A stretch of DNA of 64,000 bases, from assembly GCA_042570925.1 (NCBI GenBank), contig JBHPFX010000003.1, positions 10,149-74,148 of the forward strand, read 5' to 3'. The first letter of the stretch is position 1. Every line of letters starts with the position of its first letter. A program made the position numbers and the translations under genes. Shown one piece after another: positions 1 to 64,000 of this stretch. Under the pieces are notes generated by a model, which was given only the letters and a program-made list of their open reading frames with translations, was not told the origin of the DNA and did no database searches. Source of the stretch: Patescibacteria group bacterium (GTDB lineage Bacteria; Patescibacteriota; Patescibacteriia; UBA10025).

Positions 1-1
1 G

Positions 2-1219
2 GTAAAGCGTTTCAAGCTTACCGAACGACAGGCTGTCGCGATTTTAGAAATGAAACTGCAGCAGCTGGCAAATCTCGAGCGTTTAAAAGTAGAGCAGGAA
101 TATAAGGAAAAGCAAAAACTTATCAAGGAATACCAGGCTATTCTTAAGAGCGGAAAACGCATTGCCGGACTTATAAAGGAAGAGCTGGCTGATTTGAAAG
201 AAAAATACGGAGATGATCGCCGAACGAAAGTTCAAAAAGGTGCTGTCGGAGAATTCTCACAAGAAGATCTTATTCCAAATGAAGCGACTGTTGTGATTGT
301 GACGAATGACGGATATGTGAAGCGTCTTGCTCCGGAGACATTCAAGCGACAGGGTAGAGGCGGTAAAGGTGTCATTGGACTTACAACCAAAGAGCAGGAT
401 ACCGTCGAACATCTTGTGGCCACCATGACTCATGCTGATCTCCTTTTCTTTACCAACAAAGGACGGGTATTTGAACTTAAGGCATATGACATTCCTGTGG
501 CATCCAGAACGGCAAAAGGCCAGGCGCTCGTAAACTTTTTACAATTAGCTCCAGAAGAAAAAGTTACGTCAGTGATGTCAATGAAAGAACTTGGAGAAAA
601 TAAATATCTCACCATGGTTACCCAAAGAGGAATTACAAAGCGGGTCAATATCGCCGATTTCCAAAACGTTCGCCGTTCAGGGCTTATTGCGCTCAGACTT
701 AGAAAAAACGACACACTTGAATGGGTGCGCCCTACAACAGGCTCCGCTGATATTATTCTCGCAACAGAAAAAGGCCAGGCTATTCGTTTCAAGGAAAAAC
801 AAATTCGAGTCATGGGCCGCAATGCTGGCGGGGTGCGCGGTATTCGACTTAAAAAAGACGATGTTGTTGCCGGGATGACGTTACTCGACGGTGGCAAAGC
901 GCCTCAAGGCGAGCAACTTCTCGTAGTTATGAAAAACGGTTTTGGAAAGCGAACGAATCTGACCAGCTATAAAGTACAGGGTAGAGGTGGATCAGGTATT
1001 AAGACGGCAAAAATCACACCGAAGACAGGGGTTATTGTTGCGACGTTTACTGTCAACGCAAAACGGGAGCAGGAAGATTTGGTTATCATGTCGGATAAGG
1101 GGCAGGTTATCAGGCTGCCAATAAAGACAGTCTCAGTTCTTGGACGAGCTACTCAGGGTGTCCGACTTATGCGATTCTCAGAAAAGGGTGACGGCGTAGC
1201 AACAGTAACATTTGTGTAA
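2..1219 (+). CDS. gyrA: DNA gyrase subunit A, C-terminal part (5' end lies upstream of the window)
   Basis: The frame is open from the window edge (VKRFKLTERQAVAILEMKLQQLANLE). Repeated beta-pinwheel blades with QGRGGKG / QGRGGSG motifs are typical of the GyrA C-terminal domain. Confidence 0.9.
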   Translation, partial: VKRFKLTERQAVAILEMKLQQLANLERLKVEQEYKEKQKLIKEYQAILKSGKRIAGLIKEELADLKEKYGDDRRTKVQKGAVGEFSQEDLIPNEATVVIVTNDGYVKRLAPETFKRQGRGGKGVIGLTTKEQDTVEHLVATMTHADLLFFTNKGRVFELKAYDIPVASRTAKGQALVNFLQLAPEEKVTSVMSMKELGENKYLTMVTQRGITKRVNIADFQNVRRSGLIALRLRKNDTLEWVRPTTGSADIILATEKGQAIRFKEKQIRVMGRNAGGVRGIRLKKDDVVAGMTLLDGGKAPQGEQLLVVMKNGFGKRTNLTSYKVQGRGGSGIKTAKITPKTGVIVATFTVNAKREQEDLVIMSDKGQVIRLPIKTVSVLGRATQGVRLMRFSEKGDGVATVTFV

Positions 1220-1241
1220 TTAAAGTTTTAAATTAGAACAA

Positions 1242-1270
1242 TCCCCGCTTCGCGATGAGGCGGGGATTTG
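1242..1270 (+). terminator. Intrinsic terminator after gyrA
   Basis: CCCCGC..GCGGGG hairpin (1243-1265) followed by ATTTGT. Confidence 0.6.
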
Positions 1271-1293
1271 TAATTGCCTATATGGCAATTTTG

Positions 1294-1533
1294 TCAGAGT
1301 TGCGGTGGATTCCAGCTTGTCACCGATGCTGTTCGAGAGCGATGGCAACCGGGAGTTTTGCACGTCAATGATGTATGGCCGGCGAGACTGCCGTCTGGCC
1401 ACATACCATCATCTCTGAATACGGGATGTCCGCATGGGCTGACTGAATTCGGGGGTGAGCTCTGTTGTAGAGCTGACGTAATCAAATGAGCCACAATATC
1501 TGGATGGTCGGCAACTGTGCCTCCTTTGGCCAT
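1294..1533 (-). CDS. Hypothetical 79-aa protein in a small G+C-rich patch (coding status uncertain)
   Basis: ATG is preceded by GAAAGGA. A TTGACA-N16-TAAAGT promoter lies on the minus strand near 1610. An ORF on the opposite strand (1274-1489) overlaps it, so either or neither may be real. Confidence 0.25.
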   Translation of the reverse strand: MAKGGTVADHPDIVAHLITSALQQSSPPNSVSPCGHPVFRDDGMWPDGSLAGHTSLTCKTPGCHRSRTASVTSWNPPQL

Positions 1534-1605
1534 TTCGAGTATCCTTTCATCTAGGGAACGTACGATTTTCTTTTTGTCTGGGTCACTTTACCACGTATTT
1601 TCCCC

Positions 1606-1634
1606 TTGTCAAAGCGCTAAAACTGCGCTATACT
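1606..1634 (+). promoter_or_regulatory. Sigma70-type promoter of rpmF-nusB-rnc
   Basis: TTGTCA-N17-TATACT. The ATG lies 12 nt after the -10 box, so the leader is very short and has no SD. Confidence 0.5.
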
Positions 1635-1646
1635 AGCTATACATCT

Positions 1647-1883
1647 ATGGGTCTTCCTAAGAAAAAACGATCTAAACAACAAAAGAGAGAACGTGCTTCG
1701 CATTTTGCATTACAACAAACTTCTTTGAGTTCTTGTCCGAAATGTAAAAAGCCGATCCGTCCTCACACCGTGTGCACACATTGCGGGTACTATAAAGGCA
1801 GGGATGTTCTTAAGCTTGATCTCAAGTCAGAGAGGAAGAAAAAGAAGGAAAAGAAGAGAGAGGATAAAGCAAAAAATAGATAG
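1647..1883 (+). CDS. rpmF: 50S ribosomal protein L32 with Lys-rich C-terminal tail
   Basis: N-terminal PKKKRSK..R and a CPKC..CTHCG zinc ribbon, followed by a KKKKEKKREDKAKNR tail. Confidence 0.85.
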   Translation: MGLPKKKRSKQQKRERASHFALQQTSLSSCPKCKKPIRPHTVCTHCGYYKGRDVLKLDLKSERKKKKEKKREDKAKNR

Positions 1884-1899
1884 TCCCTAAGGCGCCTTT

Positions 1900-2385
1900 A
1901 TGTCGAATCGTCATCTTGCTCGAACGATCGCGATGCAATCACTCTATGAGTGGGACTTTAATAAGCTTGCACCCGAAAAGGCTCAGGAGCTTGTCAGTCG
2001 CAACATCAATGATTTTGCGGCGGATTTTGACGACAACGGATTTTCTGAAAGGGTAGTAAAAGGAGTCATCAACCATCTCGATGAGATTAATGGCCTCATT
2101 AGCACGTACGCGCCGGAGTGGCCGCTTGATCAAATTACTGTCGTTGACCGAAATGTTCTGCGAATCGGAATATTTGAACTCCGATTTTCCGGAGGAGAAA
2201 TACCTCCAAAGGTTGCCATTAATGAAGCGATCGAGTTGGCCAAGACATTTGGCGGCGAGTCATCAGGTAAATTCGTCAACGGCGTGCTCGGTACGATCTA
2301 TAAAGAAATGTTGAAAAAAGGTGAGGCAGTAATTACAGAAGAAAAGTCTGATCAGAAAAAAAGCCCGGAGGGGAAAAAATCATAA
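1900..2385 (+). CDS. nusB: Transcription antitermination factor NusB
   Basis: N-terminus [17 protein letters not shown], then [13 protein letters not shown] and [12 protein letters not shown], the NusB family signature. Confidence 0.85.
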
Positions 2386-2412
2386 ATTCACAAGCAGAAT
2401 TACAGACTTTCA

Positions 2413-3102
2413 ATGAAAGATTTTTCTCATCTTGAACAAAAACTTGGAATCACATTTTCAAATAAAGACCTTCTCAAACAGTCGATGGTCCATCGTTCGT
2501 ATATTAACGAACATCCGAAATTTAATCTTGATAATAATGAACGGCTCGAATTTCTTGGTGATGCGGTTCTCGAGCTGGTGGTAACCGAATATCTCTATCA
2601 AACATACCCAAATCCCGAAGGCGAGCTGACAAACTGGCGCGCCAGCTTAGTCAATGCAAAAATGCTCGCCGAACTTGCCAGGACGTTTGATCTGGATCAC
2701 TATCTTTTCTTAAGTCGGGGGGAGCAAAAAGATAAAAAAAGCAAAGCGCGCGCATTCATTCTTGCGGACGCGTTTGAAGCACTCATAGGATCCATGTATC
2801 TCGATCAGGGATGGGAAGTAACGCGCGACTTTATCACCAAACACATTATGACGCATCTCAAAGTCATTCTGGAGAACCATTTATATCAGGATCCTAAGAG
2901 CAAGTTTCAAGAAGCCGCACAGGACAAGACGGGCGTCACACCGAGTTATCGGGTTCTTCATGAATCCGGTCCTGATCATGCACGTAAGTTTCGCATTGGC
3001 GTCTTCATCAGTGAAGAGTTAATTGCTGAGGGAGAAGGAATGTCAAAGCAAGAAGCTCAGGTGCGGGCGGCAGAGCGGGCACTAGAGGTTAAGGATTGGT
3101 AG
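2413..3102 (+). CDS. rnc: Ribonuclease III
   Basis: ERLEFLGDAVLELVVTEYLY catalytic signature plus a C-terminal dsRBD (GPDHARKF..GEGMSKQEAQVRAAERAL). Confidence 0.9.
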   Translation: MKDFSHLEQKLGITFSNKDLLKQSMVHRSYINEHPKFNLDNNERLEFLGDAVLELVVTEYLYQTYPNPEGELTNWRASLVNAKMLAELARTFDLDHYLFLSRGEQKDKKSKARAFILADAFEALIGSMYLDQGWEVTRDFITKHIMTHLKVILENHLYQDPKSKFQEAAQDKTGVTPSYRVLHESGPDHARKFRIGVFISEELIAEGEGMSKQEAQVRAAERALEVKDW

Positions 3103-3119
3103 AAAATTAGTTAAATTAC

Positions 3120-3145
3120 AGCTTGTGTTGTGCAAGCTTTTTTTA
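3120..3145 (+). terminator. Intrinsic terminator after rnc, running into a TATTTGACA promoter
   Basis: AGCTTG-TGTTGTG-CAAGCT hairpin plus a T7 run. TTGACA at 3147-3152 follows directly. Confidence 0.6.
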
Positions 3146-3239
3146 TTTGACAACTCAAACGTAGGGCTGATAAGGTGACAAACTAAAAAGAAAATCAAGA
3201 TAGTCATTTACCAAACGCTACAAACAGGCGGAGGACGAG

Positions 3240-4535
3240 ATGAGCAATTTTTTCGTGCTCGAAGAAGGAGGTCGCGGACATGCAATTGTGAGGGCCCTTC
3301 TCAACGGATCAGGTGACAACCGTATCACCTGCATTCCAGGTAATCCCGGCATCGATTGTCATCCTGATGTCATATGTCGGGATATGAGAATCTCACAGCA
3401 CACCGCGATCGCTACAATAGCAAAAGCTCAGCAGGCAATTACGTTTGTTGGGCCCGAAGGACCTCTCGTAGGAGGCATTGTTAAACCGTTCGATGCGATA
3501 GGTGCGCCGATAATCGGCCCCGGTGATGACGCTACCTGGCTCGAAGGCAGCAAGGCAAGGTGCTGTGATTTTCTCAGTGGTGCGGGAATACCTGTCCCAC
3601 CGTACGGGGTGTTTACCGATGTCACGGCAGCTACGAACCATATTGGAGCTTCAAGTGGTCCGTGGGTGATCAAAGCCGATGGACTGTGCGGCGGCAAGGG
3701 AGTTGTGATTGCTCTGGAATCTGGTATGGCACTCGCGACTATCAACAACTTCATGTCAGGCGATAGGTTCGACGATGCAGGTAAGACCATCGTCATTCAG
3801 GAATGCGTGACCGGCCGGGAAGTCAGTATATTGGCATTTGTCGATGGTGAGACGGTTCTACCGATGACAACATCAATGGATCACAAGCCGGTTTTTGAAA
3901 ACGATCGAGGCCCAATGACCGGTGGTATGGGCGCGGTTGCACCGGTACCGTTCGTGACAGCCGAGCTGTATGACCTGATCTTACAGACGATCGTTCGTCC
4001 GACCGTGGCTGCTCTCGTGCAAAAAGGAATTCACTATCGCGGTGTCATTTACTTCGGTCTTATGATCACCAGTACTGGCCCAGTCGTACTGGAAATCAAC
4101 ATTCGCTTCGGTGATCCGGAGGCGCAGGTGGTATTGCCGCTTCTCAAGACTCCTCTGGATGAGATTTTCCAGGCGATGGCTGCTGGCGAACTCAGCCGGA
4201 TCGGGGATCTCGAATGGCATCCAGGATTTGCCTGCTGCGTCGTGATGGCCGCTGAGGGTTATCCAGGTAAGCCAGTTGTTGGCGATGAGATTACTGGACT
4301 CGGCGCAGATGGCCAACTTATCAATCGGCTGGGTGAACACGAAATCTTCGTGTATCATTCCGGCACCAGCCGCCAACGGTGCCAGTGGAGAACGAAAAGC
4401 GGACGAGTTCTCGGAGTCTGCTGTACAGCGCGATTGCTTGGTATGGCGATCAAGGGCGCCTATGCTGGCGCTGGCCAAATCGAGTGGCGCGGAATGCATT
4501 ATCGCCATGACATTGGATCCAAGGCATCCAGGTAG
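3240..4535 (+). CDS. purD: Phosphoribosylamine--glycine ligase (GAR synthetase), in a G+C-rich island
   Basis: GGRGHA, GPEGPLVGGIV, LEGSKA, VIKADGLCGGKGVVIA, TGGMGA, FGDPEAQ, VVMAAEGYPG and GRVLGV are collinear with PurD. A GGAGG SD precedes the ATG. Confidence 0.85.
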   Translation: MSNFFVLEEGGRGHAIVRALLNGSGDNRITCIPGNPGIDCHPDVICRDMRISQHTAIATIAKAQQAITFVGPEGPLVGGIVKPFDAIGAPIIGPGDDATWLEGSKARCCDFLSGAGIPVPPYGVFTDVTAATNHIGASSGPWVIKADGLCGGKGVVIALESGMALATINNFMSGDRFDDAGKTIVIQECVTGREVSILAFVDGETVLPMTTSMDHKPVFENDRGPMTGGMGAVAPVPFVTAELYDLILQTIVRPTVAALVQKGIHYRGVIYFGLMITSTGPVVLEINIRFGDPEAQVVLPLLKTPLDEIFQAMAAGELSRIGDLEWHPGFACCVVMAAEGYPGKPVVGDEITGLGADGQLINRLGEHEIFVYHSGTSRQRCQWRTKSGRVLGVCCTARLLGMAIKGAYAGAGQIEWRGMHYRHDIGSKASR

Positions 4536-4555
4536 CACATTTCGGAAGTTTATAA

Positions 4556-4587
4556 CCCCGTCAGTCGAACAGTTTCTGCTGACGGGG
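4556..4587 (+). terminator. Intrinsic terminator after purD
   Basis: CCCCGTCAG..CTGACGGGG hairpin followed by ATTCTTT. Confidence 0.6.
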
Positions 4588-4593
4588 ATTCTT

Positions 4594-4687
4594 TATATAT
4601 TGACAAAGCCACATCGAGGGGATAACCTCATAAAAAGAAAAACTGACAACGAAACAGAAAGTGAACCCGCTATCTTAGGGAGGGATT
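4594..4687 (+). promoter_or_regulatory. Promoter plus A-rich 5'UTR module, copy 1 (paralog of 5031-5123)
   Basis: TATATTGACAAAG..N..GATAACCTCATAAAAAGAAAAA. TTGACA at 4600-4605, N17, TAACCT at 4623-4628, then a GGGAGGG SD. Confidence 0.5.
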
Positions 4688-4975
4688 GTGCACATTCTAC
4701 CAACAGGATCAGTGCGCGCAGGTCGTGTGATTCGACTGTTTCCTGACGCACAGTGCGTAGGCATCAAAGCCACACGCGTAGGGTTCGGTATTCCGGTCAC
4801 GTTGTACTTTCAGTGTCCTGATGGTGACCACGATCGGAGCTTCACGGTCACGTCGATGCAACGTGACCGGGCCGACATTCCACGAGTGGATGTTGGCGAA
4901 GAAGGTGCTGTATTTCTCGGATGTAAACGGGATCGTCTTCCTCCACATGGCTCGATTGTCTGGGTTGCTCCATAG
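4688..4975 (+). CDS. Hypothetical small protein (paralog of 5124-5510), GTG start
   Basis: A GGGAGGG SD lies 3 nt before the GTG. Shares GRV[IF]R[LV]FP and L[YH]F[QR].PD.D with the next ORF. A terminator follows. Confidence 0.4.
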   Translation: MHILPTGSVRAGRVIRLFPDAQCVGIKATRVGFGIPVTLYFQCPDGDHDRSFTVTSMQRDRADIPRVDVGEEGAVFLGCKRDRLPPHGSIVWVAP

Positions 4976-4999
4976 CACCCATCGACGTCGTACTACTTA

Positions 5000-5026
5000 C
5001 AGCCCCTCGGCTTCTCGAGGGGCTGC
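5000..5026 (+). terminator. Intrinsic terminator
   Basis: CAGCCCCTCG-GCTTCT-CGAGGGGCTG hairpin. Confidence 0.55.
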
Positions 5027-5030
5027 TTCA

Positions 5031-5123
5031 TTTATATTGACAAAGTTATATTAAAGCGATAACCTCATTAAAAGAAAAAAACCAGGTAACAAAAACAACG
5101 AACCCTTTTACAAGGAGGTGTAT
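5031..5123 (+). promoter_or_regulatory. Promoter plus A-rich 5'UTR module, copy 2
   Basis: TTGACA at 5037-5042, N17, TAACCT at 5060-5065, then CTCATTAAAAGAAAAAAA and an AAGGAGG SD. Confidence 0.5.
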
Positions 5124-5510
5124 ATGGCAGACGATACCAGTGAATTGGTATCCGTTGGCCGGGTATTTAGAGTGTTTCCCGGCAATGACGACTGGCAGTA
5201 CTTTGGTCTTGAGCTTCCCGATGGAGGATTCTCACGGAGGGATGAACTCCACTTTCGTCCACCGGATACCGATGGATCGGAGGATGTGGTATTCCTTGCC
5301 AGCACGATCGAGATCGAAAAGAAAAGAACCAATGTCGCCCATCAGGGTGATAAATGTGCGGTCAGGCCCAACAAAATGCCTACAGTGATTCCAGCAGTAG
5401 GTTGGACGGTGCATGTCAAGCCAAGTTGTGTCAGTGCTGCCGAGGGAGTTGCGCAGACTTTCAAATCCAGACCCTCAAAACATGTCTCTGAGAGGCATAT
5501 GTTCACATGA
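5124..5510 (+). CDS. Hypothetical small protein (paralog of 4688-4975)
   Basis: AAGGAGG lies 5 nt upstream of ATG 5124. The track ORF starts 2 codons earlier at a GTG. The N-terminal roughly 50 aa align with the preceding ORF. Confidence 0.45.
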   Translation: MADDTSELVSVGRVFRVFPGNDDWQYFGLELPDGGFSRRDELHFRPPDTDGSEDVVFLASTIEIEKKRTNVAHQGDKCAVRPNKMPTVIPAVGWTVHVKPSCVSAAEGVAQTFKSRPSKHVSERHMFT

Positions 5511-5534
5511 AATCGTTCATGTTCCGAGTTTTCC

Positions 5535-5573
5535 ACGCGTATACCCAGCAATCAGGGGTGTACGCGTTTTTTT
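5535..5573 (+). terminator. Intrinsic terminator
   Basis: 10-bp stem ACGCGTATAC / GTGTACGCGT followed by a T7 run. Confidence 0.65.
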
Positions 5574-5575
5574 AT

Positions 5576-5604
5576 TTGACACAGAGTTTTTCAGAGGGTA
5601 CACT
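5576..5604 (+). promoter_or_regulatory. Promoter of the pyr operon
   Basis: TTGACA at 5576-5581, N17, TACACT at 5599-5604. The rRNA promoter at 19693 uses the same -10 box. Confidence 0.5.
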
Positions 5605-5645
5605 GCATGTATACATATGACTTACATCTTTAGTCCATCTGATGA

Positions 5646-7078
<1,433 letters not shown>

Positions 7079-8005
7079 ATGAGTGTAAGTCTCTCAATAC
7101 AGCTAGGAGGCTTAAAGCTATCAAACCCGACACTTTTAGCCTCGGGTATTTTAGGTGTGTCGAGAGCCTCGCTGAAAAATGTCATTGCGAATGGTGCAGG
7201 AGGTTGTGTGATTAAGTCAATCAGTCTGGAAGAACGTGTTGGCCATCATGCGCCGAATATGATTACGTATGAAGGCGGCATGCTCAACGCAGTTGGTTAT
7301 TCAAATCCCGGCGTGGAAGATGCAAAAAAAGAATTTACCGATTTAAAAAGTTTAGACGGGCCCGTTATCGCAAGCATTATCGGAAAAGACGCCGACGAAT
7401 TTGGTCAAATGGCTGAGCAGTTTCTCCCTGGAGATTTTTCTGCAGTTGAAGCGGTTCTTTCATGCCCGCATACTCCGGGGTACGGAACGTTGGCAGGCCA
7501 GGGTACGCCGAAGAGCACCGAAGAGATTACCAAGGCAGTTCGTTCAAGAACTGACCTGCCTTTATTTATAAAAATATCCCCTGACAGCCAGCCGATTGGT
7601 GAGATTGCCAAGGCGGCTGAATCAGCGGGTGCAGACGGAATTGTGGCGGTAAATACTATGGGCCCGGGAATGGTGATAGATATCCACACAGGTCAGCCGA
7701 TCCTTCATTTCAAGGTGGGAGGCGTGTCTGGAGCGGCCTTGCGGCCAATTGCAGTCAGATGTGTGTATGACATACGAAAGTCCGTAAAAATCCCAATTAT
7801 AGGTTGTGGAGGGGTCACGACGGGCCGGGATGCTATAGAGATGATGATGGTAGGAGCATCAGCAATAGAAATCGGCACGGCTATTTACTACCGCGGTGTC
7901 GATGTGTTTAAGAAAGTCTGTGATGAAATTGAACAGTATATGGATCAAAAAGGTCATACAAAGCTTGAGGATTTTATTGGCCAAACTCATAAACTGGAAG
8001 ACTAA
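7079..8005 (+). CDS. pyrD: Dihydroorotate dehydrogenase, class 1B catalytic subunit
   Basis: L.NP...ASG, NAVG.SNPG, ISCPHT-like SCPHTPG and GGV..G.DA.E motifs. Followed by pyrK. Confidence 0.85.
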   Translation: MSVSLSIQLGGLKLSNPTLLASGILGVSRASLKNVIANGAGGCVIKSISLEERVGHHAPNMITYEGGMLNAVGYSNPGVEDAKKEFTDLKSLDGPVIASIIGKDADEFGQMAEQFLPGDFSAVEAVLSCPHTPGYGTLAGQGTPKSTEEITKAVRSRTDLPLFIKISPDSQPIGEIAKAAESAGADGIVAVNTMGPGMVIDIHTGQPILHFKVGGVSGAALRPIAVRCVYDIRKSVKIPIIGCGGVTTGRDAIEMMMVGASAIEIGTAIYYRGVDVFKKVCDEIEQYMDQKGHTKLEDFIGQTHKLED

Positions 8006-8823
8006 TGGAGAGAAAACTTGGTACAATCGATCAGCCGAAAATGTTTCCGATAAAACGGATTCTTGAAGAAGCAAAGGATATTAAAACTTTCTTTTTTGAT
8101 ACGCAGCTTAACTCCAGACCAGGTCAGTTTGTCATTATGTGGATTCCAAGAGTGGATGAAAAGCCATTCAGCATCGCATATGATGAGGGCGGGCAGCTGG
8201 GTTTAACAATTGCGAAAGTTGGAAGGTTTACAGAAAAACTTTACACATTTACAGAAGGCGATCTACTCGGTATACGCGGACCATATGGAGCTCCGTTTAC
8301 ATTGAAAGAGGGTTACAAAAAGATATTACTTGTTGGAGGAGGCTACGGTGTTGCACCTTTGGCAACACTCGCCTCGCAAGCACTTGATAAAAATATTGAA
8401 ATAGATTTCTGCAATGGCGCACGAACAAAAGATCTTTTACTTTTTCAAGATCGTTTAAAGAAATTAGATATCCCGGTTCATGTTTCAACAGATGATGGAA
8501 GCGAAGGGCACAAAGGTTTTGTCACAGATATCGTTGCTGACCTTTTTAAAAAAGGACAATATGATTGTGTATATACGTGTGGCCCGGAGTTAATGGAAAA
8601 AAAGGTTGTTGATTTGGCCGTAGAGGAGAATATTCCTTCTCAAGTAAGCATTGAACGGTATATGAAGTGCGGGTTTGGGATTTGCGGAGCATGTTGTGTC
8701 GACGATTCAGGTAAGCGCATGTGTGTAGAAGGTCCGGTCACTTCAGGAGAGTTCGCACTCAAGCAAAAAGAGTTTGGTGCGTATCATCGTCATGCGAGCG
8801 GGAAGAAAGAATCTTTTTCATGA
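8005..8823 (+). CDS. pyrK: Dihydroorotate dehydrogenase electron-transfer subunit
   Basis: FNR-like fold (PGQFV, GGGYGVAP) and a C-terminal 2Fe-2S motif (CGFGICGACCV). Confidence 0.85.
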   Translation: MERKLGTIDQPKMFPIKRILEEAKDIKTFFFDTQLNSRPGQFVIMWIPRVDEKPFSIAYDEGGQLGLTIAKVGRFTEKLYTFTEGDLLGIRGPYGAPFTLKEGYKKILLVGGGYGVAPLATLASQALDKNIEIDFCNGARTKDLLLFQDRLKKLDIPVHVSTDDGSEGHKGFVTDIVADLFKKGQYDCVYTCGPELMEKKVVDLAVEENIPSQVSIERYMKCGFGICGACCVDDSGKRMCVEGPVTSGEFALKQKEFGAYHRHASGKKESFS

Positions 8824-10112
8824 ACGTCAACTTACACAATTGTACGCTTGTTGATGGAAGAAAAGTAAGTATCGCTATCCGTGAGGGGAAGATTAATGAA
8901 ATTAGTGAGACGGTTTCAGTCTTTGATCAAGAAATAGATATTGGCGGGAAAATGGTTATTCCTGGAATTATCGATACTCATGTTCATTTTAGAGAACCAG
9001 GCGGCGAACAAAAGGAGGACTGGTCGACCGGTTCTGAGGCAGCAGCAGCTGGAGGTGTCACAACAGTCATAGACATGCCAAATACTGATCCGCCAACGAT
9101 TGATTCAAAAACATTAGAGAAAAAAAGAAAGCTTGCGGAAAAGAGCTTAGTAAATTACGGATTTTTTCTCGGGGCAACAAAAGATAATCTGAAAGAAATC
9201 AAAAAAGCTCGTAACATTGCCGGAGTAAAAGTATATGTGGGCTCTTCTACGGGCAATCTATTGGTTTCAGAAGACGATGATTTAGAAAATCTGTTTACCA
9301 TTCCAAATATTCAATGGGTCATTCACGCAGAGGATGAGCCGATCATTTTACAGAATCAAATAAAATTCTCTTCAGACGACTCTCCGTCAGTTCATTCAAA
9401 AATTCGCGAGCGGTCTGCAGCGATTAAAGCTGTTGAAAGGATTATCGTATTAAGTAAAAAAACCGGCGCGCGTATTCATATTTGCCATGTAAGCACTCAG
9501 GAGGAGGTTGAGCTTATTCAAGAAGCAAAGGGAGAAGGCGTGTTTATAACATGCGAAGTAAGTCCCCATCATCTTTTTCTCACTGATCAATATTATTTTC
9601 AAAGAGGAAATTTTGCCAAAGTAAATCCCCCGCTTAGGACGGTGGAAGATACGAAGAAGTTATTTGAAGCATTAGAGATGGGAATTATCGATACGATAGC
9701 CACTGATCACGCTCCTCACACTATTCAAGAAAAAGAACAGGAGTACTCAAAAGCCCCATCAGGCTTACCAGAAGTCCAGACTTCGCTGCCGCTCATGCTT
9801 AATGAAGTTTCAAAAGGGACAATTTCTCTACAAAGAGTTGTAGAAATAATGTCAGAAAAACCTGCCAAACGTTTCCATATACAAAATAAAGGGAAAATTG
9901 CAGAAGGATACGATGCAGATCTAACTGTGATTGATCTGAACAAAAAGCAGAAAGTAGCTCAGGGCATGTTAAGAAGCAAATGCGGCTGGTCACCATATGA
10001 GGGACAAGAAATCACTGGTTGGCCAATTATGACGTTTGTGAACGGGAATCTCATTTTCAATAACAAAACAATTAACAAAGAATATAAAGGAAAGGAAGTA
10101 ATATATGAATAA
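8820..10112 (+). CDS. pyrC: Dihydroorotase
   Basis: DTHVHFREPG, HAED and ATDHAPH motifs. I prefer ATG 8820 (MNVNLHNC), which overlaps the pyrK stop (ATGA), over the track start at 8721. Confidence 0.85.
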   Translation: MNVNLHNCTLVDGRKVSIAIREGKINEISETVSVFDQEIDIGGKMVIPGIIDTHVHFREPGGEQKEDWSTGSEAAAAGGVTTVIDMPNTDPPTIDSKTLEKKRKLAEKSLVNYGFFLGATKDNLKEIKKARNIAGVKVYVGSSTGNLLVSEDDDLENLFTIPNIQWVIHAEDEPIILQNQIKFSSDDSPSVHSKIRERSAAIKAVERIIVLSKKTGARIHICHVSTQEEVELIQEAKGEGVFITCEVSPHHLFLTDQYYFQRGNFAKVNPPLRTVEDTKKLFEALEMGIIDTIATDHAPHTIQEKEQEYSKAPSGLPEVQTSLPLMLNEVSKGTISLQRVVEIMSEKPAKRFHIQNKGKIAEGYDADLTVIDLNKKQKVAQGMLRSKCGWSPYEGQEITGWPIMTFVNGNLIFNNKTINKEYKGKEVIYE

Positions 10113-10737
10113 CGTAGCGAAAATTTTACTCGAAATTAAAGCCGTTACTTTAAGTCCTAAAGAACCGTATACTTTTACCTCGGGCCTTAAAAGTCCGATA
10201 TATTGTGATAACAGACTGTTAATTTCGTACCCCGATTTTCGTACAAAGATTATTGATGAATTCATTAACCTTATTAAAGAACATAATCCAACTTTTGATA
10301 TTGTCGGGGGCACTGCGACGGCTGGTATACCTCATGCAGCGTGGATTGCCGAGCGGCTCAAGAAACCAATGATCTACATTCGTGGTGCGTCAAAAGAGCA
10401 CGGGAAAAAGAATCGTATAGAGGGTAAGCTTGAAAAAGGGCAGACTGTGTTAGTTATTGAAGATCTTATTAGTACAGGTGGGAGCTCCGTTTCGGCTGTT
10501 GAAGGAGTTCGTGAAGCAGGTGGAGAGGTTATGGACTGCTACGCAATATTCACTTATGAACTTGAGAAGGCAAAGAAAAAGTTTGTTGAAGCAAATTGTC
10601 AGCTACGTACGTTAACGACGTTTTCAGAACTTATCGCGACTGCCAAAGATAATAATAATATTACTCCTGAAGAAGCAGCCATTACTCAGGAATGGAATAA
10701 AGATCCGGTAGAATGGGGTAAGAAGTACGGAAAATAA
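10105..10737 (+). CDS. pyrE: Orotate phosphoribosyltransferase
   Basis: FTSGLKSPIYCD and the PRPP loop VLVIEDLISTGGS. Confidence 0.85.
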   Translation: MNNVAKILLEIKAVTLSPKEPYTFTSGLKSPIYCDNRLLISYPDFRTKIIDEFINLIKEHNPTFDIVGGTATAGIPHAAWIAERLKKPMIYIRGASKEHGKKNRIEGKLEKGQTVLVIEDLISTGGSSVSAVEGVREAGGEVMDCYAIFTYELEKAKKKFVEANCQLRTLTTFSELIATAKDNNNITPEEAAITQEWNKDPVEWGKKYGK

Positions 10738-10748
10738 TATATTTATAT

Positions 10749-11558
10749 ATGTCATCAAAAGAATCATATTCACAGCGCGCTCAAACAGTAAAAAACCCTG
10801 CCGCAAAAAAACTATTGGAGTTGATGGATGATAAGCAGACAAACCTTGCTCTAGCGAATGATGAAACAAATCCGGAAAAGTTCTTAGAACTTGCCGATAC
10901 CGTGGGTCCCGAAATTGCCGTATTAAAAACCCACATTGATGTAGTTGAAGGTTTTACCTCGGATATTACCTCACAATTACGTTCATTTGCTGATAAGCAC
11001 AACTTCCTCATATTTGAGGACAGGAAGTTTGCTGACATTGGTAACACGGTCAAACTCCAGTACGAAAAAGGAATTTATAACATTGTTGAGTGGGCAGACT
11101 TTGTGAATGCGCACGTTGTCCCCGGTCCCGGCATCATAGAAGGTTTAAAGGAAATTGCCGACAAACAATCTGATCCCCGCGGACTTATTCTACTAGCGCA
11201 AATGAGTTCAAAGGGCAATCTCGCAACAGATGACTATACAAAAAAAGCTGTCAAAATGGCAAAAGAGTATGATGAGTTCGTTGTCGGGTTTATCGGTAAC
11301 GGCGGGGATGTCTCGGAGCTCAAAAAACTTCGAAAACTTGCAGACGAGAGATTTATTCTTTTTACTCCGGGTGTCAAACTCGGCGGCGGCGGCGACGCAC
11401 TCAAACAGCAATACACAACTCCAAAAGATGTCATCGGTGCCGGATCAGACATTCTCATAGTTGGTAGGGGCATCTACGGTGCAGATGATCCAGTCGCATC
11501 GGCGAAGGAATATCGAAAAGCGGGCTGGGAAGCATATAAAAAAATTTCTACTATCTAG
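10749..11558 (+). CDS. pyrF: Orotidine-5'-phosphate decarboxylase, long URA3-like type
   Basis: KQTNL, LKTHID, FEDRKFADIGNTVKLQY, AEWAD..NAH, PRGL.LLA, GDALKQQY, GSDI.IVGRG and YRKAGWEAY are collinear with S. cerevisiae URA3 as I recall it. Confidence 0.9.
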   Translation: MSSKESYSQRAQTVKNPAAKKLLELMDDKQTNLALANDETNPEKFLELADTVGPEIAVLKTHIDVVEGFTSDITSQLRSFADKHNFLIFEDRKFADIGNTVKLQYEKGIYNIVEWADFVNAHVVPGPGIIEGLKEIADKQSDPRGLILLAQMSSKGNLATDDYTKKAVKMAKEYDEFVVGFIGNGGDVSELKKLRKLADERFILFTPGVKLGGGGDALKQQYTTPKDVIGAGSDILIVGRGIYGADDPVASAKEYRKAGWEAYKKISTI

Positions 11559-11597
11559 TGCATAGTTTTTACAATTCTACTACCATATAATCTCATT

Positions 11598-12311
11598 ATG
11601 GAACAATCTGCTTTAAAAAAAATTCATTCAGTTATTTATAATGTTTCATTTGGTACTGTATTGGGAATAAGCGCAATCATGATTGTGTCTGGGATACCGC
11701 GTCTTGTAGTTAAAACTAATGAATGGGTGGTCTTTTTCCCATATATTGCAGGGATTATTGCTGCGATAATTTTGAGCGTGTGGTACTACAAGACAATAAA
11801 AAATCGTGAGCTTTTTGGCTATTTAACAATTATTGCCGCCGGACTTGTGATCGGATACTGGATGACGGGATTACTTCTCATACTATTTAAGTCAATTGCT
11901 CCCCAGTCAGCTGCGTATTTCGAAGAGTTCAAACGCGGTACTGAAGCGGGAATTCTATACTTTTTCATTAATATTGGCTGGGTTCCTCTTGGGGTTGGTA
12001 TATTTCTTTTTTTGAAGGAGAGGCTTGGATGGACTGCCCAAAAGACAGCCGTAGCATTATCCATGGTTCTCTTTACGATTCTTATTATTGCCCTCATACC
12101 TCGTGTTACAGATGTATTAAACGATTTGCAAGAAGATGGTGTGGATGTAACAGAAGTTCTTGTGCAGCACATCATGAGTCATTCATGGCTGCATATTATA
12201 TTTAATATCATAATTGGTGGTTCACTTTTTACCTACGCCCGTCATAGAGTCAAAGAGATACAAAAAACAGACATACAAAGTCAGAAGCTTAACGAGTGGA
12301 AAAATAATTAA
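11598..12311 (+). CDS. Hypothetical multi-pass membrane protein
   Basis: Six or so hydrophobic segments. No recognisable motif. Confidence 0.5.
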   Translation: MEQSALKKIHSVIYNVSFGTVLGISAIMIVSGIPRLVVKTNEWVVFFPYIAGIIAAIILSVWYYKTIKNRELFGYLTIIAAGLVIGYWMTGLLLILFKSIAPQSAAYFEEFKRGTEAGILYFFINIGWVPLGVGIFLFLKERLGWTAQKTAVALSMVLFTILIIALIPRVTDVLNDLQEDGVDVTEVLVQHIMSHSWLHIIFNIIIGGSLFTYARHRVKEIQKTDIQSQKLNEWKNN

Positions 12312-12322
12312 GACTAATAATA

Positions 12323-13258
12323 ATGAAACATTTTCTTACACTAAAAGACTATTCAGCAGAAGAGCTGAAAGAGATAATCGCCAAGGCTATTGGAATAAAG
12401 AAAGATCCTGAAAAGTACGGAGACATTTTGAAAAACAAAACAATGATCATGCTTTTTCAGAAGTCTTCAACAAGGACTCGGCTGAGTTTTGAAGCAGGAA
12501 TGACACAGTTGGGCGGCCATGCCATTTTTCTGGACAGTAAAACGACACAATTTGCCATCACTGATTTTAAGGACGAAGCACAGGCCGTGATGCGATTTGG
12601 AGATATCTTAATGTTTCGCGCAAAGAAGTTTGAAAATGTAGAAATTGCCGCATTGCAAAACAAGATCCCGGTCATTGATGCATGTTCAGAAAAATACCAT
12701 CCGTGTCAGGCAACAGGAGACATTTTAACAATGGCGGAACATTCCGGCGGCTTGGATAAGATAAAGAAGATTGTCTGGCTCGGCATTGAGAACAATGTTT
12801 CAAATACTCTCAAACTTGCTTGTGCGAAGCTTGGTATTGACGTATATCTTGCAGCCCCGGAAATTGATCCGGATAGTGTTGACGAAGAACTGAATGCCAT
12901 GGCAGATGAGACCGGCCATATCCATAAAACATTAGATCTTGAAGAAGCTCTTAAAGATGCTGACTATATTCACACAGATACGTGGATTAATATGGAATTT
13001 TTCGAAGACGGGAAAGTAAAACCAGAATTCAAGGAAGAATATGATCGTCGGGTGAAAATGTTTAAACCCTACCAACTCAATGCGGCGTTACTTGAGAAGT
13101 ATGCGCCGAAAGCAAAAATCATGCATTGCATGCCATGTCATATTGGATATGAAATAACGCGAGATGCAATTGATCATCCGAACTCGGTTATATTTGATCA
13201 GGCAGAAAATCGTCTTCACGCACAGAAAGCCATAATACTGCATTTGCTTGGGAAATAG
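12323..13258 (+). CDS. Ornithine-carbamoyltransferase-like transcarbamylase with an atypical substrate loop
   Basis: SSTRTR, HPCQ and HCMP (OTC-like HCLP) are present. The OTC D..xSMG loop reads DTWINME. Confidence 0.75.
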   Translation: MKHFLTLKDYSAEELKEIIAKAIGIKKDPEKYGDILKNKTMIMLFQKSSTRTRLSFEAGMTQLGGHAIFLDSKTTQFAITDFKDEAQAVMRFGDILMFRAKKFENVEIAALQNKIPVIDACSEKYHPCQATGDILTMAEHSGGLDKIKKIVWLGIENNVSNTLKLACAKLGIDVYLAAPEIDPDSVDEELNAMADETGHIHKTLDLEEALKDADYIHTDTWINMEFFEDGKVKPEFKEEYDRRVKMFKPYQLNAALLEKYAPKAKIMHCMPCHIGYEITRDAIDHPNSVIFDQAENRLHAQKAIILHLLGK

Positions 13259-13349
13259 CATTTGAACACTAGGGTCTTGACAACCGAGGAGTTTTTGTAT
13301 ACCCTACTTTGTTGCAATGCTCTTTTTTCGTTCACAAGGAGGAGTTTGT

Positions 13350-13583
13350 ATGCCATCAATTATCGCACCAGGGGCATGGAAAGCTCTACTCGACCCCGCC
13401 CTGATCATCGTGTCAACAGTGGTGTTTTGCCTACTGATTGCATCACTTCGCCTGATGCGTTCGGACACACCGGACCCAGAGGTGGTGTCTTGGTGGAAGA
13501 ATGCCTTGTTGAACACCGGACTCTCCACGGCACTGGTCGTGGTAGCAGTATGCATCGGCAGTGCACTTACCGGTGGAAGGTAA
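13350..13583 (+). CDS. Hypothetical small two-TM membrane protein (G+C-rich island)
   Basis: TTGACA promoter at about 13278. AAGGAGG lies 7 nt before ATG 13350 (MPSIIAPGAW). Two hydrophobic helices. A terminator follows at about 13655-13690. Confidence 0.4.
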   Translation: MPSIIAPGAWKALLDPALIIVSTVVFCLLIASLRLMRSDTPDPEVVSWWKNALLNTGLSTALVVVAVCIGSALTGGR

Positions 13584-13781
13584 CATCACCTGTCTCCCCA
13601 GGCTCATTGGATTGAGCCCTTTACTCCCCCTCCTCTCTAACAACGCGATCTCTGCCGCTCGGTCCCACTGTGTTCCGAGCGGTTTTCTTCTATATACCTT
13701 GACAAAGTATGATGTACATGATACAAAGATGTGAAAACAGCACACTATCATACGTAGAACCTATAACAGGAGGTGGTCCAC

Positions 13782-14120
13782 ATGGATCAAGCACCTGCAA
13801 TAACACCTCTCGGGTTAGTTGTCATCGTGGTGATGATTCTCGTTTTTATTGGTTTCGCAACTCGGAAACCCGATGACAAACCAAAAAAACAGCAGCAGAA
13901 AGAGGACCCGCAAAGACAAGCAGCACTCGCAAGGCTTTATAAAACCAATCGGTCACTGTTGGAAAGAGGAAATGAGGAAAAGATCAACGAGGCTGTAGCT
14001 AATCTGATCAGGCTTGACGAAATAAAGAGTACGCAACGTCAAGGATCATGGTTGACAACGGGAATTGTTCTCGCGGCAATCATCTTCACAATATTTGTGA
14101 TTAGTACTGCAACTCATTAA
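13782..14120 (+). CDS. Hypothetical membrane-anchored protein (G+C-rich island)
   Basis: TTGACAAAG promoter at about 13692. AGGAGG precedes ATG 13782 (MDQAPAIT). N- and C-terminal TM segments flank a charged middle. Confidence 0.4.
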   Translation: MDQAPAITPLGLVVIVVMILVFIGFATRKPDDKPKKQQQKEDPQRQAALARLYKTNRSLLERGNEEKINEAVANLIRLDEIKSTQRQGSWLTTGIVLAAIIFTIFVISTATH

Positions 14121-14333
14121 CTGAGTTGGGTTTGGGGCGCCGTGCAGTAGTACCTTCTCAAAATGTTATAGTTCGTTACTTTGATCATTCGATGAAAGTA
14201 TTACCTCGCACCGCCGGCTCATGCAGTTTGGCGGTTTTCTTCTATTTGACTTTCGAATATATCGGAGATAGGATTAATCATTAAAAAAAAGAAACATCGT
14301 TTCCTTTCACGTCTAACCTGGGGGAGGTTCCAG

Positions 14334-14954
14334 ATGCAGAGAACGGAGAAGATCCTTGTTTGTATCGCCGCGTTGCTGATGTTGCTTTCCAGCCCACCGG
14401 CAAGCAGTCGAGTTCAAGTTCCAACCAACCTTTCAACTGGAGCAGCGCTTGAACCGCAAAGCGACGCGACTGCGACAGCATTGACTGACACTACTCCAAT
14501 GGCTGTTCTGAAGATGAGTGACGGAGGACCTGCGTTTACTCAGAAGACTATTAGTCGGTCATCTGAGTATGGGTGCGAAAAGGCAGAGATGGTTTGCGAC
14601 ATATCGCCGCTTGATCTCAATGTCTGTCTCAGCGCCAGCATCAGTGTCTCTGGCATCTCGCTTGAAGAGGGGTGGGAACCGGCAATCATTATGTCCAACT
14701 GCGTGTGTTATCGGCAGTGTGATGAGCTCACTCTGCACGTCTGGACCATGAATGGCCTGGACACTCTATTCCGGTGCTGTGATACAAGCGGTGCGGTCAT
14801 TTCTGCAGAAGTGCCCGTAGGATCATTGATCCACTTTCGCCGGATCGGAAATTCTGACTGGATGGGAACCCAGCATTATGTGATGGTTCTCGACCAAACA
14901 TCATGCATTTGCGAAGACTGTGTCGAGAGGTCGTACTTCAATCGTACGCAGTAA
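14334..14954 (+). CDS. Hypothetical secreted Cys-rich protein (G+C-rich island)
   Basis: GGGGGAGG SD. Signal-peptide-like N-terminus (ILVCIAALLMLLSSPPASS) and 11 Cys in the mature part. Confidence 0.45.
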   Translation: MQRTEKILVCIAALLMLLSSPPASSRVQVPTNLSTGAALEPQSDATATALTDTTPMAVLKMSDGGPAFTQKTISRSSEYGCEKAEMVCDISPLDLNVCLSASISVSGISLEEGWEPAIIMSNCVCYRQCDELTLHVWTMNGLDTLFRCCDTSGAVISAEVPVGSLIHFRRIGNSDWMGTQHYVMVLDQTSCICEDCVERSYFNRTQ

Positions 14955-14976
14955 TCTACGCCTATTGGCGTTCAGC

Positions 14977-15008
14977 CCGCCGGATCTTCGGATTCGGCGG
15001 TGCTTTTT
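14977..15008 (+). terminator. Intrinsic terminator closing the G+C-rich island
   Basis: CCGCCG..CGGCGG hairpin followed by TGCTTTTT. Confidence 0.6.
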
Positions 15009-15141
15009 ATCGTAAAAAAGCTTGATTTTTTAATGAAATTATGCTATGATGGGATTCACTCATGAAACAAATGATAGCCTTTTACTCGTTTACTGAAAGT
15101 TTAAAATCGCTTATTTTGGATAAGCGGTTTTCTTGTTATAT

Positions 15142-17778
15142 ATGTATTTAGAAAAGCTCGAAATCCAGGGGTTCAAGTCATTCGCAACCAAAACCACGCT
15201 TGAATTCAAGCGGGAGATGACTGCTATAGTCGGACCGAATGGTTCTGGGAAGTCGAATATTGCTGATGCGGTTCGTTGGGTACTTGGCGAACAGTCACTA
15301 AAGCTTGTTAGGGGAAAGAGAGCTCAGGATGTAATTTTTTCAGGCTCTGATAGGAAGTCTCAGCTGGGAATGGCTGAGGTTTCTTTGTATTTAAACAATG
15401 AAGATCATAAAGCACCGATCGATTACTCAGAATTAGTCATTACTCGCCGGGTCAATAGAGATGGATCAGGTGAGTATTTTATTAATAAGAGTCAGGTGCG
15501 TCTTCACGATATCCTGCTTCTCTTAGCAAAGGCGAACTTTGGACAGCGGACGTATAGTGTTATTGGTCAGGGAATGATTGATTCAGTGTTGATAGCTTCC
15601 CCTGGTGAGCGACTGCAATTTTTTGAAGAAGCTGCAGGGATACGACAATATCAGATTAAGAAAGAACAAGCTGAGAATAAGTTGGTTACGACCCGCGAGA
15701 ACCTAAAACAGGCAGACATGCTTCTGCAAGAAATCACTCCCCGACTTCGTTCTCTCACTCGTCAGGCAAAAAGGCTTGAGCAGCGCGAAGAGCATGAGAA
15801 AAAACTGGGCGAATATCAGCGAGAATATTATTCAGGCATGTGGGCTGATCTGACTACTCGTCACGGTGATGTCGAGAAACATATGCGGGAAGTTGAAGCA
15901 AAAAAGAATATTGCTGATCAAAAGGTTGTTTCGTTAAATAAATCGATTGAAGTATATGTGTCCAAAGAAGGTCGGGGTGAAGCATTTGCAAAATATGAAC
16001 AGCAGTATCAGTCATTAGCCGATGAAAAAAACCGTATCTTACGAGAGCTCACAGTGGTTAAAGGCCGTGCAGATGTTACCCGCGAACAAAAAGGAGAAAT
16101 GAATCTTGTATGGCTTGAACGTAAACGTGATGCACTGGCAAATGAGATACGTAACGCACAAGCTGGAGTTGGTAATGCTGAGCGACTAGTAAAAGAGGTA
16201 ACCGAGCGACTTACAACAAAACAACAAGAAGAAGAGCACTCTGCACGCTCAATTTCTGAGTTAGAAATCGATTTAGCAGAAGTGAAACGCGGCTTAAGTA
16301 CTGATCCAAGTATTTCAGCACTTAATTTACACGGGGAGCTAAAAAATATTGTTGCAGACCAAGAAGATTTTCTTAAGCAGCTTAAAGAAGTTAAACAAAT
16401 AGAAGAGCTTCCAAAACTCCAAAAGATTACAGAAAGCATCGTGTCACAACTCGCACATACTGTTGAAAAAAGCCGGAAATTAAGCGCAAAAGATCCAAAT
16501 GCCCTTATTCAGGTTCAGGAGAAAATAGCGGATGCATTTAAATCCCAGGACCAGATATTACACGACATCACCGATTTAACCGTTGAAGTACGCGTAGCTG
16601 AAGAAAAATATCACTCTTCTCAGGAGCAGCTGAAGAAAATTCAAGAAGAGCACGCATCAATAGAGAGAGATGTTACCCAACTCCAGGGCAAAGATCCAGA
16701 AAAAATAGCTCAGGATCAACACAACCTAGAGGAGCAGGTTCGAAAAATCGACAGCGAAATCGGTTTAGTTCAATCAAAACTTGATTCAGTCGGCAAAGAC
16801 CAATCAGAGCAGCAGAGGCAGCTTGTTGAAACACAGCGTGAACTTCGTGAAAGGCAAAAAGAGCTTACCGAGGTTACCACCCAGCTTCATGAAATTCAGA
16901 TCGAGCATGCCAAGCTTGAAACCAGAAAAGAAGATCTTGATCGTGAAATGATGGATGAGCTTTCCGATGAAGACAGAGAGCGGGTATATCAGTCAAAGCA
17001 TCCGAGCCCCGTTAATGAAGGCTTGATGCGAGAAATTCAGAAAGAAAAAAGGTATCTGGAACTGATCGGCGGTATCGATGAAGATGTGCCGGAGGAATAC
17101 GGAAAAACTAAAGAACGCCACGATTTCTTAAGTACTCAAATTGATGATCTTACAAAAGCTTCCACAGATCTTGAGGAAGCGATAGATAATCTCAATCAAA
17201 TTATTAAAAAACAGTTTGATCTCGCATTTGAAAAGATAAATCTTGAATTTGGAAAATACTTCAAAACACTCTTTAAAGGTGGTAACGCCAAGCTCAATCT
17301 CGTGAAAGAAGAAGTTCTTTCTCCTGAGGATCAAGAGGATGAAGATGCTGAGGAAAAAGAAGATGAAGACTTGGAGCCCAAAAAGACAAAAAAGACAGGA
17401 GAAAAAGTGTTGACCGGTGTTGATATTTTTGCCACCCCACCGGGAAAAAGGTTAAAAAGCATTAATATGTTATCTGGTGGTGAACGCGCACTAACAGCAA
17501 TTGCGCTCATTAGTGCAATTATTAGCAATAATCCCTCGCCGTTTGTTGTACTCGATGAAGTTGATGCGGCTCTTGATGAATCGAATTCACTCCGATTCGC
17601 AGAGATTATTGACCAACTCTCCAACAAAACTCAGTTTGTTACAATAACTCATAATCGAGCTACGATGCATAAGGCAAGGATTTTATACGGAGTGACTATG
17701 GGTGATGATGGCGTTTCAAAGCTGTTGTCGGTAGAGATGGATGAGGCAGAGAAAGTGCTCGGAAGACACTCAAAATAG
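15142..17778 (+). CDS. smc: SMC-family chromosome partition ATPase, short form without a recognisable hinge
   Basis: LEIQGFKSF, GPNGSGKSN and QG.ID.....P.ER...FEEAAGI head. C-terminal LSGGERALTAIAL and VLDEVDAALD. About 878 aa. The ATG at 15142 is preferred over the TTG at 15133. Confidence 0.85.
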   Translation: MYLEKLEIQGFKSFATKTTLEFKREMTAIVGPNGSGKSNIADAVRWVLGEQSLKLVRGKRAQDVIFSGSDRKSQLGMAEVSLYLNNEDHKAPIDYSELVITRRVNRDGSGEYFINKSQVRLHDILLLLAKANFGQRTYSVIGQGMIDSVLIASPGERLQFFEEAAGIRQYQIKKEQAENKLVTTRENLKQADMLLQEITPRLRSLTRQAKRLEQREEHEKKLGEYQREYYSGMWADLTTRHGDVEKHMREVEAKKNIADQKVVSLNKSIEVYVSKEGRGEAFAKYEQQYQSLADEKNRILRELTVVKGRADVTREQKGEMNLVWLERKRDALANEIRNAQAGVGNAERLVKEVTERLTTKQQEEEHSARSISELEIDLAEVKRGLSTDPSISALNLHGELKNIVADQEDFLKQLKEVKQIEELPKLQKITESIVSQLAHTVEKSRKLSAKDPNALIQVQEKIADAFKSQDQILHDITDLTVEVRVAEEKYHSSQEQLKKIQEEHASIERDVTQLQGKDPEKIAQDQHNLEEQVRKIDSEIGLVQSKLDSVGKDQSEQQRQLVETQRELRERQKELTEVTTQLHEIQIEHAKLETRKEDLDREMMDELSDEDRERVYQSKHPSPVNEGLMREIQKEKRYLELIGGIDEDVPEEYGKTKERHDFLSTQIDDLTKASTDLEEAIDNLNQIIKKQFDLAFEKINLEFGKYFKTLFKGGNAKLNLVKEEVLSPEDQEDEDAEEKEDEDLEPKKTKKTGEKVLTGVDIFATPPGKRLKSINMLSGGERALTAIALISAIISNNPSPFVVLDEVDAALDESNSLRFAEIIDQLSNKTQFVTITHNRATMHKARILYGVTMGDDGVSKLLSVEMDEAEKVLGRHSK

Positions 17779-17868
17779 GCAATTCCCAGCCATGCTTGAC
17801 AGCGAAGGAATAAGTCAATAAGATACCCCATACACCCCTGTGTCGCTTACTTTTTTGTATAAATACGT

Positions 17869-18426
17869 ATGTTAATGATTCGACTTTCCCGAGTCGGTAA
17901 AAAGAAACACCCAACTTTTCGCCTTATCGTATCTGAAAAATCCAAAGATACTCATGGCGACTTTTTAGAACTTCTCGGAACGTATGATCCACATACATCT
18001 CCAGCTACTGTCACTTTAAAAGTAGATCGGATCAAACACTGGATTTCAAACGGTGCCCAGCCATCAGGAGTCGTTCATAATATTCTTATTGATCATGATG
18101 TTATAAAAGGTGAGAAAATCCGTGTGGCCAATATCCGTAAGAAAAAAGAATCTAAAGAAGGCGAAGAGGCTTCTGAAGGTAAGACGCCATCAACTGAGAA
18201 AAAGGAAGAAGTAAAAAAAGAGGAGCCAAAGAAAGAGGGTCCTTCGGCAAGCTCCCCTCGGCCTGCCATCGCCCTGAAGGGCTCAGGCCCTGAACGGGAG
18301 GTCTCGGGACCGAAGGCAGGAGCTGATGAGAAAAAGGAAGAAAAACCTCCCGAGAACAAAGAGCCGGCAGAAAAGAAAGCTGAAGAAAAACCCCAAGACG
18401 ATAAAAAGACTCCAGAGAAACAGTAG
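17869..18426 (+). CDS. rpsP: 30S ribosomal protein S16 with a roughly 100-aa Lys/Glu-rich tail
   Basis: MLMIRLSRVGKKKHPTFRLIV..DRIKHWISNGAQPS. The tail contains a G+C-rich insert at 18241-18317. Confidence 0.85.
   Translation: MLMIRLSRVGKKKHPTFRLIVSEKSKDTHGDFLELLGTYDPHTSPATVTLKVDRIKHWISNGAQPSGVVHNILIDHDVIKGEKIRVANIRKKKESKEGEEASEGKTPSTEKKEEVKKEEPKKEGPSASSPRPAIALKGSGPEREVSGPKAGADEKKEEKPPENKEPAEKKAEEKPQDDKKTPEKQ
18241..18317. repeat. G+C-rich palindromic insert inside the rpsP tail
   Basis: Bounded by CCTTCGG and CCGAAGG. The core CAGGCCCTGAACGGGAGGTCTCGGGACCGAAGG recurs at 22136-22187, 29040-29085, 42810-42855 and 46355-46440. Confidence 0.6.
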
Positions 18427-18591
18427 GTTATGGTAGTTGCAGCTAAGTAATCCCCATGGTTTGACAATCAGGGAGATATTGTGATATTCTCTTTTTGCAC
18501 AGTTACAATGCAGTGGTCCATTTAGTTCTTGTGGAAAGGTCGAGAACGAATACCCTGCTGAACATTACAAATTCAGAAATGAATCAGAACT

Positions 18592-18936
18592 ATGGCAAAA
18601 CAGGAAACCGATCAAGAGTTTGTCGAGTTCGTGGTAAAAGCACTTGTTGATAATCCGAAAGACGTGAAAGCGGAGCGAACGGTTGATGAAATGGGTGTAC
18701 TCATTACGCTCAAGGTCAACCCTCAAGATCTTGGACAGGTTATTGGCCGACAAGGTCAGACCGCCAAGTCACTCCGAACACTTCTCCGTGTTGTCGGCGC
18801 AAAGAACCACGCACGAGTCAATCTAAAGATCTACGAGCCAGAAGGTTACCGCAAAGAACGCGGTCCCAAGCCCGAACGATCAGATCGACCAGTCGCTGAA
18901 GAAGATACTTCAGCCGTTGATGATCTCAAGCTCTAG
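18592..18936 (+). CDS. KH-domain RNA-binding protein (YlqC/KhpA family)
   Basis: LVDNPKDV..V.....L.V...DLGQVIGRQGQTAKSLRTLL. Conserved position between rpsP and trmD. Confidence 0.8.
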   Translation: MAKQETDQEFVEFVVKALVDNPKDVKAERTVDEMGVLITLKVNPQDLGQVIGRQGQTAKSLRTLLRVVGAKNHARVNLKIYEPEGYRKERGPKPERSDRPVAEEDTSAVDDLKL

Positions 18937-19019
18937 GTCCTTGATCTCAACTTACAAACAAAACATCCAACCGCACGTATGATATACTTCATTGTGCGGT
19001 TGTTTGTAACTTATTTTCT

Positions 19020-19673
19020 ATGAGATACGATATTCTAACTATTTTTCCAAATCTTTTTACTTCGTTTCTTCAGGAAACGCTTATTGCGAAAGCGCAAAAA
19101 AAGAAGAAGATTCGAATAAATATTCATGATATTCGAAAATTTTCCAACGATAAGCATAAGACTGTTGACGACCGGCCATATGGCGGTGGGCCGGGAATGA
19201 TTTTAAAAGCTGAACCGATAGTAAAAACATTAAAAAGTATTCCAAAGAAAAAAAAGAGCAAGATCATTCTTCTCTCTCCGCAAGGACCATTTTTTACACA
19301 AAAGGTTGCACAGCATTATTCGAAACTCGATCAGCTCATTCTTATTGCTGGCAGGTATGAAGGATTTGATGAACGGGTAAACTCGTATATTGATGAAGAG
19401 CTCTCTATTGGTGAATACGTCCTCTCAGGTGGCGAGGTGCCAGCGATGGTGGTAATGGAAGCTGTGTCGCGACTCATTCCAGGTGTAGTGGGCGATAAGG
19501 GTTCAATAGAAGATGAGACGTTCTCGTTTTCTCCTGATTATGTCGAGTATCCTCAATATACACGCCCACCTTCTTTTAGCGGGAAAAAAGTACCACCCGT
19601 CCTTTTGAGCGGTGATCACAAGAAAATCTCACAATGGCGGAAGACAAAATCACGCCGCAGACGCCCTTCTTGA
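19020..19673 (+). CDS. trmD: tRNA (guanine37-N1)-methyltransferase
   Basis: DILTIFP, DDRPYGGGPGM, GRYEGFDERV and LSIGEYVLSGGE motifs. Confidence 0.9.
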   Translation: MRYDILTIFPNLFTSFLQETLIAKAQKKKKIRINIHDIRKFSNDKHKTVDDRPYGGGPGMILKAEPIVKTLKSIPKKKKSKIILLSPQGPFFTQKVAQHYSKLDQLILIAGRYEGFDERVNSYIDEELSIGEYVLSGGEVPAMVVMEAVSRLIPGVVGDKGSIEDETFSFSPDYVEYPQYTRPPSFSGKKVPPVLLSGDHKKISQWRKTKSRRRRPS

Positions 19674-19698
19674 CAAGTATGTGAAGCACAGGTACACT
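19670..19698 (+). promoter_or_regulatory. 16S rRNA promoter, overlapping the trmD stop codon
   Basis: TTGACA at 19670-19675, N17, TACACT at 19693-19698. Confidence 0.55.
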
Positions 19699-19910
19699 TG
19701 TGTATACGTTGTGTATAGGGGAAATTTCTTGAAAATCGGCTAATACTTAACAGAATATAGCCTTCCAACCATACATATCATAATATTAGAAGATCTTCAC
19801 AATGACATTATCCTACTTTGGCAAAAGTAGGAGGAAAAACAGAGGCGTCTATAAATCAGGGATTTGGACCTCTCTGTTTTTTCTTCGCTCTTAGTAGGAA
19901 GAAATGAACA

Positions 19911-19935
19911 TTAACAACTTCGATGTGGTAAGAAT
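19911..19935 (+). other. 5' strand of the 16S processing stem (pairs with 21754-21774)
   Basis: The reverse complement of TTAACAACTTCGATGTGGTAAGAAT matches ATTCTTACCACATCAAAGTTG downstream of the 16S. A second inner pairing joins 20044-20075 with 21733-21758. Confidence 0.6.
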
Positions 19936-19996
19936 CCTCTGATCACTTGGCAGAGAATAAGAGAAGAGGTGGTGGAAACCTTTACCGATTTCTGAT

Positions 19997-20008
19997 CGTT
20001 CTTTAAAG
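19997..20008 (+). promoter_or_regulatory. boxA-like antitermination element in the rRNA leader
   Basis: CGTTCTTTAAAG resembles the rrn boxA GCTCTTTAACAA. Confidence 0.4.
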
Positions 20009-20123
20009 TCCATTACGTCTCTTCTTTTCTCTGTCGAGTTTCGGAGAATAGCTCACAATATACGTCAGTTCATATTCAACGAGGTTGGTAACTCCTCATA
20101 TGAAAAAATAGTTACATCAATCT

Positions 20124-21615
<1,492 letters not shown>

Positions 21616-21889
21616 CTAGGGAGTAAATCTAGATCGCTGACACTTTAGTGTCAGTGAACTGTCGCGTGAAACTCATCTCTTTATTACGTAAAGAGAGATG
21701 TCTCACTTAGGTGCAGTGAACCTGCATATACGATATGACTAACGTGTGAGCTAATTCTTACCACATCAAAGTTGCATAATGACTTACTGCCTACCATATA
21801 TACAGGTTACGCCTTCCCCCTCTTGTTCTTCGGATGTCGAGGCGGTAAACTGTGAGTTGTAGGCTTTTTTCATATTTATTATTCATTCA

Positions 21890-21965
21890 GGGCACGTAGC
21901 TCAGTTGGTTATCCCTCGCTATAGCTCGGGACTTAGGAGCGCTTACTGTACTTTACAGAATTCCC
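21890..21965 (+). pseudogene. 5' part of a second, diverged tRNA-Ile-like copy (outer copy)
   Basis: GGGCACGTAGCTCAGTTGGTTA (acceptor plus D arm), then an insert and a degenerate GAGCGC..anticodon region. Its acceptor partner CGTGCCC is at 22202-22208. Confidence 0.5.
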
Positions 21966-21970
21966 TTGGT

Positions 21971-22047
21971 GGGCGCGTAGCTCAGGTGGTTAGAGCGCGT
22001 CACTGATAATGACGAGGTCGGAGGTTCGAGTCCTCCCGCGCCCACCA
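21971..22047 (+). tRNA. tRNA-Ile (anticodon GAU), CCA encoded
   Basis: GGGCGCG acceptor, CTGATAA anticodon loop, GGTTCGAGTCC T arm, CGCGCCC-A-CCA. Full cloverleaf. Confidence 0.9.
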
Positions 22048-22123
22048 AGGGAATGAAGTGTACCCGACTTTCATGTGAGGTCACTGACCCGTCCTGAGTC
22101 CTGAGCGAAGTCGAAGGACGAAG

Positions 22124-22212
22124 GATAATGACGAGCTCGGCCTTCAGCTCTGAGGCCTGAACGGCTCAGAGCTCAGGCTCGAAGAGAGGTTCAAATCCTC
22201 CCGTGCCCACCA
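22124..22212 (+). pseudogene. 3' part of the outer tRNA-Ile-like copy, with a roughly 50-nt G+C-rich insert in the variable region
   Basis: GATAATGACGAG, then the insert (22136-22187), then GGTTCAAATCCTCCCGTGCCCACCA. Confidence 0.5.
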
Positions 22213-22248
22213 GTGGGCTGATATAGGGTTCTCCGTACGGCGGACAGG

Positions 22249-22292
22249 TAATGACGAGGTCGCCCCGCTATGGCGGGGCCGTGTGCCCACCA
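22249..22292 (+). pseudogene. Further tRNA-Ile 3'-half fragment in which a G+C hairpin replaces the T arm
   Basis: TAATGACGAGGTCG + CCCCGCTATGGCGGGG + CCGTGTGCCCACCA. Confidence 0.45.
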
Positions 22293-22345
22293 GCCGAGGT
22301 AGCCTGTCTGCCGATAGGCAGGCTCAGTAGTAGAGTCCCGCACCA
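22293..22345 (+). pseudogene. 5' part of a second tRNA-Phe-like copy (outer copy) with a hairpin insert in the D arm
   Basis: GCCGAGG-TA-G, then the insert CCTGTCTGCCGATAGGCAG, then GCTCAGTAGTAGAG. Its acceptor partner CCTCGGC is at 22563-22569. Confidence 0.45.
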
Positions 22346-22365
22346 TGTGCCTGGAGGTATATAAT

Positions 22366-22437
22366 GCCTGGGTAGCTCAGTGGTAGAGCGAAGGACTGAA
22401 AATCCTTGCGTCGGCAGTTCAATTCTGCCCCCAGGCA
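22366..22437 (+). tRNA. tRNA-Phe (anticodon GAA)
   Basis: GCCTGGG acceptor, GCTCAGTGGTAGAGC D arm, CTGAAAA loop, GGCAGTTCAATTCTGCC T arm, CCCAGGC-A. Confidence 0.9.
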
Positions 22438-22440
22438 CAT

Positions 22441-22573
22441 GTGCGGGATAGACTCTGGACTGAAAAATCCTGGAGCCTGTCCTGAACATTGCGCGGAGCG
22501 AAATGATTCAGGATCGGCAGTTTCCGCCAAAGGCGGATCCGCCCATGGCGGACAATTCTGCCCCTCGGCACCA
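22441..22573 (+). pseudogene. 3' part of the outer tRNA-Phe-like copy, with a 30-nt double-hairpin insert in the T loop
   Basis: GGACTGAAAAATCC anticodon arm, then GGCAG-TT, the 30-nt insert (22523-22552), then CAATTCTGCC-CCTCGGC-A-CCA. Confidence 0.5.
22523..22552. repeat. 30-nt G+C-rich double-hairpin insert (copy in the tRNA-Phe-like T loop)
   Basis: TCCGCCAAAGGCGGATCCGCCCATGGCGGA. The near-identical TCCGCCAGAGGCGGATCCGCCTTCGGCGGA lies at 42719-42748 inside nusA. Confidence 0.7.
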
Positions 22574-22658
22574 CGCGGCAGTAGTTTCCTTCATTTCATT
22601 CAGGACAGGCAGTTGGTAGTATGGTTTCAAAAAACTTTTAGATAATTTATTGGATAAT

Positions 22659-22733
22659 GCGGGAGTAGTTCAGTAGTAGAACGCTTCCTTGCCAAGGAAG
22701 AGGTCGCGGGTGCGAATCCCGTCTCCCGCTCCA
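22659..22733 (+). tRNA. tRNA-Gly (anticodon GCC), CCA encoded
   Basis: GCGGGAG acceptor, TTGCCAA loop, CTCCCGC-T-CCA. The T loop reads TGCGAAT, with G where U55 is expected. Confidence 0.75.
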
Positions 22734-22875
22734 TCAAGTCTTAAAGAAAAACATTCCTAGATTGATTTGCATGCTTAGCAAATTAAGCAGGAGGAAGCGA
22801 CGCAACTGCTTGCGTCGCGTCGGGATGAACAGGGCGAACGATGTCGCCTGAGGCGACCGTGAGCTTCGGCCCGAA

Positions 22876-22899
22876 GGGCGAGTCCGGTCTGCCGCTCCA
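22876..22899 (+). pseudogene. Duplicated tRNA-Gly(GCC) 3'-end fragment
   Basis: GGGCGAGTCCGGTCTGCCGCTCCA versus the tRNA GGGTGCGAATCCCGTCTCCCGCTCCA. G+C hairpins precede it. Confidence 0.45.
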
Positions 22900-23029
22900 T
22901 CGTGCCATATGTATATAGACCCCAAGATGGTGGGAGTTTGTTATAATAAATAAAGACGAGGCCGCCGTGGTGGAACCCCGCTTCTCCTTCACTGCGTTCA
23001 GGATACGCGGGGCAGGCTGGTAGAATTGT

Positions 23030-23113
23030 GGGCCAGTGGCGGAACTGGTATACGCGCTAGACTTAAAATCTGGTGGTGGCAACACCGTGTGGGTTCGACT
23101 CCCACCTGGCCCA
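23030..23113 (+). tRNA. tRNA-Leu (anticodon UAA), long variable arm
   Basis: GGGCCAG acceptor, CTTAAAA loop, GGTGGCAACACC variable arm, GTGGGTTCGACTCCCAC T arm, CTGGCCC-A. Confidence 0.85.
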
Positions 23114-23220
23114 TTAGCAAGAATAAGACTCTCGAAGCGAAGTCCTGAGCGTAGCGAAGGGCGAAGCGGAGATCCCGTCCTGAGTTTACCGAAGGACGGG
23201 ACGACCGGCGGCATATGACA

Positions 23221-23250
23221 AAAAGAGCGAGGTAGTTACTCGCTCTTTTT
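23221..23250. terminator. Bidirectional terminator between the tRNA array and the convergent gene
   Basis: AAAAAGAGCGAG-GTAGTTA-CTCGCTCTTTTT. Confidence 0.7.
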
Positions 23251-23265
23251 GCTTTGTCATTATAT

Positions 23266-23760
23266 TTAGAGGACTTCCAGTGTAGTATATCGCGCTCCCC
23301 ATTCAATTGCTTCTTCTCGTGACTCCATCCAGATGTCTGCCATGTACCAGTAGCGCTGATGCATCCGATCTTCGACGACGAATATTTTATCTCCGTAGTA
23401 TTCAGGAATTCGTACTCGAGTGCCAATTGGTAGGAAGTTGGCAGCGATAATTCCATCACGTACAGTGGACCCGGAAGCAGTTATGAATGGGTCTCCGCTT
23501 GTTTGATCCGGTGTTGAGGAGTAGGCAGTGATTGTGAGATACACAGTCTGCTTAGCTTCCTCACGGGGCTTATCAGCACTAATAGGAAGCCTCGGGCGGG
23601 TTTCAATATTTTCTTCAGTGATTGTTGGTTCAGCTTGAATGTTTCCTGTTTCAAGGATTTCATGACCCACTGCTTGTCCAGGAAAGGTGAATTCCCAGAG
23701 AAGGACGAGCGCAACGATTACTAGAATGTAGGCATTTTTTTGACGAGATAGTTTATACAT
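23266..23760 (-). CDS. 3D-domain (RlpA/MltA-like DPBB) cell-wall protein with N-terminal anchor
   Basis: TAYSSTPDQTSGDPFITASG..V.DGIIAAN.LPIGTRVRIP..G.....VEDR. ATG 23760 (MYKLSRQKNAY plus a TM segment) is preferred over the track start. Confidence 0.7.
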   Translation of the reverse strand: MYKLSRQKNAYILVIVALVLLWEFTFPGQAVGHEILETGNIQAEPTITEENIETRPRLPISADKPREEAKQTVYLTITAYSSTPDQTSGDPFITASGSTVRDGIIAANFLPIGTRVRIPEYYGDKIFVVEDRMHQRYWYMADIWMESREEAIEWGARYTTLEVL

Positions 23761-23942
23761 AATTAGTGAAATAGTTTGGTAATTAAGGTTTATTACTCTA
23801 TTCCAAAAACTCCCATTTAATAGGTTTTTGGGAGATTGAAAGCGCATATTAGCAGATATACGGGATCTGTCAAGGGCTTGATATGCTAACAAAAAACTGC
23901 CGCATTACGCGGCAGTTTGGGTTAATATCAGGATGGGAAACG

Positions 23943-26717
23943 TTACGTACCAAGAATATCGTCAATTACTTCAGCATAGCTGTCAAACGGTTGGGCACCT
24001 GAGATGAGCTCTCCATTAACAAACGTTGCGGGAGTCCCCTGTACACCAAGTAATGCGCCTCCGTCAATATCATCTTGAACTCTTTGTGAATATTTTCCAG
24101 AGTCTAAGCAGCTATCAAACTGACTTTGGGCTAATCCAAGTTCTCCTGCAGCGCTTTTATAATTTTCGACGCTTAATGTTACAGCTGCATTCATCTCAAA
24201 GAGCCTGTCATGCATTTCCCAGAATTGACCCTGTTCTGCGGCACACTCAGAAGCTTCAGCGGCTTTTTGGGCATTAGTGTGAAATGATAACGGGTAATGT
24301 CGAAAAACTATTTGAAGATCGTCCCCGTAGGTAGTTTCGAGTTGCTCGATTGTCGGAACAAATCTGGCACAAAAGGGGCATTCAAAATCAGAATATACCA
24401 CTAATGTCACTTTCGCATTTTCTCCACCTCGTTTGTGATCAGTGTCTTTTAAAGGTAGATAGTATGTCTCAGCTACCACAACCTCATTTGCTGAATTTGT
24501 ATTGCTCACCTGCTGGTCATCAGCAGCTTTTAAGGGATTGTGACCACTTTGTACTTCTTCAAAATCAGTAAATCCATCTCCATCTGTATCAGCGACATAC
24601 TTACTTGTTCCAAACTCTGCCTCTTCAACGTCAGATAATCCATCATTATCAGTGTCTTTATTTTCCTCAGCTTCGAGTGAAACATAATCCTTTGTTGCTG
24701 TATTTTTACCTTCAACATACAGGGAAGTATAGTAGCTATTGTTAGAGCCAAATATACTTTCCGTACTCTCAGGAGGGAATTCAATTTCATATATCAGCTT
24801 ATAATCAGTTCCAGTCGTAGAATACTCAAAAGGTTTTTCGGTATAAATGTCAGTTGGCACGCTCGAGCGAGAATAAAAGTAGCTGTCATAGAAGGAATCT
24901 TCTGGAGGAGTTTCGAGCAGCTTATCAAGACTAGCAGGGTATTTTTTATTAACAGAATTATATTGCCGAAGCGCTGATCGAATATCGCTGACCGCGTCTC
25001 TTTGTTTATCAAAATTCTGCTCTTCAACAGTAATGCCGGTCATTAATCGTATCACTTCATCAATAGAAATTGTATTGCTCGGCTTGGTCACGTTTGGTTT
25101 TTCGCCTAAATGATCGAACGTCATGCCAAAATTGAATCTGAACTGACGATCTACAAGTCTTTCATACTTATCTGGAGGTACGGCAATCATTTCAACTTCC
25201 ATCTTCCTGGGTTTGAATCCTGCCTGATCGACCCATACGGTCAATGTCGTATTCTCAAAAAATGTATCAAGCTGATCGATTACCTCTGGGTCTGAAAATG
25301 AATCAGTAAAGTCTCCGAAATCCCCCAAATCTACACCTCTCTCTACCGCATCATCGTAGTATGCTGATTCAAGTGCCTGAAGCTTTTCTGGATCGATAGT
25401 TATTCGAACACGATGTGTTGGGTGGCCGTTTATTGTTTCTTTTCCATCAACATTTGCGACAATGAGTTTTTCCTGAAAGGCAACTCGGAATATGTGTGGA
25501 ACCTCAGATCGGAAAGTGCTTGTTGTGTCATCATCCGGTATGACGTCATTTACATCTACGAATCCGCCAAGAAGATCACTACCCTCATCGAGATCGATTT
25601 CAATCCATTTGTCTTTAAATGAGCTGGTATCAAAAAAGAGAGCAGGAAATTCATTAGCAAGAAGATACGCCTTATTGTCCTTTAATCGTGCCTCTAAATC
25701 AACAGAAATTGCCACGCCAGAGGAGCTATACGATCCGGAGAGCGACATAAGCCCTTTATTTTCTGACGGGTCATCAGGTGAGTAATTCATAAACACGCTA
25801 ATTGCTCCCTGTACGTTGATGTCGGTTGGAATCATGCCGACTAATAGGTCCATATAATCATCATAGAAATCAGAAAATTCAGAACCACCATAATCTCTAT
25901 CGTATTCACAACTGGTAATATTACCATCAGAGTCTAATATTCCATTTGGTCCCTTATTATTTCCGCCGAGGCAAGAAAAGGAGAGCGTATACTCAGTTTT
26001 ATCACTTGAAGGTTTATATATAAACGATTCTCCATTAGCTTGCTTGGGAACGAAGCTAATGTAATTTGGCGATACTTCAGCCAAAGTATTTGGAAACTGA
26101 GATCTGTGATCATCCCAATATAGTATTAGTGCTGTCTTGATTTGAGCGGCATTTGATACAGTTGTTCTATCTTGTGCCTGAAGTTCAGCATCTGTAGTGC
26201 CCACAGCTGACTCATTATTATTTTTTGAGGTTGATTCAACCGTTCTTTCTTCACCGACTACTTGAAAAGTAAATCCAAACTCACCACTCTTTGCATCTGC
26301 TAATTCATTAAACGCTTTCATCAACATCTCTTCCGCGTTTTTTGTGAGAAATGGAATGGGTAAATAACCCTTCATGTATGCAAAAGCCCCTCCACCAATG
26401 ACAGCCACAGCAATAACTGCTACAACCATCCACTTAGAGAATTTAAAAGACTTTTTTCTCTTTTTACCAAGAGCGTCAGAGATGTATTCTTCTTTTGTAT
26501 GCCACGGCTTATGTGTTTCGGCTGTGTGAGATTGCCAAGGTTTCTTTTTTACTGGTTGAGAATCGGGATATTTTTGCTGTAATGGTGACGGGGGGGCGGC
26601 CAATACTTGATCAACTTGGTCTTTCGTCCATCCGCTTTTCTCGAGCTGCTTATGAATATCTTTATCTGATAAGCCTGATTCACGGGCCTGTTGGATCCAC
26701 TGTTTAATGTCGTTCAT
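23943..26717 (-). CDS. 924-aa membrane-anchored mosaic surface protein: N-terminal helical module, TM, two pilin-like domains, TSP3-type Ca-binding repeats and a C-terminal DsbA-like thioredoxin domain
   Basis: MNDIKQWIQQARESGLSDKDI module. Pilin-like segments (AAQIKTALILYWDDHRSQFPNTL, SDIRSALRQYNSVNKKYPASL). DTDNDGLSDVEE..DTDGDGFTDFEE. SDFECPFCARF..GTPATFVNG. Confidence 0.7.
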   Translation of the reverse strand: MNDIKQWIQQARESGLSDKDIHKQLEKSGWTKDQVDQVLAAPPSPLQQKYPDSQPVKKKPWQSHTAETHKPWHTKEEYISDALGKKRKKSFKFSKWMVVAVIAVAVIGGGAFAYMKGYLPIPFLTKNAEEMLMKAFNELADAKSGEFGFTFQVVGEERTVESTSKNNNESAVGTTDAELQAQDRTTVSNAAQIKTALILYWDDHRSQFPNTLAEVSPNYISFVPKQANGESFIYKPSSDKTEYTLSFSCLGGNNKGPNGILDSDGNITSCEYDRDYGGSEFSDFYDDYMDLLVGMIPTDINVQGAISVFMNYSPDDPSENKGLMSLSGSYSSSGVAISVDLEARLKDNKAYLLANEFPALFFDTSSFKDKWIEIDLDEGSDLLGGFVDVNDVIPDDDTTSTFRSEVPHIFRVAFQEKLIVANVDGKETINGHPTHRVRITIDPEKLQALESAYYDDAVERGVDLGDFGDFTDSFSDPEVIDQLDTFFENTTLTVWVDQAGFKPRKMEVEMIAVPPDKYERLVDRQFRFNFGMTFDHLGEKPNVTKPSNTISIDEVIRLMTGITVEEQNFDKQRDAVSDIRSALRQYNSVNKKYPASLDKLLETPPEDSFYDSYFYSRSSVPTDIYTEKPFEYSTTGTDYKLIYEIEFPPESTESIFGSNNSYYTSLYVEGKNTATKDYVSLEAEENKDTDNDGLSDVEEAEFGTSKYVADTDGDGFTDFEEVQSGHNPLKAADDQQVSNTNSANEVVVAETYYLPLKDTDHKRGGENAKVTLVVYSDFECPFCARFVPTIEQLETTYGDDLQIVFRHYPLSFHTNAQKAAEASECAAEQGQFWEMHDRLFEMNAAVTLSVENYKSAAGELGLAQSQFDSCLDSGKYSQRVQDDIDGGALLGVQGTPATFVNGELISGAQPFDSYAEVIDDILGT

Positions 26718-26738
26718 GGTTAAATACTAGTTAATTAT

Positions 26739-28103
26739 TTAAGGCCAGACTTCACAAGTATGACCTGCGCTGTCCGAATTATAACAGAGTGACCAGCCCT
26801 TTCTATCTTCAGTGGGGGCGTACTCATATATCTCACCCGTCTCCGGATCTGTAAGCAGGGAGTTTAAATACGATGGTACAAGCTCCTCAAGAGTGGCCGG
26901 ATAGATCTCGTTATCCAGGAAATATTCCTGCAAAGTTATCTGGGTGCCGTAAATGTCGATGCTTCGAGTGACATCATTACGCTCCGATTCGTCGTAAATG
27001 AGATTTTCCTTCTCAATTAAAAAATATTGATACTGCAATTTGGCAAACTCAATTCCCTCGCGCGTAATTTTATTTGGTTGTAAGAAATTATCATATTCCC
27101 CGGTGATAATTGCCTTACCACCAGCAAGCCCAAACAGCATAAGCGCAAATATACCCACCATCATAAAACCAATAACAATTTTTCTTCCCACTTCAAGTGT
27201 TGACTCAGGATCGCTCTTATACGGGTGGGCGACAGAAAGGTCCGCATATAATACTGAGTAATAAGATTGTATATATGGAGGAATAATCAGTAGTAGAAGA
27301 AACTGTGAAAGCAAAAATCCTAGTCCGCCTGAAACAAAGAGAAAAAATGACAGTTCACCCGTACTCACATTGGCGACAAAAAGCCAAAATGCAACAAGAA
27401 TGAGACCAAGAATGAATGTGATGAACGCAACGATACCGACAAGCATTACTACTTTCCAGAAGATATCCAATCGGAAGTCGCGGGTAATTGCATAACACCG
27501 TTTTAACGCGGAAAATCCAGATTTTCCTTCTTTCACCATAACGAATGGAAGCGGTATGAATAGTACTGCGAGAATTAGACCAGGGAATATAAACAAAATA
27601 AATCCGCCAATCATGGCGAGGCCAGCTAATATGCTCGTCCAGATGAATGGAAGATACAGTTTGCATGAATTACTAAATATTTTTCTAGTGGATTTTTCAG
27701 AATATACAAGACTATGTGTTATTCCAATGATAAAAAAAGCTCCTGCAAGGTAGATGACGAACAACATGAGCAAGTAGAGTACCAGTGTAGATGGCCAGAT
27801 CGAAAAGAGAATTTGAATCCCGATGATGATGACGGTGCTTATCAGCGCAAGTAAGAGAAGTGGTCCCCAGAGAGACGAGAATACTTTCCAGGATCGTAAT
27901 AGCAATTGATGGCCAACGATAAATTTTTCTGGTGGATTTTCTTTTACTTCAGGGATATTAGAAAGCTCCTGGGAAATATCCAGGGCATCGTGTATTTGAG
28001 TTTTGCTCCAGCCATCTGCGGACAGGCGATTCTCAATTTCTCCATCAGAAATTCCTTTCTCACGAAATTGCTTAACCTGTTCAAAGATGTTTATGTCAGG
28101 CAT
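26739..28103 (-). CDS. Multi-pass membrane protein with the same N-terminal helical module and a C-terminal pilin-like domain
   Basis: FEQVKQFREKGISDGEIENRLSADGWSKTQIHDAL, about 7 TM segments, then TQITLQEYFLDNEIYPATLEELVPSYLNSLLTDPETGEIYEY. Confidence 0.6.
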   Translation of the reverse strand: MPDINIFEQVKQFREKGISDGEIENRLSADGWSKTQIHDALDISQELSNIPEVKENPPEKFIVGHQLLLRSWKVFSSLWGPLLLLALISTVIIIGIQILFSIWPSTLVLYLLMLFVIYLAGAFFIIGITHSLVYSEKSTRKIFSNSCKLYLPFIWTSILAGLAMIGGFILFIFPGLILAVLFIPLPFVMVKEGKSGFSALKRCYAITRDFRLDIFWKVVMLVGIVAFITFILGLILVAFWLFVANVSTGELSFFLFVSGGLGFLLSQFLLLLIIPPYIQSYYSVLYADLSVAHPYKSDPESTLEVGRKIVIGFMMVGIFALMLFGLAGGKAIITGEYDNFLQPNKITREGIEFAKLQYQYFLIEKENLIYDESERNDVTRSIDIYGTQITLQEYFLDNEIYPATLEELVPSYLNSLLTDPETGEIYEYAPTEDRKGWSLCYNSDSAGHTCEVWP

Positions 28104-28184
28104 ACAACCTTTTTTTGTTTTTACATAATAAATATATCATAAAACAGGCCATTTGTCAATGTAATCGCCTTCTAACAGATACAC

Positions 28185-28946
28185 TTATAATTCAACAACT
28201 ACCGGATAGTGATCCGATGCCAAGTTAGTTATCTTATTTTTTATAACCTTGTAGGACTGTAAAAATGGTAGTAATGACTTTGAAAGAAATATGTAGTCAA
28301 GTCGCATTGGTGAATGCTTAGTGCCGACTTTGGATAATGTTGGTACTGTCGTGTCTATGTTCTTTTCCAATAGTTGTGCTGTGTCGTGGTATCCAGCTTT
28401 CAGAATTTTATCAATAATATCAAACCGTAATTTTCCATTTGTAGTGAATTTTCTTATTCGAATTTCATCAAAGTCCTTTATGATATTATCCTTGTACCCA
28501 TCATTTCTCGACAAGGAATTCATATCTCCCATGAGAATCTTATGCGAAAAAGGTTTTTGATACGCAATGATACTCTCAATCTCCGGTTGACGAAGATCTT
28601 CAGTATATGGCGTTAAATGAAGGCTCGCAATTGATATTGGGCCATAGATGGACTCGATTGTAGCTATTATACACGCACGAGCCAAGGGTTTGAGCATGTA
28701 AATATTCTTTAAGGGATATTTTGAAAAAACGGCTATATGCCAATCTCCCTCACCTGATAAGGATATTTTAAAATACGGAAAACCGGTTTTTACGGCGAAT
28801 TCCTTAAGTAGCGCATTATTATTTTTTGCAAACGTATTTGCTTCATTAAGCATTAAAAAATCCGGGGACTCTTTTTTTACTACCTCAATAATTTGAGGGA
28901 GTGTCTCCACAGCCCCGTTTAAAATATTGTACGTCATGAATTTCAT
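28185..28946 (-). CDS. Endonuclease/exonuclease/phosphatase (EEP) family protein
   Basis: TYNILNG, LMLNEAN, GDMNS and SDHYPVVVEL motifs. Confidence 0.75.
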   Translation of the reverse strand: MKFMTYNILNGAVETLPQIIEVVKKESPDFLMLNEANTFAKNNNALLKEFAVKTGFPYFKISLSGEGDWHIAVFSKYPLKNIYMLKPLARACIIATIESIYGPISIASLHLTPYTEDLRQPEIESIIAYQKPFSHKILMGDMNSLSRNDGYKDNIIKDFDEIRIRKFTTNGKLRFDIIDKILKAGYHDTAQLLEKNIDTTVPTLSKVGTKHSPMRLDYIFLSKSLLPFLQSYKVIKNKITNLASDHYPVVVEL

Positions 28947-28968
28947 ATAACTTGTGTGATTGGCTCTT

Positions 28969-28979
28969 TGGAGCGGGTA
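28969..28979 (-). pseudogene. Duplicated 3' end of tRNA-Gly(UCC), followed by a G+C-rich tract
   Basis: TGGAGCGGGTA is identical to the tRNA 3' end at 29161-29171. G+C-rich hairpins lie between the two (28980-29100). Confidence 0.45.
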
Positions 28980-29039
28980 GGACCCCGCTATCCAGCGGGA
29001 TCTCGCAATTATATTTCTTATTGAGCTCGAGAATCGAGT

Positions 29040-29085
29040 TCTGGGCGCCCTTCGGTCTGAGGACCTCAGGATCGAAGACTTCGTT
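29040..29085. repeat. G+C-rich palindromic element copy
   Basis: CCCTTCGGTCTGAGGACCTCAGGATCGAAGACTTCG, related to the 18241-18317 core. Confidence 0.45.
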
Positions 29086-29160
29086 CACTCGCGCCGTTCA
29101 ATTCCAGGTATTGTATGTGTAAATCGATGCTCACAAGTTTGAAAGTGAAATCGAACTATT

Positions 29161-29235
29161 TGGAGCGGGTAACGGGAATCGAACCCGTATCTTCAGGTTG
29201 GAAACCTGACATAATAGCCATTATACTATACCCGC
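29161..29235 (-). tRNA. tRNA-Gly (anticodon UCC), CCA encoded
   Basis: The reverse complement reads GCGGGTA..TTTCCAA..ACGGGTTCGATTCCCGT-TACCCGC-T-CCA. Same architecture as E. coli tRNA-Gly2. Confidence 0.9.
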
Positions 29236-29248
29236 TTGAGATGTAGCA

Positions 29249-29572
29249 TTAAGGTTGCCACAAAAACTTGTCGAGGTCAATCCAGAAATTGTTTTCTCGT
29301 TTAATTACTTTTACCCCATCCTTTTGTAAGAGTACAGATTGTTCTTCTGCCGGATGGTCAAGGCATGTAGTGCTTATTCTTCCTTCTCGATTTATTACTC
29401 TCTGCCAAGGAATGTGTTCCAATTTACCCCCATCCATCGCGTGCATGGCCCAGCCGACCATCCGAGCTGACCTCGGTGATCCGATAAGAGCGGCAATTTG
29501 GCCATACGTAGCAACCCTGCCTTTTGGGATTTTTTTGACCATATCGTAAACTTTTTGATAAAAATTTGGCAT
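29249..29572 (-). CDS. Alkyltransferase-like (ATL) protein of the MGMT DNA-binding family, lacking the acceptor Cys
   Basis: KIPKGRVATYGQIAALIGSPRSARMVGWAM..IPWQRVI. PWQRV replaces the PCHRV active site. Confidence 0.75.
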   Translation of the reverse strand: MPNFYQKVYDMVKKIPKGRVATYGQIAALIGSPRSARMVGWAMHAMDGGKLEHIPWQRVINREGRISTTCLDHPAEEQSVLLQKDGVKVIKRENNFWIDLDKFLWQP

Positions 29573-29575
29573 GTA

Positions 29576-30565
29576 CTATTTCTCAAACTTTATGAAATAT
29601 TCTTTCGGTTTGAGCTCCTCTTTAACAATCTTTTTCCACTGAGGATTGATATCGGAGACACGCTTTATCTTTTCTTCATGATAGCAAAGCGGATCAACTG
29701 CTCGAGATTTTACAAACACATGAGCATCAAAATCTGAGGGGGAATTTTTGTACTTAATTTTATTATTCATACGATCCCAAAAAGACTGTGCCTTAGTATC
29801 GTTTGAGAGGAAAGGCGCAATTTTGTTTAATACTATTTGATCAGTGGTATATAAATCTTGTTCCACAATGTATCCCATTGTTATTGCATGTGCTATGTAG
29901 TCTCCGACTGTTTGAAACATGACCCCAGACCCCATATCAGCCCAGTAGCCCTTATTAAGCTCATAAAAAAGCTTGGCAAACGTAGCCGCATGGGTGTACT
30001 GAGAAAATATCCACTGATTATCCTTAACAGTAAGATGAGTAAGGAGGTTTTGAGCCTCTTGTATAGAAAAATCATATTCTTCATATGCGATTCCATCTCT
30101 TAGTGCATAATCGATACGATCAGCGCATAGATCCGGTATATTATTTTCTTTTAAAGGGAAATGGGAATCATTCAGTATATGGTCAAGATCAAAATGGTAT
30201 TTTGATAGTATAGAAGGAATATCTGTTTTTCTAATGTAATTGTTAAAAATGCTGTCCTGATGATTTTGTGTTTTTTCAGTTCCCTGCTTGAGTATGTAGT
30301 CAATGCCGTGCGAAAAAGCAGAATGAGATGCATCATGAATTAATCCGGAAATTTGCTCATCAATAGCTGCGCCGTATTTTTTTAATAACAGCATCACACC
30401 CACTGAATGTTGAAATCGATTTGGAGAAATGCCCGGGTGAAAAGGTTTACGAAAAGCTCCTTGTTCGACACCTTTTAAACGTTGGAGGGCGGGGCTGTTG
30501 GTAATTTCAACGAGTACTGGTTCGGTGATCTCTATTTTCCCATAGATTTGGTCCTGATAGTGCAT
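29576..30565 (-). CDS. HD-domain phosphohydrolase
   Basis: RFQHSVGV..GLIHDASHSAFSH (the H..HD..H pattern). Confidence 0.7.
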   Translation of the reverse strand: MHYQDQIYGKIEITEPVLVEITNSPALQRLKGVEQGAFRKPFHPGISPNRFQHSVGVMLLLKKYGAAIDEQISGLIHDASHSAFSHGIDYILKQGTEKTQNHQDSIFNNYIRKTDIPSILSKYHFDLDHILNDSHFPLKENNIPDLCADRIDYALRDGIAYEEYDFSIQEAQNLLTHLTVKDNQWIFSQYTHAATFAKLFYELNKGYWADMGSGVMFQTVGDYIAHAITMGYIVEQDLYTTDQIVLNKIAPFLSNDTKAQSFWDRMNNKIKYKNSPSDFDAHVFVKSRAVDPLCYHEEKIKRVSDINPQWKKIVKEELKPKEYFIKFEK

Positions 30566-30737
30566 AGTATAGAGATTATAGCATACACAAAATTTACTCC
30601 ATGGAAATAATTTACTATAACGATTTAACCGATTTTACATGTTCTGCTTTAATCTTTTATAAAAATACCAAAAAGGACAGACTCGTAATCTGCCTCTTTT
30701 TGAATTTATTTGATGTTTTGTGATATTTGAACGTTTT

Positions 30738-31346
30738 TCAAATAGACTGTTTGCGTACGTACAGTATTCTTTGTAAAGCGGTAAAGTGACACAAAATTGC
30801 AAGAGTAATAATGGTACTTCCAAGCACTATTTCACCTTGGGAGATGAAGGAAGCCACAAGTATGCTTATAAATAATACTGCCATTCGTATTTTTCGCTTC
30901 ATAAGGCCAAAACGGCAAAAGAACCCTACTCCTTCTGCACGCGCACGAGTATAGCTTACGAGAATTGAGCCGATAAACGCTAAAAGGATAAACAGAGAAA
31001 TAATCAAACTTTTTTCCCAGAAAAATACTAAAAGGCCGAGGTAGATGAATCCCTCGGCATATCGATCGATGGTTGAATCAATAAATGCTCCAAATCGACT
31101 TTCCTTCTTTGCATATCGCGCGAGCAGGCCATCAACAATATCGTTAAGTTCAGTTACTAAAATCATAATACTAGCCCAAAAAAGCGATCCTGATACTAAA
31201 AACAGAAACGAAAAAAAACTTGCTATAAGGCCACCTATGGTAAAAGTAACTGGTTGGACATTAAAATGAGACAGTAGCCTCCCCAGTGGAAAGAAGAAGG
31301 GATAGACGGCCTTTTTTACCTCCTCATGTGCTATATCTTGGGCCAT
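30738..31346 (-). CDS. CDP-alcohol phosphatidyltransferase
   Basis: DIVDGLLAR....SRFGAFIDSTIDR = D.xDG.xAR...G...D...D. Confidence 0.75.
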   Translation of the reverse strand: MAQDIAHEEVKKAVYPFFFPLGRLLSHFNVQPVTFTIGGLIASFFSFLFLVSGSLFWASIMILVTELNDIVDGLLARYAKKESRFGAFIDSTIDRYAEGFIYLGLLVFFWEKSLIISLFILLAFIGSILVSYTRARAEGVGFFCRFGLMKRKIRMAVLFISILVASFISQGEIVLGSTIITLAILCHFTALQRILYVRKQSI

Positions 31347-31477
31347 AGCACTCTAAAGAAAACAGTTAAATAAGCGGATTATTAAGCAAATGCAGTTCTT
31401 AAATCCGGATATACGATACATGAATGTATCATATCCGTAAAGGGCCTATATGCTTATACAATAGGTTGTTTTTTTGG

Positions 31478-31560
31478 TCGGGATGCCCGGACTCGCCCTG
31501 CGGGCCTGGGTGCTGCGCTCGCTCGCACCTCTCGAGTCAAATCTCCCAACCTAAACTCAA
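31478..31560 (-). pseudogene. tRNA-Pro 3'-half copy with a G+C-rich insert at the T loop
   Basis: In RNA sense: TTGGGAG..CTCGAGAGGT, the insert GCGAGCGAGCGCAGCACCCAGGCCCGCAGGG, then CGAGTCCGGGCATCCCGA. Confidence 0.5.
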
Positions 31561-31596
31561 TCTTGAATAACTGGATTATGTTGTACTTTTGAAAAA

Positions 31597-31634
31597 TCGG
31601 GATGCCCGGACTCGAACCGGGGACCTCTCGCTCC
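31597..31634 (-). pseudogene. Exact copy of the tRNA-Pro 3' half (38 nt)
   Basis: TCGGGATGCCCGGACTCGAACCGGGGACCTCTCGCTCC is identical to 31683-31720. Confidence 0.6.
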
Positions 31635-31682
31635 TGTTCAGCCCGAGCCACATAATAGCCAATAAAATAATCCTGCGCTGAG

Positions 31683-31756
31683 TCGGGATGCCCGGACTCG
31701 AACCGGGGACCTCTCGCTCCCAAAGCGAGCGTTCTAGCCAACTGAACTACATCCCG
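31683..31756 (-). tRNA. tRNA-Pro (anticodon UGG)
   Basis: The reverse complement reads CGGGATG-TA-GTTCAGTTGGCTAGAAC-G-CTCGC-TTTGGGA-GCGAG..CCCGGTTCGAGTCCGGG-CATCCCG-A. Confidence 0.9.
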
Positions 31757-31812
31757 ACTCAGAGCGAGATTTTTTAGTATGATATTAAGATTCTTAATGT
31801 TCACAGCGAGGG

Positions 31813-31849
31813 CCAAAGCGAGCGTTCTAGCCAACTGAACTACATTCCG
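31813..31849 (-). pseudogene. Copy of the tRNA-Pro 5' half
   Basis: CCAAAGCGAGCGTTCTAGCCAACTGAACTACAT is identical to 31721-31753, then diverges. Confidence 0.55.
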
Positions 31850-31851
31850 CG

Positions 31852-31925
31852 TGGAGGCCACGGGCGGAATCGTTTCCGGGGCGCTTCGCACGCTTGCGCC
31901 CTTCGATTCCTAACCTTCCAAGCCT
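31852..31925 (-). pseudogene. tRNA-Cys 3'-end copy interrupted by a G+C hairpin
   Basis: TGGAGGCCACGGGCGGAATCG is identical to 31964-31984. It is followed by the GGGCGC..GCGCCC hairpin insert and a T-loop remnant. Confidence 0.5.
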
Positions 31926-31963
31926 CTTGTTTTTTAAAGTTACCAAACGATGAAATATCACTT

Positions 31964-32038
<75 letters not shown>

Positions 32039-32102
32039 ATCATTAATGCGTACGAGGAGCGTACCAGAAAACTTCTTCCTTTTCAATAGAAGTAAGTCAG
32101 AA

Positions 32103-32657
32103 TTAGACTTTCTTCAATACAAAAGGTATTTTTTTAAAATCCTTTATTAACACGTCCCTCATCGAACCTCTATACAGAGCAGCTGCGGGATGATAAAGAG
32201 GAAAAAAGATTTGCCCCTTTCTTCGATAGGGATTGCCGTGTACTTGTGATATTTTAAAATCTTCAGGAAGGAAGCGATGCATAGAGTGTCTACCCAGTGG
32301 AATGATGAGTTTCGGTTTTATAATATCAATCTGTTTGTAAAGATATAACGTAGTGCATGTTTCAACTTCAGACGGTTCGGGATCACGGTTATCAGGGGGC
32401 CGACATTTTACAATATTTGTTATGAATACATCTTTTCGAGTTAGATTAATGAGTGTGAGCATTTCATCAAGAAATTTGCCCGCCCCTCCAACAAACGGTC
32501 TTCCGAGCTCATCCTCTCGTTTACCGGGTCCTTCACCAATGAAAAGAAGATCGGCATCGGCATTTCCTTCACCGGGTACTGCATGAGTTCGTTGCTTACC
32601 AAGAGGACACTGGTCACATCCTGCGATATCTAATCCGATTTTATCTAGATCGGCCAT
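32103..32657 (-). CDS. Uracil-DNA glycosylase, family 4
   Basis: C.QCPL, GEGN..A.LLFIGEGPG..ED..G.PFVG.AG..L and the HP.A..Y motif. Confidence 0.85.
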   Translation of the reverse strand: MADLDKIGLDIAGCDQCPLGKQRTHAVPGEGNADADLLFIGEGPGKREDELGRPFVGGAGKFLDEMLTLINLTRKDVFITNIVKCRPPDNRDPEPSEVETCTTLYLYKQIDIIKPKLIIPLGRHSMHRFLPEDFKISQVHGNPYRRKGQIFFPLYHPAAALYRGSMRDVLIKDFKKIPFVLKKV

Positions 32658-32671
32658 TATTCTCTACTTAG

Positions 32672-33046
32672 TTATTCCAGTAATAAGCGCGCACGCTGGC
32701 AGTCTTCCTCTATCTGCGTGATGAGTTCCCGGGTCGATCCAAATTTCTTAAATGGCCGGATTTTCTCTACAATTTCAGCAATAAGTTTTTGTTTGTACAA
32801 ATTACCTTCAAAATCTAACACATACAATTCCACTTTTATTTGCCCAGGATGAATTCGATTCTTATCCCCCATAATAAGCAATCCATTATGCTTCTTTTGA
32901 GCAATAAAAATTCGCGCAGCATATATGCCATCCTTCAAAGCAGTGGGAATACGCTTACAGTCGATATTTGCCGTAGGGTACCCGTACTTAACACCGAGAC
33001 CATCACCTTTAATGACAATTCCCTCAAGTGTATACAAGCGCTTCAT
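32672..33046 (-). CDS. Riboflavin kinase (stand-alone RibF C-terminal domain type)
   Basis: G.V..G.G.G...GYPTANI..........GIYA pattern and a beta-barrel sized ORF. Confidence 0.7.
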   Translation of the reverse strand: MKRLYTLEGIVIKGDGLGVKYGYPTANIDCKRIPTALKDGIYAARIFIAQKKHNGLLIMGDKNRIHPGQIKVELYVLDFEGNLYKQKLIAEIVEKIRPFKKFGSTRELITQIEEDCQRARLLLE

Positions 33047-33819
33047 AATTTTATCGTACGAATAAGGTGTTTGTGAATTTTACCGTTACTGGCAATCAGA
33101 CTTTTACTTTTATAATTCCATTGTTTTCCGTCAAGGTCGGTTACTTGTCCACCTGCCTCTCTTATGAGAAGAACGCCCGCAATAATATCCCACAGGTTTG
33201 ACGGGGGAGCGAGATAGCACCCTTCGATTCTACCGGCAGCCATATAGGCAAGGCTGAGACATCCACTTCCAAAAACACGCGTGTTAAGAAATGATTTCCA
33301 TAAGTATCGAAGCGATTTCGCTATTCGAACTCTAGAACGATAGTCACGTGAATAGCCCACAGAGACAATACTGTGAGAACTACGCTTTTCCGGAGAAACA
33401 CGAATCTTTTTTCCATTGAGTGTTGCCCCCTTTCCTTTTTCAGCAATATAGAATTCATTCAAAACAGGTGCGAAAGTCACGCTTACCAATGGCTCATGAT
33501 TACAGAGAAGAGAAATGGCAACACAAAAAAGCGGATTACCAATCGAGTAATTGGTCGTACCATCGAGCGGATCTATTACCCATTGGTATGTACCCGGATT
33601 GTTTTCGAGTCCCGTTTCTTCGCTTAAATAATCGTGATTCGGAAACTTTCTTTTAATGGTCTTAAGAATAATATCGTTTGCCTCAATATCTGCCTTTGTA
33701 ACTATTTCATGCTTGCTCTTAAGATGAATATCTTTCTTCTTAAGTTTCCGGTGATGTTTTGCCAGATACAAACCGGCTTTCTTCGCCGCCTGGACTGCAA
33801 TGGATCGATATACTGACAT
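33043..33819 (-). CDS. Inositol monophosphatase family protein
   Basis: LSEETG, WVIDPLDGTTNY and the W.D.A.G motif. ATG 33819 (MSVYRSIAVQAAKKAG) is preferred over the track start. Confidence 0.8.
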   Translation of the reverse strand: MSVYRSIAVQAAKKAGLYLAKHHRKLKKKDIHLKSKHEIVTKADIEANDIILKTIKRKFPNHDYLSEETGLENNPGTYQWVIDPLDGTTNYSIGNPLFCVAISLLCNHEPLVSVTFAPVLNEFYIAEKGKGATLNGKKIRVSPEKRSSHSIVSVGYSRDYRSRVRIAKSLRYLWKSFLNTRVFGSGCLSLAYMAAGRIEGCYLAPPSNLWDIIAGVLLIREAGGQVTDLDGKQWNYKSKSLIASNGKIHKHLIRTIKL

Positions 33820-33823
33820 GTTT

Positions 33824-34333
33824 TTAAAGTTCCTCCAATGAAAGTAATTTCGCCTCTCCTGTCGCCGTATCATATGTCGCAAGTGTTGCCGGTGCAAAAA
33901 TCCCACCCAAAGTACCTGGATTTAACATCAAAGTGTTACCCACCTTCTCCTCAGCCTGAATATGATTATGACCGTAGCAGACGAGGTCGTAGTTACCCGA
34001 GGCTGCTAGATTTTTGGCAATAGCTGGGTAATGATTCATGGCGATTTTTTTACCATCAATCTCAATTTCGGCAAGTTCACCATGAAGCAACACGTTATGT
34101 AGCGCTTTTTCACTGATAAGCTTTTGCATCAGAAAACGATCACCATCAACGTTCCCAAATACTACATTAATAGTTCCCGGAAACTTCTCTGCCAGCACGT
34201 TCACAAGTATCGATGGAGCACACAGATCTCCGCAGTGTAATAACGTTTTAATTCCCTGTTTATTAAACCACTCAAGTACTTTTGAAATATTTTCGATATT
34301 GTCGTGAGAGTCGGAAATAATTCCTATAAGCAT
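33824..34333 (-). CDS. YfcE/MJ0936-family metallophosphoesterase
   Basis: ISDSHDN, HCGD, GNVDGD and GHNH motifs. Confidence 0.8.
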   Translation of the reverse strand: MLIGIISDSHDNIENISKVLEWFNKQGIKTLLHCGDLCAPSILVNVLAEKFPGTINVVFGNVDGDRFLMQKLISEKALHNVLLHGELAEIEIDGKKIAMNHYPAIAKNLAASGNYDLVCYGHNHIQAEEKVGNTLMLNPGTLGGIFAPATLATYDTATGEAKLLSLEEL

Positions 34334-34390
34334 AGTTTTTTTAATTACTCTTACTTAGTACTATACCATGAGAACGCATAATTCGCAGGT

Positions 34391-35014
34391 TTATATATAC
34401 CCTTTCATCGAATAATACATTGTTGCCCCATATTCTCTCATAATACTCCAGAAATCAACCAGACGGTCTATGAGTGATATTCGGGGGACTAAGTCAGGAT
34501 CTGCCGGAATACATGTCACTGAAATATTTTGTGCCTTAAAGACGTTACAAGCACGCTTAGAATGAAAAGCGGAAGTTACTACAAGTGCATCCTCCCACAT
34601 ATTTTCCGCCATAATTTCTTTGCTAAAAAGCGCGTTCTCATAGGTGCTGGTTGATTCTCGCTCGGTGATAATATATGTTTCTGGCACTCCAAGTGATTGA
34701 GCATGCAGCGACATCTGCTCACTTTCGTAATAGGAAGTGTTTTCATACTGGCCTCCGCTCATCAACATCATGCTCCCATAGCTTTGTTCAAGAAGTATGG
34801 CGCCCTGTAGAACTCTCTCTTGCCCATTTGGCGTCAGGCTGCCATTGTCGTGGAGGCCACTTCCCAAAACAATAATTACATCAGCATTCTGAAGCTTATC
34901 TTCGTGTGTAAGTGGGACTGAAATCCATTCATTTAAAGGAGTAAATCCAATAATAAAAATTAGGATTAGGCAGAAAATATAGAATACAATTGCGACACTT
35001 CGAATTATGGGCAT
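34391..35014 (-). CDS. DUF218 (YdcF/SanA-like) membrane-anchored protein
   Basis: N-terminal TM, then DVIIVLGSG....G.....R, TSA.H..R. Confidence 0.6.
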   Translation of the reverse strand: MPIIRSVAIVFYIFCLILIFIIGFTPLNEWISVPLTHEDKLQNADVIIVLGSGLHDNGSLTPNGQERVLQGAILLEQSYGSMMLMSGGQYENTSYYESEQMSLHAQSLGVPETYIITERESTSTYENALFSKEIMAENMWEDALVVTSAFHSKRACNVFKAQNISVTCIPADPDLVPRISLIDRLVDFWSIMREYGATMYYSMKGYI

Positions 35015-35018
35015 GATA

Positions 35019-35873
35019 TTACGTTGAATTACGAAGTTTTTTTAATATTCCAAGATCATCAGCCTCCTTACCGTCTTTGGGAGTTTCAAGTACCATATCA
35101 ACCTTTTTCAATTTTGGATGGTTAACAAGTGCACGAAATCCATTAAGGCCGATGTTGCCCATGCCAAGGTGCTCATGACGATCTTTATGCTCTCCGAGGC
35201 CAGCCTGTGAATCATTGGCATGAATAAGCTTAAGATACTCTAATCCGATATGTTGGTCGAATTGTCCCAGTGTATGCTGAACTTCTTTTTTTGATCGCAG
35301 GTCATACCCTGAGGCAAATGCGTGACACGTATCAAAACACACCGCGGCTTGTGGCTTCGAGGTAGTCAGCTTTGTTTGTTTAAGAAGAAAATTGAGATCT
35401 TTAAATGTGTCTCCTACAACTTTTCCCGCACCTGCGGAATTTTCCAGCAAGAGAATTGAGTTTCCCTTGTAGCCGGCTAGAATTTTTTTTAATCCCTCAC
35501 CCACTTGTTTTAAGGCTGCTGTATCGCCAAGATCTTTTGCCGATCCGAGATGAGTCATGACATACTCCACACCCAACAAGCTTCCTCGTTCAAGCTCTTC
35601 GCGAATAACCTCGATTGAGCCGAATCGAATACGATTATTTGCCGAAGCTAGATTGATATAATATGGCGTGTGAATATAGTACTTTTCAAAGCCATGTTTC
35701 TTACAGGTCGACTTGAATTCATCAATAAGAGATTGTGTGAGCTTCGGTGCAGGACCACCACGTGGAGAGCGCGAAAACATCTGGAAACACTCGCACTGTG
35801 AATTATGAGCATTTTGCGGTGCGAGTGCGATTGAGCCGGCTATCGACACATGCATGCCAAAAAGCATAGACAA
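35019..35873 (-). CDS. nfo: Endonuclease IV (AP endonuclease)
   Basis: TIM-barrel Nfo pattern: GMHVSIAG, YYI.HTPY.INLAS, HLGS, LLEN.AG, CFDTCH.FA.GYD, HANDS...G...DRHE..G.G.IG. Confidence 0.85.
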   Translation of the reverse strand: MSMLFGMHVSIAGSIALAPQNAHNSQCECFQMFSRSPRGGPAPKLTQSLIDEFKSTCKKHGFEKYYIHTPYYINLASANNRIRFGSIEVIREELERGSLLGVEYVMTHLGSAKDLGDTAALKQVGEGLKKILAGYKGNSILLLENSAGAGKVVGDTFKDLNFLLKQTKLTTSKPQAAVCFDTCHAFASGYDLRSKKEVQHTLGQFDQHIGLEYLKLIHANDSQAGLGEHKDRHEHLGMGNIGLNGFRALVNHPKLKKVDMVLETPKDGKEADDLGILKKLRNST

Positions 35874-35881
35874 GGGGATAA

Positions 35882-37168
35882 TTATTTTTCTGTCGCCGCC
35901 TGTTCGAGAAGTTTGAGAACTTTCTTATTTCCCTGAATAGTCGTGAGATACTCTTTATATTCTTTCGAATCAATTTTTTTTATCACATCGGGCTGATCTT
36001 TGTAGTTTTCTTTTTCGCGCGCTACCTGCTGTTCAATTTCTTCAGGCGAGGCGGTGATATTTTCCTTTTTTGAAATCTCTCTCATTACAAGTGCGCTTTT
36101 TATGCGCTTTTCAGCCTGTTCGGTCATACCCTGCCGCAACTCATCTTCAGTCTTTTTGATGCTTGAGAGATAATCCTCAAACTTCATACTTCGTCGCTCA
36201 ATATCTGCTTTCAGCTCCTCAACCATGCGATTGAGCTCATTTTGTACCAGCATATCCGGAAGTTCGCCGAATGTAGATCGGGCAATGACAGCCTCAAGAA
36301 GTGCCAGCTCAAAACGCTGTTGCTCCTTCTCATTTTTTTCATCATGAATATTTTTTTCAACCTGTCTGCGCATATCGTCTACGGTCTCAAACTTTCCTAC
36401 CATTTTAACAAAAGCATCATCAAGAGCGGGTAAATCAATCTTATAGACTCCCTTAACAGCGACTTTGAATAGCGCTTCTTTGCCTGCGAGTGTTTTTTGA
36501 TGGTATTCTTTAGGAAATTTCAAAGTGAATTCCTTTTTCTCATTCTCGCTCATACCAATGAGATGATCCTCAAAACCTGGTATAAATTTCTCTTCTCCAA
36601 TCATTACAGGTTGATTTTTTGCCTCTCCTCCATCCATCGGTACTTTGTCGCGAAATACGCTCAAATCGATTTCAACTTTATCACCTTTCTCTGCTTTACG
36701 CTGGACACGCTCTTCTTTTGCATACATTCGGCGGATATTATTCACTGTTTCATCAACATCTTTTTGTTCAACATGTACATCTTTTTTCTTTTCCTTAAAC
36801 TTCGTATAATCGCCGAGTGTTATTGTCGGTAAGAGGGAGACGATTGCAGTGTAGACGAAGGGATTTCCCGGAGCGATTTTTTTCAATTCAATTTTTGGGT
36901 TACCAATCGTCTCAAGCTTGTGCTCAAGTACTGCCTTTGGATATGTGTCCTGCACAGTTAGCTCCGCTGCGTGCTGGTAGATGCGCATTGCTCCCACTTG
37001 TTTTTCAACTAGATCATATGGAGCTTTTCCTGGCCGAAAGCCCTCAATGGTTATCTCCTTAGAGATATCTTCAGCAGCTTTGGTGAGATATTTTTGGAGC
37101 GCCTCTACAGGGACCTCAATAGTGAGTTCTAATTGATTTTTTGGAAGTTCCTTACGTGATATTTGCAT
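35882..37168 (-). CDS. tig: Trigger factor
   Basis: N-terminal ribosome-binding domain with GFRPGKAP, a central PPIase-like segment and a helical C-terminal domain. Confidence 0.85.
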   Translation of the reverse strand: MQISRKELPKNQLELTIEVPVEALQKYLTKAAEDISKEITIEGFRPGKAPYDLVEKQVGAMRIYQHAAELTVQDTYPKAVLEHKLETIGNPKIELKKIAPGNPFVYTAIVSLLPTITLGDYTKFKEKKKDVHVEQKDVDETVNNIRRMYAKEERVQRKAEKGDKVEIDLSVFRDKVPMDGGEAKNQPVMIGEEKFIPGFEDHLIGMSENEKKEFTLKFPKEYHQKTLAGKEALFKVAVKGVYKIDLPALDDAFVKMVGKFETVDDMRRQVEKNIHDEKNEKEQQRFELALLEAVIARSTFGELPDMLVQNELNRMVEELKADIERRSMKFEDYLSSIKKTEDELRQGMTEQAEKRIKSALVMREISKKENITASPEEIEQQVAREKENYKDQPDVIKKIDSKEYKEYLTTIQGNKKVLKLLEQAATEK

Positions 37169-37170
37169 GG

Positions 37171-38622
37171 TTATTCTTTCGGGCGGTTATCAATAATCCG
37201 TTTTTCCTTAAGCTCTGTTTCCATGCCAAGCTGTTGGAGAAGTTGGTCAAGGGGGCGCTGCACCATATCGACGTTAACCATAATTTCATTATGGATTTTT
37301 CTGGCAACCATTTCTTTTATGCTATCGAAATCTTGACCTTGCTTCGGACAGATATATAAGACTAATTCATCAAGGCCATACGGATCATTATCCTTTTTCT
37401 TGATTTCCAGCTGCCATTCCTCAATTTCAGACATACCGGAAAGAAGAGGAAAGAACTGATTCAAATTCACTAACTCACCTTTTACTTTTGTCAGACGAAA
37501 CTCTTTGAATTCCGATGAGCGTTGAAGGTCAGGCAGAATTCGTGGAACCGTTCGTCCACAATGAACACAGGGGCCATACTCGATCCCTTGAGTCATATCA
37601 CCTGTTTTATAGCGAATCACAATTGTTCCACGCCAATCGAGCGCGGTATAGACCAATTCTCCGGGATGTCCGTCTGGAACGCGCTTTCCTTCCTTATCGA
37701 CAACCTCGAAATAGCCAATATCCGGGTAAATATGATACCCCTCACTCTCATGACACTGGATCCAGGCCGTTTTTCCTTCGGTAAATGCATAGGTAACGAA
37801 TATCTGCAGATCTTTTGTACCCATTTCTTTGCAAAGTTCTTTCACTTTATCCCGCAGGCCCGGGCTTGCTCGCTCGCCGCCGAAAATAATATATTTCAGA
37901 TTTTCCAGATTCCTTCCTTCTTTGCGTGCTGTACGGAGTAAGTGATAGATATAGCCAGGAATTCCGAGCAGAAGCCCACCTTTCATCCTCTCAAGTCCGT
38001 CAAGAATTTTCTGTGTACCTGATATTTTTCCTCCCCCTGTTTGCAATGAAGTCAAACCGACTGTAGTGAGACCGAAAAATGCAAGCCAAAAGGCAAGATG
38101 GGGGGCGTAAGGAAACGCATTAATTGCTACAATGTCATTTGGGATACCGATGACGTTGAACATTCTCTTCGCACTTTCTTTCAGCGTTTCAATATCGCGC
38201 GCTGAATAAGCAAAGGGGGTGGGGAGCGCCGTTCTGCCCGTTGTGAAATGAATATGAATGGGCTTATATTCCCACTCGAGTTTTGGCTTTGGGTCTTGGC
38301 CGGTAAGCTTTTTAACTATTAGCCCAGCCAATCTTCCCGGAGATGAATGTTTTTTCAGGAGTTTTTCATCTGGTTGAAGAATGAACTGACGGGGCTTGGC
38401 GGGATCTTCTTGTGTCGGCGCCAGGTCGGTTTTTGTGGTAAATGGAATTTTTGCCAAGTCATCGGTTGTCTGGATATCCTTAAAATTGATATTATGCTTC
38501 TTAAACAGTTCTCGATAATACGGTGAAAAAGGCGCCTCATAGCGCATGAGATGCTTAATTTTTTGGTTTTGGACCTCCTGTATTTCCTCCTGAGATAAAT
38601 GAGAAAGTTCTGACCATTCCAT
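37171..38622 (-). CDS. Adenylate-forming ligase of the PaaK / F390-synthetase type
   Basis: FTTGRT (P-loop-like), YGP.E.. pattern, and size and order typical of phenylacetate-CoA ligase-like enzymes. Substrate unknown. Confidence 0.6.
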   Translation of the reverse strand: MEWSELSHLSQEEIQEVQNQKIKHLMRYEAPFSPYYRELFKKHNINFKDIQTTDDLAKIPFTTKTDLAPTQEDPAKPRQFILQPDEKLLKKHSSPGRLAGLIVKKLTGQDPKPKLEWEYKPIHIHFTTGRTALPTPFAYSARDIETLKESAKRMFNVIGIPNDIVAINAFPYAPHLAFWLAFFGLTTVGLTSLQTGGGKISGTQKILDGLERMKGGLLLGIPGYIYHLLRTARKEGRNLENLKYIIFGGERASPGLRDKVKELCKEMGTKDLQIFVTYAFTEGKTAWIQCHESEGYHIYPDIGYFEVVDKEGKRVPDGHPGELVYTALDWRGTIVIRYKTGDMTQGIEYGPCVHCGRTVPRILPDLQRSSEFKEFRLTKVKGELVNLNQFFPLLSGMSEIEEWQLEIKKKDNDPYGLDELVLYICPKQGQDFDSIKEMVARKIHNEIMVNVDMVQRPLDQLLQQLGMETELKEKRIIDNRPKE

Positions 38623-38642
38623 ATAAAAATTTTCTTAGTGAA

Positions 38643-39269
38643 TTATTTACTTAATTCTAGGACACGATTAATAATTTGCGAGGTAAGATCCCGAAGCAGT
38701 TCATGAGTGATCGGCTTATCGTATGCCTCAGGGAATGTCATCGGTTCTCCAATAGTTATTCGAAGATAGTGCGGGTTGGTTAAATGTTTTACGATAATGC
38801 TTTTTAACCTTCTTGACTGATGATTGTAAAGGCCCACAGGTATTACTGGCACTTTTGACCAAAGTGCTAAACGTGCCACTCCCGTCTTACCGCGATTATT
38901 ATCCATATCACTTTCTTCAAGGATACCACCTGGAAAAATGCCCACAATGCGCCCTTTGTGTAAGTACTTATTGGCAACGTTCAGGCACTGCTGACGATTG
39001 TTTGAATCGAATGGAATACATCCTCCCCACCATTCAGCCACAATCTTTTTCCATAGCCAGCCCCAGGGGGCTATGCGGGTGATAAAGCGAATTTTACGGT
39101 TTATTTTATTTATCACTGCTGCGGCGATGAATGCGCCGTCGAGCGGACTCGTATGATGACACGCAAGAATAAAAGGACCCTTATAAGGAATATACTCTAG
39201 TCCGCTTACTGACCTAGTATAAAAACGAAGTAGCGGGAGAAGAGTGAATCGGGAAATTGGATATGCCAT
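38643..39269 (-). CDS. PlsC-family acyltransferase, tandem paralog 1
   Basis: HHTSPLDG (H.x4.D), GIFPGG, GKTGVARLAL. About half the residues are identical to the next gene by eye. Confidence 0.75.
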   Translation of the reverse strand: MAYPISRFTLLPLLRFYTRSVSGLEYIPYKGPFILACHHTSPLDGAFIAAAVINKINRKIRFITRIAPWGWLWKKIVAEWWGGCIPFDSNNRQQCLNVANKYLHKGRIVGIFPGGILEESDMDNNRGKTGVARLALWSKVPVIPVGLYNHQSRRLKSIIVKHLTNPHYLRITIGEPMTFPEAYDKPITHELLRDLTSQIINRVLELSK

Positions 39270-39301
39270 TAAGAGTTTGTTTACAGCGATTGAGTTATAA
39301 T

Positions 39302-39931
39302 CTACTTTGCGCTTAGTTCTTCAAGGCGATTAACGACGCGCCTGGTAACTTCTCTTAGTAAGTCATGTGTGATCGGTTTGTTGTAAGCGTCAGGAAATGT
39401 CATTGGTTGGCCGATAGTAATCCGCATGTTATGAGGATTCATGAGATGTTTAATAATCATTGCTCCCCGCTTAACAACATGGAAATTATGGAGTCCTACG
39501 GGAATGACCGGCATCTGAGACCATAATGCAAGTCGGGCGACGCCCGTTTTACCTCTTTTGCGCATCTTGTCGGATTCCTGTAAAAGACCGCTCGGGAAAA
39601 TTCCCACTATCTCCCCTTTTTTCAAATACTCCATTGCAGTTTCAAGACATTTACTTGGATTTGTTTTGTCGAATTGGATTGATCCCGCCCATCGCTCAAA
39701 TATTGGCTTTTTCCAGAACCACCCTCTTTTTCGAACATTTGAGATAAAGTGTAGCTTTCTTTTAACTTTTGAAATTATTACCGATGCTATAAAAATACCA
39801 TCAAGCGTTCCAGTATGTTTGCATGCAATGATATAGGATCCTTCCTTCGGGATGTTTTCAAGTCCTGAAATAGAGCGTATAAAAAACTTCAGAAAACGGG
39901 GTATAAAATGGCGCGCAATCGGATAGGCCAT
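39302..39931 (-). CDS. PlsC-family acyltransferase, tandem paralog 2
   Basis: KHTGTLDG, GIFPSG, GKTGVARLAL. Confidence 0.75.
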   Translation of the reverse strand: MAYPIARHFIPRFLKFFIRSISGLENIPKEGSYIIACKHTGTLDGIFIASVIISKVKRKLHFISNVRKRGWFWKKPIFERWAGSIQFDKTNPSKCLETAMEYLKKGEIVGIFPSGLLQESDKMRKRGKTGVARLALWSQMPVIPVGLHNFHVVKRGAMIIKHLMNPHNMRITIGQPMTFPDAYNKPITHDLLREVTRRVVNRLEELSAK

Positions 39932-39940
39932 ATCGTTATA

Positions 39941-40570
39941 TTAGAATGTATACGGCTTTCCGCTTAGTGTGCTAATAGCTTTCATAATTCTGCCAGTGAC
40001 TTCGTGCAGTAGTTCCCCAGTAATTGGCCGGTTATAGTATTCTTCAAGGGAGATTGACTCACCAATACGGATATGGAATTTTTTTTTCTGAAAGAAGTAA
40101 ATCCATGATCGAATAGCACTTCTTGTCGCTGGGCCGGTAATTCCAATCGGAATAACGGGAGTTTTTGTCCATAGTGCTAATCTTGCTGCACCGGTTTTCC
40201 CTCTCAGAAGTTCTGCATGTATATTTCGGGATCCTTCGGGATATAGGACGCATATCTCTCCTTTTTCCAAATGACGTTGTAAATGCTTCAGGGCTGATGC
40301 GGGCGAATTTCTTTCAACAAACGTCGTACCGGTCCATTGACCAAGCTTCCGACCTCCGGGAAATCTCCAATACTCTCCAAAAGACATGAAATGCAGTGAT
40401 CGCTTTAATTTTGTATACAGTACCCCGAAAAGGACTAGCGGATCGAAATAACTAATGTGATTTGGGACGAGTAATGCAGGTCCATGAACGGGCAGGTTTT
40501 CAAAACCCTCGATATTCTCAACTCTACTTGCTGCCCACGAACTTAACGTTTGGACCAGGCGCTGTCCCAT
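39941..40570 (-). CDS. PlsC-family acyltransferase, tandem paralog 3 (more divergent)
   Basis: NHISYFDP, LYPEGSR, GKTGAARLAL. Confidence 0.75.
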   Translation of the reverse strand: MGQRLVQTLSSWAASRVENIEGFENLPVHGPALLVPNHISYFDPLVLFGVLYTKLKRSLHFMSFGEYWRFPGGRKLGQWTGTTFVERNSPASALKHLQRHLEKGEICVLYPEGSRNIHAELLRGKTGAARLALWTKTPVIPIGITGPATRSAIRSWIYFFQKKKFHIRIGESISLEEYYNRPITGELLHEVTGRIMKAISTLSGKPYTF

Positions 40571-40575
40571 ACGTT

Positions 40576-42570
40576 CTAGATGATTAATCCTACAATAAGT
40601 AATGCAACAATATTTAACACCTTTATCATCGGATTCATTGCCGGGCCAGCCGTGTCCTTGTATGGATCACCTACTGTATCTCCCGTAATAGCAGCTTGAT
40701 GAGCAAGAGATCCTTTGCCCCCAAAATTTCCGTCCTCAATATACTTTTTTGCATTGTCCCATGCTCCGCCACCTGAAGTCATTGAAATAGCTACAAAAAT
40801 TCCAGAAATGATGCTTCCTACGAGCAATCCCCCAAGTGCGATGGGGCCGAGAATAAGACCAACTGCAATAGGTGCTGCTACCGGAACCAGTGCGGGGATT
40901 ATCATTTCTCTGATTGCTCCCTTGGTAACAATATCAACTGCACGGCCATATTCGGGCTTTGCTTTTCCTTCCATAATACCGGGGATCTCTTTGAACTGGC
41001 GCCTGACCTCATGAACAACTTTTTGAGCAACTTTCCCGACTGCTTCCATTGCTCTTGCACCAAAATAATATGGCAGGAGAGCGCCGATAAAAAGACCAAT
41101 CAATACCAGTGGATCAGAAAGTGAAAAAAGATATTCTTTTCCGCGATCAACTAATTCCTGTGTATATGAAGCGAATAATACAATTGCGGCGAGGCCAGCG
41201 GATCCTATCGCGTACCCTTTTGTAACTGCTTTGGTGGTATTGCCGACTGCATCAAGTGGATCGGTAACTTCTCGTACACTTTCAGGAAGTCCTGCTGATT
41301 CTGCGATTCCTCCCGCATTGTCAGTAATGGGTCCATAGGCGTCGATAGTAACGATAATACCCGTTAGTGAAAGCATACTCATTGCTGCGACGGCAATACC
41401 ATACAATTCAGCAAGCTGATAAGCACCATATATACCAGCGGCGATAACGATGACCGGAAGGACAGTAGATTTCATGCTCACCGCTAGTCCGGTAATAATA
41501 TTAGTCCCGTGCCCGGTAGTTGAACTTTCTGCAATTGATTTTACGGGCTTATATTTTGAAGAGGTAAAGTACTCAGTAATTACGACCAGAAGAGCAGTAA
41601 CGACGAGGCCGACTAATGCCGAAAGGAAAATATCCAATGTCGAAAATTGGCCATTGTCACTCATCAACCATTGTGTTGCCCACCAGAAGCCGATTGCAGC
41701 CAGTACACCTGAACCAAGCAGGCCCTTATACAGAGCGCCCATAATATTTTTACTTTTTCCAAGCCGAATAAAGAAAAGACTGATAATAGATGCAACGATT
41801 GATATGGCACCAAGCATGAGTGGAAATAAAATGACATTTTCTGATCCTTGGAAGGTAAGCGCACCGAGAATCATGGCTGCAATTGCTGTAACGGCATATG
41901 TTTCAAATAAATCAGCGGCCATTCCTGCGCAATCTCCTACGTTATCGCCGACATTATCAGCAATAAAAGCCGGATTTCGCGGGTCGTCTTCTGGAATTCC
42001 TGCTTCAAGCTTACCCACTAAATCAGCACCAACATCGGCCGCTTTTGTATAAATACCACCACCAAGCCGGGCGAATATCGAAATTAAACTCGCACCAAAT
42101 CCAAGTCCAATTAGTGCATCAATATCTTGAAAAATTGCATAAAAGCCGGTAACAGCAATAAGTCCCAAGCCAACAACAAAGAAGCCGGTAACAGCTCCTC
42201 CGCGTGTTGCAAGTGAAAGAGCTGATGCTAAACCATTTTTTGCGGCTTCAGCTGTTCTGACATTTGCTCGGACTGATACCATCATTCCGATAAATCCCGC
42301 GGCACCGGAAAATAATGCGCCAATAAAAAATCCAAGTGCAATTACGATTCCCAGCCACCACCAGAGCACAACAAACAATATGGCCGCAATTATTCCGATA
42401 GTGCGATATTGCCGAAACAGATATGCTTTTGCACCTTCCTGAATCGCTTGAGCGATTGCCTGCATTTTATCGTCTCCGCTGGGTTTTGAGAGTACCCATC
42501 GAGTGAGGATGATTGCGAAGATCAGGGCGGCGAGGCCACTAAGAAGGGAAATGGTATATACGAGAGACAT
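40576..42570 (-). CDS. hppA: Membrane-bound proton-translocating pyrophosphatase, K+-independent type
   Basis: [36 protein letters not shown] and [12 protein letters not shown]. The Lys in GNTTKA marks K+-independent enzymes. Confidence 0.9.
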
Positions 42571-42595
42571 ATATTGGTTTATATGTTATTAATTC

Positions 42596-44197
42596 TTATT
42601 TAGCATCCTCTGAAGATTTTTCTGACTTATCTTCATCAGAAGCTGCCTTGGTTTTTTTAGTTTTTGGCTCCTTATCCTCTTTTTCTTTAATAACTGCTTT
42701 ATTCTCTTTTACCTCTTTTCCGCCAGAGGCGGATCCGCCTTCGGCGGACTTTTCCTCTTTTTCAGGTTTGTTGTTTTCTTTATCAGTTTCTGTCTCTGAT
42801 ACCGTCTTTGACCCGAGGGGCTTCAGGCCCGATTGGGAGGTCTCAGATCGAAGGGAATCACCAGGCTGAGCGGGGTCTGCTGTAAGCTTCGTGCTTTCCG
42901 GGGATGCAGAAGATTCCTTCAGGTCTTTTTCATCGGTAGATTCTTTATCTTCTTTGGCTGGTTCTTCTTTCGGTTTTTGTGCCGCGGGCTTAGTACCTCC
43001 TTCACCGACAATATCAATTTTCCAACCCGTCAGTTTCGCTGATAACCGGACATTTTGACCGGCTTTTCCGATAGCCAAGGAAAGCTGGTCTTCTTTAACC
43101 TCTGCAAGAGCAGTTTTTTCAGCTTCATTAGTTTTAACGCTTAATACTTTTGCAGGTGATAAAGCGTTACTGATAAATATCTCCGAATCATCGGCCCATT
43201 CAATTATATCAATCTTTTCTCCACCGAGCTCGGTGATAATAGTTTGCACTCGACTTCCTCGCTGTCCAACACACGACCCAACAGGATCGATATTGCTTTG
43301 GTGAGCGACGACAGCTACTTTTGATCTGGCACCGGCTTCTCTAGCCACAGATTTAATCTCCACGGAGCCATTATTAATTTCAGGTACTTCAATAGTAAAC
43401 AGTTTGCGGACCATTTCAGCGTGAGAGCGGGAAATAATTATTTCCGGTCCTTTCGGAGTTTTATTAACTGCTACAACAAAAAATTTCATCCTCTGACCGG
43501 GTCGATAGCGTTCATTTGGAATTTGTTCCGGAGGTGGCAGGAGGGCTGCAGTGCGGCCAAGATCAATGATCACCATCTTTCCTTCAATACGCTGGACCGT
43601 TCCATTGATCAGTTGCCCCTCTTTGTCTTTGAATTCCGTATAGATGGTTTCTCGCTCGGCTTCTCGTAATCGTTGAATAATGACCTGTTTTGCAGTTTGA
43701 GCAGCCATTCGGCCATATGCAGCAGGTGGAAATAATTCAGTTTTAATTTCATCTCCAACTTTTGATCCTTTCTTCATTTTTTTCGCTTCAGCAAGCCCAA
43801 CTTCTTTTTTAGGATCAAAGCGGTCTTCCTTCTCATCCTCTCCTTCTTCTGATGACTGATCCTTACCTTTCTTTATTTCCTCTTTCTTTTTAACTTCCTT
43901 TTCTTCCTTACCTTCCTTTTCTTCCGCCTGCTCTTTCTCGCGACGTTTCTCACGTTCCGCCATAAGCTTTTCATAACGTTTTACTTTTTCGTCATCTACA
44001 ACTGCTTTAATATCAAAAACACGAGCCTGGGCTGTTTCTGCGTCAAACTCAACATGAATATTTTGATTTTTTTCTCCAAAGTCTTTTCGATAAGCTACGG
44101 CAAGCGCTGCTTCAATGGTTTCAACCACTGCTTCCATTGAAATGTTCTTTTCCTCCGTAATTTGCTTCATTGCTTGATATATTGACGATTGCGCCAT
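42596..44197 (-). CDS. nusA: Transcription termination/antitermination factor NusA, with a Lys/Glu-rich insertion and a long low-complexity tail
   Basis: N-terminal domain (AIEAALAVAYRK), S1 (GTVQRIEGKMVIIDLG) and KH1/KH2 (AVVA.....DPVGSCVGQRGSRV; AIGKAGQNVRLSAKLTGWKIDI). The tail contains two G+C-rich inserts. Confidence 0.85.
   Translation of the reverse strand: MAQSSIYQAMKQITEEKNISMEAVVETIEAALAVAYRKDFGEKNQNIHVEFDAETAQARVFDIKAVVDDEKVKRYEKLMAEREKRREKEQAEEKEGKEEKEVKKKEEIKKGKDQSSEEGEDEKEDRFDPKKEVGLAEAKKMKKGSKVGDEIKTELFPPAAYGRMAAQTAKQVIIQRLREAERETIYTEFKDKEGQLINGTVQRIEGKMVIIDLGRTAALLPPPEQIPNERYRPGQRMKFFVVAVNKTPKGPEIIISRSHAEMVRKLFTIEVPEINNGSVEIKSVAREAGARSKVAVVAHQSNIDPVGSCVGQRGSRVQTIITELGGEKIDIIEWADDSEIFISNALSPAKVLSVKTNEAEKTALAEVKEDQLSLAIGKAGQNVRLSAKLTGWKIDIVGEGGTKPAAQKPKEEPAKEDKESTDEKDLKESSASPESTKLTADPAQPGDSLRSETSQSGLKPLGSKTVSETETDKENNKPEKEEKSAEGGSASGGKEVKENKAVIKEKEDKEPKTKKTKAASDEDKSEKSSEDAK
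42719..42748. repeat. 30-nt G+C-rich double-hairpin insert, in frame in nusA (encodes SAEGGSASGG)
   Basis: TCCGCCAGAGGCGGATCCGCCTTCGGCGGA. The stems are identical to 22523-22552 and only loop bases differ. 30 nt equals 10 codons, and I checked the frame against the ORF coordinates. Confidence 0.7.
42810..42855. repeat. G+C-rich palindromic element copy inside the nusA tail
   Basis: GACCCGAGGGGCTTCAGGCCCGATTGGGAGGTCTCAGATCGAAGGG aligns with the rpsP insert core, on the same + strand text although the two genes are on opposite strands. Confidence 0.6.
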
Positions 44198-44304
44198 ATG
44201 TCTATTGTGTGTTTAAAAAATCTTTTAATAAAAAAAACTAGTCTTAATAAAAACTAGTCTCTGAGCGGAGTATACAGCGGCAAGTCAAGAAATGCAAGTG
44301 TCAA

Positions 44305-44658
44305 CTATCCACATGAGTAGTAATGTGAGATTTCAGCCTTGAAATTACTGATAAATACGCAAATACAGTCGAGTCTATAGGGAGTATGCTCGGGATAATT
44401 TGAAATATAGGTGCCTATGGCACTTGTAAGACGTTTTAATTTTGTGGTTGTGATGGATTCCTCTGAACTGCCAAACTTTACGGAGGAACGTGTTTTAACT
44501 TCCACAAATACAAGTTCACCGAATTGATCAGCAACTAAGTCGAGCTCTCCCTCTCGGCTTGTGACATGCTGGTCAATGATACGGTAGCCCTTTTGAATAA
44601 GATAATCACAAGCGATAAATTCTCCAATTTTTCCTAGATGTTGTTGATATGTCGACAT
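44305..44658 (-). CDS. YraN-family (UPF0102) endonuclease
   Basis: GE..A..YL...GY.I......S..GELDLVA......VFVEVKTRS. Confidence 0.75.
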   Translation of the reverse strand: MSTYQQHLGKIGEFIACDYLIQKGYRIIDQHVTSREGELDLVADQFGELVFVEVKTRSSVKFGSSEESITTTKLKRLTSAIGTYISNYPEHTPYRLDCICVFISNFKAEISHYYSCG

Positions 44659-44708
44659 AAAGAAAATCGCTTAGCGCAAGCGCTATTCGGTTGTTAGTAT
44701 GTAATTTT

Positions 44709-45260
44709 TTACTTTTTAAACAAAAGGCCGAAATGATACTGTCCGGGATCGTATGCTTTTTCAAGTGTTAGTCCATTTGCCTCACCGTGTTGTTGTATTT
44801 CACGAGGAGAAACAAGATCTTTTTCATTCGGACCGAATGAAAGGCCGCCTGTTTTCCAGTCAATTACGAGAAGCTTTCCCCCGGGACTGATAATTCGAAC
44901 AGCTTCTTTTATAATCGCCGCCTTGTTATGTGATTGAAAAAGAGTGTTAACCAGTAGCGCGATGTCGAGTGAGTCATCTTTTATTTGTTTGGCGGCTCCG
45001 TACATTTCCAAATTTGACCAAACTAAAATTACATTCTGCGTCCCCTCTAATTCGAGCTTGCTTTTAAGTCCTGAGAGAGCATGTTTAAGAACATCTACTC
45101 CATACACAATTCCGCGATCGCCCACGATTTTAGAAGCCTGTAAAACAAAGTAGCCCGCACCGCCACATCCAAGATCGGCGATCCGGTGCCCATATGTCAG
45201 GCCAACTTCATGCAGTATTTTTTGCGGATTCAGAAATTCATTTCCAGAAGCGACTTTCAT
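44709..45260 (-). CDS. Class I SAM-dependent methyltransferase
   Basis: IADLGCGGAGYF (motif I), GVD (motif II) and the PGG.L motif. Confidence 0.7.
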   Translation of the reverse strand: MKVASGNEFLNPQKILHEVGLTYGHRIADLGCGGAGYFVLQASKIVGDRGIVYGVDVLKHALSGLKSKLELEGTQNVILVWSNLEMYGAAKQIKDDSLDIALLVNTLFQSHNKAAIIKEAVRIISPGGKLLVIDWKTGGLSFGPNEKDLVSPREIQQHGEANGLTLEKAYDPGQYHFGLLFKK

Positions 45261-45279
45261 ATATGACAGTATACCATTT

Positions 45280-45927
45280 TTACACTTTCTCCACCATGTT
45301 TTTTATCGGCTTAAAAGAGCGTCTATGCAAGGGGCATGCGCCGTGCTTTTGTAAACTCAGTTGATGCGAATGTGTCCCATATCCTTTATGAATGTGAAAT
45401 CCATAGAGTGGGAACCGCCGGTGATACGATACCATAAGTCGGTCACGGGTTACTTTTGCGATAATTGATGCCGCCGCAATCGACTGAACTTTTTCATCTC
45501 CTTTTATTATTGCCCGCATCGGTACAGAAGAAGGAATAGCGAACGCATCAATAAGCAGTGCATGAGGAGTTATTGCCAACTTTCGGATTGCCTGGGAAAT
45601 AGCTTTTTTATTTGCATATGAAATGCCATGTCTGTCAATTGTTCGCGGCAACACGGAATACACAGCCCATGCTTTGGCTTGGCTGATTATTTCTACATAC
45701 AGCTTTTCCCGCGTAGATGGGGAAAGCTGCTTTGAATCTTTTATTCCATGAATAGAATGTCGTGAAGGCAGGATAACAGCAGCGGCGACAAGTGGACCCG
45801 CCCAGGCTCCTCTTCCCGCTTCATCACTACCTGCGATGAGCGTACATCCTTTTTTACGTAATCGCCCCTCTTCTAATGTATGTGGTTGTTTCATTATCTT
45901 CAGTATACTTCTTTCTGAGAAAAACAT
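45280..45927 (-). CDS. rnhB: Ribonuclease HII
   Basis: IAGSDEAGRGAWAGPLVAAAV, GIKDSKQLS, IDA and AASIIAKV.RD motifs. The true start may be the internal MKQPH. Confidence 0.85.
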   Translation of the reverse strand: MFFSERSILKIMKQPHTLEEGRLRKKGCTLIAGSDEAGRGAWAGPLVAAAVILPSRHSIHGIKDSKQLSPSTREKLYVEIISQAKAWAVYSVLPRTIDRHGISYANKKAISQAIRKLAITPHALLIDAFAIPSSVPMRAIIKGDEKVQSIAAASIIAKVTRDRLMVSYHRRFPLYGFHIHKGYGTHSHQLSLQKHGACPLHRRSFKPIKNMVEKV

Positions 45928-45946
45928 TAATGAAAAATTTTTAGAT

Positions 45947-46273
45947 ACAAAAAGGCCGCAGTCGCCTCATGACAAAGTTATTAAAAGGCGCTACGGCCTC
46001 TAAAGGCTTCTATGCTCGAGTGCTTACCGCCCCGGAGGGCAGTAAAGCGCTACCACGCAGAAAAGCCGTTGTGTTCATCTGTATCTCACTATAGATGAAC
46101 AAATTTTCTCAGCCGCCTCTTGGTAGATCTCTTCTAGCAAGCTAGAAAGGAATAACCTTTTTGTTTTGTTTTAACAATTTTTTGCCGGTGAGCTCGGCGT
46201 TTGGCAGTAGAGAAAGATCCGTCAAAAACGGTTTTTTATTTTTGAAAGATCTTTCTCGGCTGAATCACTTAAT
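45947..46273 (-). ncRNA. Candidate structured ncRNA of unknown class (about 325 nt) with its own promoter and terminator
   Basis: Minus-strand TTGACA (46308-46303), N17, TATACT (46285-46280). At least 5 strong local helices. 3' hairpin GGCCGTAGCGCC..GGCGACTGCGGCC plus T5 (45998-45947). No ORF of 60 aa or more. Confidence 0.4.
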
Positions 46274-46354
46274 ATCCGGAGTATAGCACATATTTTAGGG
46301 GTTGTCAACCCGTTCGAGAGATGAATATATCTATATATTAATGGTAGAAACAAA

Positions 46355-46440
46355 AAAAGCTCCTCAGGCCTTCGGCTCTGAGAATCTCAGGCTCGCCTTC
46401 TGGCCCTGAGGGTCATCAGGCCCGATGGGAAGAGGTTGAT
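46355..46440. repeat. G+C-rich palindromic element copy (intergenic, downstream of cmk)
   Basis: CTCAGGCCTTCGGCTCTGAG..GGCCCTGAGGGTCATCAGGCCCGATGGGAAGAGGT aligns with the rpsP and nusA inserts. On the minus strand it ends in a T7 run and probably terminates cmk. Confidence 0.55.
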
Positions 46441-46521
46441 ACTGAGAATGTATCAAGGCACTTTATAAACTACAAATCACATTTTCACCCAATGATGACT
46501 GTCTCAAGTGATTTAGGTATT

Positions 46522-47088
46522 TTATTTCTGAATTTTCCTCTGAACAAAGCTTACAACGCGGTTAAATTCTTCTTCTTGACTGAGTTTTGTTGTGTCTACA
46601 AACAAATCATAATGAGAGGGATCGAATATATCGATCTTGTAGTATTTTTGATATCTCAGTATGTCACTTTTTAACCGAGCTTCGACAGATGCCAATACTG
46701 CCTCGTAGCTATCCAGGGCTTTTGCTTCATTCCTGCTTTTATTATCCCCATCTTGGAGTGATCTCCAGATACGGCGCGCACCTTCTTCATTCGAGACATC
46801 TAAAAAGATTTTCAGTGAATGAGGAATAAAGTGAAACGCTGTTCTGCTCTCAATAACAATATTGTCTTTCTCTCTTCCAAGTTTTGCTATATACTCGTCA
46901 AATTCTTTATCACCTTCTTCATTGCTTTCGCTCCAAGTGTTAAACTCTGCTAACGTCATACCTTTTTTTCGTGCCGCATCTCTGCGAATTTTTCCTATAT
47001 ATACTCTCTCATACCCAAGCGCCGCAGCAAGTTTCTCTGCTACGGTGCTTTTTCCTGATCCCGGTTTGCCGCTGATGCTAATGATCAT
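46522..47088 (-). CDS. cmk: Cytidylate kinase-like P-loop kinase (archaeal-type cmk)
   Basis: MIISISGKPGSGKSTVAEKLA P-loop. Size and layout match short (d)CMP kinases. Confidence 0.65.
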   Translation of the reverse strand: MIISISGKPGSGKSTVAEKLAAALGYERVYIGKIRRDAARKKGMTLAEFNTWSESNEEGDKEFDEYIAKLGREKDNIVIESRTAFHFIPHSLKIFLDVSNEEGARRIWRSLQDGDNKSRNEAKALDSYEAVLASVEARLKSDILRYQKYYKIDIFDPSHYDLFVDTTKLSQEEEFNRVVSFVQRKIQK

Positions 47089-47117
47089 AACTTCTTGAAC
47101 CGGTGGTGATAATGTTT

Positions 47118-49358
47118 TTACGAACGTCTTCGTGGAATCGGGCGACGTGATTGAGATCCACCGGATCGGTGATCTCGGCGTGGTCGCTGAGGGCGTCTGG
47201 ATTGTGCCGATCGTTCAAAATTTTCTGTAAGTGCTTTAACTGAAAGTGCAAGACGATTTTTCTCCTTATCAATATCAACAACCTTTACTTTTAATGTATT
47301 ACCAACTTGCGTTTTATCAGTTACCCTGTCTATTCGTTCCGGAGAGAATTCTGAAATATGAACCATACCATCTCTGCCGGGAAGAATTTCAACAATTGCA
47401 CCAATCTCACCCCCACTCATATCCGTAACAATCTTTACAACCTTTCCTTCATAGATTTCGCCAATTTTTATCTCTTTTGTAAGATCTTCAATCCACTTCT
47501 TTGCTTTATCAGACATTTCAGAATTATTAGAGGTGACTGAGATAGTACCGTCATCCTCAATGTCAATTTTGATCACATCTGCGCCGCCGCATTCTTCAAT
47601 GATCTTGTTAATCATTTCGCCGCCTTTTCCAATCACAGTGCGAATTTTATCAGGATCAACTTTAATCGCAGTAATTCTCGGAGCGTACGGGGAAAGTTCT
47701 TTACGCGGCTCTGCAAGTGCCTGACTCATATTATCAAGAATTTTTTTACGCGCTATCTTTGCTGCTTCAAGCGTTTCGTCAAGAATGCGCGGAGAAATGC
47801 CATGAAGTTTTGTGTCCATTTGCATGGCGGTAATTCCTTTAGTCGTGCCGGCCACTTTAAAATCCATATCGCCATTATGATCTTCGACTCCCTGAATATC
47901 GGTGAGGATCATGTATTTGGATGCATCATTTTCATCACTTACCAATCCCATAGCAATGCCGGCAACTGGGGAGGATATCGGTACCGCAGCATCCATGAGC
48001 GCAAGGCTCGAACCGCATATCGACGCTTGTGAAGTAGAGCCGTTTGAAGCGAGCACTTCCGATACTACTCGAATAGTGTAGGGAAATTTATCTTGTTCCG
48101 GGAGGACGGGAACCAATGCTTTTTCTGCAAGTGCGCCATGACCAATTTCCCGTCTTCCGGCACCTCGAAGCGGTTTTACTTCTCCAACGGAGAAACCCGG
48201 GAAATTATAGTGGTGCATGTATTTCTTTGTTCCTGATAATTCCATCGTATCCAAGAATTGCTCTTCACCCGGAGAACCAAGCGTAACTACTGATAAAATC
48301 TGCGTTTCTCCCCTTTGAAACAGGCCTGATCCGTGTGTACGGGGTAAAATGCCGGCTTCAGAGGCAAGTGTCCGGATTTCGTCTGTTTTTCTTCCATCAA
48401 CGCGCTTTCCTTGCTCGAGAAGCAGTGTCCGGGCTCTTTTTTCATACATTTCCTGAATAAGTTCAAGTGCTTTTATTCGTTCATCTTTTGACACTTCATT
48501 ATCTTCCTTAAGTATAGCGTCAAGTTCAGTCTGAATGTCGGCAAGTCCTCCACTAAGCTCTTTTTTATCTCTTGGCTGTTGAAGGAGTGCGTCGAGCTTT
48601 GGAATGCTCAAGTTTTCAATTTTTGCTTTTACAGCTTCAGAAACTTTCTCAGGTATCTCAATAGTAATTTTCTCCAGTCCAACGCTGTCTTTTACTTCAT
48701 TGATAAGCTCAATGATCGGCTTGATGTTTTCATGGCCGAACTGGATTGCCTGTTTCATTACCTCTTCCTCAATTTCATTACCTCCGGCTTCGATCATGAT
48801 TATTTTATCATCGTTCCCACATACTACGAGATCGAGATCGCTTTTTTCCCGTGCTTCGTAAGTGGGATTCAAAATCCATTTTCCATCAATGCGGCCGACG
48901 CGTGTTCCGGCTACCGGTCCGTTCCAAGGAATTGGAGATATCATCAAAGCAGCTGACGCGGCAATGACTGAAAGAATATCTGCGTCATTTTCCTGATCAC
49001 TCGAGAGTACCGTCAATACAACCTGCACATCACGACGCATTCGTTCGTCGAATAATGGGCGGATAGTCCTGTCAACGAGCCTTGAAGTAAGAATTGCTTC
49101 GTCTGAAGGTCGGCCTTCACGTTTTATAAAGCGAGAACCTTTTATCTTACCTGCGGCATACAGCCGTTCCTCATAATCAACAAGCAACGGGAAGTAGTCC
49201 ACCCCTTCTCTCTCGGTATTCCCGATGACTGCCGTAGCTAAAACAACCGTTCCGTTATACTGAACGGTACAAGCCCCATGTGCCTGTCCGGCAAAGCGCC
49301 CTGTCTCAATAATTAACTTTTTTCCACCGACTTCTGTTTCGAACGTCTTACGTTCCAT
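47118..49358 (-). CDS. pnp: Polyribonucleotide nucleotidyltransferase (PNPase)
   Basis: Two RNase PH domains (GRFAGQAHGA; REIGHG.LAE.A), KH (VIGKGGEMINKI) and S1 (GEIYEGKVVKI) domains. Confidence 0.92.
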   Translation of the reverse strand: MERKTFETEVGGKKLIIETGRFAGQAHGACTVQYNGTVVLATAVIGNTEREGVDYFPLLVDYEERLYAAGKIKGSRFIKREGRPSDEAILTSRLVDRTIRPLFDERMRRDVQVVLTVLSSDQENDADILSVIAASAALMISPIPWNGPVAGTRVGRIDGKWILNPTYEAREKSDLDLVVCGNDDKIIMIEAGGNEIEEEVMKQAIQFGHENIKPIIELINEVKDSVGLEKITIEIPEKVSEAVKAKIENLSIPKLDALLQQPRDKKELSGGLADIQTELDAILKEDNEVSKDERIKALELIQEMYEKRARTLLLEQGKRVDGRKTDEIRTLASEAGILPRTHGSGLFQRGETQILSVVTLGSPGEEQFLDTMELSGTKKYMHHYNFPGFSVGEVKPLRGAGRREIGHGALAEKALVPVLPEQDKFPYTIRVVSEVLASNGSTSQASICGSSLALMDAAVPISSPVAGIAMGLVSDENDASKYMILTDIQGVEDHNGDMDFKVAGTTKGITAMQMDTKLHGISPRILDETLEAAKIARKKILDNMSQALAEPRKELSPYAPRITAIKVDPDKIRTVIGKGGEMINKIIEECGGADVIKIDIEDDGTISVTSNNSEMSDKAKKWIEDLTKEIKIGEIYEGKVVKIVTDMSGGEIGAIVEILPGRDGMVHISEFSPERIDRVTDKTQVGNTLKVKVVDIDKEKNRLALSVKALTENFERSAQSRRPQRPRRDHRSGGSQSRRPIPRRRS

Positions 49359-49463
49359 AGTGTAGTCCTTTCTTTGTGCATCTCGTTCGGCAGGCTCCTG
49401 ACCTCACTTCCCTCATACATGCTCGTCAATGAGTGAGCTCAGCGTGTCTACCGAAGAGTACGC

Positions 49464-50000
49464 TTAGTTATTAGTTTTTTTAGTAAATGCTTTTTTAATT
49501 GGATTTTTTAATAAGAGGTAATTTTTTTTATCTTTGCTTAAATCCATGAATTCATCAGCTTCTTCGATAATTTTGTGCGATGATGATTCGCCAAAAGCCA
49601 GCACCTCAATGTAGTGGCCGTGATTTCGTACATATTCTATCAATGGAGCATAGTCACCGTCTCCACTCACCAGCACAATCACATCCAGCTTATTAGAAAG
49701 TCGGATGATATCCATTGCGATACCGACGTCCCAGTCAGCTTTTTTCATTCCTGAGGCAAAAATCTGCAAGTTCTTCATTTTGACTTCAAAGCCCTGCATT
49801 GATAACGCTTCAAAAAATTTCTGTTCCTCGGGATTATTCGCTCGAACGACGTAGGCAATGGCGCGTATCAGTTTTCTATCCGATACAGCTTTTTTTAGAA
49901 TATTGCCAAAATTTACCTTTGCGCCGTACAGGTTTTTTGCAGAGTAGTACATGTTTTGTACGTCCACAAATACCCCTACTCGCTGTTCAACGTGTTTCAT
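49464..50000 (-). CDS. NYN-domain (LabA-like) putative ribonuclease
   Basis: VGVFVDVQNMYY, KADWDVGIAMDI and VLVSGDGDYAPL motifs. Confidence 0.7.
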   Translation of the reverse strand: MKHVEQRVGVFVDVQNMYYSAKNLYGAKVNFGNILKKAVSDRKLIRAIAYVVRANNPEEQKFFEALSMQGFEVKMKNLQIFASGMKKADWDVGIAMDIIRLSNKLDVIVLVSGDGDYAPLIEYVRNHGHYIEVLAFGESSSHKIIEEADEFMDLSKDKKNYLLLKNPIKKAFTKKTNN

Positions 50001-50368
50001 TTTTTCTTTTCGCTTTTTTCTTCATTAGTCACTTCATTTTCTACAGGTTCTTCTGGTGCTGCTGCAGAGATTCCAAATCCTCGCGCCTCTTCTGGTGCAA
50101 TAATAATTTTCAGCTTTAATTTCTTAGAGAGATTTTCTGCACTCTTTGGATTTTCCTTTTGTAAAAATTTAAAAAGTCTGCGCCGCATTCCTACCTTGCG
50201 CAATAGACCTCGTCTGGATGAGAAATCCTTCTTATGGGTTTTAAGATGCTCAGTGAGGAGAGATATTTCCTCTGTAAGGATTGCGATCTGAACTTCGGGT
50301 GAACCAGTATCAGAAGCGTGGACCTTGAATTTTTTTATTATTTTATCTTTTTGCTCTTTTGTTAACAT
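49997..50368 (-). CDS. rpsO: 30S ribosomal protein S15 with an acidic/Lys-rich C-terminal extension
   Basis: MLTKEQKDKII..DTGSPEVQIAILTEEI..LTEHLK.HKKD..SRRGLL..V..RR. ATG 50368 is preferred over the TTG at 50380. Confidence 0.85.
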   Translation of the reverse strand: MLTKEQKDKIIKKFKVHASDTGSPEVQIAILTEEISLLTEHLKTHKKDFSSRRGLLRKVGMRRRLFKFLQKENPKSAENLSKKLKLKIIIAPEEARGFGISAAAPEEPVENEVTNEEKSEKKK

Positions 50369-50554
50369 GGTCGAGTTCAATCAATTATTATGCGGATATC
50401 CGAGTTATACAGGGGACCATTCCTCAAACCCAGAATACCGTCTTCGTTATTATGAAGTAGCCAGAAGTCTAGCTCATATGGGTATGCTTGTCAACTGGTA
50501 TTGTATGGATTGGTCATGTGTCGTATAATGTAAGTTGCCTCACACATCAGTACT

Positions 50555-51487
50555 ATGCCCTCAAAACTCCAAAATTATATTACACAGTATCTCGAGTATC
50601 TTGAGATAGAAAAAAACAAATCCCCTTTAACTGTAAGGAATTATGAATTTTATCTGCGAAGATTCCTTACATGGGGCCAATTAAAAAATCCGGAAGACAT
50701 CACGCTTGAGAAAGTACGACAGTATCGCCTGTTTCTCAACCGTCTTAAAAGCCAGCGAAAAGAATTCGTAAAAAAATCAACGCAAAATTATCATCTCATT
50801 GCCCTTCGATCGTTTTTAAAATATTTAGCGCGTAATGATGTAACAACACTTGCTCCTGAGAAAATTGAACTTGCAAAGATCTCCGAACGCCAAGTTTCAT
50901 TTCTTGAAGGAGATGATCTGGAGCGTTTTCTCGAAGCTCCGTTGAAATCAAAAGAGTCAGAAATTATTCAGCAGCGTGATAAAGCACTTTTAGAACTACT
51001 ATTTTCTACTGGATTGCGTGTATCAGAGCTCGCCTCCTTACAACGCGATTCGATCAATCTTACAAAGGATGAATTCACCGTGCGCGGAAAAGGCGGAAAA
51101 CTACGAGTGGTTTTTCTTTCAAACCAATCGAAGCATTGGATAAAAAAATATCTGGCGACACGGAAAGATGATGCTTCACCACTTTTTTTACGACATGACC
51201 GGGCAGCAGCTTCTGAAAAAGATCCGAAATCAATTACCTCAAGGTCCATTCAGCGAATAGTTGAAAGTTATGCAAAGCAGGCAGGCATTACAAAAAAAGT
51301 CACCCCGCATACACTGCGCCACAGTTATGCGACTGATCTTCTCATGAACGGAGCTGATATTCGCTCGGTACAATCAATGCTCGGGCATGCCTCAATTACT
51401 ACCACACAGATTTATACTCATATAACTAATCAGCAGCTGCGAGACGTGTATAAGGCGTTTCATGCTCGAAGAAGAAAAAAGGAATGA
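50555..51487 (+). CDS. Tyrosine site-specific recombinase (XerC/XerD-like)
   Basis: N-terminal SAM-like domain (YLEYLEIEKN.SPLTV.NY). Catalytic R (GLRVSEL), HTLRHSYAT, GH and the TQIYTH tyrosine. Confidence 0.85.
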   Translation: MPSKLQNYITQYLEYLEIEKNKSPLTVRNYEFYLRRFLTWGQLKNPEDITLEKVRQYRLFLNRLKSQRKEFVKKSTQNYHLIALRSFLKYLARNDVTTLAPEKIELAKISERQVSFLEGDDLERFLEAPLKSKESEIIQQRDKALLELLFSTGLRVSELASLQRDSINLTKDEFTVRGKGGKLRVVFLSNQSKHWIKKYLATRKDDASPLFLRHDRAAASEKDPKSITSRSIQRIVESYAKQAGITKKVTPHTLRHSYATDLLMNGADIRSVQSMLGHASITTTQIYTHITNQQLRDVYKAFHARRRKKE

Positions 51488-51647
51488 TTTGACGAATGTG
51501 ACGTTTGTCCTATACTGATTAGCCAATTTCTTCTACAATTCAACATATTATGCGCCCATAGTTTTCCTCGCATGCGCTCGGAACTTTCAGCCCTCCGCTG
51601 CGCTCAGGACAGGCAACGGATAGAAAAATTGCTTGAACTCCCCTGGT

Positions 51648-51722
51648 GCCCCTGTAGTTCAACGGATAGAACGGTGGCCTTCTAAGCCTCAGATCGAGGT
51701 TCGATTCCTCGCGGGGGCACCA
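51648..51722 (+). tRNA. tRNA-Arg (anticodon UCU), CCA encoded
   Basis: GCCCCTG acceptor, GTTCAACGGATAGAAC D arm, CTTCTAA loop, CGAGGTTCGATTCCTCG T arm, CGGGGGC-A-CCA. One U-U mismatch in the anticodon stem. Confidence 0.8.
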
Positions 51723-51734
51723 GGGGAGTAAATC

Positions 51735-51812
51735 GCATTCGATTCTCGAAGTATAAACGGAAACCCTGAGGATGACACGAAATGTCATGCCGAAGGGCTG
51801 GTGGGCGCACCA
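51735..51812 (+). pseudogene. Degenerate tRNA-Arg 3' fragment split by an insert
   Basis: GCATTCGATTCTCG (T-arm-like), a roughly 50-nt insert, then GGTGGGCGCACCA. Confidence 0.4.
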
Positions 51813-51840
51813 ATCAGCATAATTTGTTATCATTACGTAT

Positions 51841-52116
51841 ATGGACAAGGAGGAACAAAAGAAATCACATCTTATCATCCATTGGAAGCGATGGCTTCTA
51901 GTAATTGTTATCGGTGGGGGTATTGTGGTGGGGTTCGGTCTCTGGGTTTGGAATCTCTATACAGAAAATCAGATCGCTGAATTGATCATTGACACCCGAG
52001 ATACAGTAATTGAAGAACTTGATCGATGTGAGGAATTTCTAGCTTTGCCGGGCGGTGAATTTGATACATATGACTATTGTAAAGAATTTGTAGAAAAATT
52101 TTCTACCCTGCGTTAG
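51841..52116 (+). CDS. Hypothetical small single-TM protein
   Basis: One hydrophobic helix (WLLVIVIGGGIVVGFGLWVW). No motif. Confidence 0.4.
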   Translation: MDKEEQKKSHLIIHWKRWLLVIVIGGGIVVGFGLWVWNLYTENQIAELIIDTRDTVIEELDRCEEFLALPGGEFDTYDYCKEFVEKFSTLR

Positions 52117-52125
52117 AATTATTTT

Positions 52126-52809
52126 ATGCCAACTCTTGCTGTTATATTCTCCGTCCTAGGTATCACGCTTCTCATTATTGGGGGACGGTATCGTTCAATT
52201 CAGGCTGAGATGCGTTCAATTAAACGAATGCTGGTTCGTGAATTACGACCCGGAATTCTTGCTGAGATTTCTGGAACCGCGCAATTAGAGCCGCCGCTTA
52301 TCACACCATTCAGTAAAAAGACCTGCGTATATTACGAATATGAGGTAGAGCGCCTGGAAGAGAGACATGGAAAAACAGAATGGGAACCGATTTGGCAGAA
52401 AAAAACAGATAGTCGGTTTTACGTATATGATGGGACTGGGACTGTTTCAATAACACCAAAAGATGCTTCAATTGATATTCCTGTCATTTCTGAAGGTTCA
52501 TTACAAGCAGGTGACATATATGCGCAAAAAGATCTTCGCGAACTGGTAAATCTCATTTCAGGCTATGAGGCGAGGGTGCGGGAAAAAGCGATTCCCATTG
52601 GTTCATCGACGTATGTGTTTGGTTCGGTGTATTCAAGTGACGATAAGCTCTATATGATGAAGGGACGACGGCCTCTCTATATAAGTACTAAGTCGGAAGA
52701 AATGGTAGAACAGGAAATAGGACGCAAAGGGGCATTATTCTCTATTGCAGGACTCGTCGGGCTCTTTGGGGGCTTGACCTTGATTTTTCTCATATATTTT
52801 GTATTATAG
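52126..52809 (+). CDS. GIDE-domain-like membrane protein (TM, beta-rich domain, TM)
   Basis: N- and C-terminal TM helices flank a segment with C.YYEYEV......W and F.V.DGTG.V.I.P, resembling the GIDE family. Confidence 0.5.
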   Translation: MPTLAVIFSVLGITLLIIGGRYRSIQAEMRSIKRMLVRELRPGILAEISGTAQLEPPLITPFSKKTCVYYEYEVERLEERHGKTEWEPIWQKKTDSRFYVYDGTGTVSITPKDASIDIPVISEGSLQAGDIYAQKDLRELVNLISGYEARVREKAIPIGSSTYVFGSVYSSDDKLYMMKGRRPLYISTKSEEMVEQEIGRKGALFSIAGLVGLFGGLTLIFLIYFVL

Positions 52810-53032
52810 AAAGCTGACATTCGTGGTGGCTATGGGTCGAGGCAATAAGTGAAGCTGAATGCTTCACGCATGCCGAGACGGGCGAAGCGTTGTCCCGAGT
52901 AATCGAGGGACCGTGAAGCCCCGGAGTAGTGGTAGCATCCTTCGACTTCGCTCAGGACATTGCAGAGGCCTGCCGAAGGTCCCGCTCGCCAAAGCCTCGA
53001 AAGACAATTAATTACTGAAAGGGATGTGCGGG

Positions 53033-53104
53033 GGTGACTATGGTGTAGTGGTAGCACAGGGGCCTGTGAAGCCCTTAGCTCGGGTTCAAATCCCGATAGT
53101 CACC
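53033..53104 (+). tRNA. tRNA-His (anticodon GUG) with encoded G-1
   Basis: G-1 + GTGACTA acceptor, GTGTAGTGGTAGCAC D arm, CTGTGAA loop, TCGGGTTCAAATCCCGA T arm, TAGTCAC-C. No CCA encoded. Confidence 0.85.
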
Positions 53105-53210
53105 CCCGCCCACCTCTTTTGTGATTTTTTTGAATTTACTTGCGTGCTTTGGCGGGCAGGGATGACCTGCTCTGAGCGTGGCCCGCCGTAGGCGGGAGAA
53201 GCCGAAGAGA

Positions 53211-53363
53211 GCCTTTAGCTCGGGTTCGAGCCCCGATAGCGACCTTTTTCTCTGAGCATTGTGTTCGAAGAAAAAGGAAAAAACATCTCCTATTCATTGT
53301 GAGGTGTTTTTGGTTCCAGAAAAGAGGTATACTATATTTAGATAATCATTAGAATAAATATGT
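53211..53363 (+). repeat. Composite intergenic element, copy 1 (starts with a long tRNA-His 3'-half-like segment)
   Basis: GCCTTTAGCTCGGGTTCGAGCCCCGATAGCGACC, hairpin 53243-53277, terminator CATCTCC..GAGGTG plus T run, then the GGTATACT promoter. Confidence 0.7.
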
Positions 53364-54743
53364 ATGATTAATCAAAGAGGATTCATTAGTGCAACATTGG
53401 TTGTCATTATTGTAGTGCTCGCAGTTTTTATGGTTGGAGTTGCTTGGTATTATGAGGAGAATAAGGAAGAAATCAGTTCGGAGACAGTAAATACTCCGAT
53501 TAATTCGAATAGCAATATTAATTCATCAATACTTCATAATACTAATTCGATAGCTTCGAATGAACTTTTTCCGAAAGTGGCATATTTAGATTCAGGTAAT
53601 ATATATTCATTAAGTTTGTCATATGCAGACGTACAACTACTTGTTTCAAATGCAACGCCAATCATTGAATACGATATTTCTGATAATGGTCAGCATATTA
53701 TATATCTTGTAGCTAGCGATAATGAAAGCGAGATACATTATTATAACGTTTTGGATGAAAATGATTCCGTAGTATTGAAGGAAACAAATGTTTATTATCA
53801 TAGTATTGCGTTGTCGCCAGATAATACAAAAATTGCATATGCAAAAAAGAATTTCAACAGCTCAGTGAATAAATTTCTTAATCAAGCAATTTATGTAAGC
53901 GACCTTAATGGTAATGATGAGAACAAAATAGTAGATATTGGAAAGACTGAGGATGAAGTTAGTGAATATTACGGTAATGATGTCTGTGAATGGTCAAATG
54001 ACTCCAATCTTATTGGGCTTGAAAAGTGGTCCCCAGAGAGTGATTATTTAGTTTATTATATAAATGATAACTATGAATGTAGTGGTCCAGGGCATTCAAT
54101 AATACACATTACTGATTTGAATGGTAATGAAAGCTTTTTTGATGAACATTTGCCAAATCCAGGGACATATATATTTAATGAAGAAGAAAGGGAGTGGAGC
54201 GCTGCGGATATTTTTTGGCAGACTTTTTCTTCGGATAATGGTGACTTTATTCTTAAACAGCGAGCAGGTATGCCCTTTGTAAATAGTAGAGTAGTATTTG
54301 TCAAGGATGGTGAGGTGGTATCCGCATTTAATACTGTTGATTACCAAGATGACGAATATCAAAATAATACCCAAAGGCTTAGATCACACTATGAATATGG
54401 ATTTGACGTAGTTGGATGGGATGAAAGAATTAGTTATTTTGGGGGTAGGGCAGGTGAACCTGGTACTAATGAAGTGATAAAGACAAACATTGCCGGAGGA
54501 AATATTATTCAGTTAACCAATACTGAGGATGATTTGGCATTTACTCACCCAATAGTAATTGATGATGAGTATGTACTTTTTAGAAGGTATAATATAGATC
54601 CAGTTACTAATCAATACGGAAATACGTCTAGTTCTAAATCAGATACGTATGATATTTTAGTAAAGAATGTTGAAAATAATGAAGAAACTATTATTACTGA
54701 GGGGGCAGCTTTTAATCTGTTGAAGATTTACAGGTTGGAATGA
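53364..54743 (+). CDS. Pilin-signal-like anchored surface protein, family member 1 (C-terminal TolB/beta-propeller-like repeats)
   Basis: MINQRGFISATLVVIIVVLAVFMVGVAWYYEENKEE, an Asn/Ser-rich linker, then repeats such as DISDNGQHIIYL and IALSPDNTKIAYA. Confidence 0.6.
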   Translation: MINQRGFISATLVVIIVVLAVFMVGVAWYYEENKEEISSETVNTPINSNSNINSSILHNTNSIASNELFPKVAYLDSGNIYSLSLSYADVQLLVSNATPIIEYDISDNGQHIIYLVASDNESEIHYYNVLDENDSVVLKETNVYYHSIALSPDNTKIAYAKKNFNSSVNKFLNQAIYVSDLNGNDENKIVDIGKTEDEVSEYYGNDVCEWSNDSNLIGLEKWSPESDYLVYYINDNYECSGPGHSIIHITDLNGNESFFDEHLPNPGTYIFNEEEREWSAADIFWQTFSSDNGDFILKQRAGMPFVNSRVVFVKDGEVVSAFNTVDYQDDEYQNNTQRLRSHYEYGFDVVGWDERISYFGGRAGEPGTNEVIKTNIAGGNIIQLTNTEDDLAFTHPIVIDDEYVLFRRYNIDPVTNQYGNTSSSKSDTYDILVKNVENNEETIITEGAAFNLLKIYRLE

Positions 54744-54792
54744 TTGTTACTTTTTTTGGGTTGATTTGATCATATTGAATCGCTTAGATAGG

Positions 54793-54987
54793 TTTGACAT
54801 ATACCCAAAATCACCAAAAACTCCCATAAGATTAGTTAAAATAACGTACCGATAGCCACCTTTTTCTCTGAGTATTAGATTCGGAGCAAAAGGAAAAGAC
54901 ATCTTCCCCACACCATATAATGGTGTGTGGGAGAGGTGTTTTTGTTAGAGAAATGGTATAATGAATATATAAAATTAATATAATAAA
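54793..54987 (+). repeat. Composite intergenic element, copy 2
   Basis: Box A, CCGATAGCCACC, hairpin 54859-54893, long terminator hairpin 54898-54943, TGGTATAAT extended -10. Confidence 0.7.
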
Positions 54988-55701
54988 ATGCAAATAGCAG
55001 ATAATAAGAAGTTAAAAAAGCATCCCCTTGATTATGCGATAAAATCATCTCGTGTCATAGCCACAATTATCCTTTTTTATGGATTTATGATGGGCTTGGC
55101 AATTGGTTTTTTCGGTATCCCTCTAAACATTACCGTTTATGGTACATCAATTTCTGGATTTATTCCCTACCTTATCGCCATAGTAATAGCTGTAGCCTCA
55201 TTCATTTTATATCCAATATTATTAAAAAAGAAGTATCCTGGCATTAAAACAAATATATATACTATTGGAAAATTAAAAACGCACGTTGGATTATTAACCC
55301 TTATCGCAGGCGGAGCTGGTTTCGTCTTAGCATTATGGGCATATATTCTTCTTTTTATCAAAACATCAGATAATACCTCCATCAATGAATTTCTATATTA
55401 CCCAAACTATGCAACTAAAATTGCATTTATACCTATAATTGCCTCGGTTTATTTTTCTTTTCTTAAAAAAATAATATCTCACTCCCTAAAAGCAATCGAG
55501 CTTGTTTTTCTTGTTTTTTCTACAATCCTGTTAATTATGGTGGCTGCTTTCATTTCTTTTGTGGGCATCAGTAATTCAATGATTGAAAACTGGTGGTTAC
55601 TCATTCCTGACTTGATTGCCGGAGGCTCATCATATACTTTTGCTATGTTCTTTTTGCTAAAATTTAGGCCCACGGAAAATATACAGTCTTCAAGCACTTA
55701 A
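54988..55701 (+). CDS. Hypothetical multi-pass membrane protein
   Basis: Six or so hydrophobic segments. No motif. Confidence 0.5.
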   Translation: MQIADNKKLKKHPLDYAIKSSRVIATIILFYGFMMGLAIGFFGIPLNITVYGTSISGFIPYLIAIVIAVASFILYPILLKKKYPGIKTNIYTIGKLKTHVGLLTLIAGGAGFVLALWAYILLFIKTSDNTSINEFLYYPNYATKIAFIPIIASVYFSFLKKIISHSLKAIELVFLVFSTILLIMVAAFISFVGISNSMIENWWLLIPDLIAGGSSYTFAMFFLLKFRPTENIQSSST

Positions 55702-55780
55702 TAATTGGAGCACTAAAGTTCGAAAACTATCAAATTCAAACAATAAGAACTCTGAACAGTTATTCCTATTGAGCAATACT

Positions 55781-56791
55781 TTAATTGGCTCCTGTAAAGC
55801 TAAAACTTTCGACTACTTCTGTAAAAATCTGCTCCGCAGTTTGTTGAACATCAGCGCCATACAATACGCTAATCTCAAATATTATTGATCCTTCTCCCTG
55901 AGGGCTGTTTATTGTGTCAGTGTTATATATAACCGTCGAATAATTGATAGGTGAATCAGGTGTTTGTTCAGTACCGCTCAGTTTCTTTGCTGCATAGCCG
56001 CCTAAAGTTGAACTTGTTTCACTAGTTAAACTACGAGAATAGTCACCAGAGCTATTAAAATTTGGGCTAGTATATTCATCTTGAGTATCTAACATAACAC
56101 TAATAGACATACAATCTGCGGGTATTGAAAAAATCTCAAAACTTCTAATTAAGCAATCCTCACTTGAGTAATACGTTCTATTGGCGTCATAAATTGACAC
56201 TGTACTTTCAAGGCCTGATTCGCTCAAGTCTAAAAAATATAAATTATCAGGGTACTCAAAAGAAAAACTATAATCATCATTAGTATATGTTAACCAATTA
56301 TCCAGCATCGTGTTTGTTAATTGGGTATTGGTGCTTTCAGTAGAATTTACATTACTTGTATTTATATTATCTATATTTTCATTAATATTTCTAACAAGTT
56401 GGGTATTTGTATTATCTGCAAATAAATTTTCGTTAAGATTCCCTAAGTTAATATTACTATTCTGATTAACTAAAGAATTAACATTAGAGACAGGGGTGTT
56501 TTTTATTACAACACCCTCCGTTTTATTATCTTTATTGAAAAACAAAAAATATACTGCTAAACCAGCTAAGATAACAAATACAACAACTACGATTATAATT
56601 AGTGTGGACTTATTACTAGCGCTTACCGTCACATTTGGCTGTCTAGCACTTTTCTGGACGTCAGATGGATTTAATATTTCAGAAATCATTTCTCGAGTAT
56701 AACCCTGAGCCAATAATTTTTCGGTAATTTGTTCATCTGTTAAGCCAGCAGCCCTTGCCTGCTCTAACCATTGTTTAATTGCATCATTCAT
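55781..56791 (-). CDS. Membrane-anchored surface protein with the N-terminal helical module, an Asn-rich linker and a unique C-terminal domain
   Basis: MNDAIKQWLEQARAAGLTDEQITEKLLAQGYTREMISEIL is about half identical (by eye) to the N-terminus of 23943-26717. TM, then an NVNSLVNQNSNINLGN.. linker. Confidence 0.6.
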   Translation of the reverse strand: MNDAIKQWLEQARAAGLTDEQITEKLLAQGYTREMISEILNPSDVQKSARQPNVTVSASNKSTLIIIVVVVFVILAGLAVYFLFFNKDNKTEGVVIKNTPVSNVNSLVNQNSNINLGNLNENLFADNTNTQLVRNINENIDNINTSNVNSTESTNTQLTNTMLDNWLTYTNDDYSFSFEYPDNLYFLDLSESGLESTVSIYDANRTYYSSEDCLIRSFEIFSIPADCMSISVMLDTQDEYTSPNFNSSGDYSRSLTSETSSTLGGYAAKKLSGTEQTPDSPINYSTVIYNTDTINSPQGEGSIIFEISVLYGADVQQTAEQIFTEVVESFSFTGAN

Positions 56792-56825
56792 AGTTTATAT
56801 ATTTAGTAATCTAACATCCTTTATT

Positions 56826-57010
56826 AAGCTTACCATATACCCAAAATCCTCCAAAACCTTAACAAACTCAGACTTTTTAGTTAAACTAACCTTATCCCTC
56901 GACTCGTTCCACTTGCTCGGGACAGGCGGTAGCGACCTTTTTCTCTGAGCATTTAAGTTCGAAGAAAAAGGAAAAGACATCTCCCCTTATGAGGGAGGTG
57001 TTTTTGGTAT
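56826..57010 (+). repeat. Composite intergenic element, copy 3 (+ orientation between two minus-strand genes)
   Basis: Box A, a G+C tract, GGTAGCGACC, hairpin 56936-56971, terminator 56976-57005. Confidence 0.65.
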
Positions 57011-57013
57011 TAT

Positions 57014-57337
57014 TTATTCGCTACTCAACGCTACAATAATCAAAGTTATAAATGCAAGTACTATTAAAGAAAAATATATAGCAAGTCTACTAATAATTTT
57101 TCCTTTAGACGTATTTTTTTTAGTTTTATAAAGGCTGATAATACCTAGAACAAGAGGTATGAAAAAAGAGATTATAATTAAGTCTATTCGGAGAACTTCT
57201 GATATGTCCATCATAAACAAAATAAAGTTCGTTCCGGCAATTAGAAATAAAACAAAAGCAATAATTGCTAATTTGTTAAATTTCTTCTTTGGTTGTTCTG
57301 ACTGTGGCGCTGGTTGTTGTTTTGTTAGTTCTTCCAT
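57014..57337 (-). CDS. Hypothetical small 3-TM membrane protein
   Basis: Hydrophobic segments only. Confidence 0.45.
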   Translation of the reverse strand: MEELTKQQPAPQSEQPKKKFNKLAIIAFVLFLIAGTNFILFMMDISEVLRIDLIIISFFIPLVLGIISLYKTKKNTSKGKIISRLAIYFSLIVLAFITLIIVALSSE

Positions 57338-57370
57338 ATTTATATCTTTAGTGACTTAATCTCCTGCATT

Positions 57371-57560
57371 AAGTCTACCACATACCTAAAATCCCCTAAA
57401 ACCCTCATAAGATTAGTTAAAATAACGTACCGATAGGGACCTTTTTCTCTGAGCATTGTGTTCGAAGAAAAAGGAAAAAACATCTCCTATTCATTGTGAG
57501 GTGTTTTTGGTTCCAGAAAAGAGGTATACTATATTTAGATAATCATTAGAATAAATATGT
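57371..57560 (+). repeat. Composite intergenic element, copy 4
   Basis: Box A, CCGATAGGGACC, hairpin 57440-57474. Identical to copy 1 from 57438 onward. Confidence 0.7.
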
Positions 57561-58358
57561 ATGATTAATCAAAGAGGATTCATTAGTGCAACATTGGTTG
57601 TCATTATTGTAGTGCTCGCAGTTTTTATGGTTGGAGTTGCTTGGTGGTATGAGGAGAATAAAGAGGAGGTTGCAAATACTCAGGTTGTTAGTAACGAATC
57701 TATTGAAAACAATTCTGTAAATGTGAAGAATTCGAATGCAATAAATTCTAATGCAGCAACGAATACTAATTTCGTTTCCAACACCAATTCAACTACTAAT
57801 GTAAACACAAACGTTACCTCAGATAGTGGCAATAACTGGCGCACAGTTAATTATAATAAAAACGATTTGAGTTTTTTAATCAGCGTTCCTGCTGACTGGA
57901 GAGAAGAAACCAGCCTCTATAATCCACCACGAGAAAGATATTCTTTGATTAGTTATACTTGGCCGCCAGAAAGTGGCGTTACTCAATATCTCAGATTAAT
58001 TGTCAGATATTTTATAAATGATGAAGCCTCATTAAAGGAGTGGGTTGATAAGCACGAAACACATCTCCGAGAAGGTGAACAAAATCATAATCGTCTAACA
58101 GAACTTACTTTGAGCGAAATAACAGTTAATGGAGAGTTAGGATATGCATATGACGCTGATTATAAAAGAACAATTGGCGAGTGGGATGATGAAGGAAATT
58201 ACGTTGGAACTAAAATTGAGCATAAATCATACAAATATATTAATTTTCAAAAAGATAATAAAATTTATCAAATTTATATTGGTGGTGATAATAATCTCGT
58301 AATCGATAATCAGGATTTAATTATTGAAATTATTGACTCCTTTAATTTTCTCGAATAA
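57561..58358 (+). CDS. Pilin-signal-like anchored surface protein, family member 2
   Basis: The first 28 aa are identical to 53364-54743. AWWYEENKEE, an Asn/Thr-rich linker, and an unrelated C-terminal domain. Confidence 0.6.
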   Translation: MINQRGFISATLVVIIVVLAVFMVGVAWWYEENKEEVANTQVVSNESIENNSVNVKNSNAINSNAATNTNFVSNTNSTTNVNTNVTSDSGNNWRTVNYNKNDLSFLISVPADWREETSLYNPPRERYSLISYTWPPESGVTQYLRLIVRYFINDEASLKEWVDKHETHLREGEQNHNRLTELTLSEITVNGELGYAYDADYKRTIGEWDDEGNYVGTKIEHKSYKYINFQKDNKIYQIYIGGDNNLVIDNQDLIIEIIDSFNFLE

Positions 58359-58550
58359 GTCTACCATATACCTGAAATCCCCTAAAACACCCATAAGGTT
58401 AGTACAAATAAGCGACCCCTTCGGCTTCGCTCAGGGCAGGCCGATAGGGACCTTTTTCTCTGAGCATTTACGTTCGGAGCAAAAGGAAAAGACATCTCTC
58501 AGGTTATGAGAGGTGTTTTTTTATAATAGAATAATGCTATAATTTAATAT
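58359..58550 (+). repeat. Composite intergenic element, copy 5
   Basis: Starts right after the stop codon. Box A, CTTCGGCTTCGCTCAGGGCAGGCCGATAGGGACC, hairpin 58451-58486, terminator, then TGCTATAAT 7 nt before the ATG. Confidence 0.7.
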
Positions 58551-58997
58551 ATGAAATTCATTTCTTCATTGCTCATACTCGTATCTAGTATAGCCGGCGG
58601 CATCTTTTTGGCTAGGCTGATAAAGAATAAAATAACTGATTTCAAAAAATACGGAGTCTTGTTTATTATTTATTCATTTGTAAATATTGCACTCCTTGGC
58701 TTAAGTGAGAAGACTCAAGTATTAATAATAGATATATATGTTGCGTGGACTATCGCCTTTGCAGCACTTATTATTTTTTTAATTCTTGTTCGAAAACAAC
58801 CAAGTATAAAAAAAATATTAAGCTTACGAGAAAATGTGAGTTATGAGTGGAGTAAAGATGCTAAGTTATTTCAGAAGGTGATCATACGGCTATCCACTGT
58901 TGGAGCACTTTATGGAGTAATTATATTAGCTTATTTTGACTTATTCGGGATTGTAATTGCGATTATTGAAGTATTAAAGAGAGTTAATCTTATTTGA
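58551..58997 (+). CDS. Hypothetical 4-TM membrane protein (possibly a leaderless mRNA)
   Basis: Hydrophobic segments. The -10 box ends 7 nt before the ATG. Confidence 0.45.
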   Translation: MKFISSLLILVSSIAGGIFLARLIKNKITDFKKYGVLFIIYSFVNIALLGLSEKTQVLIIDIYVAWTIAFAALIIFLILVRKQPSIKKILSLRENVSYEWSKDAKLFQKVIIRLSTVGALYGVIILAYFDLFGIVIAIIEVLKRVNLI

Positions 58998-59082
58998 TTA
59001 CAAACATCTCCCTTTTTGAAGAAGTGTTTTTGGTTGGGAAAAAGAGTATAATATATTTAGATAATCATTCAAATATATACCT
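58998..59082 (+). repeat. Composite element, short form (terminator and promoter modules only)
   Basis: ACATCTCCC..GAAGTGTTTTTGG, then AGAGTATAATATATTTAGATAATCATT. Confidence 0.55.
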
Positions 59083-60147
59083 ATGAATTATCAAAAGGGT
59101 TTTACTCATTGGGTAGTTGTAATTCTCATTTCTGTTATAGCTGTGGGTTTGGTCGGTGCAGCTTGGTATTATGAGGAGAATAAGGAAGAAGTAACCACTA
59201 CGACCAATACAGGCACTATCAATGTAAATACAAATATTGTACCCACTAATTCAGCAGTAAACACCAATACAGCTGTAAATGTAAATAGTTCTACAAACAC
59301 GAACACTGTAATTGATGAAACTGATGATTGGCAAGTACATAGAGATGATTTTAGATACGGCTTTACGTTTAAGTATCCAACTGATTGGGAATTTAGCTTT
59401 ACAGACCAATTAGATAAGTCTGAAATTTTATTTAGAGTATCAAATTCAAATGGCTCAAAATTTGACGTGCTACCATTAGGTGACTTTGATTTTGAATTGA
59501 GCGAAATAATTACATCAGAGACAGTAATAATTGATGGTCAATCAGCACAGAAAACCGTTTATAAAGACTCACCAAATTATGAAATATATTCCATAATCGA
59601 CTATGAATTAAATGAGTGGACATCCTCTAATAGGATTGAGCTTATTCCAACTAATGAAGCAGATGCTGAAATTCTTCAAAATATTCTTTCTACATTCGAA
59701 TTCCTCCAAGACACCTCTGATTGGTTGACGTATACGAATGATGAGTATGGGTATTCTATTAGCTACCCCAATGACTGGACCACAACGTCAACTCTAGCAA
59801 GTCCTGGTTCCATCGGTATCTACGCGCCAAGCGATTCTGCGCATATAACCATTGTTCCCGACTACGGTATCAACACTCTTGGCTTCGACGCTCTCACACA
59901 ATCCACTACACAAACAATATTAGGCGGGGAAGCAGTCACTCAGGTCACTTGGCGAGATGCAGATGGGATGCTAGAGCACTGTTCATACCAATTTGAGCAG
60001 TCACCAAATGAAAGCTGGGTACCCGCTGTGGTGACCAACGAAATACATACGACTACAGAGACTCCACCAGGTAATTTCATCAATTACGAATGTGCGGATG
60101 AAGTGACGGTTCCACAAATCCTCTCCACTTTCCAATTCACCGATTAG
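59083..60147 (+). CDS. Pilin-signal-like anchored surface protein, family member 3
   Basis: MNYQKGFTHWVVVILISVIAVGLVGAAWYYEENKEE, a Thr/Asn-rich linker, and two related C-terminal repeats (DDWQVHRDD..YPTDWEF / SDWLTYTNDEYGYSISYPNDWTT). Confidence 0.6.
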   Translation: MNYQKGFTHWVVVILISVIAVGLVGAAWYYEENKEEVTTTTNTGTINVNTNIVPTNSAVNTNTAVNVNSSTNTNTVIDETDDWQVHRDDFRYGFTFKYPTDWEFSFTDQLDKSEILFRVSNSNGSKFDVLPLGDFDFELSEIITSETVIIDGQSAQKTVYKDSPNYEIYSIIDYELNEWTSSNRIELIPTNEADAEILQNILSTFEFLQDTSDWLTYTNDEYGYSISYPNDWTTTSTLASPGSIGIYAPSDSAHITIVPDYGINTLGFDALTQSTTQTILGGEAVTQVTWRDADGMLEHCSYQFEQSPNESWVPAVVTNEIHTTTETPPGNFINYECADEVTVPQILSTFQFTD

Positions 60148-60189
60148 TACCACAATCTAGCTCAGTACTTGTTTACTTTCGTGTAGTAG

Positions 60190-60395
60190 CTTTCTGGTAT
60201 ACCTAAAATCCCTTAAAACCTTTATAAGATTAGTACAAATAAGCGACCCCTTCGGCTTCGCTCAGGGCAGGCCGATAGGGACCTTTTTCTCTGAGCACTT
60301 ATGTTCGGAGCAAAAGGAAAAGACATCCTCCCTTTTATAAGAGGAGGTGTTTTTGGTAAGAAAGTGATATAATATATCTAACTTAATGAATTACT
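60190..60395 (+). repeat. Composite intergenic element, copy 7
   Basis: Box A and a G+C tract identical to copy 5. Hairpin 60282-60317, terminator, TGATATAAT. Confidence 0.7.
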
Positions 60396-60872
60396 ATGAC
60401 TTTAGATAAACAGACAAATCAAACATTAAATCCATCTTCGAAAAAACCAATAACACTTAAACCGATTATTGCCATATTAATACTTGTTAGTATAGTAAAT
60501 TTATTTTCATTCTTTACTATTGGAGGGTGCAAATACTCACTCATTAACCTTCATATTAATGAGGTGGTACCTACAGATACCATAATTGAGTTTGAGTGTT
60601 CAGGATTAAATGTTAATGGAGAATACTCTGGGAGGGATTTTACAATTGAAGGTACGGCTAATCCAAGTTTTGCTTTTGGAAAATCAAATATAAACATTAT
60701 TGGCAATACTCAGGATGGTAACCAATATGAAGTAAGCGCATACACTCGTTATAATACAATTGGTATTTTTCTAGGTCTATCATTATATTCTTGGCCGATA
60801 TTAATAGTTGTATTAGTAGTCTTACTAATAGTGAATATAAGTAGAAGGAGAATTAAGTCAACAGATTTATAA
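60396..60872 (+). CDS. Hypothetical protein with N- and C-terminal TM segments
   Basis: Hydrophobic ends around a beta-rich middle. No motif. Confidence 0.45.
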   Translation: MTLDKQTNQTLNPSSKKPITLKPIIAILILVSIVNLFSFFTIGGCKYSLINLHINEVVPTDTIIEFECSGLNVNGEYSGRDFTIEGTANPSFAFGKSNINIIGNTQDGNQYEVSAYTRYNTIGIFLGLSLYSWPILIVVLVVLLIVNISRRRIKSTDL

Positions 60873-60899
60873 TAAAATTTGTTTTACTTCTTTCAATAA

Positions 60900-61100
60900 A
60901 ACTCTCGTACACCCAAAATCACCTAAAACACCCATAAGATTATTTAATATAACCTTACCCTTCAACTTCCCCTTCGATTCGCTCAGGGCGGGGCCGATAG
61001 GGACCTTTTTCTCTGAGCATTATGTTCGGAGCAAAAGGAAAAGACATCTCTCTATTCAAGAGAGGTGTTTTTGATTTAAGAAAAGGAGTATACTACAAGT
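60900..61100 (+). repeat. Composite intergenic element, copy 8
   Basis: Box A, CCCTTCAACTTCCCCTTCGATTCGCTCAGGGCGGGGCCGATAGGGACC, hairpin 61004-61038, terminator, promoter. Confidence 0.7.
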
Positions 61101-61748
61101 ATGAATGATTCAATTTCCTATACAATTACCTCCTCTGAATTTGCTAAGAGATTAGAGGCTACAAAATATCGGTTGGTTCCTGTTTTTATCTTTATCATTA
61201 TTGGTCTGGCAGCTTACGCATTCATCGACTCAGGTAGCAGCACTGCAATCTCAGTTCTTGTCGTTGGACTAATATTTATCGTTGCAGGAATAATTAAAAT
61301 TCGATTTCAAAAACCCTCCACAACTAAAATTGATGTTGAAATTAACAGAAATGGTATTACGATTAAAAAGGATAAAGTAATTCAGTATGATTGGAAAGCA
61401 TTTAAGAAAGTTATGACTAGTACTGAATATGTTAAAAGCTATTCTCCAACTTTTTTCAATAGTTTTGGTTTTGAAAGATTATTTTATACTTCTGCACAAG
61501 TCTCAGAAGAAACTCACGGAAGAGTTTTTTATTTGATTTTTAAGAAAGGATCCTCTCTTTATGGTCATCAACATCTGATAGTATATGCTGAGCCCGATAA
61601 CTATCAGGAAGTTGAAAACTTATTACATAAATACCTGCCGCATCCTCAGGAGGCCACTCCAGTAAATAAATTGAAGAATTTCTTAATAGGACTTGCTTTT
61701 GTAGTGATTGCTATCGGACTGGTAGCTTTAATATTTATTATAGTATAG
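61101..61748 (+). CDS. Hypothetical membrane protein (two N-terminal TM segments, a soluble domain, a C-terminal TM)
   Basis: Hydrophobicity pattern only. Confidence 0.45.
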   Translation: MNDSISYTITSSEFAKRLEATKYRLVPVFIFIIIGLAAYAFIDSGSSTAISVLVVGLIFIVAGIIKIRFQKPSTTKIDVEINRNGITIKKDKVIQYDWKAFKKVMTSTEYVKSYSPTFFNSFGFERLFYTSAQVSEETHGRVFYLIFKKGSSLYGHQHLIVYAEPDNYQEVENLLHKYLPHPQEATPVNKLKNFLIGLAFVVIAIGLVALIFIIV

Positions 61749-61845
61749 ATACAATAATCGAAGAAAAGACATCTCCCCTTTTGAGCGAAGTCCCGAACCC
61801 TTTATGTGGTGAGGGAGGAGGTGTTTTTGGTTTTACATATGAATG
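61749..61845 (+). repeat. Composite element, terminator module with a G+C-rich insert in its loop
   Basis: GACATCTCCCC, then the insert TTTTGAGCGAAGTCCCGAACCC.., then GGGAGGAGGTGTTTTTGG. Confidence 0.5.
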
Positions 61846-62175
61846 TTACCTAAAGCATGAACAAGGCTTGTTGCGAAGTATATATACCTGACGGTTTGGT
61901 TTATCAATAAATTTTTTTTGGATTCTTACGCCTATCGCCTTTGTATACTCAAGAGGCGTCAAATGGCAGTAGCCCCGTCTTTTCATCTCGAGGACGAGTT
62001 TTTCATGGCGCATATAGAGAGCTTTGAGCTTTCCTATCCAGCGTTGCGTCTCGGGGTGATTGCGGTACCCGCATTTGTTTTTTGTGAGTATCGACCATAC
62101 GGCGTGCAACTCCCGGTGCTCTCCTAAGAGATGCTGTCTACATAATTTTTTTGGTGCGATATCCCAAATACGCAT
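61846..62175 (-). CDS. Pyrimidine-dimer DNA glycosylase (T4 endonuclease V / DenV family)
   Basis: MRIWDIAPKKLCRQHLLGEHRELHAVWSIL....GYRNHPETQRW matches the family pattern M R.W..P..L....L..E.RE, including the catalytic Glu context. Confidence 0.75.
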   Translation of the reverse strand: MRIWDIAPKKLCRQHLLGEHRELHAVWSILTKNKCGYRNHPETQRWIGKLKALYMRHEKLVLEMKRRGYCHLTPLEYTKAIGVRIQKKFIDKPNRQVYILRNKPCSCFR

Positions 62176-62254
62176 AGAGAAGTAGTATACTAACGAACAA
62201 TTATTAAATCAAAAACACTTCTGTTATTCAAAAAGTGTTTTTGAAAGTCTGAAA

Positions 62255-62548
62255 TTACTTCACGTGTTCTGATACTGCACCTGGGTACATTTGTGCAAGA
62301 TCGCTGACCAAGTCACCAAATGTCATGCCGTCAACACCATGTGCTGCAGGCATACCCATACCGTTTCCACCCATGTTGCTCACGTGTTCAGAGATTACTC
62401 CAGGTTCGAGACTTGAAACCATCATACCAAATGTTTTCCCGTCAACACCATGTGCTGCAGGCATACCCATAGCTACTACTGGAGTGGCAACGAGTGCACC
62501 GAGTCCAAAGATGAATGAGAAGATTAATGCTTTTTTCATGAAGTTCAC
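62255..62548 (-). CDS. Small secreted protein with an internal tandem duplication
   Basis: Signal peptide, then two copies of MGMPAAHGVDG[KM]TFG..VS.L....[AV][IV]SEHV. Confidence 0.5.
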   Translation of the reverse strand: MNFMKKALIFSFIFGLGALVATPVVAMGMPAAHGVDGKTFGMMVSSLEPGVISEHVSNMGGNGMGMPAAHGVDGMTFGDLVSDLAQMYPGAVSEHVK

Positions 62549-62687
62549 CTCCTTTCATACGTAGATAATTTTCATCACTATTCTGTATGCCAAGTGTACT
62601 CGACACCTGAAATTCGGTCGGTATGCAAAAACACAAAAAGATGTGTATTCACATCTTTTTGTAATATTTACTTACTATTATTTGATC

Positions 62688-63479
62688 TTATACAGGACGG
62701 AGCGTGCCAGCAAATACCTGCCATGCGAGCAATGATTTTGCCACAAGGCTTAAAATAATATACGCACGTTCGCCATACAGGTAATCTCGCCACTTGCCGA
62801 CTTTTTTGTACTGCAAGATCATATTAATGGCAAAAGAATTGAAGAAGAGGAATATTGAGAAATAAATCCAGTATACGAACGCTGGCGCTTTATTATCTCC
62901 CTCACCTGCCAAAAACAGGTAAAAACCAACGACCACCCAGGGAATAGCTCCTGCTAATATTCCAAACCAGTATGATGTCCAATTGGTTTTTTCAGTTCTC
63001 TGATTGTGAAGCTCCATCATCCAGCCAAATAAAATCATCATCATATTGAGAAAGAATATCATCAGCAGACCAAGTCCGTCATAAAGACCAACGAGCATTG
63101 CAATAATTACAATCATCAAGGAAGAGCTAAACGCGTATTCTATCCAACGAGCTTTATTAATTCCTATTTTCAAATTGGCCACATATTTTTTATAACCGGC
63201 TGGCAATGAAATGAATAGATGAGCTAAAGCAGATATAAATAAGAACGCAGCCACCAGCGGCCCTATTTGGACGGAGAATTCTGTTTGTAATACTGGTTCT
63301 AATTTTAGTGTGATCGTATTCATTTCCACGAAGGCTGATGTAACTGGAAGCGAGAAATCAGAGCTTAAAAACAGCATCAGAAATCCCTGAATGGCATGCA
63401 TTACCGCCATAATGACATTAAAACGCCTTAATTTTGGAAACTTTGTGTCTTCGATAAATTGTTGATTTTGTTCTTCCAT
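62688..63479 (-). CDS. Heliorhodopsin
   Basis: Collinear with heliorhodopsin 48C12 as I recall it: RWIEYAFSSSLMIVIIA, MILFGWMME, FLFFNSFA, YLYGERAYIILSLVAKSLLAWQVFAGTL, including the retinal Lys in SLVAKS. Seven TM segments. Confidence 0.85.
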   Translation of the reverse strand: MEEQNQQFIEDTKFPKLRRFNVIMAVMHAIQGFLMLFLSSDFSLPVTSAFVEMNTITLKLEPVLQTEFSVQIGPLVAAFLFISALAHLFISLPAGYKKYVANLKIGINKARWIEYAFSSSLMIVIIAMLVGLYDGLGLLMIFFLNMMMILFGWMMELHNQRTEKTNWTSYWFGILAGAIPWVVVGFYLFLAGEGDNKAPAFVYWIYFSIFLFFNSFAINMILQYKKVGKWRDYLYGERAYIILSLVAKSLLAWQVFAGTLRPV

Positions 63480-63524
63480 AGTTATGAATTTAATAATTTA
63501 ATCTTATTGTTTAATTCTAGCATA

Positions 63525-63720
63525 TATGAAAAATCAGCAAAAACCCTCATAAGATTAGTTAAAATAACCATACCCTTCGACTTCCCCTTCGATTCGCTAC
63601 GCTCACTCAGGATTCGCTCAGGGCGGGGCCGATAGGGACCCCATCAAAAAATCATCCTACAGATATGTTCTTAGGGTGGTTTTTTGTTTGAGAAAAATGC
63701 TACAATACATTCAGATAATT
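63525..63720 (+). repeat. Composite intergenic element, copy 10 (lacks the 35-nt hairpin)
   Basis: Box A remnant CCCTCATAAGATTAGTTAAAATAA, a long G+C tract ending GGCCGATAGGGACC, terminator CATCCTA..TAGGGTG plus T run, TGCTACAAT. Confidence 0.6.
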
Positions 63721-63775
63721 ATTAATACTAAAAACTATAGCTTGTTTCATTGCTCCGACAGCAGCAGCAATCATT

Positions 63776-64000
63776 GTGACTGCGGTCAGGAAAAAAATCC
63801 CATCTCCTTACCACATTAAATGGCTTTTTGCCCTTCTTTGGGGTGGAGTGGTATGGCTTATACCGGAACATATCTACCACGGCGAGGTGGTACTCTATCC
63901 GCCCTTCTTTACCGCCGGTCTTGATAACATAATTCCCGAAGTTATCAGGGTTGGCGTTCCCATGACCATCGCTGCAATTACTGTATGGCTAGTTATGATT
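63776..64000 (+). CDS. Hypothetical membrane protein, 3' end beyond the window (start uncertain)
   Basis: The frame is open from 63722 to the window end and is hydrophobic (LFALLWGGVVWLIPEH..). The first plausible start is GTG 63776. Confidence 0.3.
   Translation, partial: MTAVRKKIPSPYHIKWLFALLWGGVVWLIPEHIYHGEVVLYPPFFTAGLDNIIPEVIRVGVPMTIAAITVWLVMI

Follow-up and report, generated by a model that had tools for sequence, protein, structure and literature searches.

Two surface-protein genes with divergent bodies begin with exactly the same DNA in a 64,000-nt stretch of a contig from a Patescibacteria group bacterium (this whole stretch is called the window here), and this raises the question of how the two 5' ends became identical and whether such a pair serves the switching of surface proteins. 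The two copies, at 53241..53448 and 57438..57645 and both on the plus strand, have no difference over 208 nt when the assembled sequence is compared string by string, and a repeat search, which also recovers the second copy, places them within a wider similarity of 238 nt (53233-53470 and 57430-57667, 98%). The perfect direct repeat reported in the first-pass annotation is thus exact, and the contents that had been ascribed to it are found as well. In copy 1, the block extends from the final 4 nt of a tRNA-like core through codons 1-28 of a gene for a protein of 459 aa, and comprises a first hairpin (hairpin 1, 53243-53277), a terminator-type hairpin (53278-53311), the -10 box TATACT (53328-53333), a 5'UTR, and the ATG at 53364 with the 28 codons, so that the identity reaches 85 nt into the coding region. 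The 18-mer at the left end of the block occurs seven times as compared to 0.05 expected occurrences, which excludes chance as the origin of the repeat.

The ends of the identical block are informative with respect to its origin. The flanking bases differ between the copies, with C versus G at 53240/57437 and ATTA versus GGTA just 3' of the block, but the complete divergence that had been claimed for the adjacent DNA is not found: about 25 further nt are still homologous (WYYEENKEE / WWYEENKEE in translation), and in this homologous stretch the differences jump from 0 in 208 nt to 4 in the next 25-27 nt or so. Just past this breakpoint, which lies at codon 28/29, gene 1 is identical to a third paralogue, the gene starting at 59083, and gene 4 differs, resulting in a three-way mosaic. 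The 5' region of the third paralogue (terminator, promoter, 5'UTR, and N-terminal anchor, 59002..59200, plus strand, repeat families D6 and D9) is diverged, with about 72-75% identity to the perfect pair (blastn 71.6% over 201 nt), and has neither the tRNA-like core nor hairpin 1. As the breakpoint is abrupt and is accompanied by this mosaic, the perfect identity is best explained by a recent gene conversion that involved two paralogous 5' modules, in agreement with the recent recombination or conversion suggested before; the breakpoint itself can be read directly from the alignment, and the conversion would be the mechanism behind it. The left end of the tract falls inside a fragment of a tRNA-His 3' end, which is the boundary common to seven cassettes.

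The pair belongs to a larger family of junction modules with eight copies, which the first-pass annotation had not mentioned. These modules (J1-J8), of about 190-250 nt each and all in the same orientation, lie within 53.2-63.7 kb, a locus of 10.5 kb, and neither nhmmer nor repeat searches find any copy in the other 53 kb of the window. A module consists, in this order, of a left arm, 12-35 nt from the 3' end of tRNA-His, a palindromic hairpin of 35 nt (hairpin 1), an A/U-flanked terminator, and a rightward promoter, and read on the minus strand, the left arm is a promoter with a TGn-extended -10 box for genes that run leftwards. The palindrome has arms of about 14 nt around a centre of 5-8 nt whose sequence and length are variable. 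Folding recovers both hairpins throughout the copies (z-scores of -4 to -7), except that J8 has no hairpin 1. The inner terminator stems vary in sequence between the copies and keep their pairing, and in hairpin 1 the left arm is invariant, the right arm occurs in two variants with one mismatch each, and compensatory changes are absent among the junction copies. Some copies also contain GC-rich REP-like hairpins, which are found in other tRNA trailers, too.

All eight junctions are on the plus strand. J1 has no left arm, and the left boundary of cassette 1 is there formed by a partial tRNA-His 3' half (T arm and acceptor 3' strand, 53210..53244) that is 83% identical to 53070-53104 (repeat family D13). 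Identified by nhmmer, alignment, and folding, J2 (54789..54962; nhmmer 134 bits) has the left arm, the core CCGATAGCCACC, hairpin 1, a long terminator, and TATAAT; J3 (56824..57012) has the left arm, a GC-rich hairpin, the core GCGGTAGCGACC, hairpin 1, and the terminator but no rightward -10 box; and J4 (57369..57531) has the left arm, the core CCGATAGGGACC, hairpin 1 (57440-57474), the terminator (57475-57508), and TATACT (57525-57530). J5 (58355..58543; nhmmer 193 bits) and J7 (60896..61095) were found by the same three approaches, J6 (60186..60374), which has an exact stretch of 68 nt in common with J5, by nhmmer and alignment, and so was the terminal J8 (63512..63706), in which a left arm and GC-rich hairpins precede the core CCGATAGGGACC. 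This last core is directly followed by CCATCAAAAAATCATCC...GGGTGGTTTTTTG, a sequence similar to the native tRNA-His trailer of the related contig L005 (blastn 77%), and this resemblance marks the end of the array. The missing left arm of J1 and the missing hairpin 1 of J8 are as expected for an array that is bounded by chromosomal sequence. When all 28 junction pairs are compared, the longest exact match is 208 nt for J1/J4, 68 nt for J5/J6, and 9-31 nt for the others, and the right arms of the pairs other than J1/J4 are 62-82% identical. By their left arms the junctions group as J2/J4, J5/J6, and J7/J8, by their right arms as J1/J4 and J2/J5/J6/J7.

The array starts at an intact tRNA-His (GUG) gene (53033..53107, plus strand; ARAGORN, Rfam tRNA 67.6 bits), followed by a spacer (53108..53209, plus strand) with a GGCGGGC...GCCCGCC hairpin that is kept after tRNA-His in relatives; the region 52981-53157 is 72% identical to 12246-12426 of the relative L012 (blastn). 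From there on, the GC content falls from about 42-45% in the flanks to 32-37% across most of the array, in which seven cassettes of 0.5-2.6 kb encode anchored and membrane proteins together with a heliorhodopsin and a UV-damage glycosylase. Cassette 1 contains the 459-aa gene (53364..54743, plus strand), with an N-terminal anchor, an N-rich linker, and a C-terminal match to a TolB-like beta-propeller (E=4e-4, below the cutoff); its N-terminal block is common to the 265-aa and 354-aa genes. Cassette 2 (54988..56791) encodes a 237-aa multi-pass membrane protein (plus strand, 54988-55701) and a 336-aa anchored protein (minus strand, 55781-56791), both of which have no match above the cutoff in a Pfam search. 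For the 107-aa membrane protein ORF of cassette 3 (57014..57337, minus strand), expression is predicted to start in the left arm of J4 and to end at the terminator of J3, and the N-terminus of this protein resembles that of a 592-aa gene product of L012 (blastp; blastn 57306-57423 versus L012 16990-17107). The 265-aa gene of cassette 4 (57561..58358, plus strand) encodes the same N-terminal anchor as that of cassette 1, an N-rich linker, and a C-terminal domain that recurs in P0242 with 45% identity behind a different variant of the N-terminal block.

Cassette 5 begins with an ORF for a 148-aa membrane protein (58551..58997, plus strand), which is followed by the diverged third module and its gene for a 354-aa anchored protein (59083..60147, plus strand) with two PsbP-like modules (Pfam PsbP_2 9.8e-5, below the cutoff). 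This protein matches a 370-aa protein encoded by the first gene after tRNA-His in L012 (blastp 1e-21), whose N-terminus MNNRLGYIHWVVVILIAVIAVGLVGVAWYY represents a very similar N-terminal module and with which the PsbP-like motif is also shared, but as the overall identity is only 26%, the orthology of these two genes is tentative. Cassette 6 has an ORF for a 158-aa membrane protein (60396..60872, plus strand), and the composite cassette 7 (61101..63479) has four genes on both strands, namely ORFs for a 215-aa membrane protein (61101-61748, plus) and a 97-aa repeat protein (62255-62548, minus), a pyrimidine-dimer DNA glycosylase gene (61846-62175, minus; Pfam Pyr_excise 1.5e-26), and the heliorhodopsin gene (62688-63479, minus; Pfam Heliorhodopsin 3.1e-99). 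Searches with Pfam and PHROGs find no recombinase family among the cassette ORFs. The N-terminal anchor of the cassette 1 and 4 proteins, xNQ(K/R)GF...VG(A/V)AW(Y/W)YEENKEE, is found throughout the clade, where dozens of proteins of 98-815 aa have only their N-terminal 40-110 residues in common.

A candidate for the enzyme that acts on the array in trans is encoded 1.5 kb upstream of tRNA-His, a Xer-like tyrosine recombinase of 310 aa (50555..51487, plus strand; Pfam Phage_integrase 8.9e-42). It scores 235 with the XerA-type model NF040815 (cutoff 220), remains below the cutoffs of the NCBIfam XerD/XerC models, and fails the integron-integrase model TIGR02249 (130 bits, cutoff 265). The gene adjoins S15 in L005, L009, L010, L011, L012, and L015, and the protein is 67-78% identical in relatives, with synteny as for core genes; judged from these comparisons, it looks like a vertically inherited housekeeping Xer. 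In six of six lineages examined, the recombinase gene is only 1-2.5 kb away from the variable tRNA locus. The flanks, with S15, the Xer-like recombinase, tRNA-Arg, GIDE, and tRNA-His, are conserved in relatives, and the genes behind tRNA-His in L005, L011, L012/L018, and L015 differ from those in the window; the sibling contig L010 stops before the array. The tRNA-like copy in J1 (53210-53244) is nearer to the tRNA-His allele of L015 than to the tRNA of the window itself, and the junction cores resemble acceptor 3' strands of different tRNA-His alleles, with that of J2 matching the tRNA-His 3' end of L015. In L003, a spacer separates tRNA-His from a second, partial copy of its 3' end, which precedes the same hairpin module, in L009 the heliorhodopsin gene adjoins a duplicated tRNA-Lys 3' end with its trailer, and of the nine tRNAs in the window, seven have their 3' end partly repeated downstream. 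The junction cores of L005 do not match the 3' end of its own tRNA-His, which is awkward for a simple site-specific integration there, and the hairpin is missing from the junctions of L005 and L009. L012 has a left arm without an adjacent core or hairpin, and the arm may thus be only a promoter module.

It can be proposed with moderate confidence that the region from 53.1 to 63.7 kb is a flexible cassette island anchored at tRNA-His, in which the 208-bp block would form the 5' end of a cassette. Seven cassettes would be stacked between tRNA-His and its ancestral trailer, the array having grown by one integration after another at the 3' end of tRNA-His, for which a tyrosine recombinase acting in trans would be the most likely agent. 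The junction module, whose terminator could halt transcription from either side, may isolate each cassette transcriptionally and would at the same time provide the sequence for the gain, loss, and shuffling of cassettes, with the identical 5' modules of cassettes 1 and 4 resulting from a recent homologous exchange. Against this proposal speak the cassette ORFs without a match to a recombinase family, the housekeeping-like Xer nearby, and the absence of compensatory changes in the hairpin, and neither an excised circle nor an empty site has been seen. Tycheposons, the tRNA-targeted islands of Prochlorococcus (bioRxiv 10.1101/2020.12.28.424599), and other islands that follow the Islander/TIGER logic likewise have an intact tRNA at one end and direct partial tRNA 3' fragments between the inserts, and like in the case of tycheposon-type islands, the tRNA locus is conserved, the genome is small and streamlined, the content varies among relatives, and the cargo is niche-related. 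Tycheposons and classical islands carry their own integrase each, often together with replication genes, and span several kb or more, whereas the units described here have 0.5-2.6 kb and no detectable recombinase, and are separated by a long conserved module of which the tRNA fragment makes up only 12-35 nt.

A possible but rather doubtful alternative is an integron-like system, in which the tRNA-like core and the 35-nt palindrome would form an attC-like site and a tyrosine recombinase, for which the neighbouring Xer-like protein is a candidate, would excise cassettes in circular form and put them back at the site linked to tRNA-His, the 208-bp identity then reflecting a recent duplicative re-insertion or an exchange of the 5' end of a cassette. 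This overlaps with the cassette island and differs from it in having site-specific catalysis as the main driver. The single orientation of all junctions and the structure of the first and last ones are as such a system would have it, a circularised cassette would be a full transcription unit (promoter, gene, left arm, core, hairpin, and terminator), the different groupings of left and right arms across the core are expected if the exchange occurs at the core, and J3 is 98% identical to the hairpin region of L002 over 51 nt, whereas the heliorhodopsin of L002 is only 64% identical; the nearness of the recombinase gene to the variable tRNA locus in all lineages examined is also in line with it. 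However, the recombinase fails the integron-integrase model and behaves as a core gene, the motif GTTRRRY/RYYYAAC was not found and there is no Rfam match, the variable palindrome spacer is unusual for a crossover region, the hairpin is missing in L005 and L009, and here, too, no circle or empty site has been seen. With sedentary chromosomal integrons and CALINs, the locus has in common small units that mostly consist of a single gene and whose functions are for the most part unknown, palindromic sites in the same orientation, a tyrosine recombinase gene near one end, and a fixed start site, but it is distinguished from them by the recombinase, by sites that have no attC R/L box consensus and contain a tRNA fragment each, by cassettes in both orientations with their own promoters and terminators, and by a tRNA gene instead of attI as anchor.

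Xer-dependent modules are also known from other bacteria, such as the pdif modules of Acinetobacter and IMEX elements, which are small, have no recombinase of their own, and are bounded by short palindromic sites. In these respects they resemble the cassettes, and the host Xer would be the candidate catalyst in both cases. The pdif sites are dif-like, have 28 bp (11-6-11), and alternate in orientation, unlike the palindrome described here with its arms of about 14 nt and a centre of 5-8 nt, which has one orientation, is joined to a tRNA fragment, and, to our knowledge, has no similarity to any known dif site. The same array could also arise with no site-specific enzyme involved, if related DNA were taken up and recombined homologously at the conserved modules between the genes.

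It is improbable, but has to be considered, that the assembly created the perfect pair, either by collapsing similar copies to one consensus or by threading in a 4.2-kb segment of a co-occurring strain or an excised circle via a repeat longer than the k-mer. The contig is of the metagenome- or single-cell type, the exact repeat exceeds typical k-mer sizes, an R-A-R graph would fit an integrated segment as well as a chromosome with a 4197-bp circle, and the 100% identity stands out against the 62-82% of all other junction pairs. On the other hand, the flanks differ on the left (tRNA spacer versus left arm) as well as on the right, which requires two real copies of the block, the breakpoint corresponds to a biologically sensible mosaic with the third paralogue, and the 68-nt exact tract of J5/J6 indicates homogenisation elsewhere in the array, too.

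That the junctions are MITE- or REP-like selfish intergenic repeats that spread among pre-existing genes, with the 208-bp pair as the two youngest copies, is very improbable, since despite the short non-coding unit with its palindromes and the GC-rich REP-like hairpins in some copies and other tRNA trailers, all eight copies lie in a single low-GC locus and point the same way, the genes between them are not syntenic with relatives, the identical block extends into coding sequence, and each copy contains a tRNA-His fragment.

Equally little speaks for a programmed antigenic or phase variation in the manner of vsp, vpma, or vsa, in which the conserved 5' block would switch the expressed C-terminal domain. 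The Mycoplasma systems work by inversion around a single promoter. The likeness that the first-pass annotation had drawn to them has in its favour that promoter, 5'UTR, and N-terminal anchor are common to three paralogous genes and the same anchor family is joined to many C-terminal domains; moreover, as far as PMC2268961 describes them, the Mycoplasma vsp/vpma/vsa loci (Xer1/Hvs) combine a conserved 5' non-coding and N-terminal export/anchor block with divergent bodies, and the surface lipoprotein genes are switched by Xer1-mediated site-specific recombination, with xer1 near the vpma genes like the Xer-like gene near this array. As a mechanism, the proposed logic is nevertheless not supported for this locus. 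All three 5' modules are direct copies with none inverted, and each comes with a -10 box and a start codon, and as every module has a complete promoter of its own, there is neither a silent copy nor a single expression site. The identical copies number only two, the N-terminus lacks a lipobox cysteine, and recombination is predicted to result in deletion or excision.

The geometry that had been claimed for a crossover is correct insofar as the repeats are direct and 4197 bp would be deleted or circularised, and this interval contains three complete genes, as stated before, but also the body of gene 1. A crossover between the blocks would thus excise cassettes 1-3 as a circle of 4197 bp or delete them, and as it leaves gene 4 exactly unchanged, no new fusion protein is formed. 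A different C-terminal domain behind the same module, as had been expected from the crossover, is therefore not produced by it, but is found on an evolutionary scale, where the comparison across the clade reveals the same N-terminal anchor with many different C-terminal domains. The locus thus points to a cassette-swapping island rather than to a Mycoplasma-style antigen switch.

Between 53.2 and 63.7 kb, eight junction modules of 190-250 nt (J1 to J8, anchored at 53241, 54857, 56934, 57438, 58449, 60280, 61002 and 63637) recur in a single orientation, on which repeat search, mismatch-tolerant pattern, MAFFT and nhmmer agree, and the same searches found no such module in the other 53 kb of the window. 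Every copy sits at one locus, which is why a dispersed MITE was rejected. The module consists of a conserved left arm of ~75 nt (...TAAGTCTACCATATACCYAAAATCCCCTAAAAC..CATAAGATTAGTTAAAATAAC), GC-rich hairpins of 20-60 nt in some copies only (CCCTTCGRCTTC...GCTCAGGGC), a 12-nt core (CCGATAGGGACC or a near variant), hairpin 1 (CCTTTTTCTCTGAGC-loop-GTTCGRAGMAAAAGG), hairpin 2 (AAAAGACATC...GGTGTTTTT), and the -10 box with the leader for the rightward gene that comes next. The two hairpins fold in all copies, at z-scores of -4 to -7, and the inner stem of hairpin 2 varies in sequence among the copies while its pairing is kept, a pattern that would be expected of working terminators that diverged long ago. 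On the minus strand, the left arm contains, as judged by eye, a TGn-extended -10 box (TGGTAGACT, TGCTAGAAT) that is intact at J3, J4 and J8, which are followed by a leftward gene, and degraded at J2, J6 and J7, which come after rightward genes. Terminator-like sites are enriched (18 versus 6.3 in shuffles), and as a simple sigma-70 scan gave no enrichment over shuffles (46 versus 44), promoters were called from conserved alignment positions. Rfam returned nothing for the junction at the gathering threshold or at E<=1; a CRISPR-DR65 match with E=0.5 was discarded as chance. The strict junction pattern hit only four loci in the genome and metagenome collections, each in single copy, and had no match in viral contigs; that only single copies are seen in these hairpin 1 carriers (L001-L004) is due to their short contigs. 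A family of GC-rich, REP-like hairpins (GTCCTGAGCGAAGTCGAAGGAC, reverse complement CCCTTCGACTTCGCTCAGGG) is found in tRNA trailers (22050-22200, 23115-23230, 29000-29160) and in several junction interiors (56890-56925, 58400-58440, 60230-60270, 60950-60995, 63570-63630), and similar GC-rich hairpins split the T-loop of partial tRNA copies in three loci from other genomes (L003, L009, L015).

The array of junctions starts directly 3' of tRNA-His (53033-53107), and in J1 the left arm is missing, its place being taken by 100 nt of spacer and 35 nt copied from the 3' half of tRNA-His (53210-53244). A 12-nt core is present at all eight junctions, and the cores of J2-J8 are the last 12 nt of a tRNA-His. 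J8 has left arm and core without hairpin 1, and its core continues into CCATCAAAAAATCATCC...GGGTGGTTTTTTG, which resembles the native tRNA-His trailer of a locus from another lineage, L005 (CCACCAGAAAATCATCC...GGGTGGTTTTTTGA). With this start at J1 and the trailer-like end at J8, the array lies between a tRNA-His 3' end and its apparent ancestral trailer. Its GC content is 32-37% over most of its length, compared with ~42-45% in the flanks. The seven intervals between the junctions, here called cassettes, are 0.5-2.6 kb long and together contain 12 ORFs. Of these, three (459, 265 and 354 aa) encode proteins with an N-terminal anchor and an N-rich linker, a further one an anchored protein of 336 aa, five small membrane proteins, one a 97-aa repeat protein and two, both in the last interval, a pyrimidine-dimer glycosylase and a heliorhodopsin. 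None of the 12 ORFs matched a recombinase family in Pfam and none of the 10 that were scanned did so in PHROGs, in which the cassette proteins had no phage functions either, except for a marginal holin-like match of a 107-aa protein. Within the 97-aa ORF (62255-62548, minus strand), which matched no known family, a direct repeat of 111 bp (62315-62360 and 62426-62471, 93% identical) encodes GMPAAHGVDG(K/M)TFG. The gene 3' of the array (63700-64000) is homologous to a 112-aa membrane protein directly after tRNA-Arg in L009 and shares a promoter/leader motif (AGATAATYATTA) with the cassette genes; a canonical start codon is absent where the L009 ATG aligns.

Partial tRNA copies are also found elsewhere in the window. 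Seven of nine tRNA genes (Ile, Phe, Gly-GCC, Gly-UCC, Pro, Cys and His; regions 21971-23114, 29161-29235, 31682-32038 and 53033-53244) have a partial copy of their own 3' end, 12-35 nt long, 50-180 nt downstream, and tRNA-Pro and tRNA-Ile have two each. Local alignment scores of these copies are 11-29, compared with 5-10 in upstream controls and a random 95th percentile of 8-9. A 5'-half copy of tRNA-Pro that ends at the anticodon lies between tRNA-Cys and tRNA-Pro, and partial 3' copies occur also in L003, L009 (tRNA-Lys) and L015. Those that trail most of the other tRNA genes may likewise have been left by integration at tRNA genes. Downstream of the 16S rRNA gene come the genes of tRNA-Ile, Phe, Gly and Leu (20124-23114), and as no 23S rRNA gene was found within the 64-kb window, the rRNA operon is unlinked.

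The first-pass annotation had drawn attention to this region by a perfect direct repeat of 208 bp at the 5' ends of two surface-protein genes, and a string test confirmed that 53241-53448 and 57438-57645 agree at every base. The block, which takes in parts of J1 and J4, indeed contains what had been listed: in its first copy the 35-nt hairpin (53243-53277), a second, A/U-flanked hairpin of the terminator type (53278-53311), a TATACT -10 box (53328-53333) followed by the leader, and codons 1-28 of the 459-aa ORF (53364) and, in the second copy, of the 265-aa ORF (57561). The assertion that the two genes diverge completely outside of the block had to be given up, as the repeat search extends the similarity on both sides (53233-53470 versus 57430-57667, 238 nt, 98%). 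When all junction pairs are compared, J1/J4 is the outlier with its 208-nt exact match, since the longest exact matches of the other pairs are 9-31 nt, with only J5/J6 reaching 68 nt, and their right-arm identity is 62-82%. The left edge of the identity is the end of homology, with tRNA sequence in J1 and the left arm in J4. The right edge falls within a stretch that is still homologous in an alignment of the three paralogous 5' modules: after GCTTGGT, the 459-aa gene continues with ATTATGAGGAGAATAAGGAAGAA and is there identical to the third paralogue, the 354-aa gene at 59083, and the 265-aa gene differs from both at four positions. Before this point, the 459-aa gene equals the 265-aa gene and has only ~60-85% identity to the third paralogue. 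Recombination has made the 459-aa gene a mosaic, with an abrupt breakpoint at 53448/53449, which bears out the earlier proposal of a recent gene conversion or recombination. The simplest account of the 208-bp identity is a recent gene conversion or crossover between paralogous 5' modules; a simple segmental duplication was rejected, as neither the flanks nor the interior are related. Homogenised tracts at J5/J6 and J7/J8 show that this process is general within the array. A single assembly underlies both the 100% identity and the placement of the 4.2-kb segment.

As both blocks are complete and direct, an exchange between them would remove 4197 bp, comprising the body of the 459-aa gene and the genes of 237, 336 and 107 aa. 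The deletion that had been predicted from the repeat would thus take place, but not the predicted placement of a new C-terminal domain behind the module, since the 265-aa gene would be left unchanged next to tRNA-His, with no new fusion and no silent gene activated. The suggested likeness to variable surface proteins of Mycoplasma is also limited. Like in Mycoplasma families, the genes at 53364, 57561 and 59083 share a conserved 5'UTR and N-terminal block in front of divergent bodies. In Mycoplasma, Xer1-mediated site-specific recombination among lipoprotein genes is described as switching expression (PMC2268961). A switch of the Mycoplasma type has inverted sites and silent copies, site-specific inversion moving one promoter between genes, whereas the three 5' modules here are direct and every one comes with its own terminator, -10 box and ATG, and the N-terminus MINQRGFISATLVVIIVVLAVFMVGVAWYYEENKEE has no cysteine and therefore no lipobox as in Mycoplasma lipoproteins. 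The outcome of the crossover, the direct orientation, the separate promoters and the absent lipobox together argue against a switch of this type, and switching by inversion was rejected because all repeats are direct.

What does hold, on an evolutionary scale, is the idea of one expression-and-anchor module with many bodies. In an exhaustive HMMER search, ~45 proteins of 98-815 aa matched the 265-aa protein over the first 40-110 residues only; a search of the 40-aa N-terminal block against a word-indexed protein database had returned no candidates, which is a limit of the index. In the 17 homologues inspected, the motif xNQ(K/R)G(F/Y)...VG(A/V)AW(Y/W)YEENKEE is followed by a T/N-rich linker, and the C-terminal parts are mutually unrelated, being PsbP-like repeats, beta-propellers or cysteine-rich domains. 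In one database protein, P0242, the other N-block variant stands in front of the C-terminal domain known from the 265-aa protein (45% identity). In this clade, the module (53364-53470, 57561-57667 and 59083-59190 in the window; homologues P0246-P0283) heads dozens of otherwise unrelated secreted or anchored proteins, and in the form xNQ(K/R)G(F/Y)...VGAAWYYEENKEE it resembles a type IV prepilin (class III) leader with its G|F cleavage motif. In class III leaders of the type IV pilin kind, a final G precedes F/Y and a hydrophobic helix, and position +5 is Glu. The three window proteins and the homologues inspected show the Q(K/R)G|F/Y motif and a hydrophobic helix, with T or V and not E at +5, and the anchored proteins of the window had no match to the Pfam N_methyl family.

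Syntenic loci from six lineages were fetched via heliorhodopsin and the recombinase, and in all six the order PNPase, NYN, S15 and Xer-like recombinase is kept. Five of them (the window, L005, L011, the L012 group and L015) continue with tRNA-Arg, usually GIDE, and tRNA-His; L005 has an HNH gene where the others have GIDE. Behind tRNA-His, the genes differ from lineage to lineage while the flanks are conserved: a zinc-ribbon protein, a high-GC secretion-tail protein and a heliorhodopsin in L005, a HAD hydrolase, DUF1003 and an ABC transporter in L011, anchored and other proteins of 370 (anchored), 403 and 592 aa in L012/L013/L014/L018, and GH130 and a glycosyltransferase in L015. L005 has three cassettes, and at the end of each stand a left arm, a core with the sequence GCGGTAGGGACC or ATCGGTAAGGACC, and a terminator resembling the trailer. 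In L012, the first gene is preceded by a degenerate partial tRNA copy and a hairpin 1 remnant and followed by an arm/core/CCAC junction. In L003, of another lineage, a spacer separates tRNA-His from a partial copy of its own 3' end, and a well-conserved hairpin 1 with terminator is present as well. In sequence, the cores resemble the acceptor strands of various tRNA-His alleles; that of J2 agrees with the tRNA-His 3' end of L015, and the J1 copy is nearer to the L015 tRNA than to the window's own. Hairpin 1 of J3 is 98% identical over 51 nt to that of L002, whose heliorhodopsin is only 64% identical. The window comes from a Patescibacteria bacterium; a recombinase from an NCBI contig (P0121) is 100% identical to that of the window, and the contig of the closest relative, L010 (86.6% nt), ends 213 nt past the recombinase gene, short of the array.

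The heliorhodopsin gene of the last cassette lies two genes from that of the pyrimidine-dimer DNA glycosylase (61846-63479) and is found elsewhere in L005 (10001-10792), L009 (10001-10804) and L004 (76-873). Between window and L005, the heliorhodopsins are 90% identical in aa and 79% in nt, compared with ~65-70% nt in the flanking core genes, and in L009 the gene stands beside tRNA-Lys, the 3' end and trailer of which are duplicated. This identity above that of the core genes and the location at tRNA-Lys suggest that heliorhodopsin moves horizontally, as a cassette, among Patescibacteria. In L007, from the same sample as L010, a 92% identical heliorhodopsin lies within a one-directional run of small ORFs (8800-20800) with at least seven interspersed copies of ATGAAAAAACCAC..., some of which are true gene starts (MKKPLLIT...) and some remnants of 12-16 codons. 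A second type of array, with a 5' module that recurs, may be present here; L007 was left out as evidence because its repeat is of a different kind and the window-type junction is absent.

The closest known systems are tRNA-anchored tandem-accretion islands, including tycheposon islands, and integron cassette arrays. Like in the islands, there is an intact tRNA with direct partial 3' copies at the boundaries, and the content differs between relatives with conserved flanks, but no integrase was found in individual units. Like integron arrays, the locus has small units, no recombinase per unit and a structured site between the cassettes. Integron cassettes, however, are mostly promoterless, have one orientation and are read from the common Pc promoter, whereas each rightward cassette here has its own -10 box after the terminator, and three cassettes contain leftward genes. 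The attC sites of integrons are imperfect palindromes with R''/L''-L'/R' boxes (RYYYAAC...GTTRRRY). The 35-nt imperfect palindrome found at 7 junctions has GTTCGAA or GTTCGGA as its right arm, where the fourth base is C, and inspection of the junction sequences showed no RYYYAAC on the left side. With the models of the IntI-type integron integrase the recombinase scored below the cutoffs (TIGR02249, 130 bits versus 265; NF011946, 81 versus 435), and its best matches are models of the XerD/XerC/XerA type. The self-expressing cassettes, the composite boundary of tRNA fragment, palindrome, terminator and promoter, and the lack of a dedicated integrase distinguish the array from both systems, and full-text searches of the literature gave no prior description of such arrays in CPR.

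Together, the tRNA fragments and the variable content are classical marks of repeated integration at a tRNA gene, with units that are tiny and contain no detectable recombinase. The cassettes may have been gathered by integration at the 3' end of tRNA-His, the junction would be transcriptional insulator and recombination substrate at once, and a tyrosine recombinase acting in trans could be responsible. For this role the Xer-like gene next to the array is a candidate by its position only; its conservation and synteny equal those of the surrounding core genes. A serious alternative is that homologous recombination alone built the array, acting on conserved modules of junction and anchor once related DNA had been taken up, and this would agree with a left arm without core in L012, with L005 cores that do not match L005's own tRNA, and with the absence of compensatory changes in hairpin 1. 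If it alone maintains the array, the locus would be a tRNA-linked hotspot that clearly exemplifies concerted evolution and domain shuffling, and not a new kind of element. Going beyond integration at tRNA-His as such, it can tentatively be considered, as a rather doubtful possibility, that the array belongs to an undescribed cassette-capture system of this Patescibacteria clade, integron-like in function and different in build, in which recombinase-less cassettes are swapped at a site of tRNA-His fragment and 35-nt palindrome, perhaps with Xer as catalyst. In such a system the cassettes would be small and self-contained, each with a promoter and the shared terminator, and the adjacent Xer-family recombinase may be the catalyst; if it exists, it would make the set of cell-surface proteins more diverse and carry genes related to light, heliorhodopsin among them, from one lineage to another.

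CPR/Patescibacteria, with their tiny genomes, rely heavily on the cell surface, and descriptions of mobile elements or of gene-exchange mechanisms in them are, to our knowledge, very few. The junction sequence could be used as a probe for arrays in metagenomes, for PCR of excised circles, and for examining the Xer-type enzyme as cassette recombinase. A stack of tRNA-anchored mini-cassettes would offer a concrete route to surface-protein variation and to the gain of accessory genes, which here include heliorhodopsin and a UV-damage glycosylase, and it would also account for the clade-wide family in which one N-terminal anchor is combined with many domains.

Follow-up and report, generated by a model that had tools for sequence, protein, structure and literature searches.

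The 64,000-nucleotide stretch of DNA analysed here (the window), from an ultra-small CPR bacterium of the Patescibacteria, carries a heliorhodopsin (HeR) gene followed on the same strand by a gene for a short DenV-type protein, a relative of T4 endonuclease V (T4 endoV), and the same order and orientation recur at other HeR loci. The arrangement in the window is best explained as a loosened copy of this recurrent pair, which would serve as a sunlight/UV-damage module, an explanation that we hold, as a whole, to be reasonably probable. Since heliorhodopsins were discovered in 2018 their physiological role has stayed open and, to our knowledge, the partners with experimental support are few: glutamine synthetase, CPD photolyase and an ABC transporter. 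The features of the block and its edges are as follows.

61763–61861, plus strand: incomplete array-element copy on the DenV side of the block (repeat families D6, D9).
61846–62175, minus strand: DenV-type Pyr_excise protein with a T4 endonuclease V fold, 109 aa (Pfam, AF2, Foldseek).
62184–62212, minus strand: promoter-like site, TTGATT, 17 nt, TATACT (consensus scan, a pattern match only).
62209–62244, minus strand: hairpin downstream of the small ORF (fold −14.4 kcal/mol, z = −2.7).
62255–62539, minus strand: small conserved protein, 94 aa, with His/Met/Gly-rich repeats (NCBI ACFL0L_01625).
62632–62663, minus strand: hairpin like an intrinsic terminator, directly behind the HeR stop (pattern scan, fold).
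62688–63479, minus strand: heliorhodopsin gene, 263 aa, with Lys248, Glu114, His28 and His87 (Pfam, NCBIfam, ~58% identity to TaHeR, 6IS6).
63459–63640, plus strand: array-element copy just upstream of HeR (repeat analysis).

An earlier note, made from the DNA letters, had called 62688–63479 a clear heliorhodopsin, and the searches bear this out. The product covers the whole of Pfam PF18761 (profile positions 1–242 of 242; E = 3e-99; 331.7 bits, cut-off 26.7) and scores 339 bits against the NCBIfam HeR equivalog NF038020 (cut-off 100). The alignment with TaHeR from a Thermoplasmatales archaeon (PDB 6IS6; E = 2e-83, ~58% identity) spans the full length, all checked residues of the chromophore pocket being conserved; a difference is that the host here is bacterial (CPR). 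SLVAKS of the window protein pairs with SLVAKS of 6IS6, and RWIEY with RWFEY. The Schiff-base Lys248, within S244-L-V-A-K248, falls on the SLVAK of TaHeR, the SxxxK motif of helix 7, and E114 falls on the Glu of RWFEY, where the 7CLJ entry has D in place of the E of 6IS6. The retinal-binding residues, proposed earlier from the SLVAKS motif, are thus present on careful alignment to a solved HeR, together with the counterion, and S244, K248, H28, H87 and E114 are invariant across an alignment of 40 HeR relatives. We take E114 to be the single helix-3 counterion and H28/H87 to be the His pair of the proton-accepting group, as in the literature on 48C12 and TaHeR. The gene encodes an intact, full-length heliorhodopsin, and ~58% identity to a solved HeR suggests that the protein would have an inverted membrane topology, bind retinal and have a slow photocycle. 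Its SxxxK motif is the one given for CPR HeRs (PMC9166423). The earlier note had seen no retinal-synthesis genes in the window, and a tblastn search with the carotenoid genes of the relative L004 gave no match there. A partial membrane-protein ORF lies upstream of HeR on the plus strand.

The main support for the pair comes from other genomes. A DenV-family gene is present at 7 of 158 non-redundant HeR loci, the window included, or 7 of the 146 with 450 bp or more of DNA downstream. A search of the six-frame ORFs from 165 HeR loci with the DenV HMM gave six matches, every one lying directly downstream of HeR and co-oriented with it. At all seven loci DenV lies on the HeR strand, one or two genes downstream, and no DenV gene was found elsewhere in ~2 Mb of HeR flanks. 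The gaps outside the window are 3, 3, 12, 30, 83 and 315 nt. The enrichment of DenV near HeR, which the earlier note had proposed to look for, was indeed found; it is strong and tied to position, with five gaps of 3–83 nt. HeR partners have been assigned to operons where the genes share a strand and the intergenic distance is <10 bp (Bulzu et al. 2021); the 3-nt gaps of L007 and L086 fall below this limit and the 12-nt gap of L010 lies close to it. L141 holds HeR and DenV as a standalone two-gene unit with opposite-strand genes on both sides, and appears Chloroflexota-like (closest HeRs from Dehalococcoidia, GC 58%); the remaining head-to-tail pairs with gaps of 3–83 nt are in Patescibacteria. 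With random placement over ~24 gene-by-strand slots per locus, and the window excluded, the chance of finding six of six DenV genes in the first or second downstream slot is estimated at ~1e-6 or less; the adjacency across loci is far above chance.

Unbiased clustering of HeR neighbours retrieved the known published partners, which validates the method, and placed DenV (7 loci) among the ABC transporter (12), MerR/B12 (10), SDR (8), MsrA (7) and photolyase (6) clusters. DenV was the sole cluster of fixed position and strand over diverse loci. When the first gene downstream was classified by Pfam, Pyr_excise shared first place (4 loci), followed by photolyase (3), DenV thus being about as frequent beside HeR as photolyase, in a common downstream slot. 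The rate is 6/32 in the HeR subclade of the window vs 1/114 elsewhere. The distribution is patchy within the HeR clade and spans two phyla and different contexts. DenV is also missing from L097, whose HeR shares 90% identity with the L019 protein. In both families such pairing is confined to a minority, as none of three contexts of DenV homologs contains HeR. Divergence of the two proteins is weakly coupled (Mantel r = 0.57, p = 0.007), a signal driven by the close pair L007/L086, and DenV identity plateaus at 54–64%, since roughly half of the 109 residues do not vary. A claim of independent acquisitions of the pair was dropped, since the Mantel signal and the plateau fit one origin or several.

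In the window itself the pair is less tight. DenV had been placed on the same strand 0.5 kb downstream of HeR, and the minus-strand ORFs agree, with 512 nt separating the stop of HeR from the start of DenV. The two genes share a strand but, with this distance and with a gene and a terminator between them, fall outside the operon definition given above. The hairpin behind HeR has a 14-bp stem and a 4-nt loop followed by a U-run (−16.5 kcal/mol, z = −5.9), and none of 200 shuffles was equally stable. The hairpin behind the small ORF is similar to those found in the array element (repeat families D14, I3). The promoter-like site ends 9 nt before the DenV ATG and would yield a nearly leaderless DenV transcript; such matches are not enriched over shuffles. 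As a strong terminator follows HeR, a gene is inserted and DenV has a separate promoter-like site, co-transcription has probably been lost in the window while the linkage persists.

The small protein between the two genes had been described as a secreted His/Met-rich repeat protein starting at 62548. It is real and conserved (77 homologs; identical to the NCBI hypothetical protein ACFL0L_01625) and has two His/Met/Gly-rich repeats of 33–35 aa (GMPAAHGVDG.TFG...SEHV, repeat family D13). The 94-aa form identical to the NCBI protein starts at the ATG at 62539, with GGAGGTG 6 nt 5' of it, and the suggestion of secretion rests on a hydrophobic N-terminus that looks like a signal peptide by eye. No Pfam family matches the protein. 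The ORF is a lineage-specific insertion between HeR and DenV. The idea that it is a third component of the module was discarded, the ORF being missing from all 165 other HeR loci, with homologs in unrelated gene contexts.

The variable array described earlier around the block is also real. About eight copies of a 190–240-nt element carrying a sequence like the 3' end of tRNA-His lie between 53.2 and 63.64 kb of the window, beside tRNA-His and a XerC-like integrase (tyrosine recombinase, 50555–51487), and the block of HeR, small ORF and DenV is bounded by two of them. A copy also precedes HeR in the relatives L001 and L006. The block thus sits in a repeat-bounded cassette array of fluid gene order, an observation that runs against a module in the window. 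HeR and DenV might then be unconnected cargo of a shuffling cassette array, adjacent incidentally and not co-regulated here, as the integrase, the bounding element copies, and the terminator, inserted gene and promoter-like site between the genes would allow. The closest HeR relatives point the same way: the four with readable downstream DNA (HeR core 86–93% identical) have different genes downstream of HeR, and no DenV within 8 kb. We nevertheless find incidental adjacency very unlikely. The order and orientation recur at the six other DenV-bearing loci, all of them free of the array and several with gaps of 3–12 nt, and both the lack of any other DenV in the HeR flanks and the estimate for random slots speak against it. 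HeR is, moreover, not a mobile cassette, because its position in the backbone (integrase, S15, NYN, PNPase) is the same in the window, L001 and L005.

The 109-aa product had been called T4 endonuclease V-like, and the description holds for family, fold and catalytic Glu. It matches PF03013 (Pyr_excise) over profile positions 1–78 of 81 at 93 bits, four times the curated cut-off (23). It has 3732 homologs, and its subfamily is spread widely over Patescibacteria, Omnitrophota, Firmicutes and archaea. Structure prediction was needed because the sequence searches of the PDB gave nothing significant: phmmer found no match even at E = 10, and a profile search with the family reached 2END at E = 0.32 beside spurious interleukin-4 matches. 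With the AF2 model (pLDDT 92.6), the top four Foldseek matches were all T4 endoV (probability 0.93–0.99, TM-score 0.61; E-value 0.07, rmsd ~5 Å), the only sensible fold matches in the PDB. The subfamily has two invariant stretches, M1-R2-x-W4-D5 and E19-H20-R21-E22. A profile alignment to 2END puts E22 in register with the catalytic E23 of T4 endoV, and E22 is invariant in both homolog alignments (A2, A3), the adjacent R21 being invariant in A3 and conserved to at least 90% in A2. On alignment to the T4 sequence, E22/R21 match E23/R22, and M1-R2 corresponds to T2-R3 with the spacing to the catalytic Glu kept. The nucleophile of T4 endoV is the α-amino group of the N-terminal Thr2 exposed by removal of Met; in the window protein the N-terminal residue would be Met, probably retained before Arg.

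The likeness to T4 endoV (DenV; PDB 2END/1VAS) and to Chlorella virus Cv-PDG accordingly comprises PF03013, the all-helical fold, the catalytic Glu, the Arg next to it and an N-terminal amine in the same register. The differences are also clear, the window protein belonging to a cellular subfamily rather than a viral one, beginning Met-Arg instead of (Met)-Thr-Arg and being 29 residues shorter than the 138 aa of T4 endoV. It stops with a conserved K-x-C-x-C, the HMM alignment ending at T4 residue 86, and is missing the C-terminal aromatic/basic segment (T4 residues ~117–138), which contacts the dimer. Cys12 and the C-terminal CxC (Cys105, Cys107) are invariant or near-invariant and several His are conserved; these are absent from T4 endoV and possibly form a metal site.

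We know of no member of the 109-aa subfamily that has been assayed biochemically, and the literature searched held no biochemical data on it. The protein might act on another lesion or be a zinc-binding DNA-binding or regulatory protein, in which case the UV-repair reading would be wrong. The modest Foldseek E-value and rmsd, the PDB sequence searches, the missing segment, the Met at the first position, the extra Cys and His and scores far short of the cut-offs of related NCBIfam models would all suit such a role. We consider it unlikely in view of the Pfam score, the fold matches confined to four T4 endoV entries, the invariant Glu with its flanking Arg and an N-terminus exactly in the register of the mature T4 amine. 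The company that the family keeps also speaks for repair: one homolog overlaps an ExoIII-family gene (L170), another lies beside a Smr gene (L173), and photolyase fills the same downstream slot at other HeR loci.

From gene order we infer a functional link between HeR and DenV, which may operate as follows. Visible light would signal that UV, the source of cyclobutane pyrimidine dimers, is also present, and the small glycosylase/AP-lyase would begin to repair these dimers by base excision. Keeping the DenV gene behind the opsin gene would favour joint expression, inheritance and transfer. In the lineage of the window, the gene for a small, putatively secreted protein would have entered between the two together with array-type signals, leaving HeR with its own terminator and DenV with its own promoter-like site. 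More speculatively, and by analogy to the HeR–photolyase complex, the cytoplasmic face of HeR in the membrane may be a binding site for the soluble glycosylase, whose activity HeR would modulate in the light; that HeR directly controls the glycosylase by light is a possibility. A stronger version, in which HeR is a light-dependent regulator or scaffold that binds the 109-aa enzyme and, on illumination, activates or releases it to give light-gated base-excision repair, seems doubtful.

The pairing could also be real and yet reflect no physical or regulatory interaction, the two genes sharing sunlit habitats and joint horizontal transfer. We regard this as a serious possibility, if somewhat short of probable. 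It would account for the patchy distribution over two phyla and different contexts, for the lack of any HeR residue separating DenV-linked from unlinked opsins, and for DenV homologs that function in many genomes without HeR; the many different neighbours of HeR, termed 'photosensory promiscuity' (PMC8612252), also suit it. Gaps of 3–12 nt, however, imply co-transcription and possibly coupled translation, which goes beyond proximity, and HeR physically binds and stimulates CPD photolyase, another enzyme acting on the same lesion (PMC9769723). Shared ecology overlaps the better-supported first half of the sunlight/UV-damage module and differs from it only on direct interaction.

The HeR–DenV pair points to a new partner, open to testing, for a photoreceptor about whose function little is known. 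A second and unrelated enzyme likely to repair CPDs, found repeatedly in an operon just behind HeR, strengthens the view that coupling of light sensing to UV repair is one core job of HeR and, if light-gating were true, control of UV-lesion repair would be a general HeR function in monoderm/CPR bacteria. The soluble partner, at 109 aa, is very small and easily assayed in a simple nicking assay, and the pair also brings into view a short, strongly conserved offshoot of the T4 endonuclease V family with a wide spread over bacteria and archaea. As minimal genomes keep such a pair, sunlight may be a real selective factor for some CPR bacteria.

Seen against published HeR neighbour sets, which comprise ten operon groups in one study (PMC11109279) and glutaredoxin, GSHPx, UvdE and photolyase as frequent neighbours in another (PMC8612252), the pair shows the type of evidence used there, i.e. 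a same-strand gene, a short gap and recurrence across taxa. It differs in that Pyr_excise/DenV is not among the groups named; the pairing is absent from the groups and the supplementary tables searched of PMC11109279 and from PMC8612252 (Table S9 aside), and the HeR-neighbourhood literature searched mentions no Pyr_excise, glycosylase or endonuclease V by HeR. The view of the earlier note that a light sensor beside a UV-lesion repair gene fits published links between HeR and photodamage repair, if with a different partner, is supported by the photolyase and UvdE precedents, including the Znf-HeRs that are flanked by UvdE and photolyase genes (PMC8612252). The closest parallel is the TfHeR/TfPHR operon of Trichococcus flocculiformis (Shim et al. 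2022, PMC9769723), where HeR likewise lies beside the gene of a CPD-removing enzyme. The genes there form one operon, whereas HeR and DenV of the window are no longer contiguous; the enzyme there is a flavin photolyase, in contrast to the chromophore-less, light-independent glycosylase/AP-lyase-type protein found here. A light-gated glycosylase would thus parallel the reported stimulation of photolyase by HeR while being mechanistically distinct from it.

The window, part of a 107.8-kb contig of Patescibacteria (CPR), holds nine tRNAs as well as a gene for 16S rRNA. Its final 2.2 kb contain three minus-strand ORFs, located where the earlier note had placed them:

62688-63479, minus strand: opsin, heliorhodopsin (HeR), 263 aa; Pfam Heliorhodopsin, full length, E=3e-99
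62255-62539, minus strand: small ORF, 94 aa; GGAGGTG 6 nt 5' of the ATG at 62539
61846-62175, minus strand: DenV-like protein (T4 endonuclease V family), 109 aa; Pfam Pyr_excise, 93 bits, cut-off 23

The opsin had been called a clear heliorhodopsin with an SLVAKS retinal lysine, and it is one: it scored 339 bits against the NCBIfam HeR equivalog (cut-off 100), and its residues 10 to 263 align with 6IS6, a heliorhodopsin structure from Thermoplasmatales (E=2e-83, ~58% identity). SLVAKS is the same in both proteins, while RWFEY in 6IS6 reads RWIEY in the window; the Glu of this motif corresponds to Asp in the 7CLJ entry. Careful alignment retained the retinal-binding residues, with H28, H87, E114, S244 and K248 invariant among 40 relatives. 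The small ORF product matches an annotated hypothetical protein at NCBI residue for residue, with 77 homologs and no Pfam family; its N-terminus is hydrophobic and it contains two His/Met/Gly-rich repeats. The earlier description of a His/Met-rich repeat protein between HeR and DenV stands, but the start is best read as the ATG at 62539 rather than 62548.

The T4 endonuclease V-like assignment of the 109-aa protein was likewise borne out, although sequence evidence by itself is thin: phmmer against the PDB gave no match, and a 51-sequence profile of the subfamily reached T4 endonuclease V at E=0.32 only. A confident AlphaFold model (59 homologs, pLDDT 92.6, pTM 0.85) was compared with the PDB in Foldseek: only T4 endonuclease V gave sensible matches, with four entries at probability 0.93-0.99 and TM-score 0.58-0.61 (~21% identity), though the E-value is only 0.07. 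The family HMM placed positions 9-72 onto 10-86 of the T4 sequence, a register also given by 2END, so that the invariant R21-E22 falls on T4 R22-E23 and the invariant M1-R2 on T2-R3 of the mature T4 protein; E23 is the catalytic Glu. The T4 enzyme has 138 aa and the window protein lacks a counterpart of its C-terminal segment; residue one is Thr in the former and Met in the latter. The window subfamily further differs in three Cys and several His residues, of which C12, C107, H15, H20, H24, H40, H57 and H71 are invariant and C105 near-invariant in the subfamily alignments. This set hints at a metal (zinc?) site, one that T4 endonuclease V is not known to have. The DenV-type family is large (>3,700 matches in Patescibacteria, Omnitrophota, Firmicutes and archaea) and very strongly conserved, at ~60-69% identity across bacterial and archaeal phyla, and a literature search found no biochemical studies of the 109-aa branch. 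The label 'DenV-type' holds for family, fold and catalytic Glu; specificity for cyclobutane pyrimidine dimers (CPDs) we infer.

HeR loci were gathered irrespective of their neighbours, 80 from species-representative genomes, 80 from metagenomes and 5 from exact-protein look-ups, giving with the window 158 deduplicated loci, 146 of them with 450 bp or more on the downstream side of HeR. A DenV-subfamily HMM run over all six-frame ORFs in ~2 Mb of HeR flanks matched exactly six genes (loci L007, L010, L017, L019, L086 and L141), all immediately 3' of HeR and co-oriented with it, with no match elsewhere in these flanks. The gap from HeR stop to DenV start is 3 nt in L007 and L086, 12 nt in L010, 30 nt in L141, 83 nt in L019 and 315 nt in L017. 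With ~24 gene-by-strand slots per locus, and the window excluded against ascertainment bias, a rough hand estimate puts the chance that six randomly placed DenV genes would all fall within the first two downstream slots at ~1e-6 or less. The pairing is non-random and operon-like in the relatives, and the neighbourhood statistics proposed earlier revealed enrichment of DenV near HeR in other genomes. DenV linkage was found in 6/32 loci (19%) of the window's HeR subclade versus 1/114 elsewhere. The pair in L141 has opposite-strand genes on either side and therefore forms a standalone two-gene unit; its HeR is nearest to Dehalococcoidia HeRs, the locus has 58% GC and its neighbours differ, so the pair is not limited to Patescibacteria.

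As a control, unbiased clustering of every ORF within 2.5 kb of HeR returned the published HeR partners, with clusters for an ABC transporter (12 loci), a MerR/B12-binding regulator (10), an SDR (8), MsrA (7), DenV (7) and photolyase (6). DenV alone among these clusters kept the same place and strand in diverse loci. When the first gene downstream was assigned to Pfam at 142 loci regardless of family, Pyr_excise was joint first (4), followed by photolyase (3). The MerR-family regulators with a B12-binding domain (LitR/CarH-like, light-responsive; L146, L030, L058, L063, L065, L067, L073, L140, L160 and L019) are mostly divergent and upstream, which agrees with the published MerR group and fits control of HeR operon transcription by light. 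An unannotated protein of ~180-200 aa, with no Pfam match, lies near HeR on the same strand in seven loci (L007 8478-9080, L010 8696-9235 and L086 8503-9048, all DenV-linked; also L020, L050, L089 and L101), six copies being upstream and one downstream, and may be a further module member.

This upstream gene argues for common descent of the L007, L010 and L086 pairs; the L141 pair sits in a different phylum-level context. The HeR-linked DenVs share 54-65% mutual identity and are not mutual best matches among the 120 closest database homologs, and since about half of the 109 positions are invariant, DenV divergence saturates quickly. HeR and DenV identities correlate (Mantel r=0.57, p=0.007), a result that rests on one close pair. 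L007, L008, L011, L013, L017 and L019 are labelled 'uncultured Gammaproteobacteria bacterium', yet their HeRs nest in the Patescibacteria HeR clade and L007 has flanking genes in common with Patescibacteria-labelled loci; the labels are probably wrong. Diderms are reported to lack HeRs.

In the window the pair is a loosened, or decayed, example of this recurrent arrangement. A 14-bp hairpin with a U-run lies directly 3' of HeR (-16.5 kcal/mol, z=-5.9), a separate Shine-Dalgarno precedes the small ORF, which is followed by a hairpin (-14.4 kcal/mol), and TTGATT, 17 nt and TATACT precede DenV, ending 9 nt from its ATG (a pattern match only); co-transcription of HeR and DenV is therefore unlikely here. 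The small ORF was ruled out as a third module member and is an insertion, because it was not found at any other HeR locus and its homologs have neighbours in unrelated contexts. A small unrelated ORF also lies in the gap in L017 (5720-5953); its product is a membrane peptide of two helices (MQKPNVLDWIVMILVVVGGLNWG…) that by eye resembles DUF378, and insertions seem to be tolerated at the junction. Among relatives whose downstream DNA could be read, the closest four (HeR cores 86-93% identical) have different genes there and no DenV within 8 kb, so the pair is easily gained or lost.

The block is embedded in the variable array noted earlier, which was resolved into ~8 direct copies of a 190-240-nt element (53210-63640) adjoining a tRNA-His and an integrase:

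50555-51487: XerC-like integrase (tyrosine recombinase)
53033-53107: tRNA-His
53210-53470, 54736-54978, 56772-57005, 57317-57580: array element, direct copies
58303-58522, 60167-60380, 60882-61105, 63459-63640: array element, direct copies
58990-59102, 61763-61861: array element, partial copies

Each copy carries a degenerate tRNA-His 3' end, a hairpin and a -10-like box, the genes between copies are mostly single and encode secreted or membrane proteins, and GC falls to 0.33-0.35. The array looks like an integron-like system or serial integrations at tRNA-His. L001 and L006 have the element once, upstream of HeR, and the window, L001 and L005 share a backbone of PNPase, NYN, S15 and integrase, with HeR 2-3 kb from the integrase in L001/L005 versus 11 kb in the window. 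The products of three array ORFs (53364-54743, 57561-58358 and 59083-60147) have an N-terminal segment that is nearly identical among them (…VGVAWWYEENKEE…), after which comes low-complexity sequence rich in Asn/Thr; the 5' regions 53233-53470 and 57430-57667 share 98% identity. These products resemble paralogous surface proteins whose bodies have been swapped.

As to the retinal source, L004, whose HeR is 88% identical to that of the window, has at 2-7 kb downstream of this gene a carotenoid cluster (3750-8859; phytoene synthase, polyprenyl synthase, CrtI-like amino oxidase and lycopene cyclase), which is unusual in a CPR-type genome. No homologs of these genes were found in the window, in agreement, for the carotenoid part, with the earlier statement that no retinal-synthesis genes are visible there.

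In most genomes the DenV-type enzyme clearly functions in the absence of HeR, and no HeR residues specific to DenV-linked opsins were found. Two DenV homolog contexts fit a repair role: in L173 an Smr gene precedes the homolog, and in L170 the homolog overlaps an ExoIII-family gene. In the latter (Komeilibacteria, 3243-5091) the homolog begins within the end of a DUF1295 gene and runs into the start of the Exo_endo_phos (ExoIII/AP-endonuclease family) gene, with a TspO gene 1 kb upstream, plausibly a glycosylase and AP-endonuclease repair operon.

HeR was already known from CPR bacteria (PMC9166423), and so was its linkage to genes for UV repair, namely those for photolyase and UvdE. The main texts of the neighbourhood studies PMC11109279 and PMC8612252 name no Pyr_excise/DenV partner, nor do the searched supplements of PMC11109279, and no HeR-DenV pairing appeared in literature joining 'heliorhodopsin' with 'glycosylase' or 'pyrimidine dimer'. 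The pairing should be moderately surprising to a specialist and is directly testable. It would represent a sunlight/UV module in which a CPD-excising enzyme is co-expressed and co-inherited with a light sensor. As the earlier note had anticipated, this fits the published links between HeRs and photodamage repair, with a different partner: in the direct precedent, TfHeR has a Kd of 21.7 uM for CPD class II photolyase and makes this enzyme about 3-fold more active (PMC9769723), and Znf-HeRs are flanked by UvdE and photolyase genes (PMC8612252).
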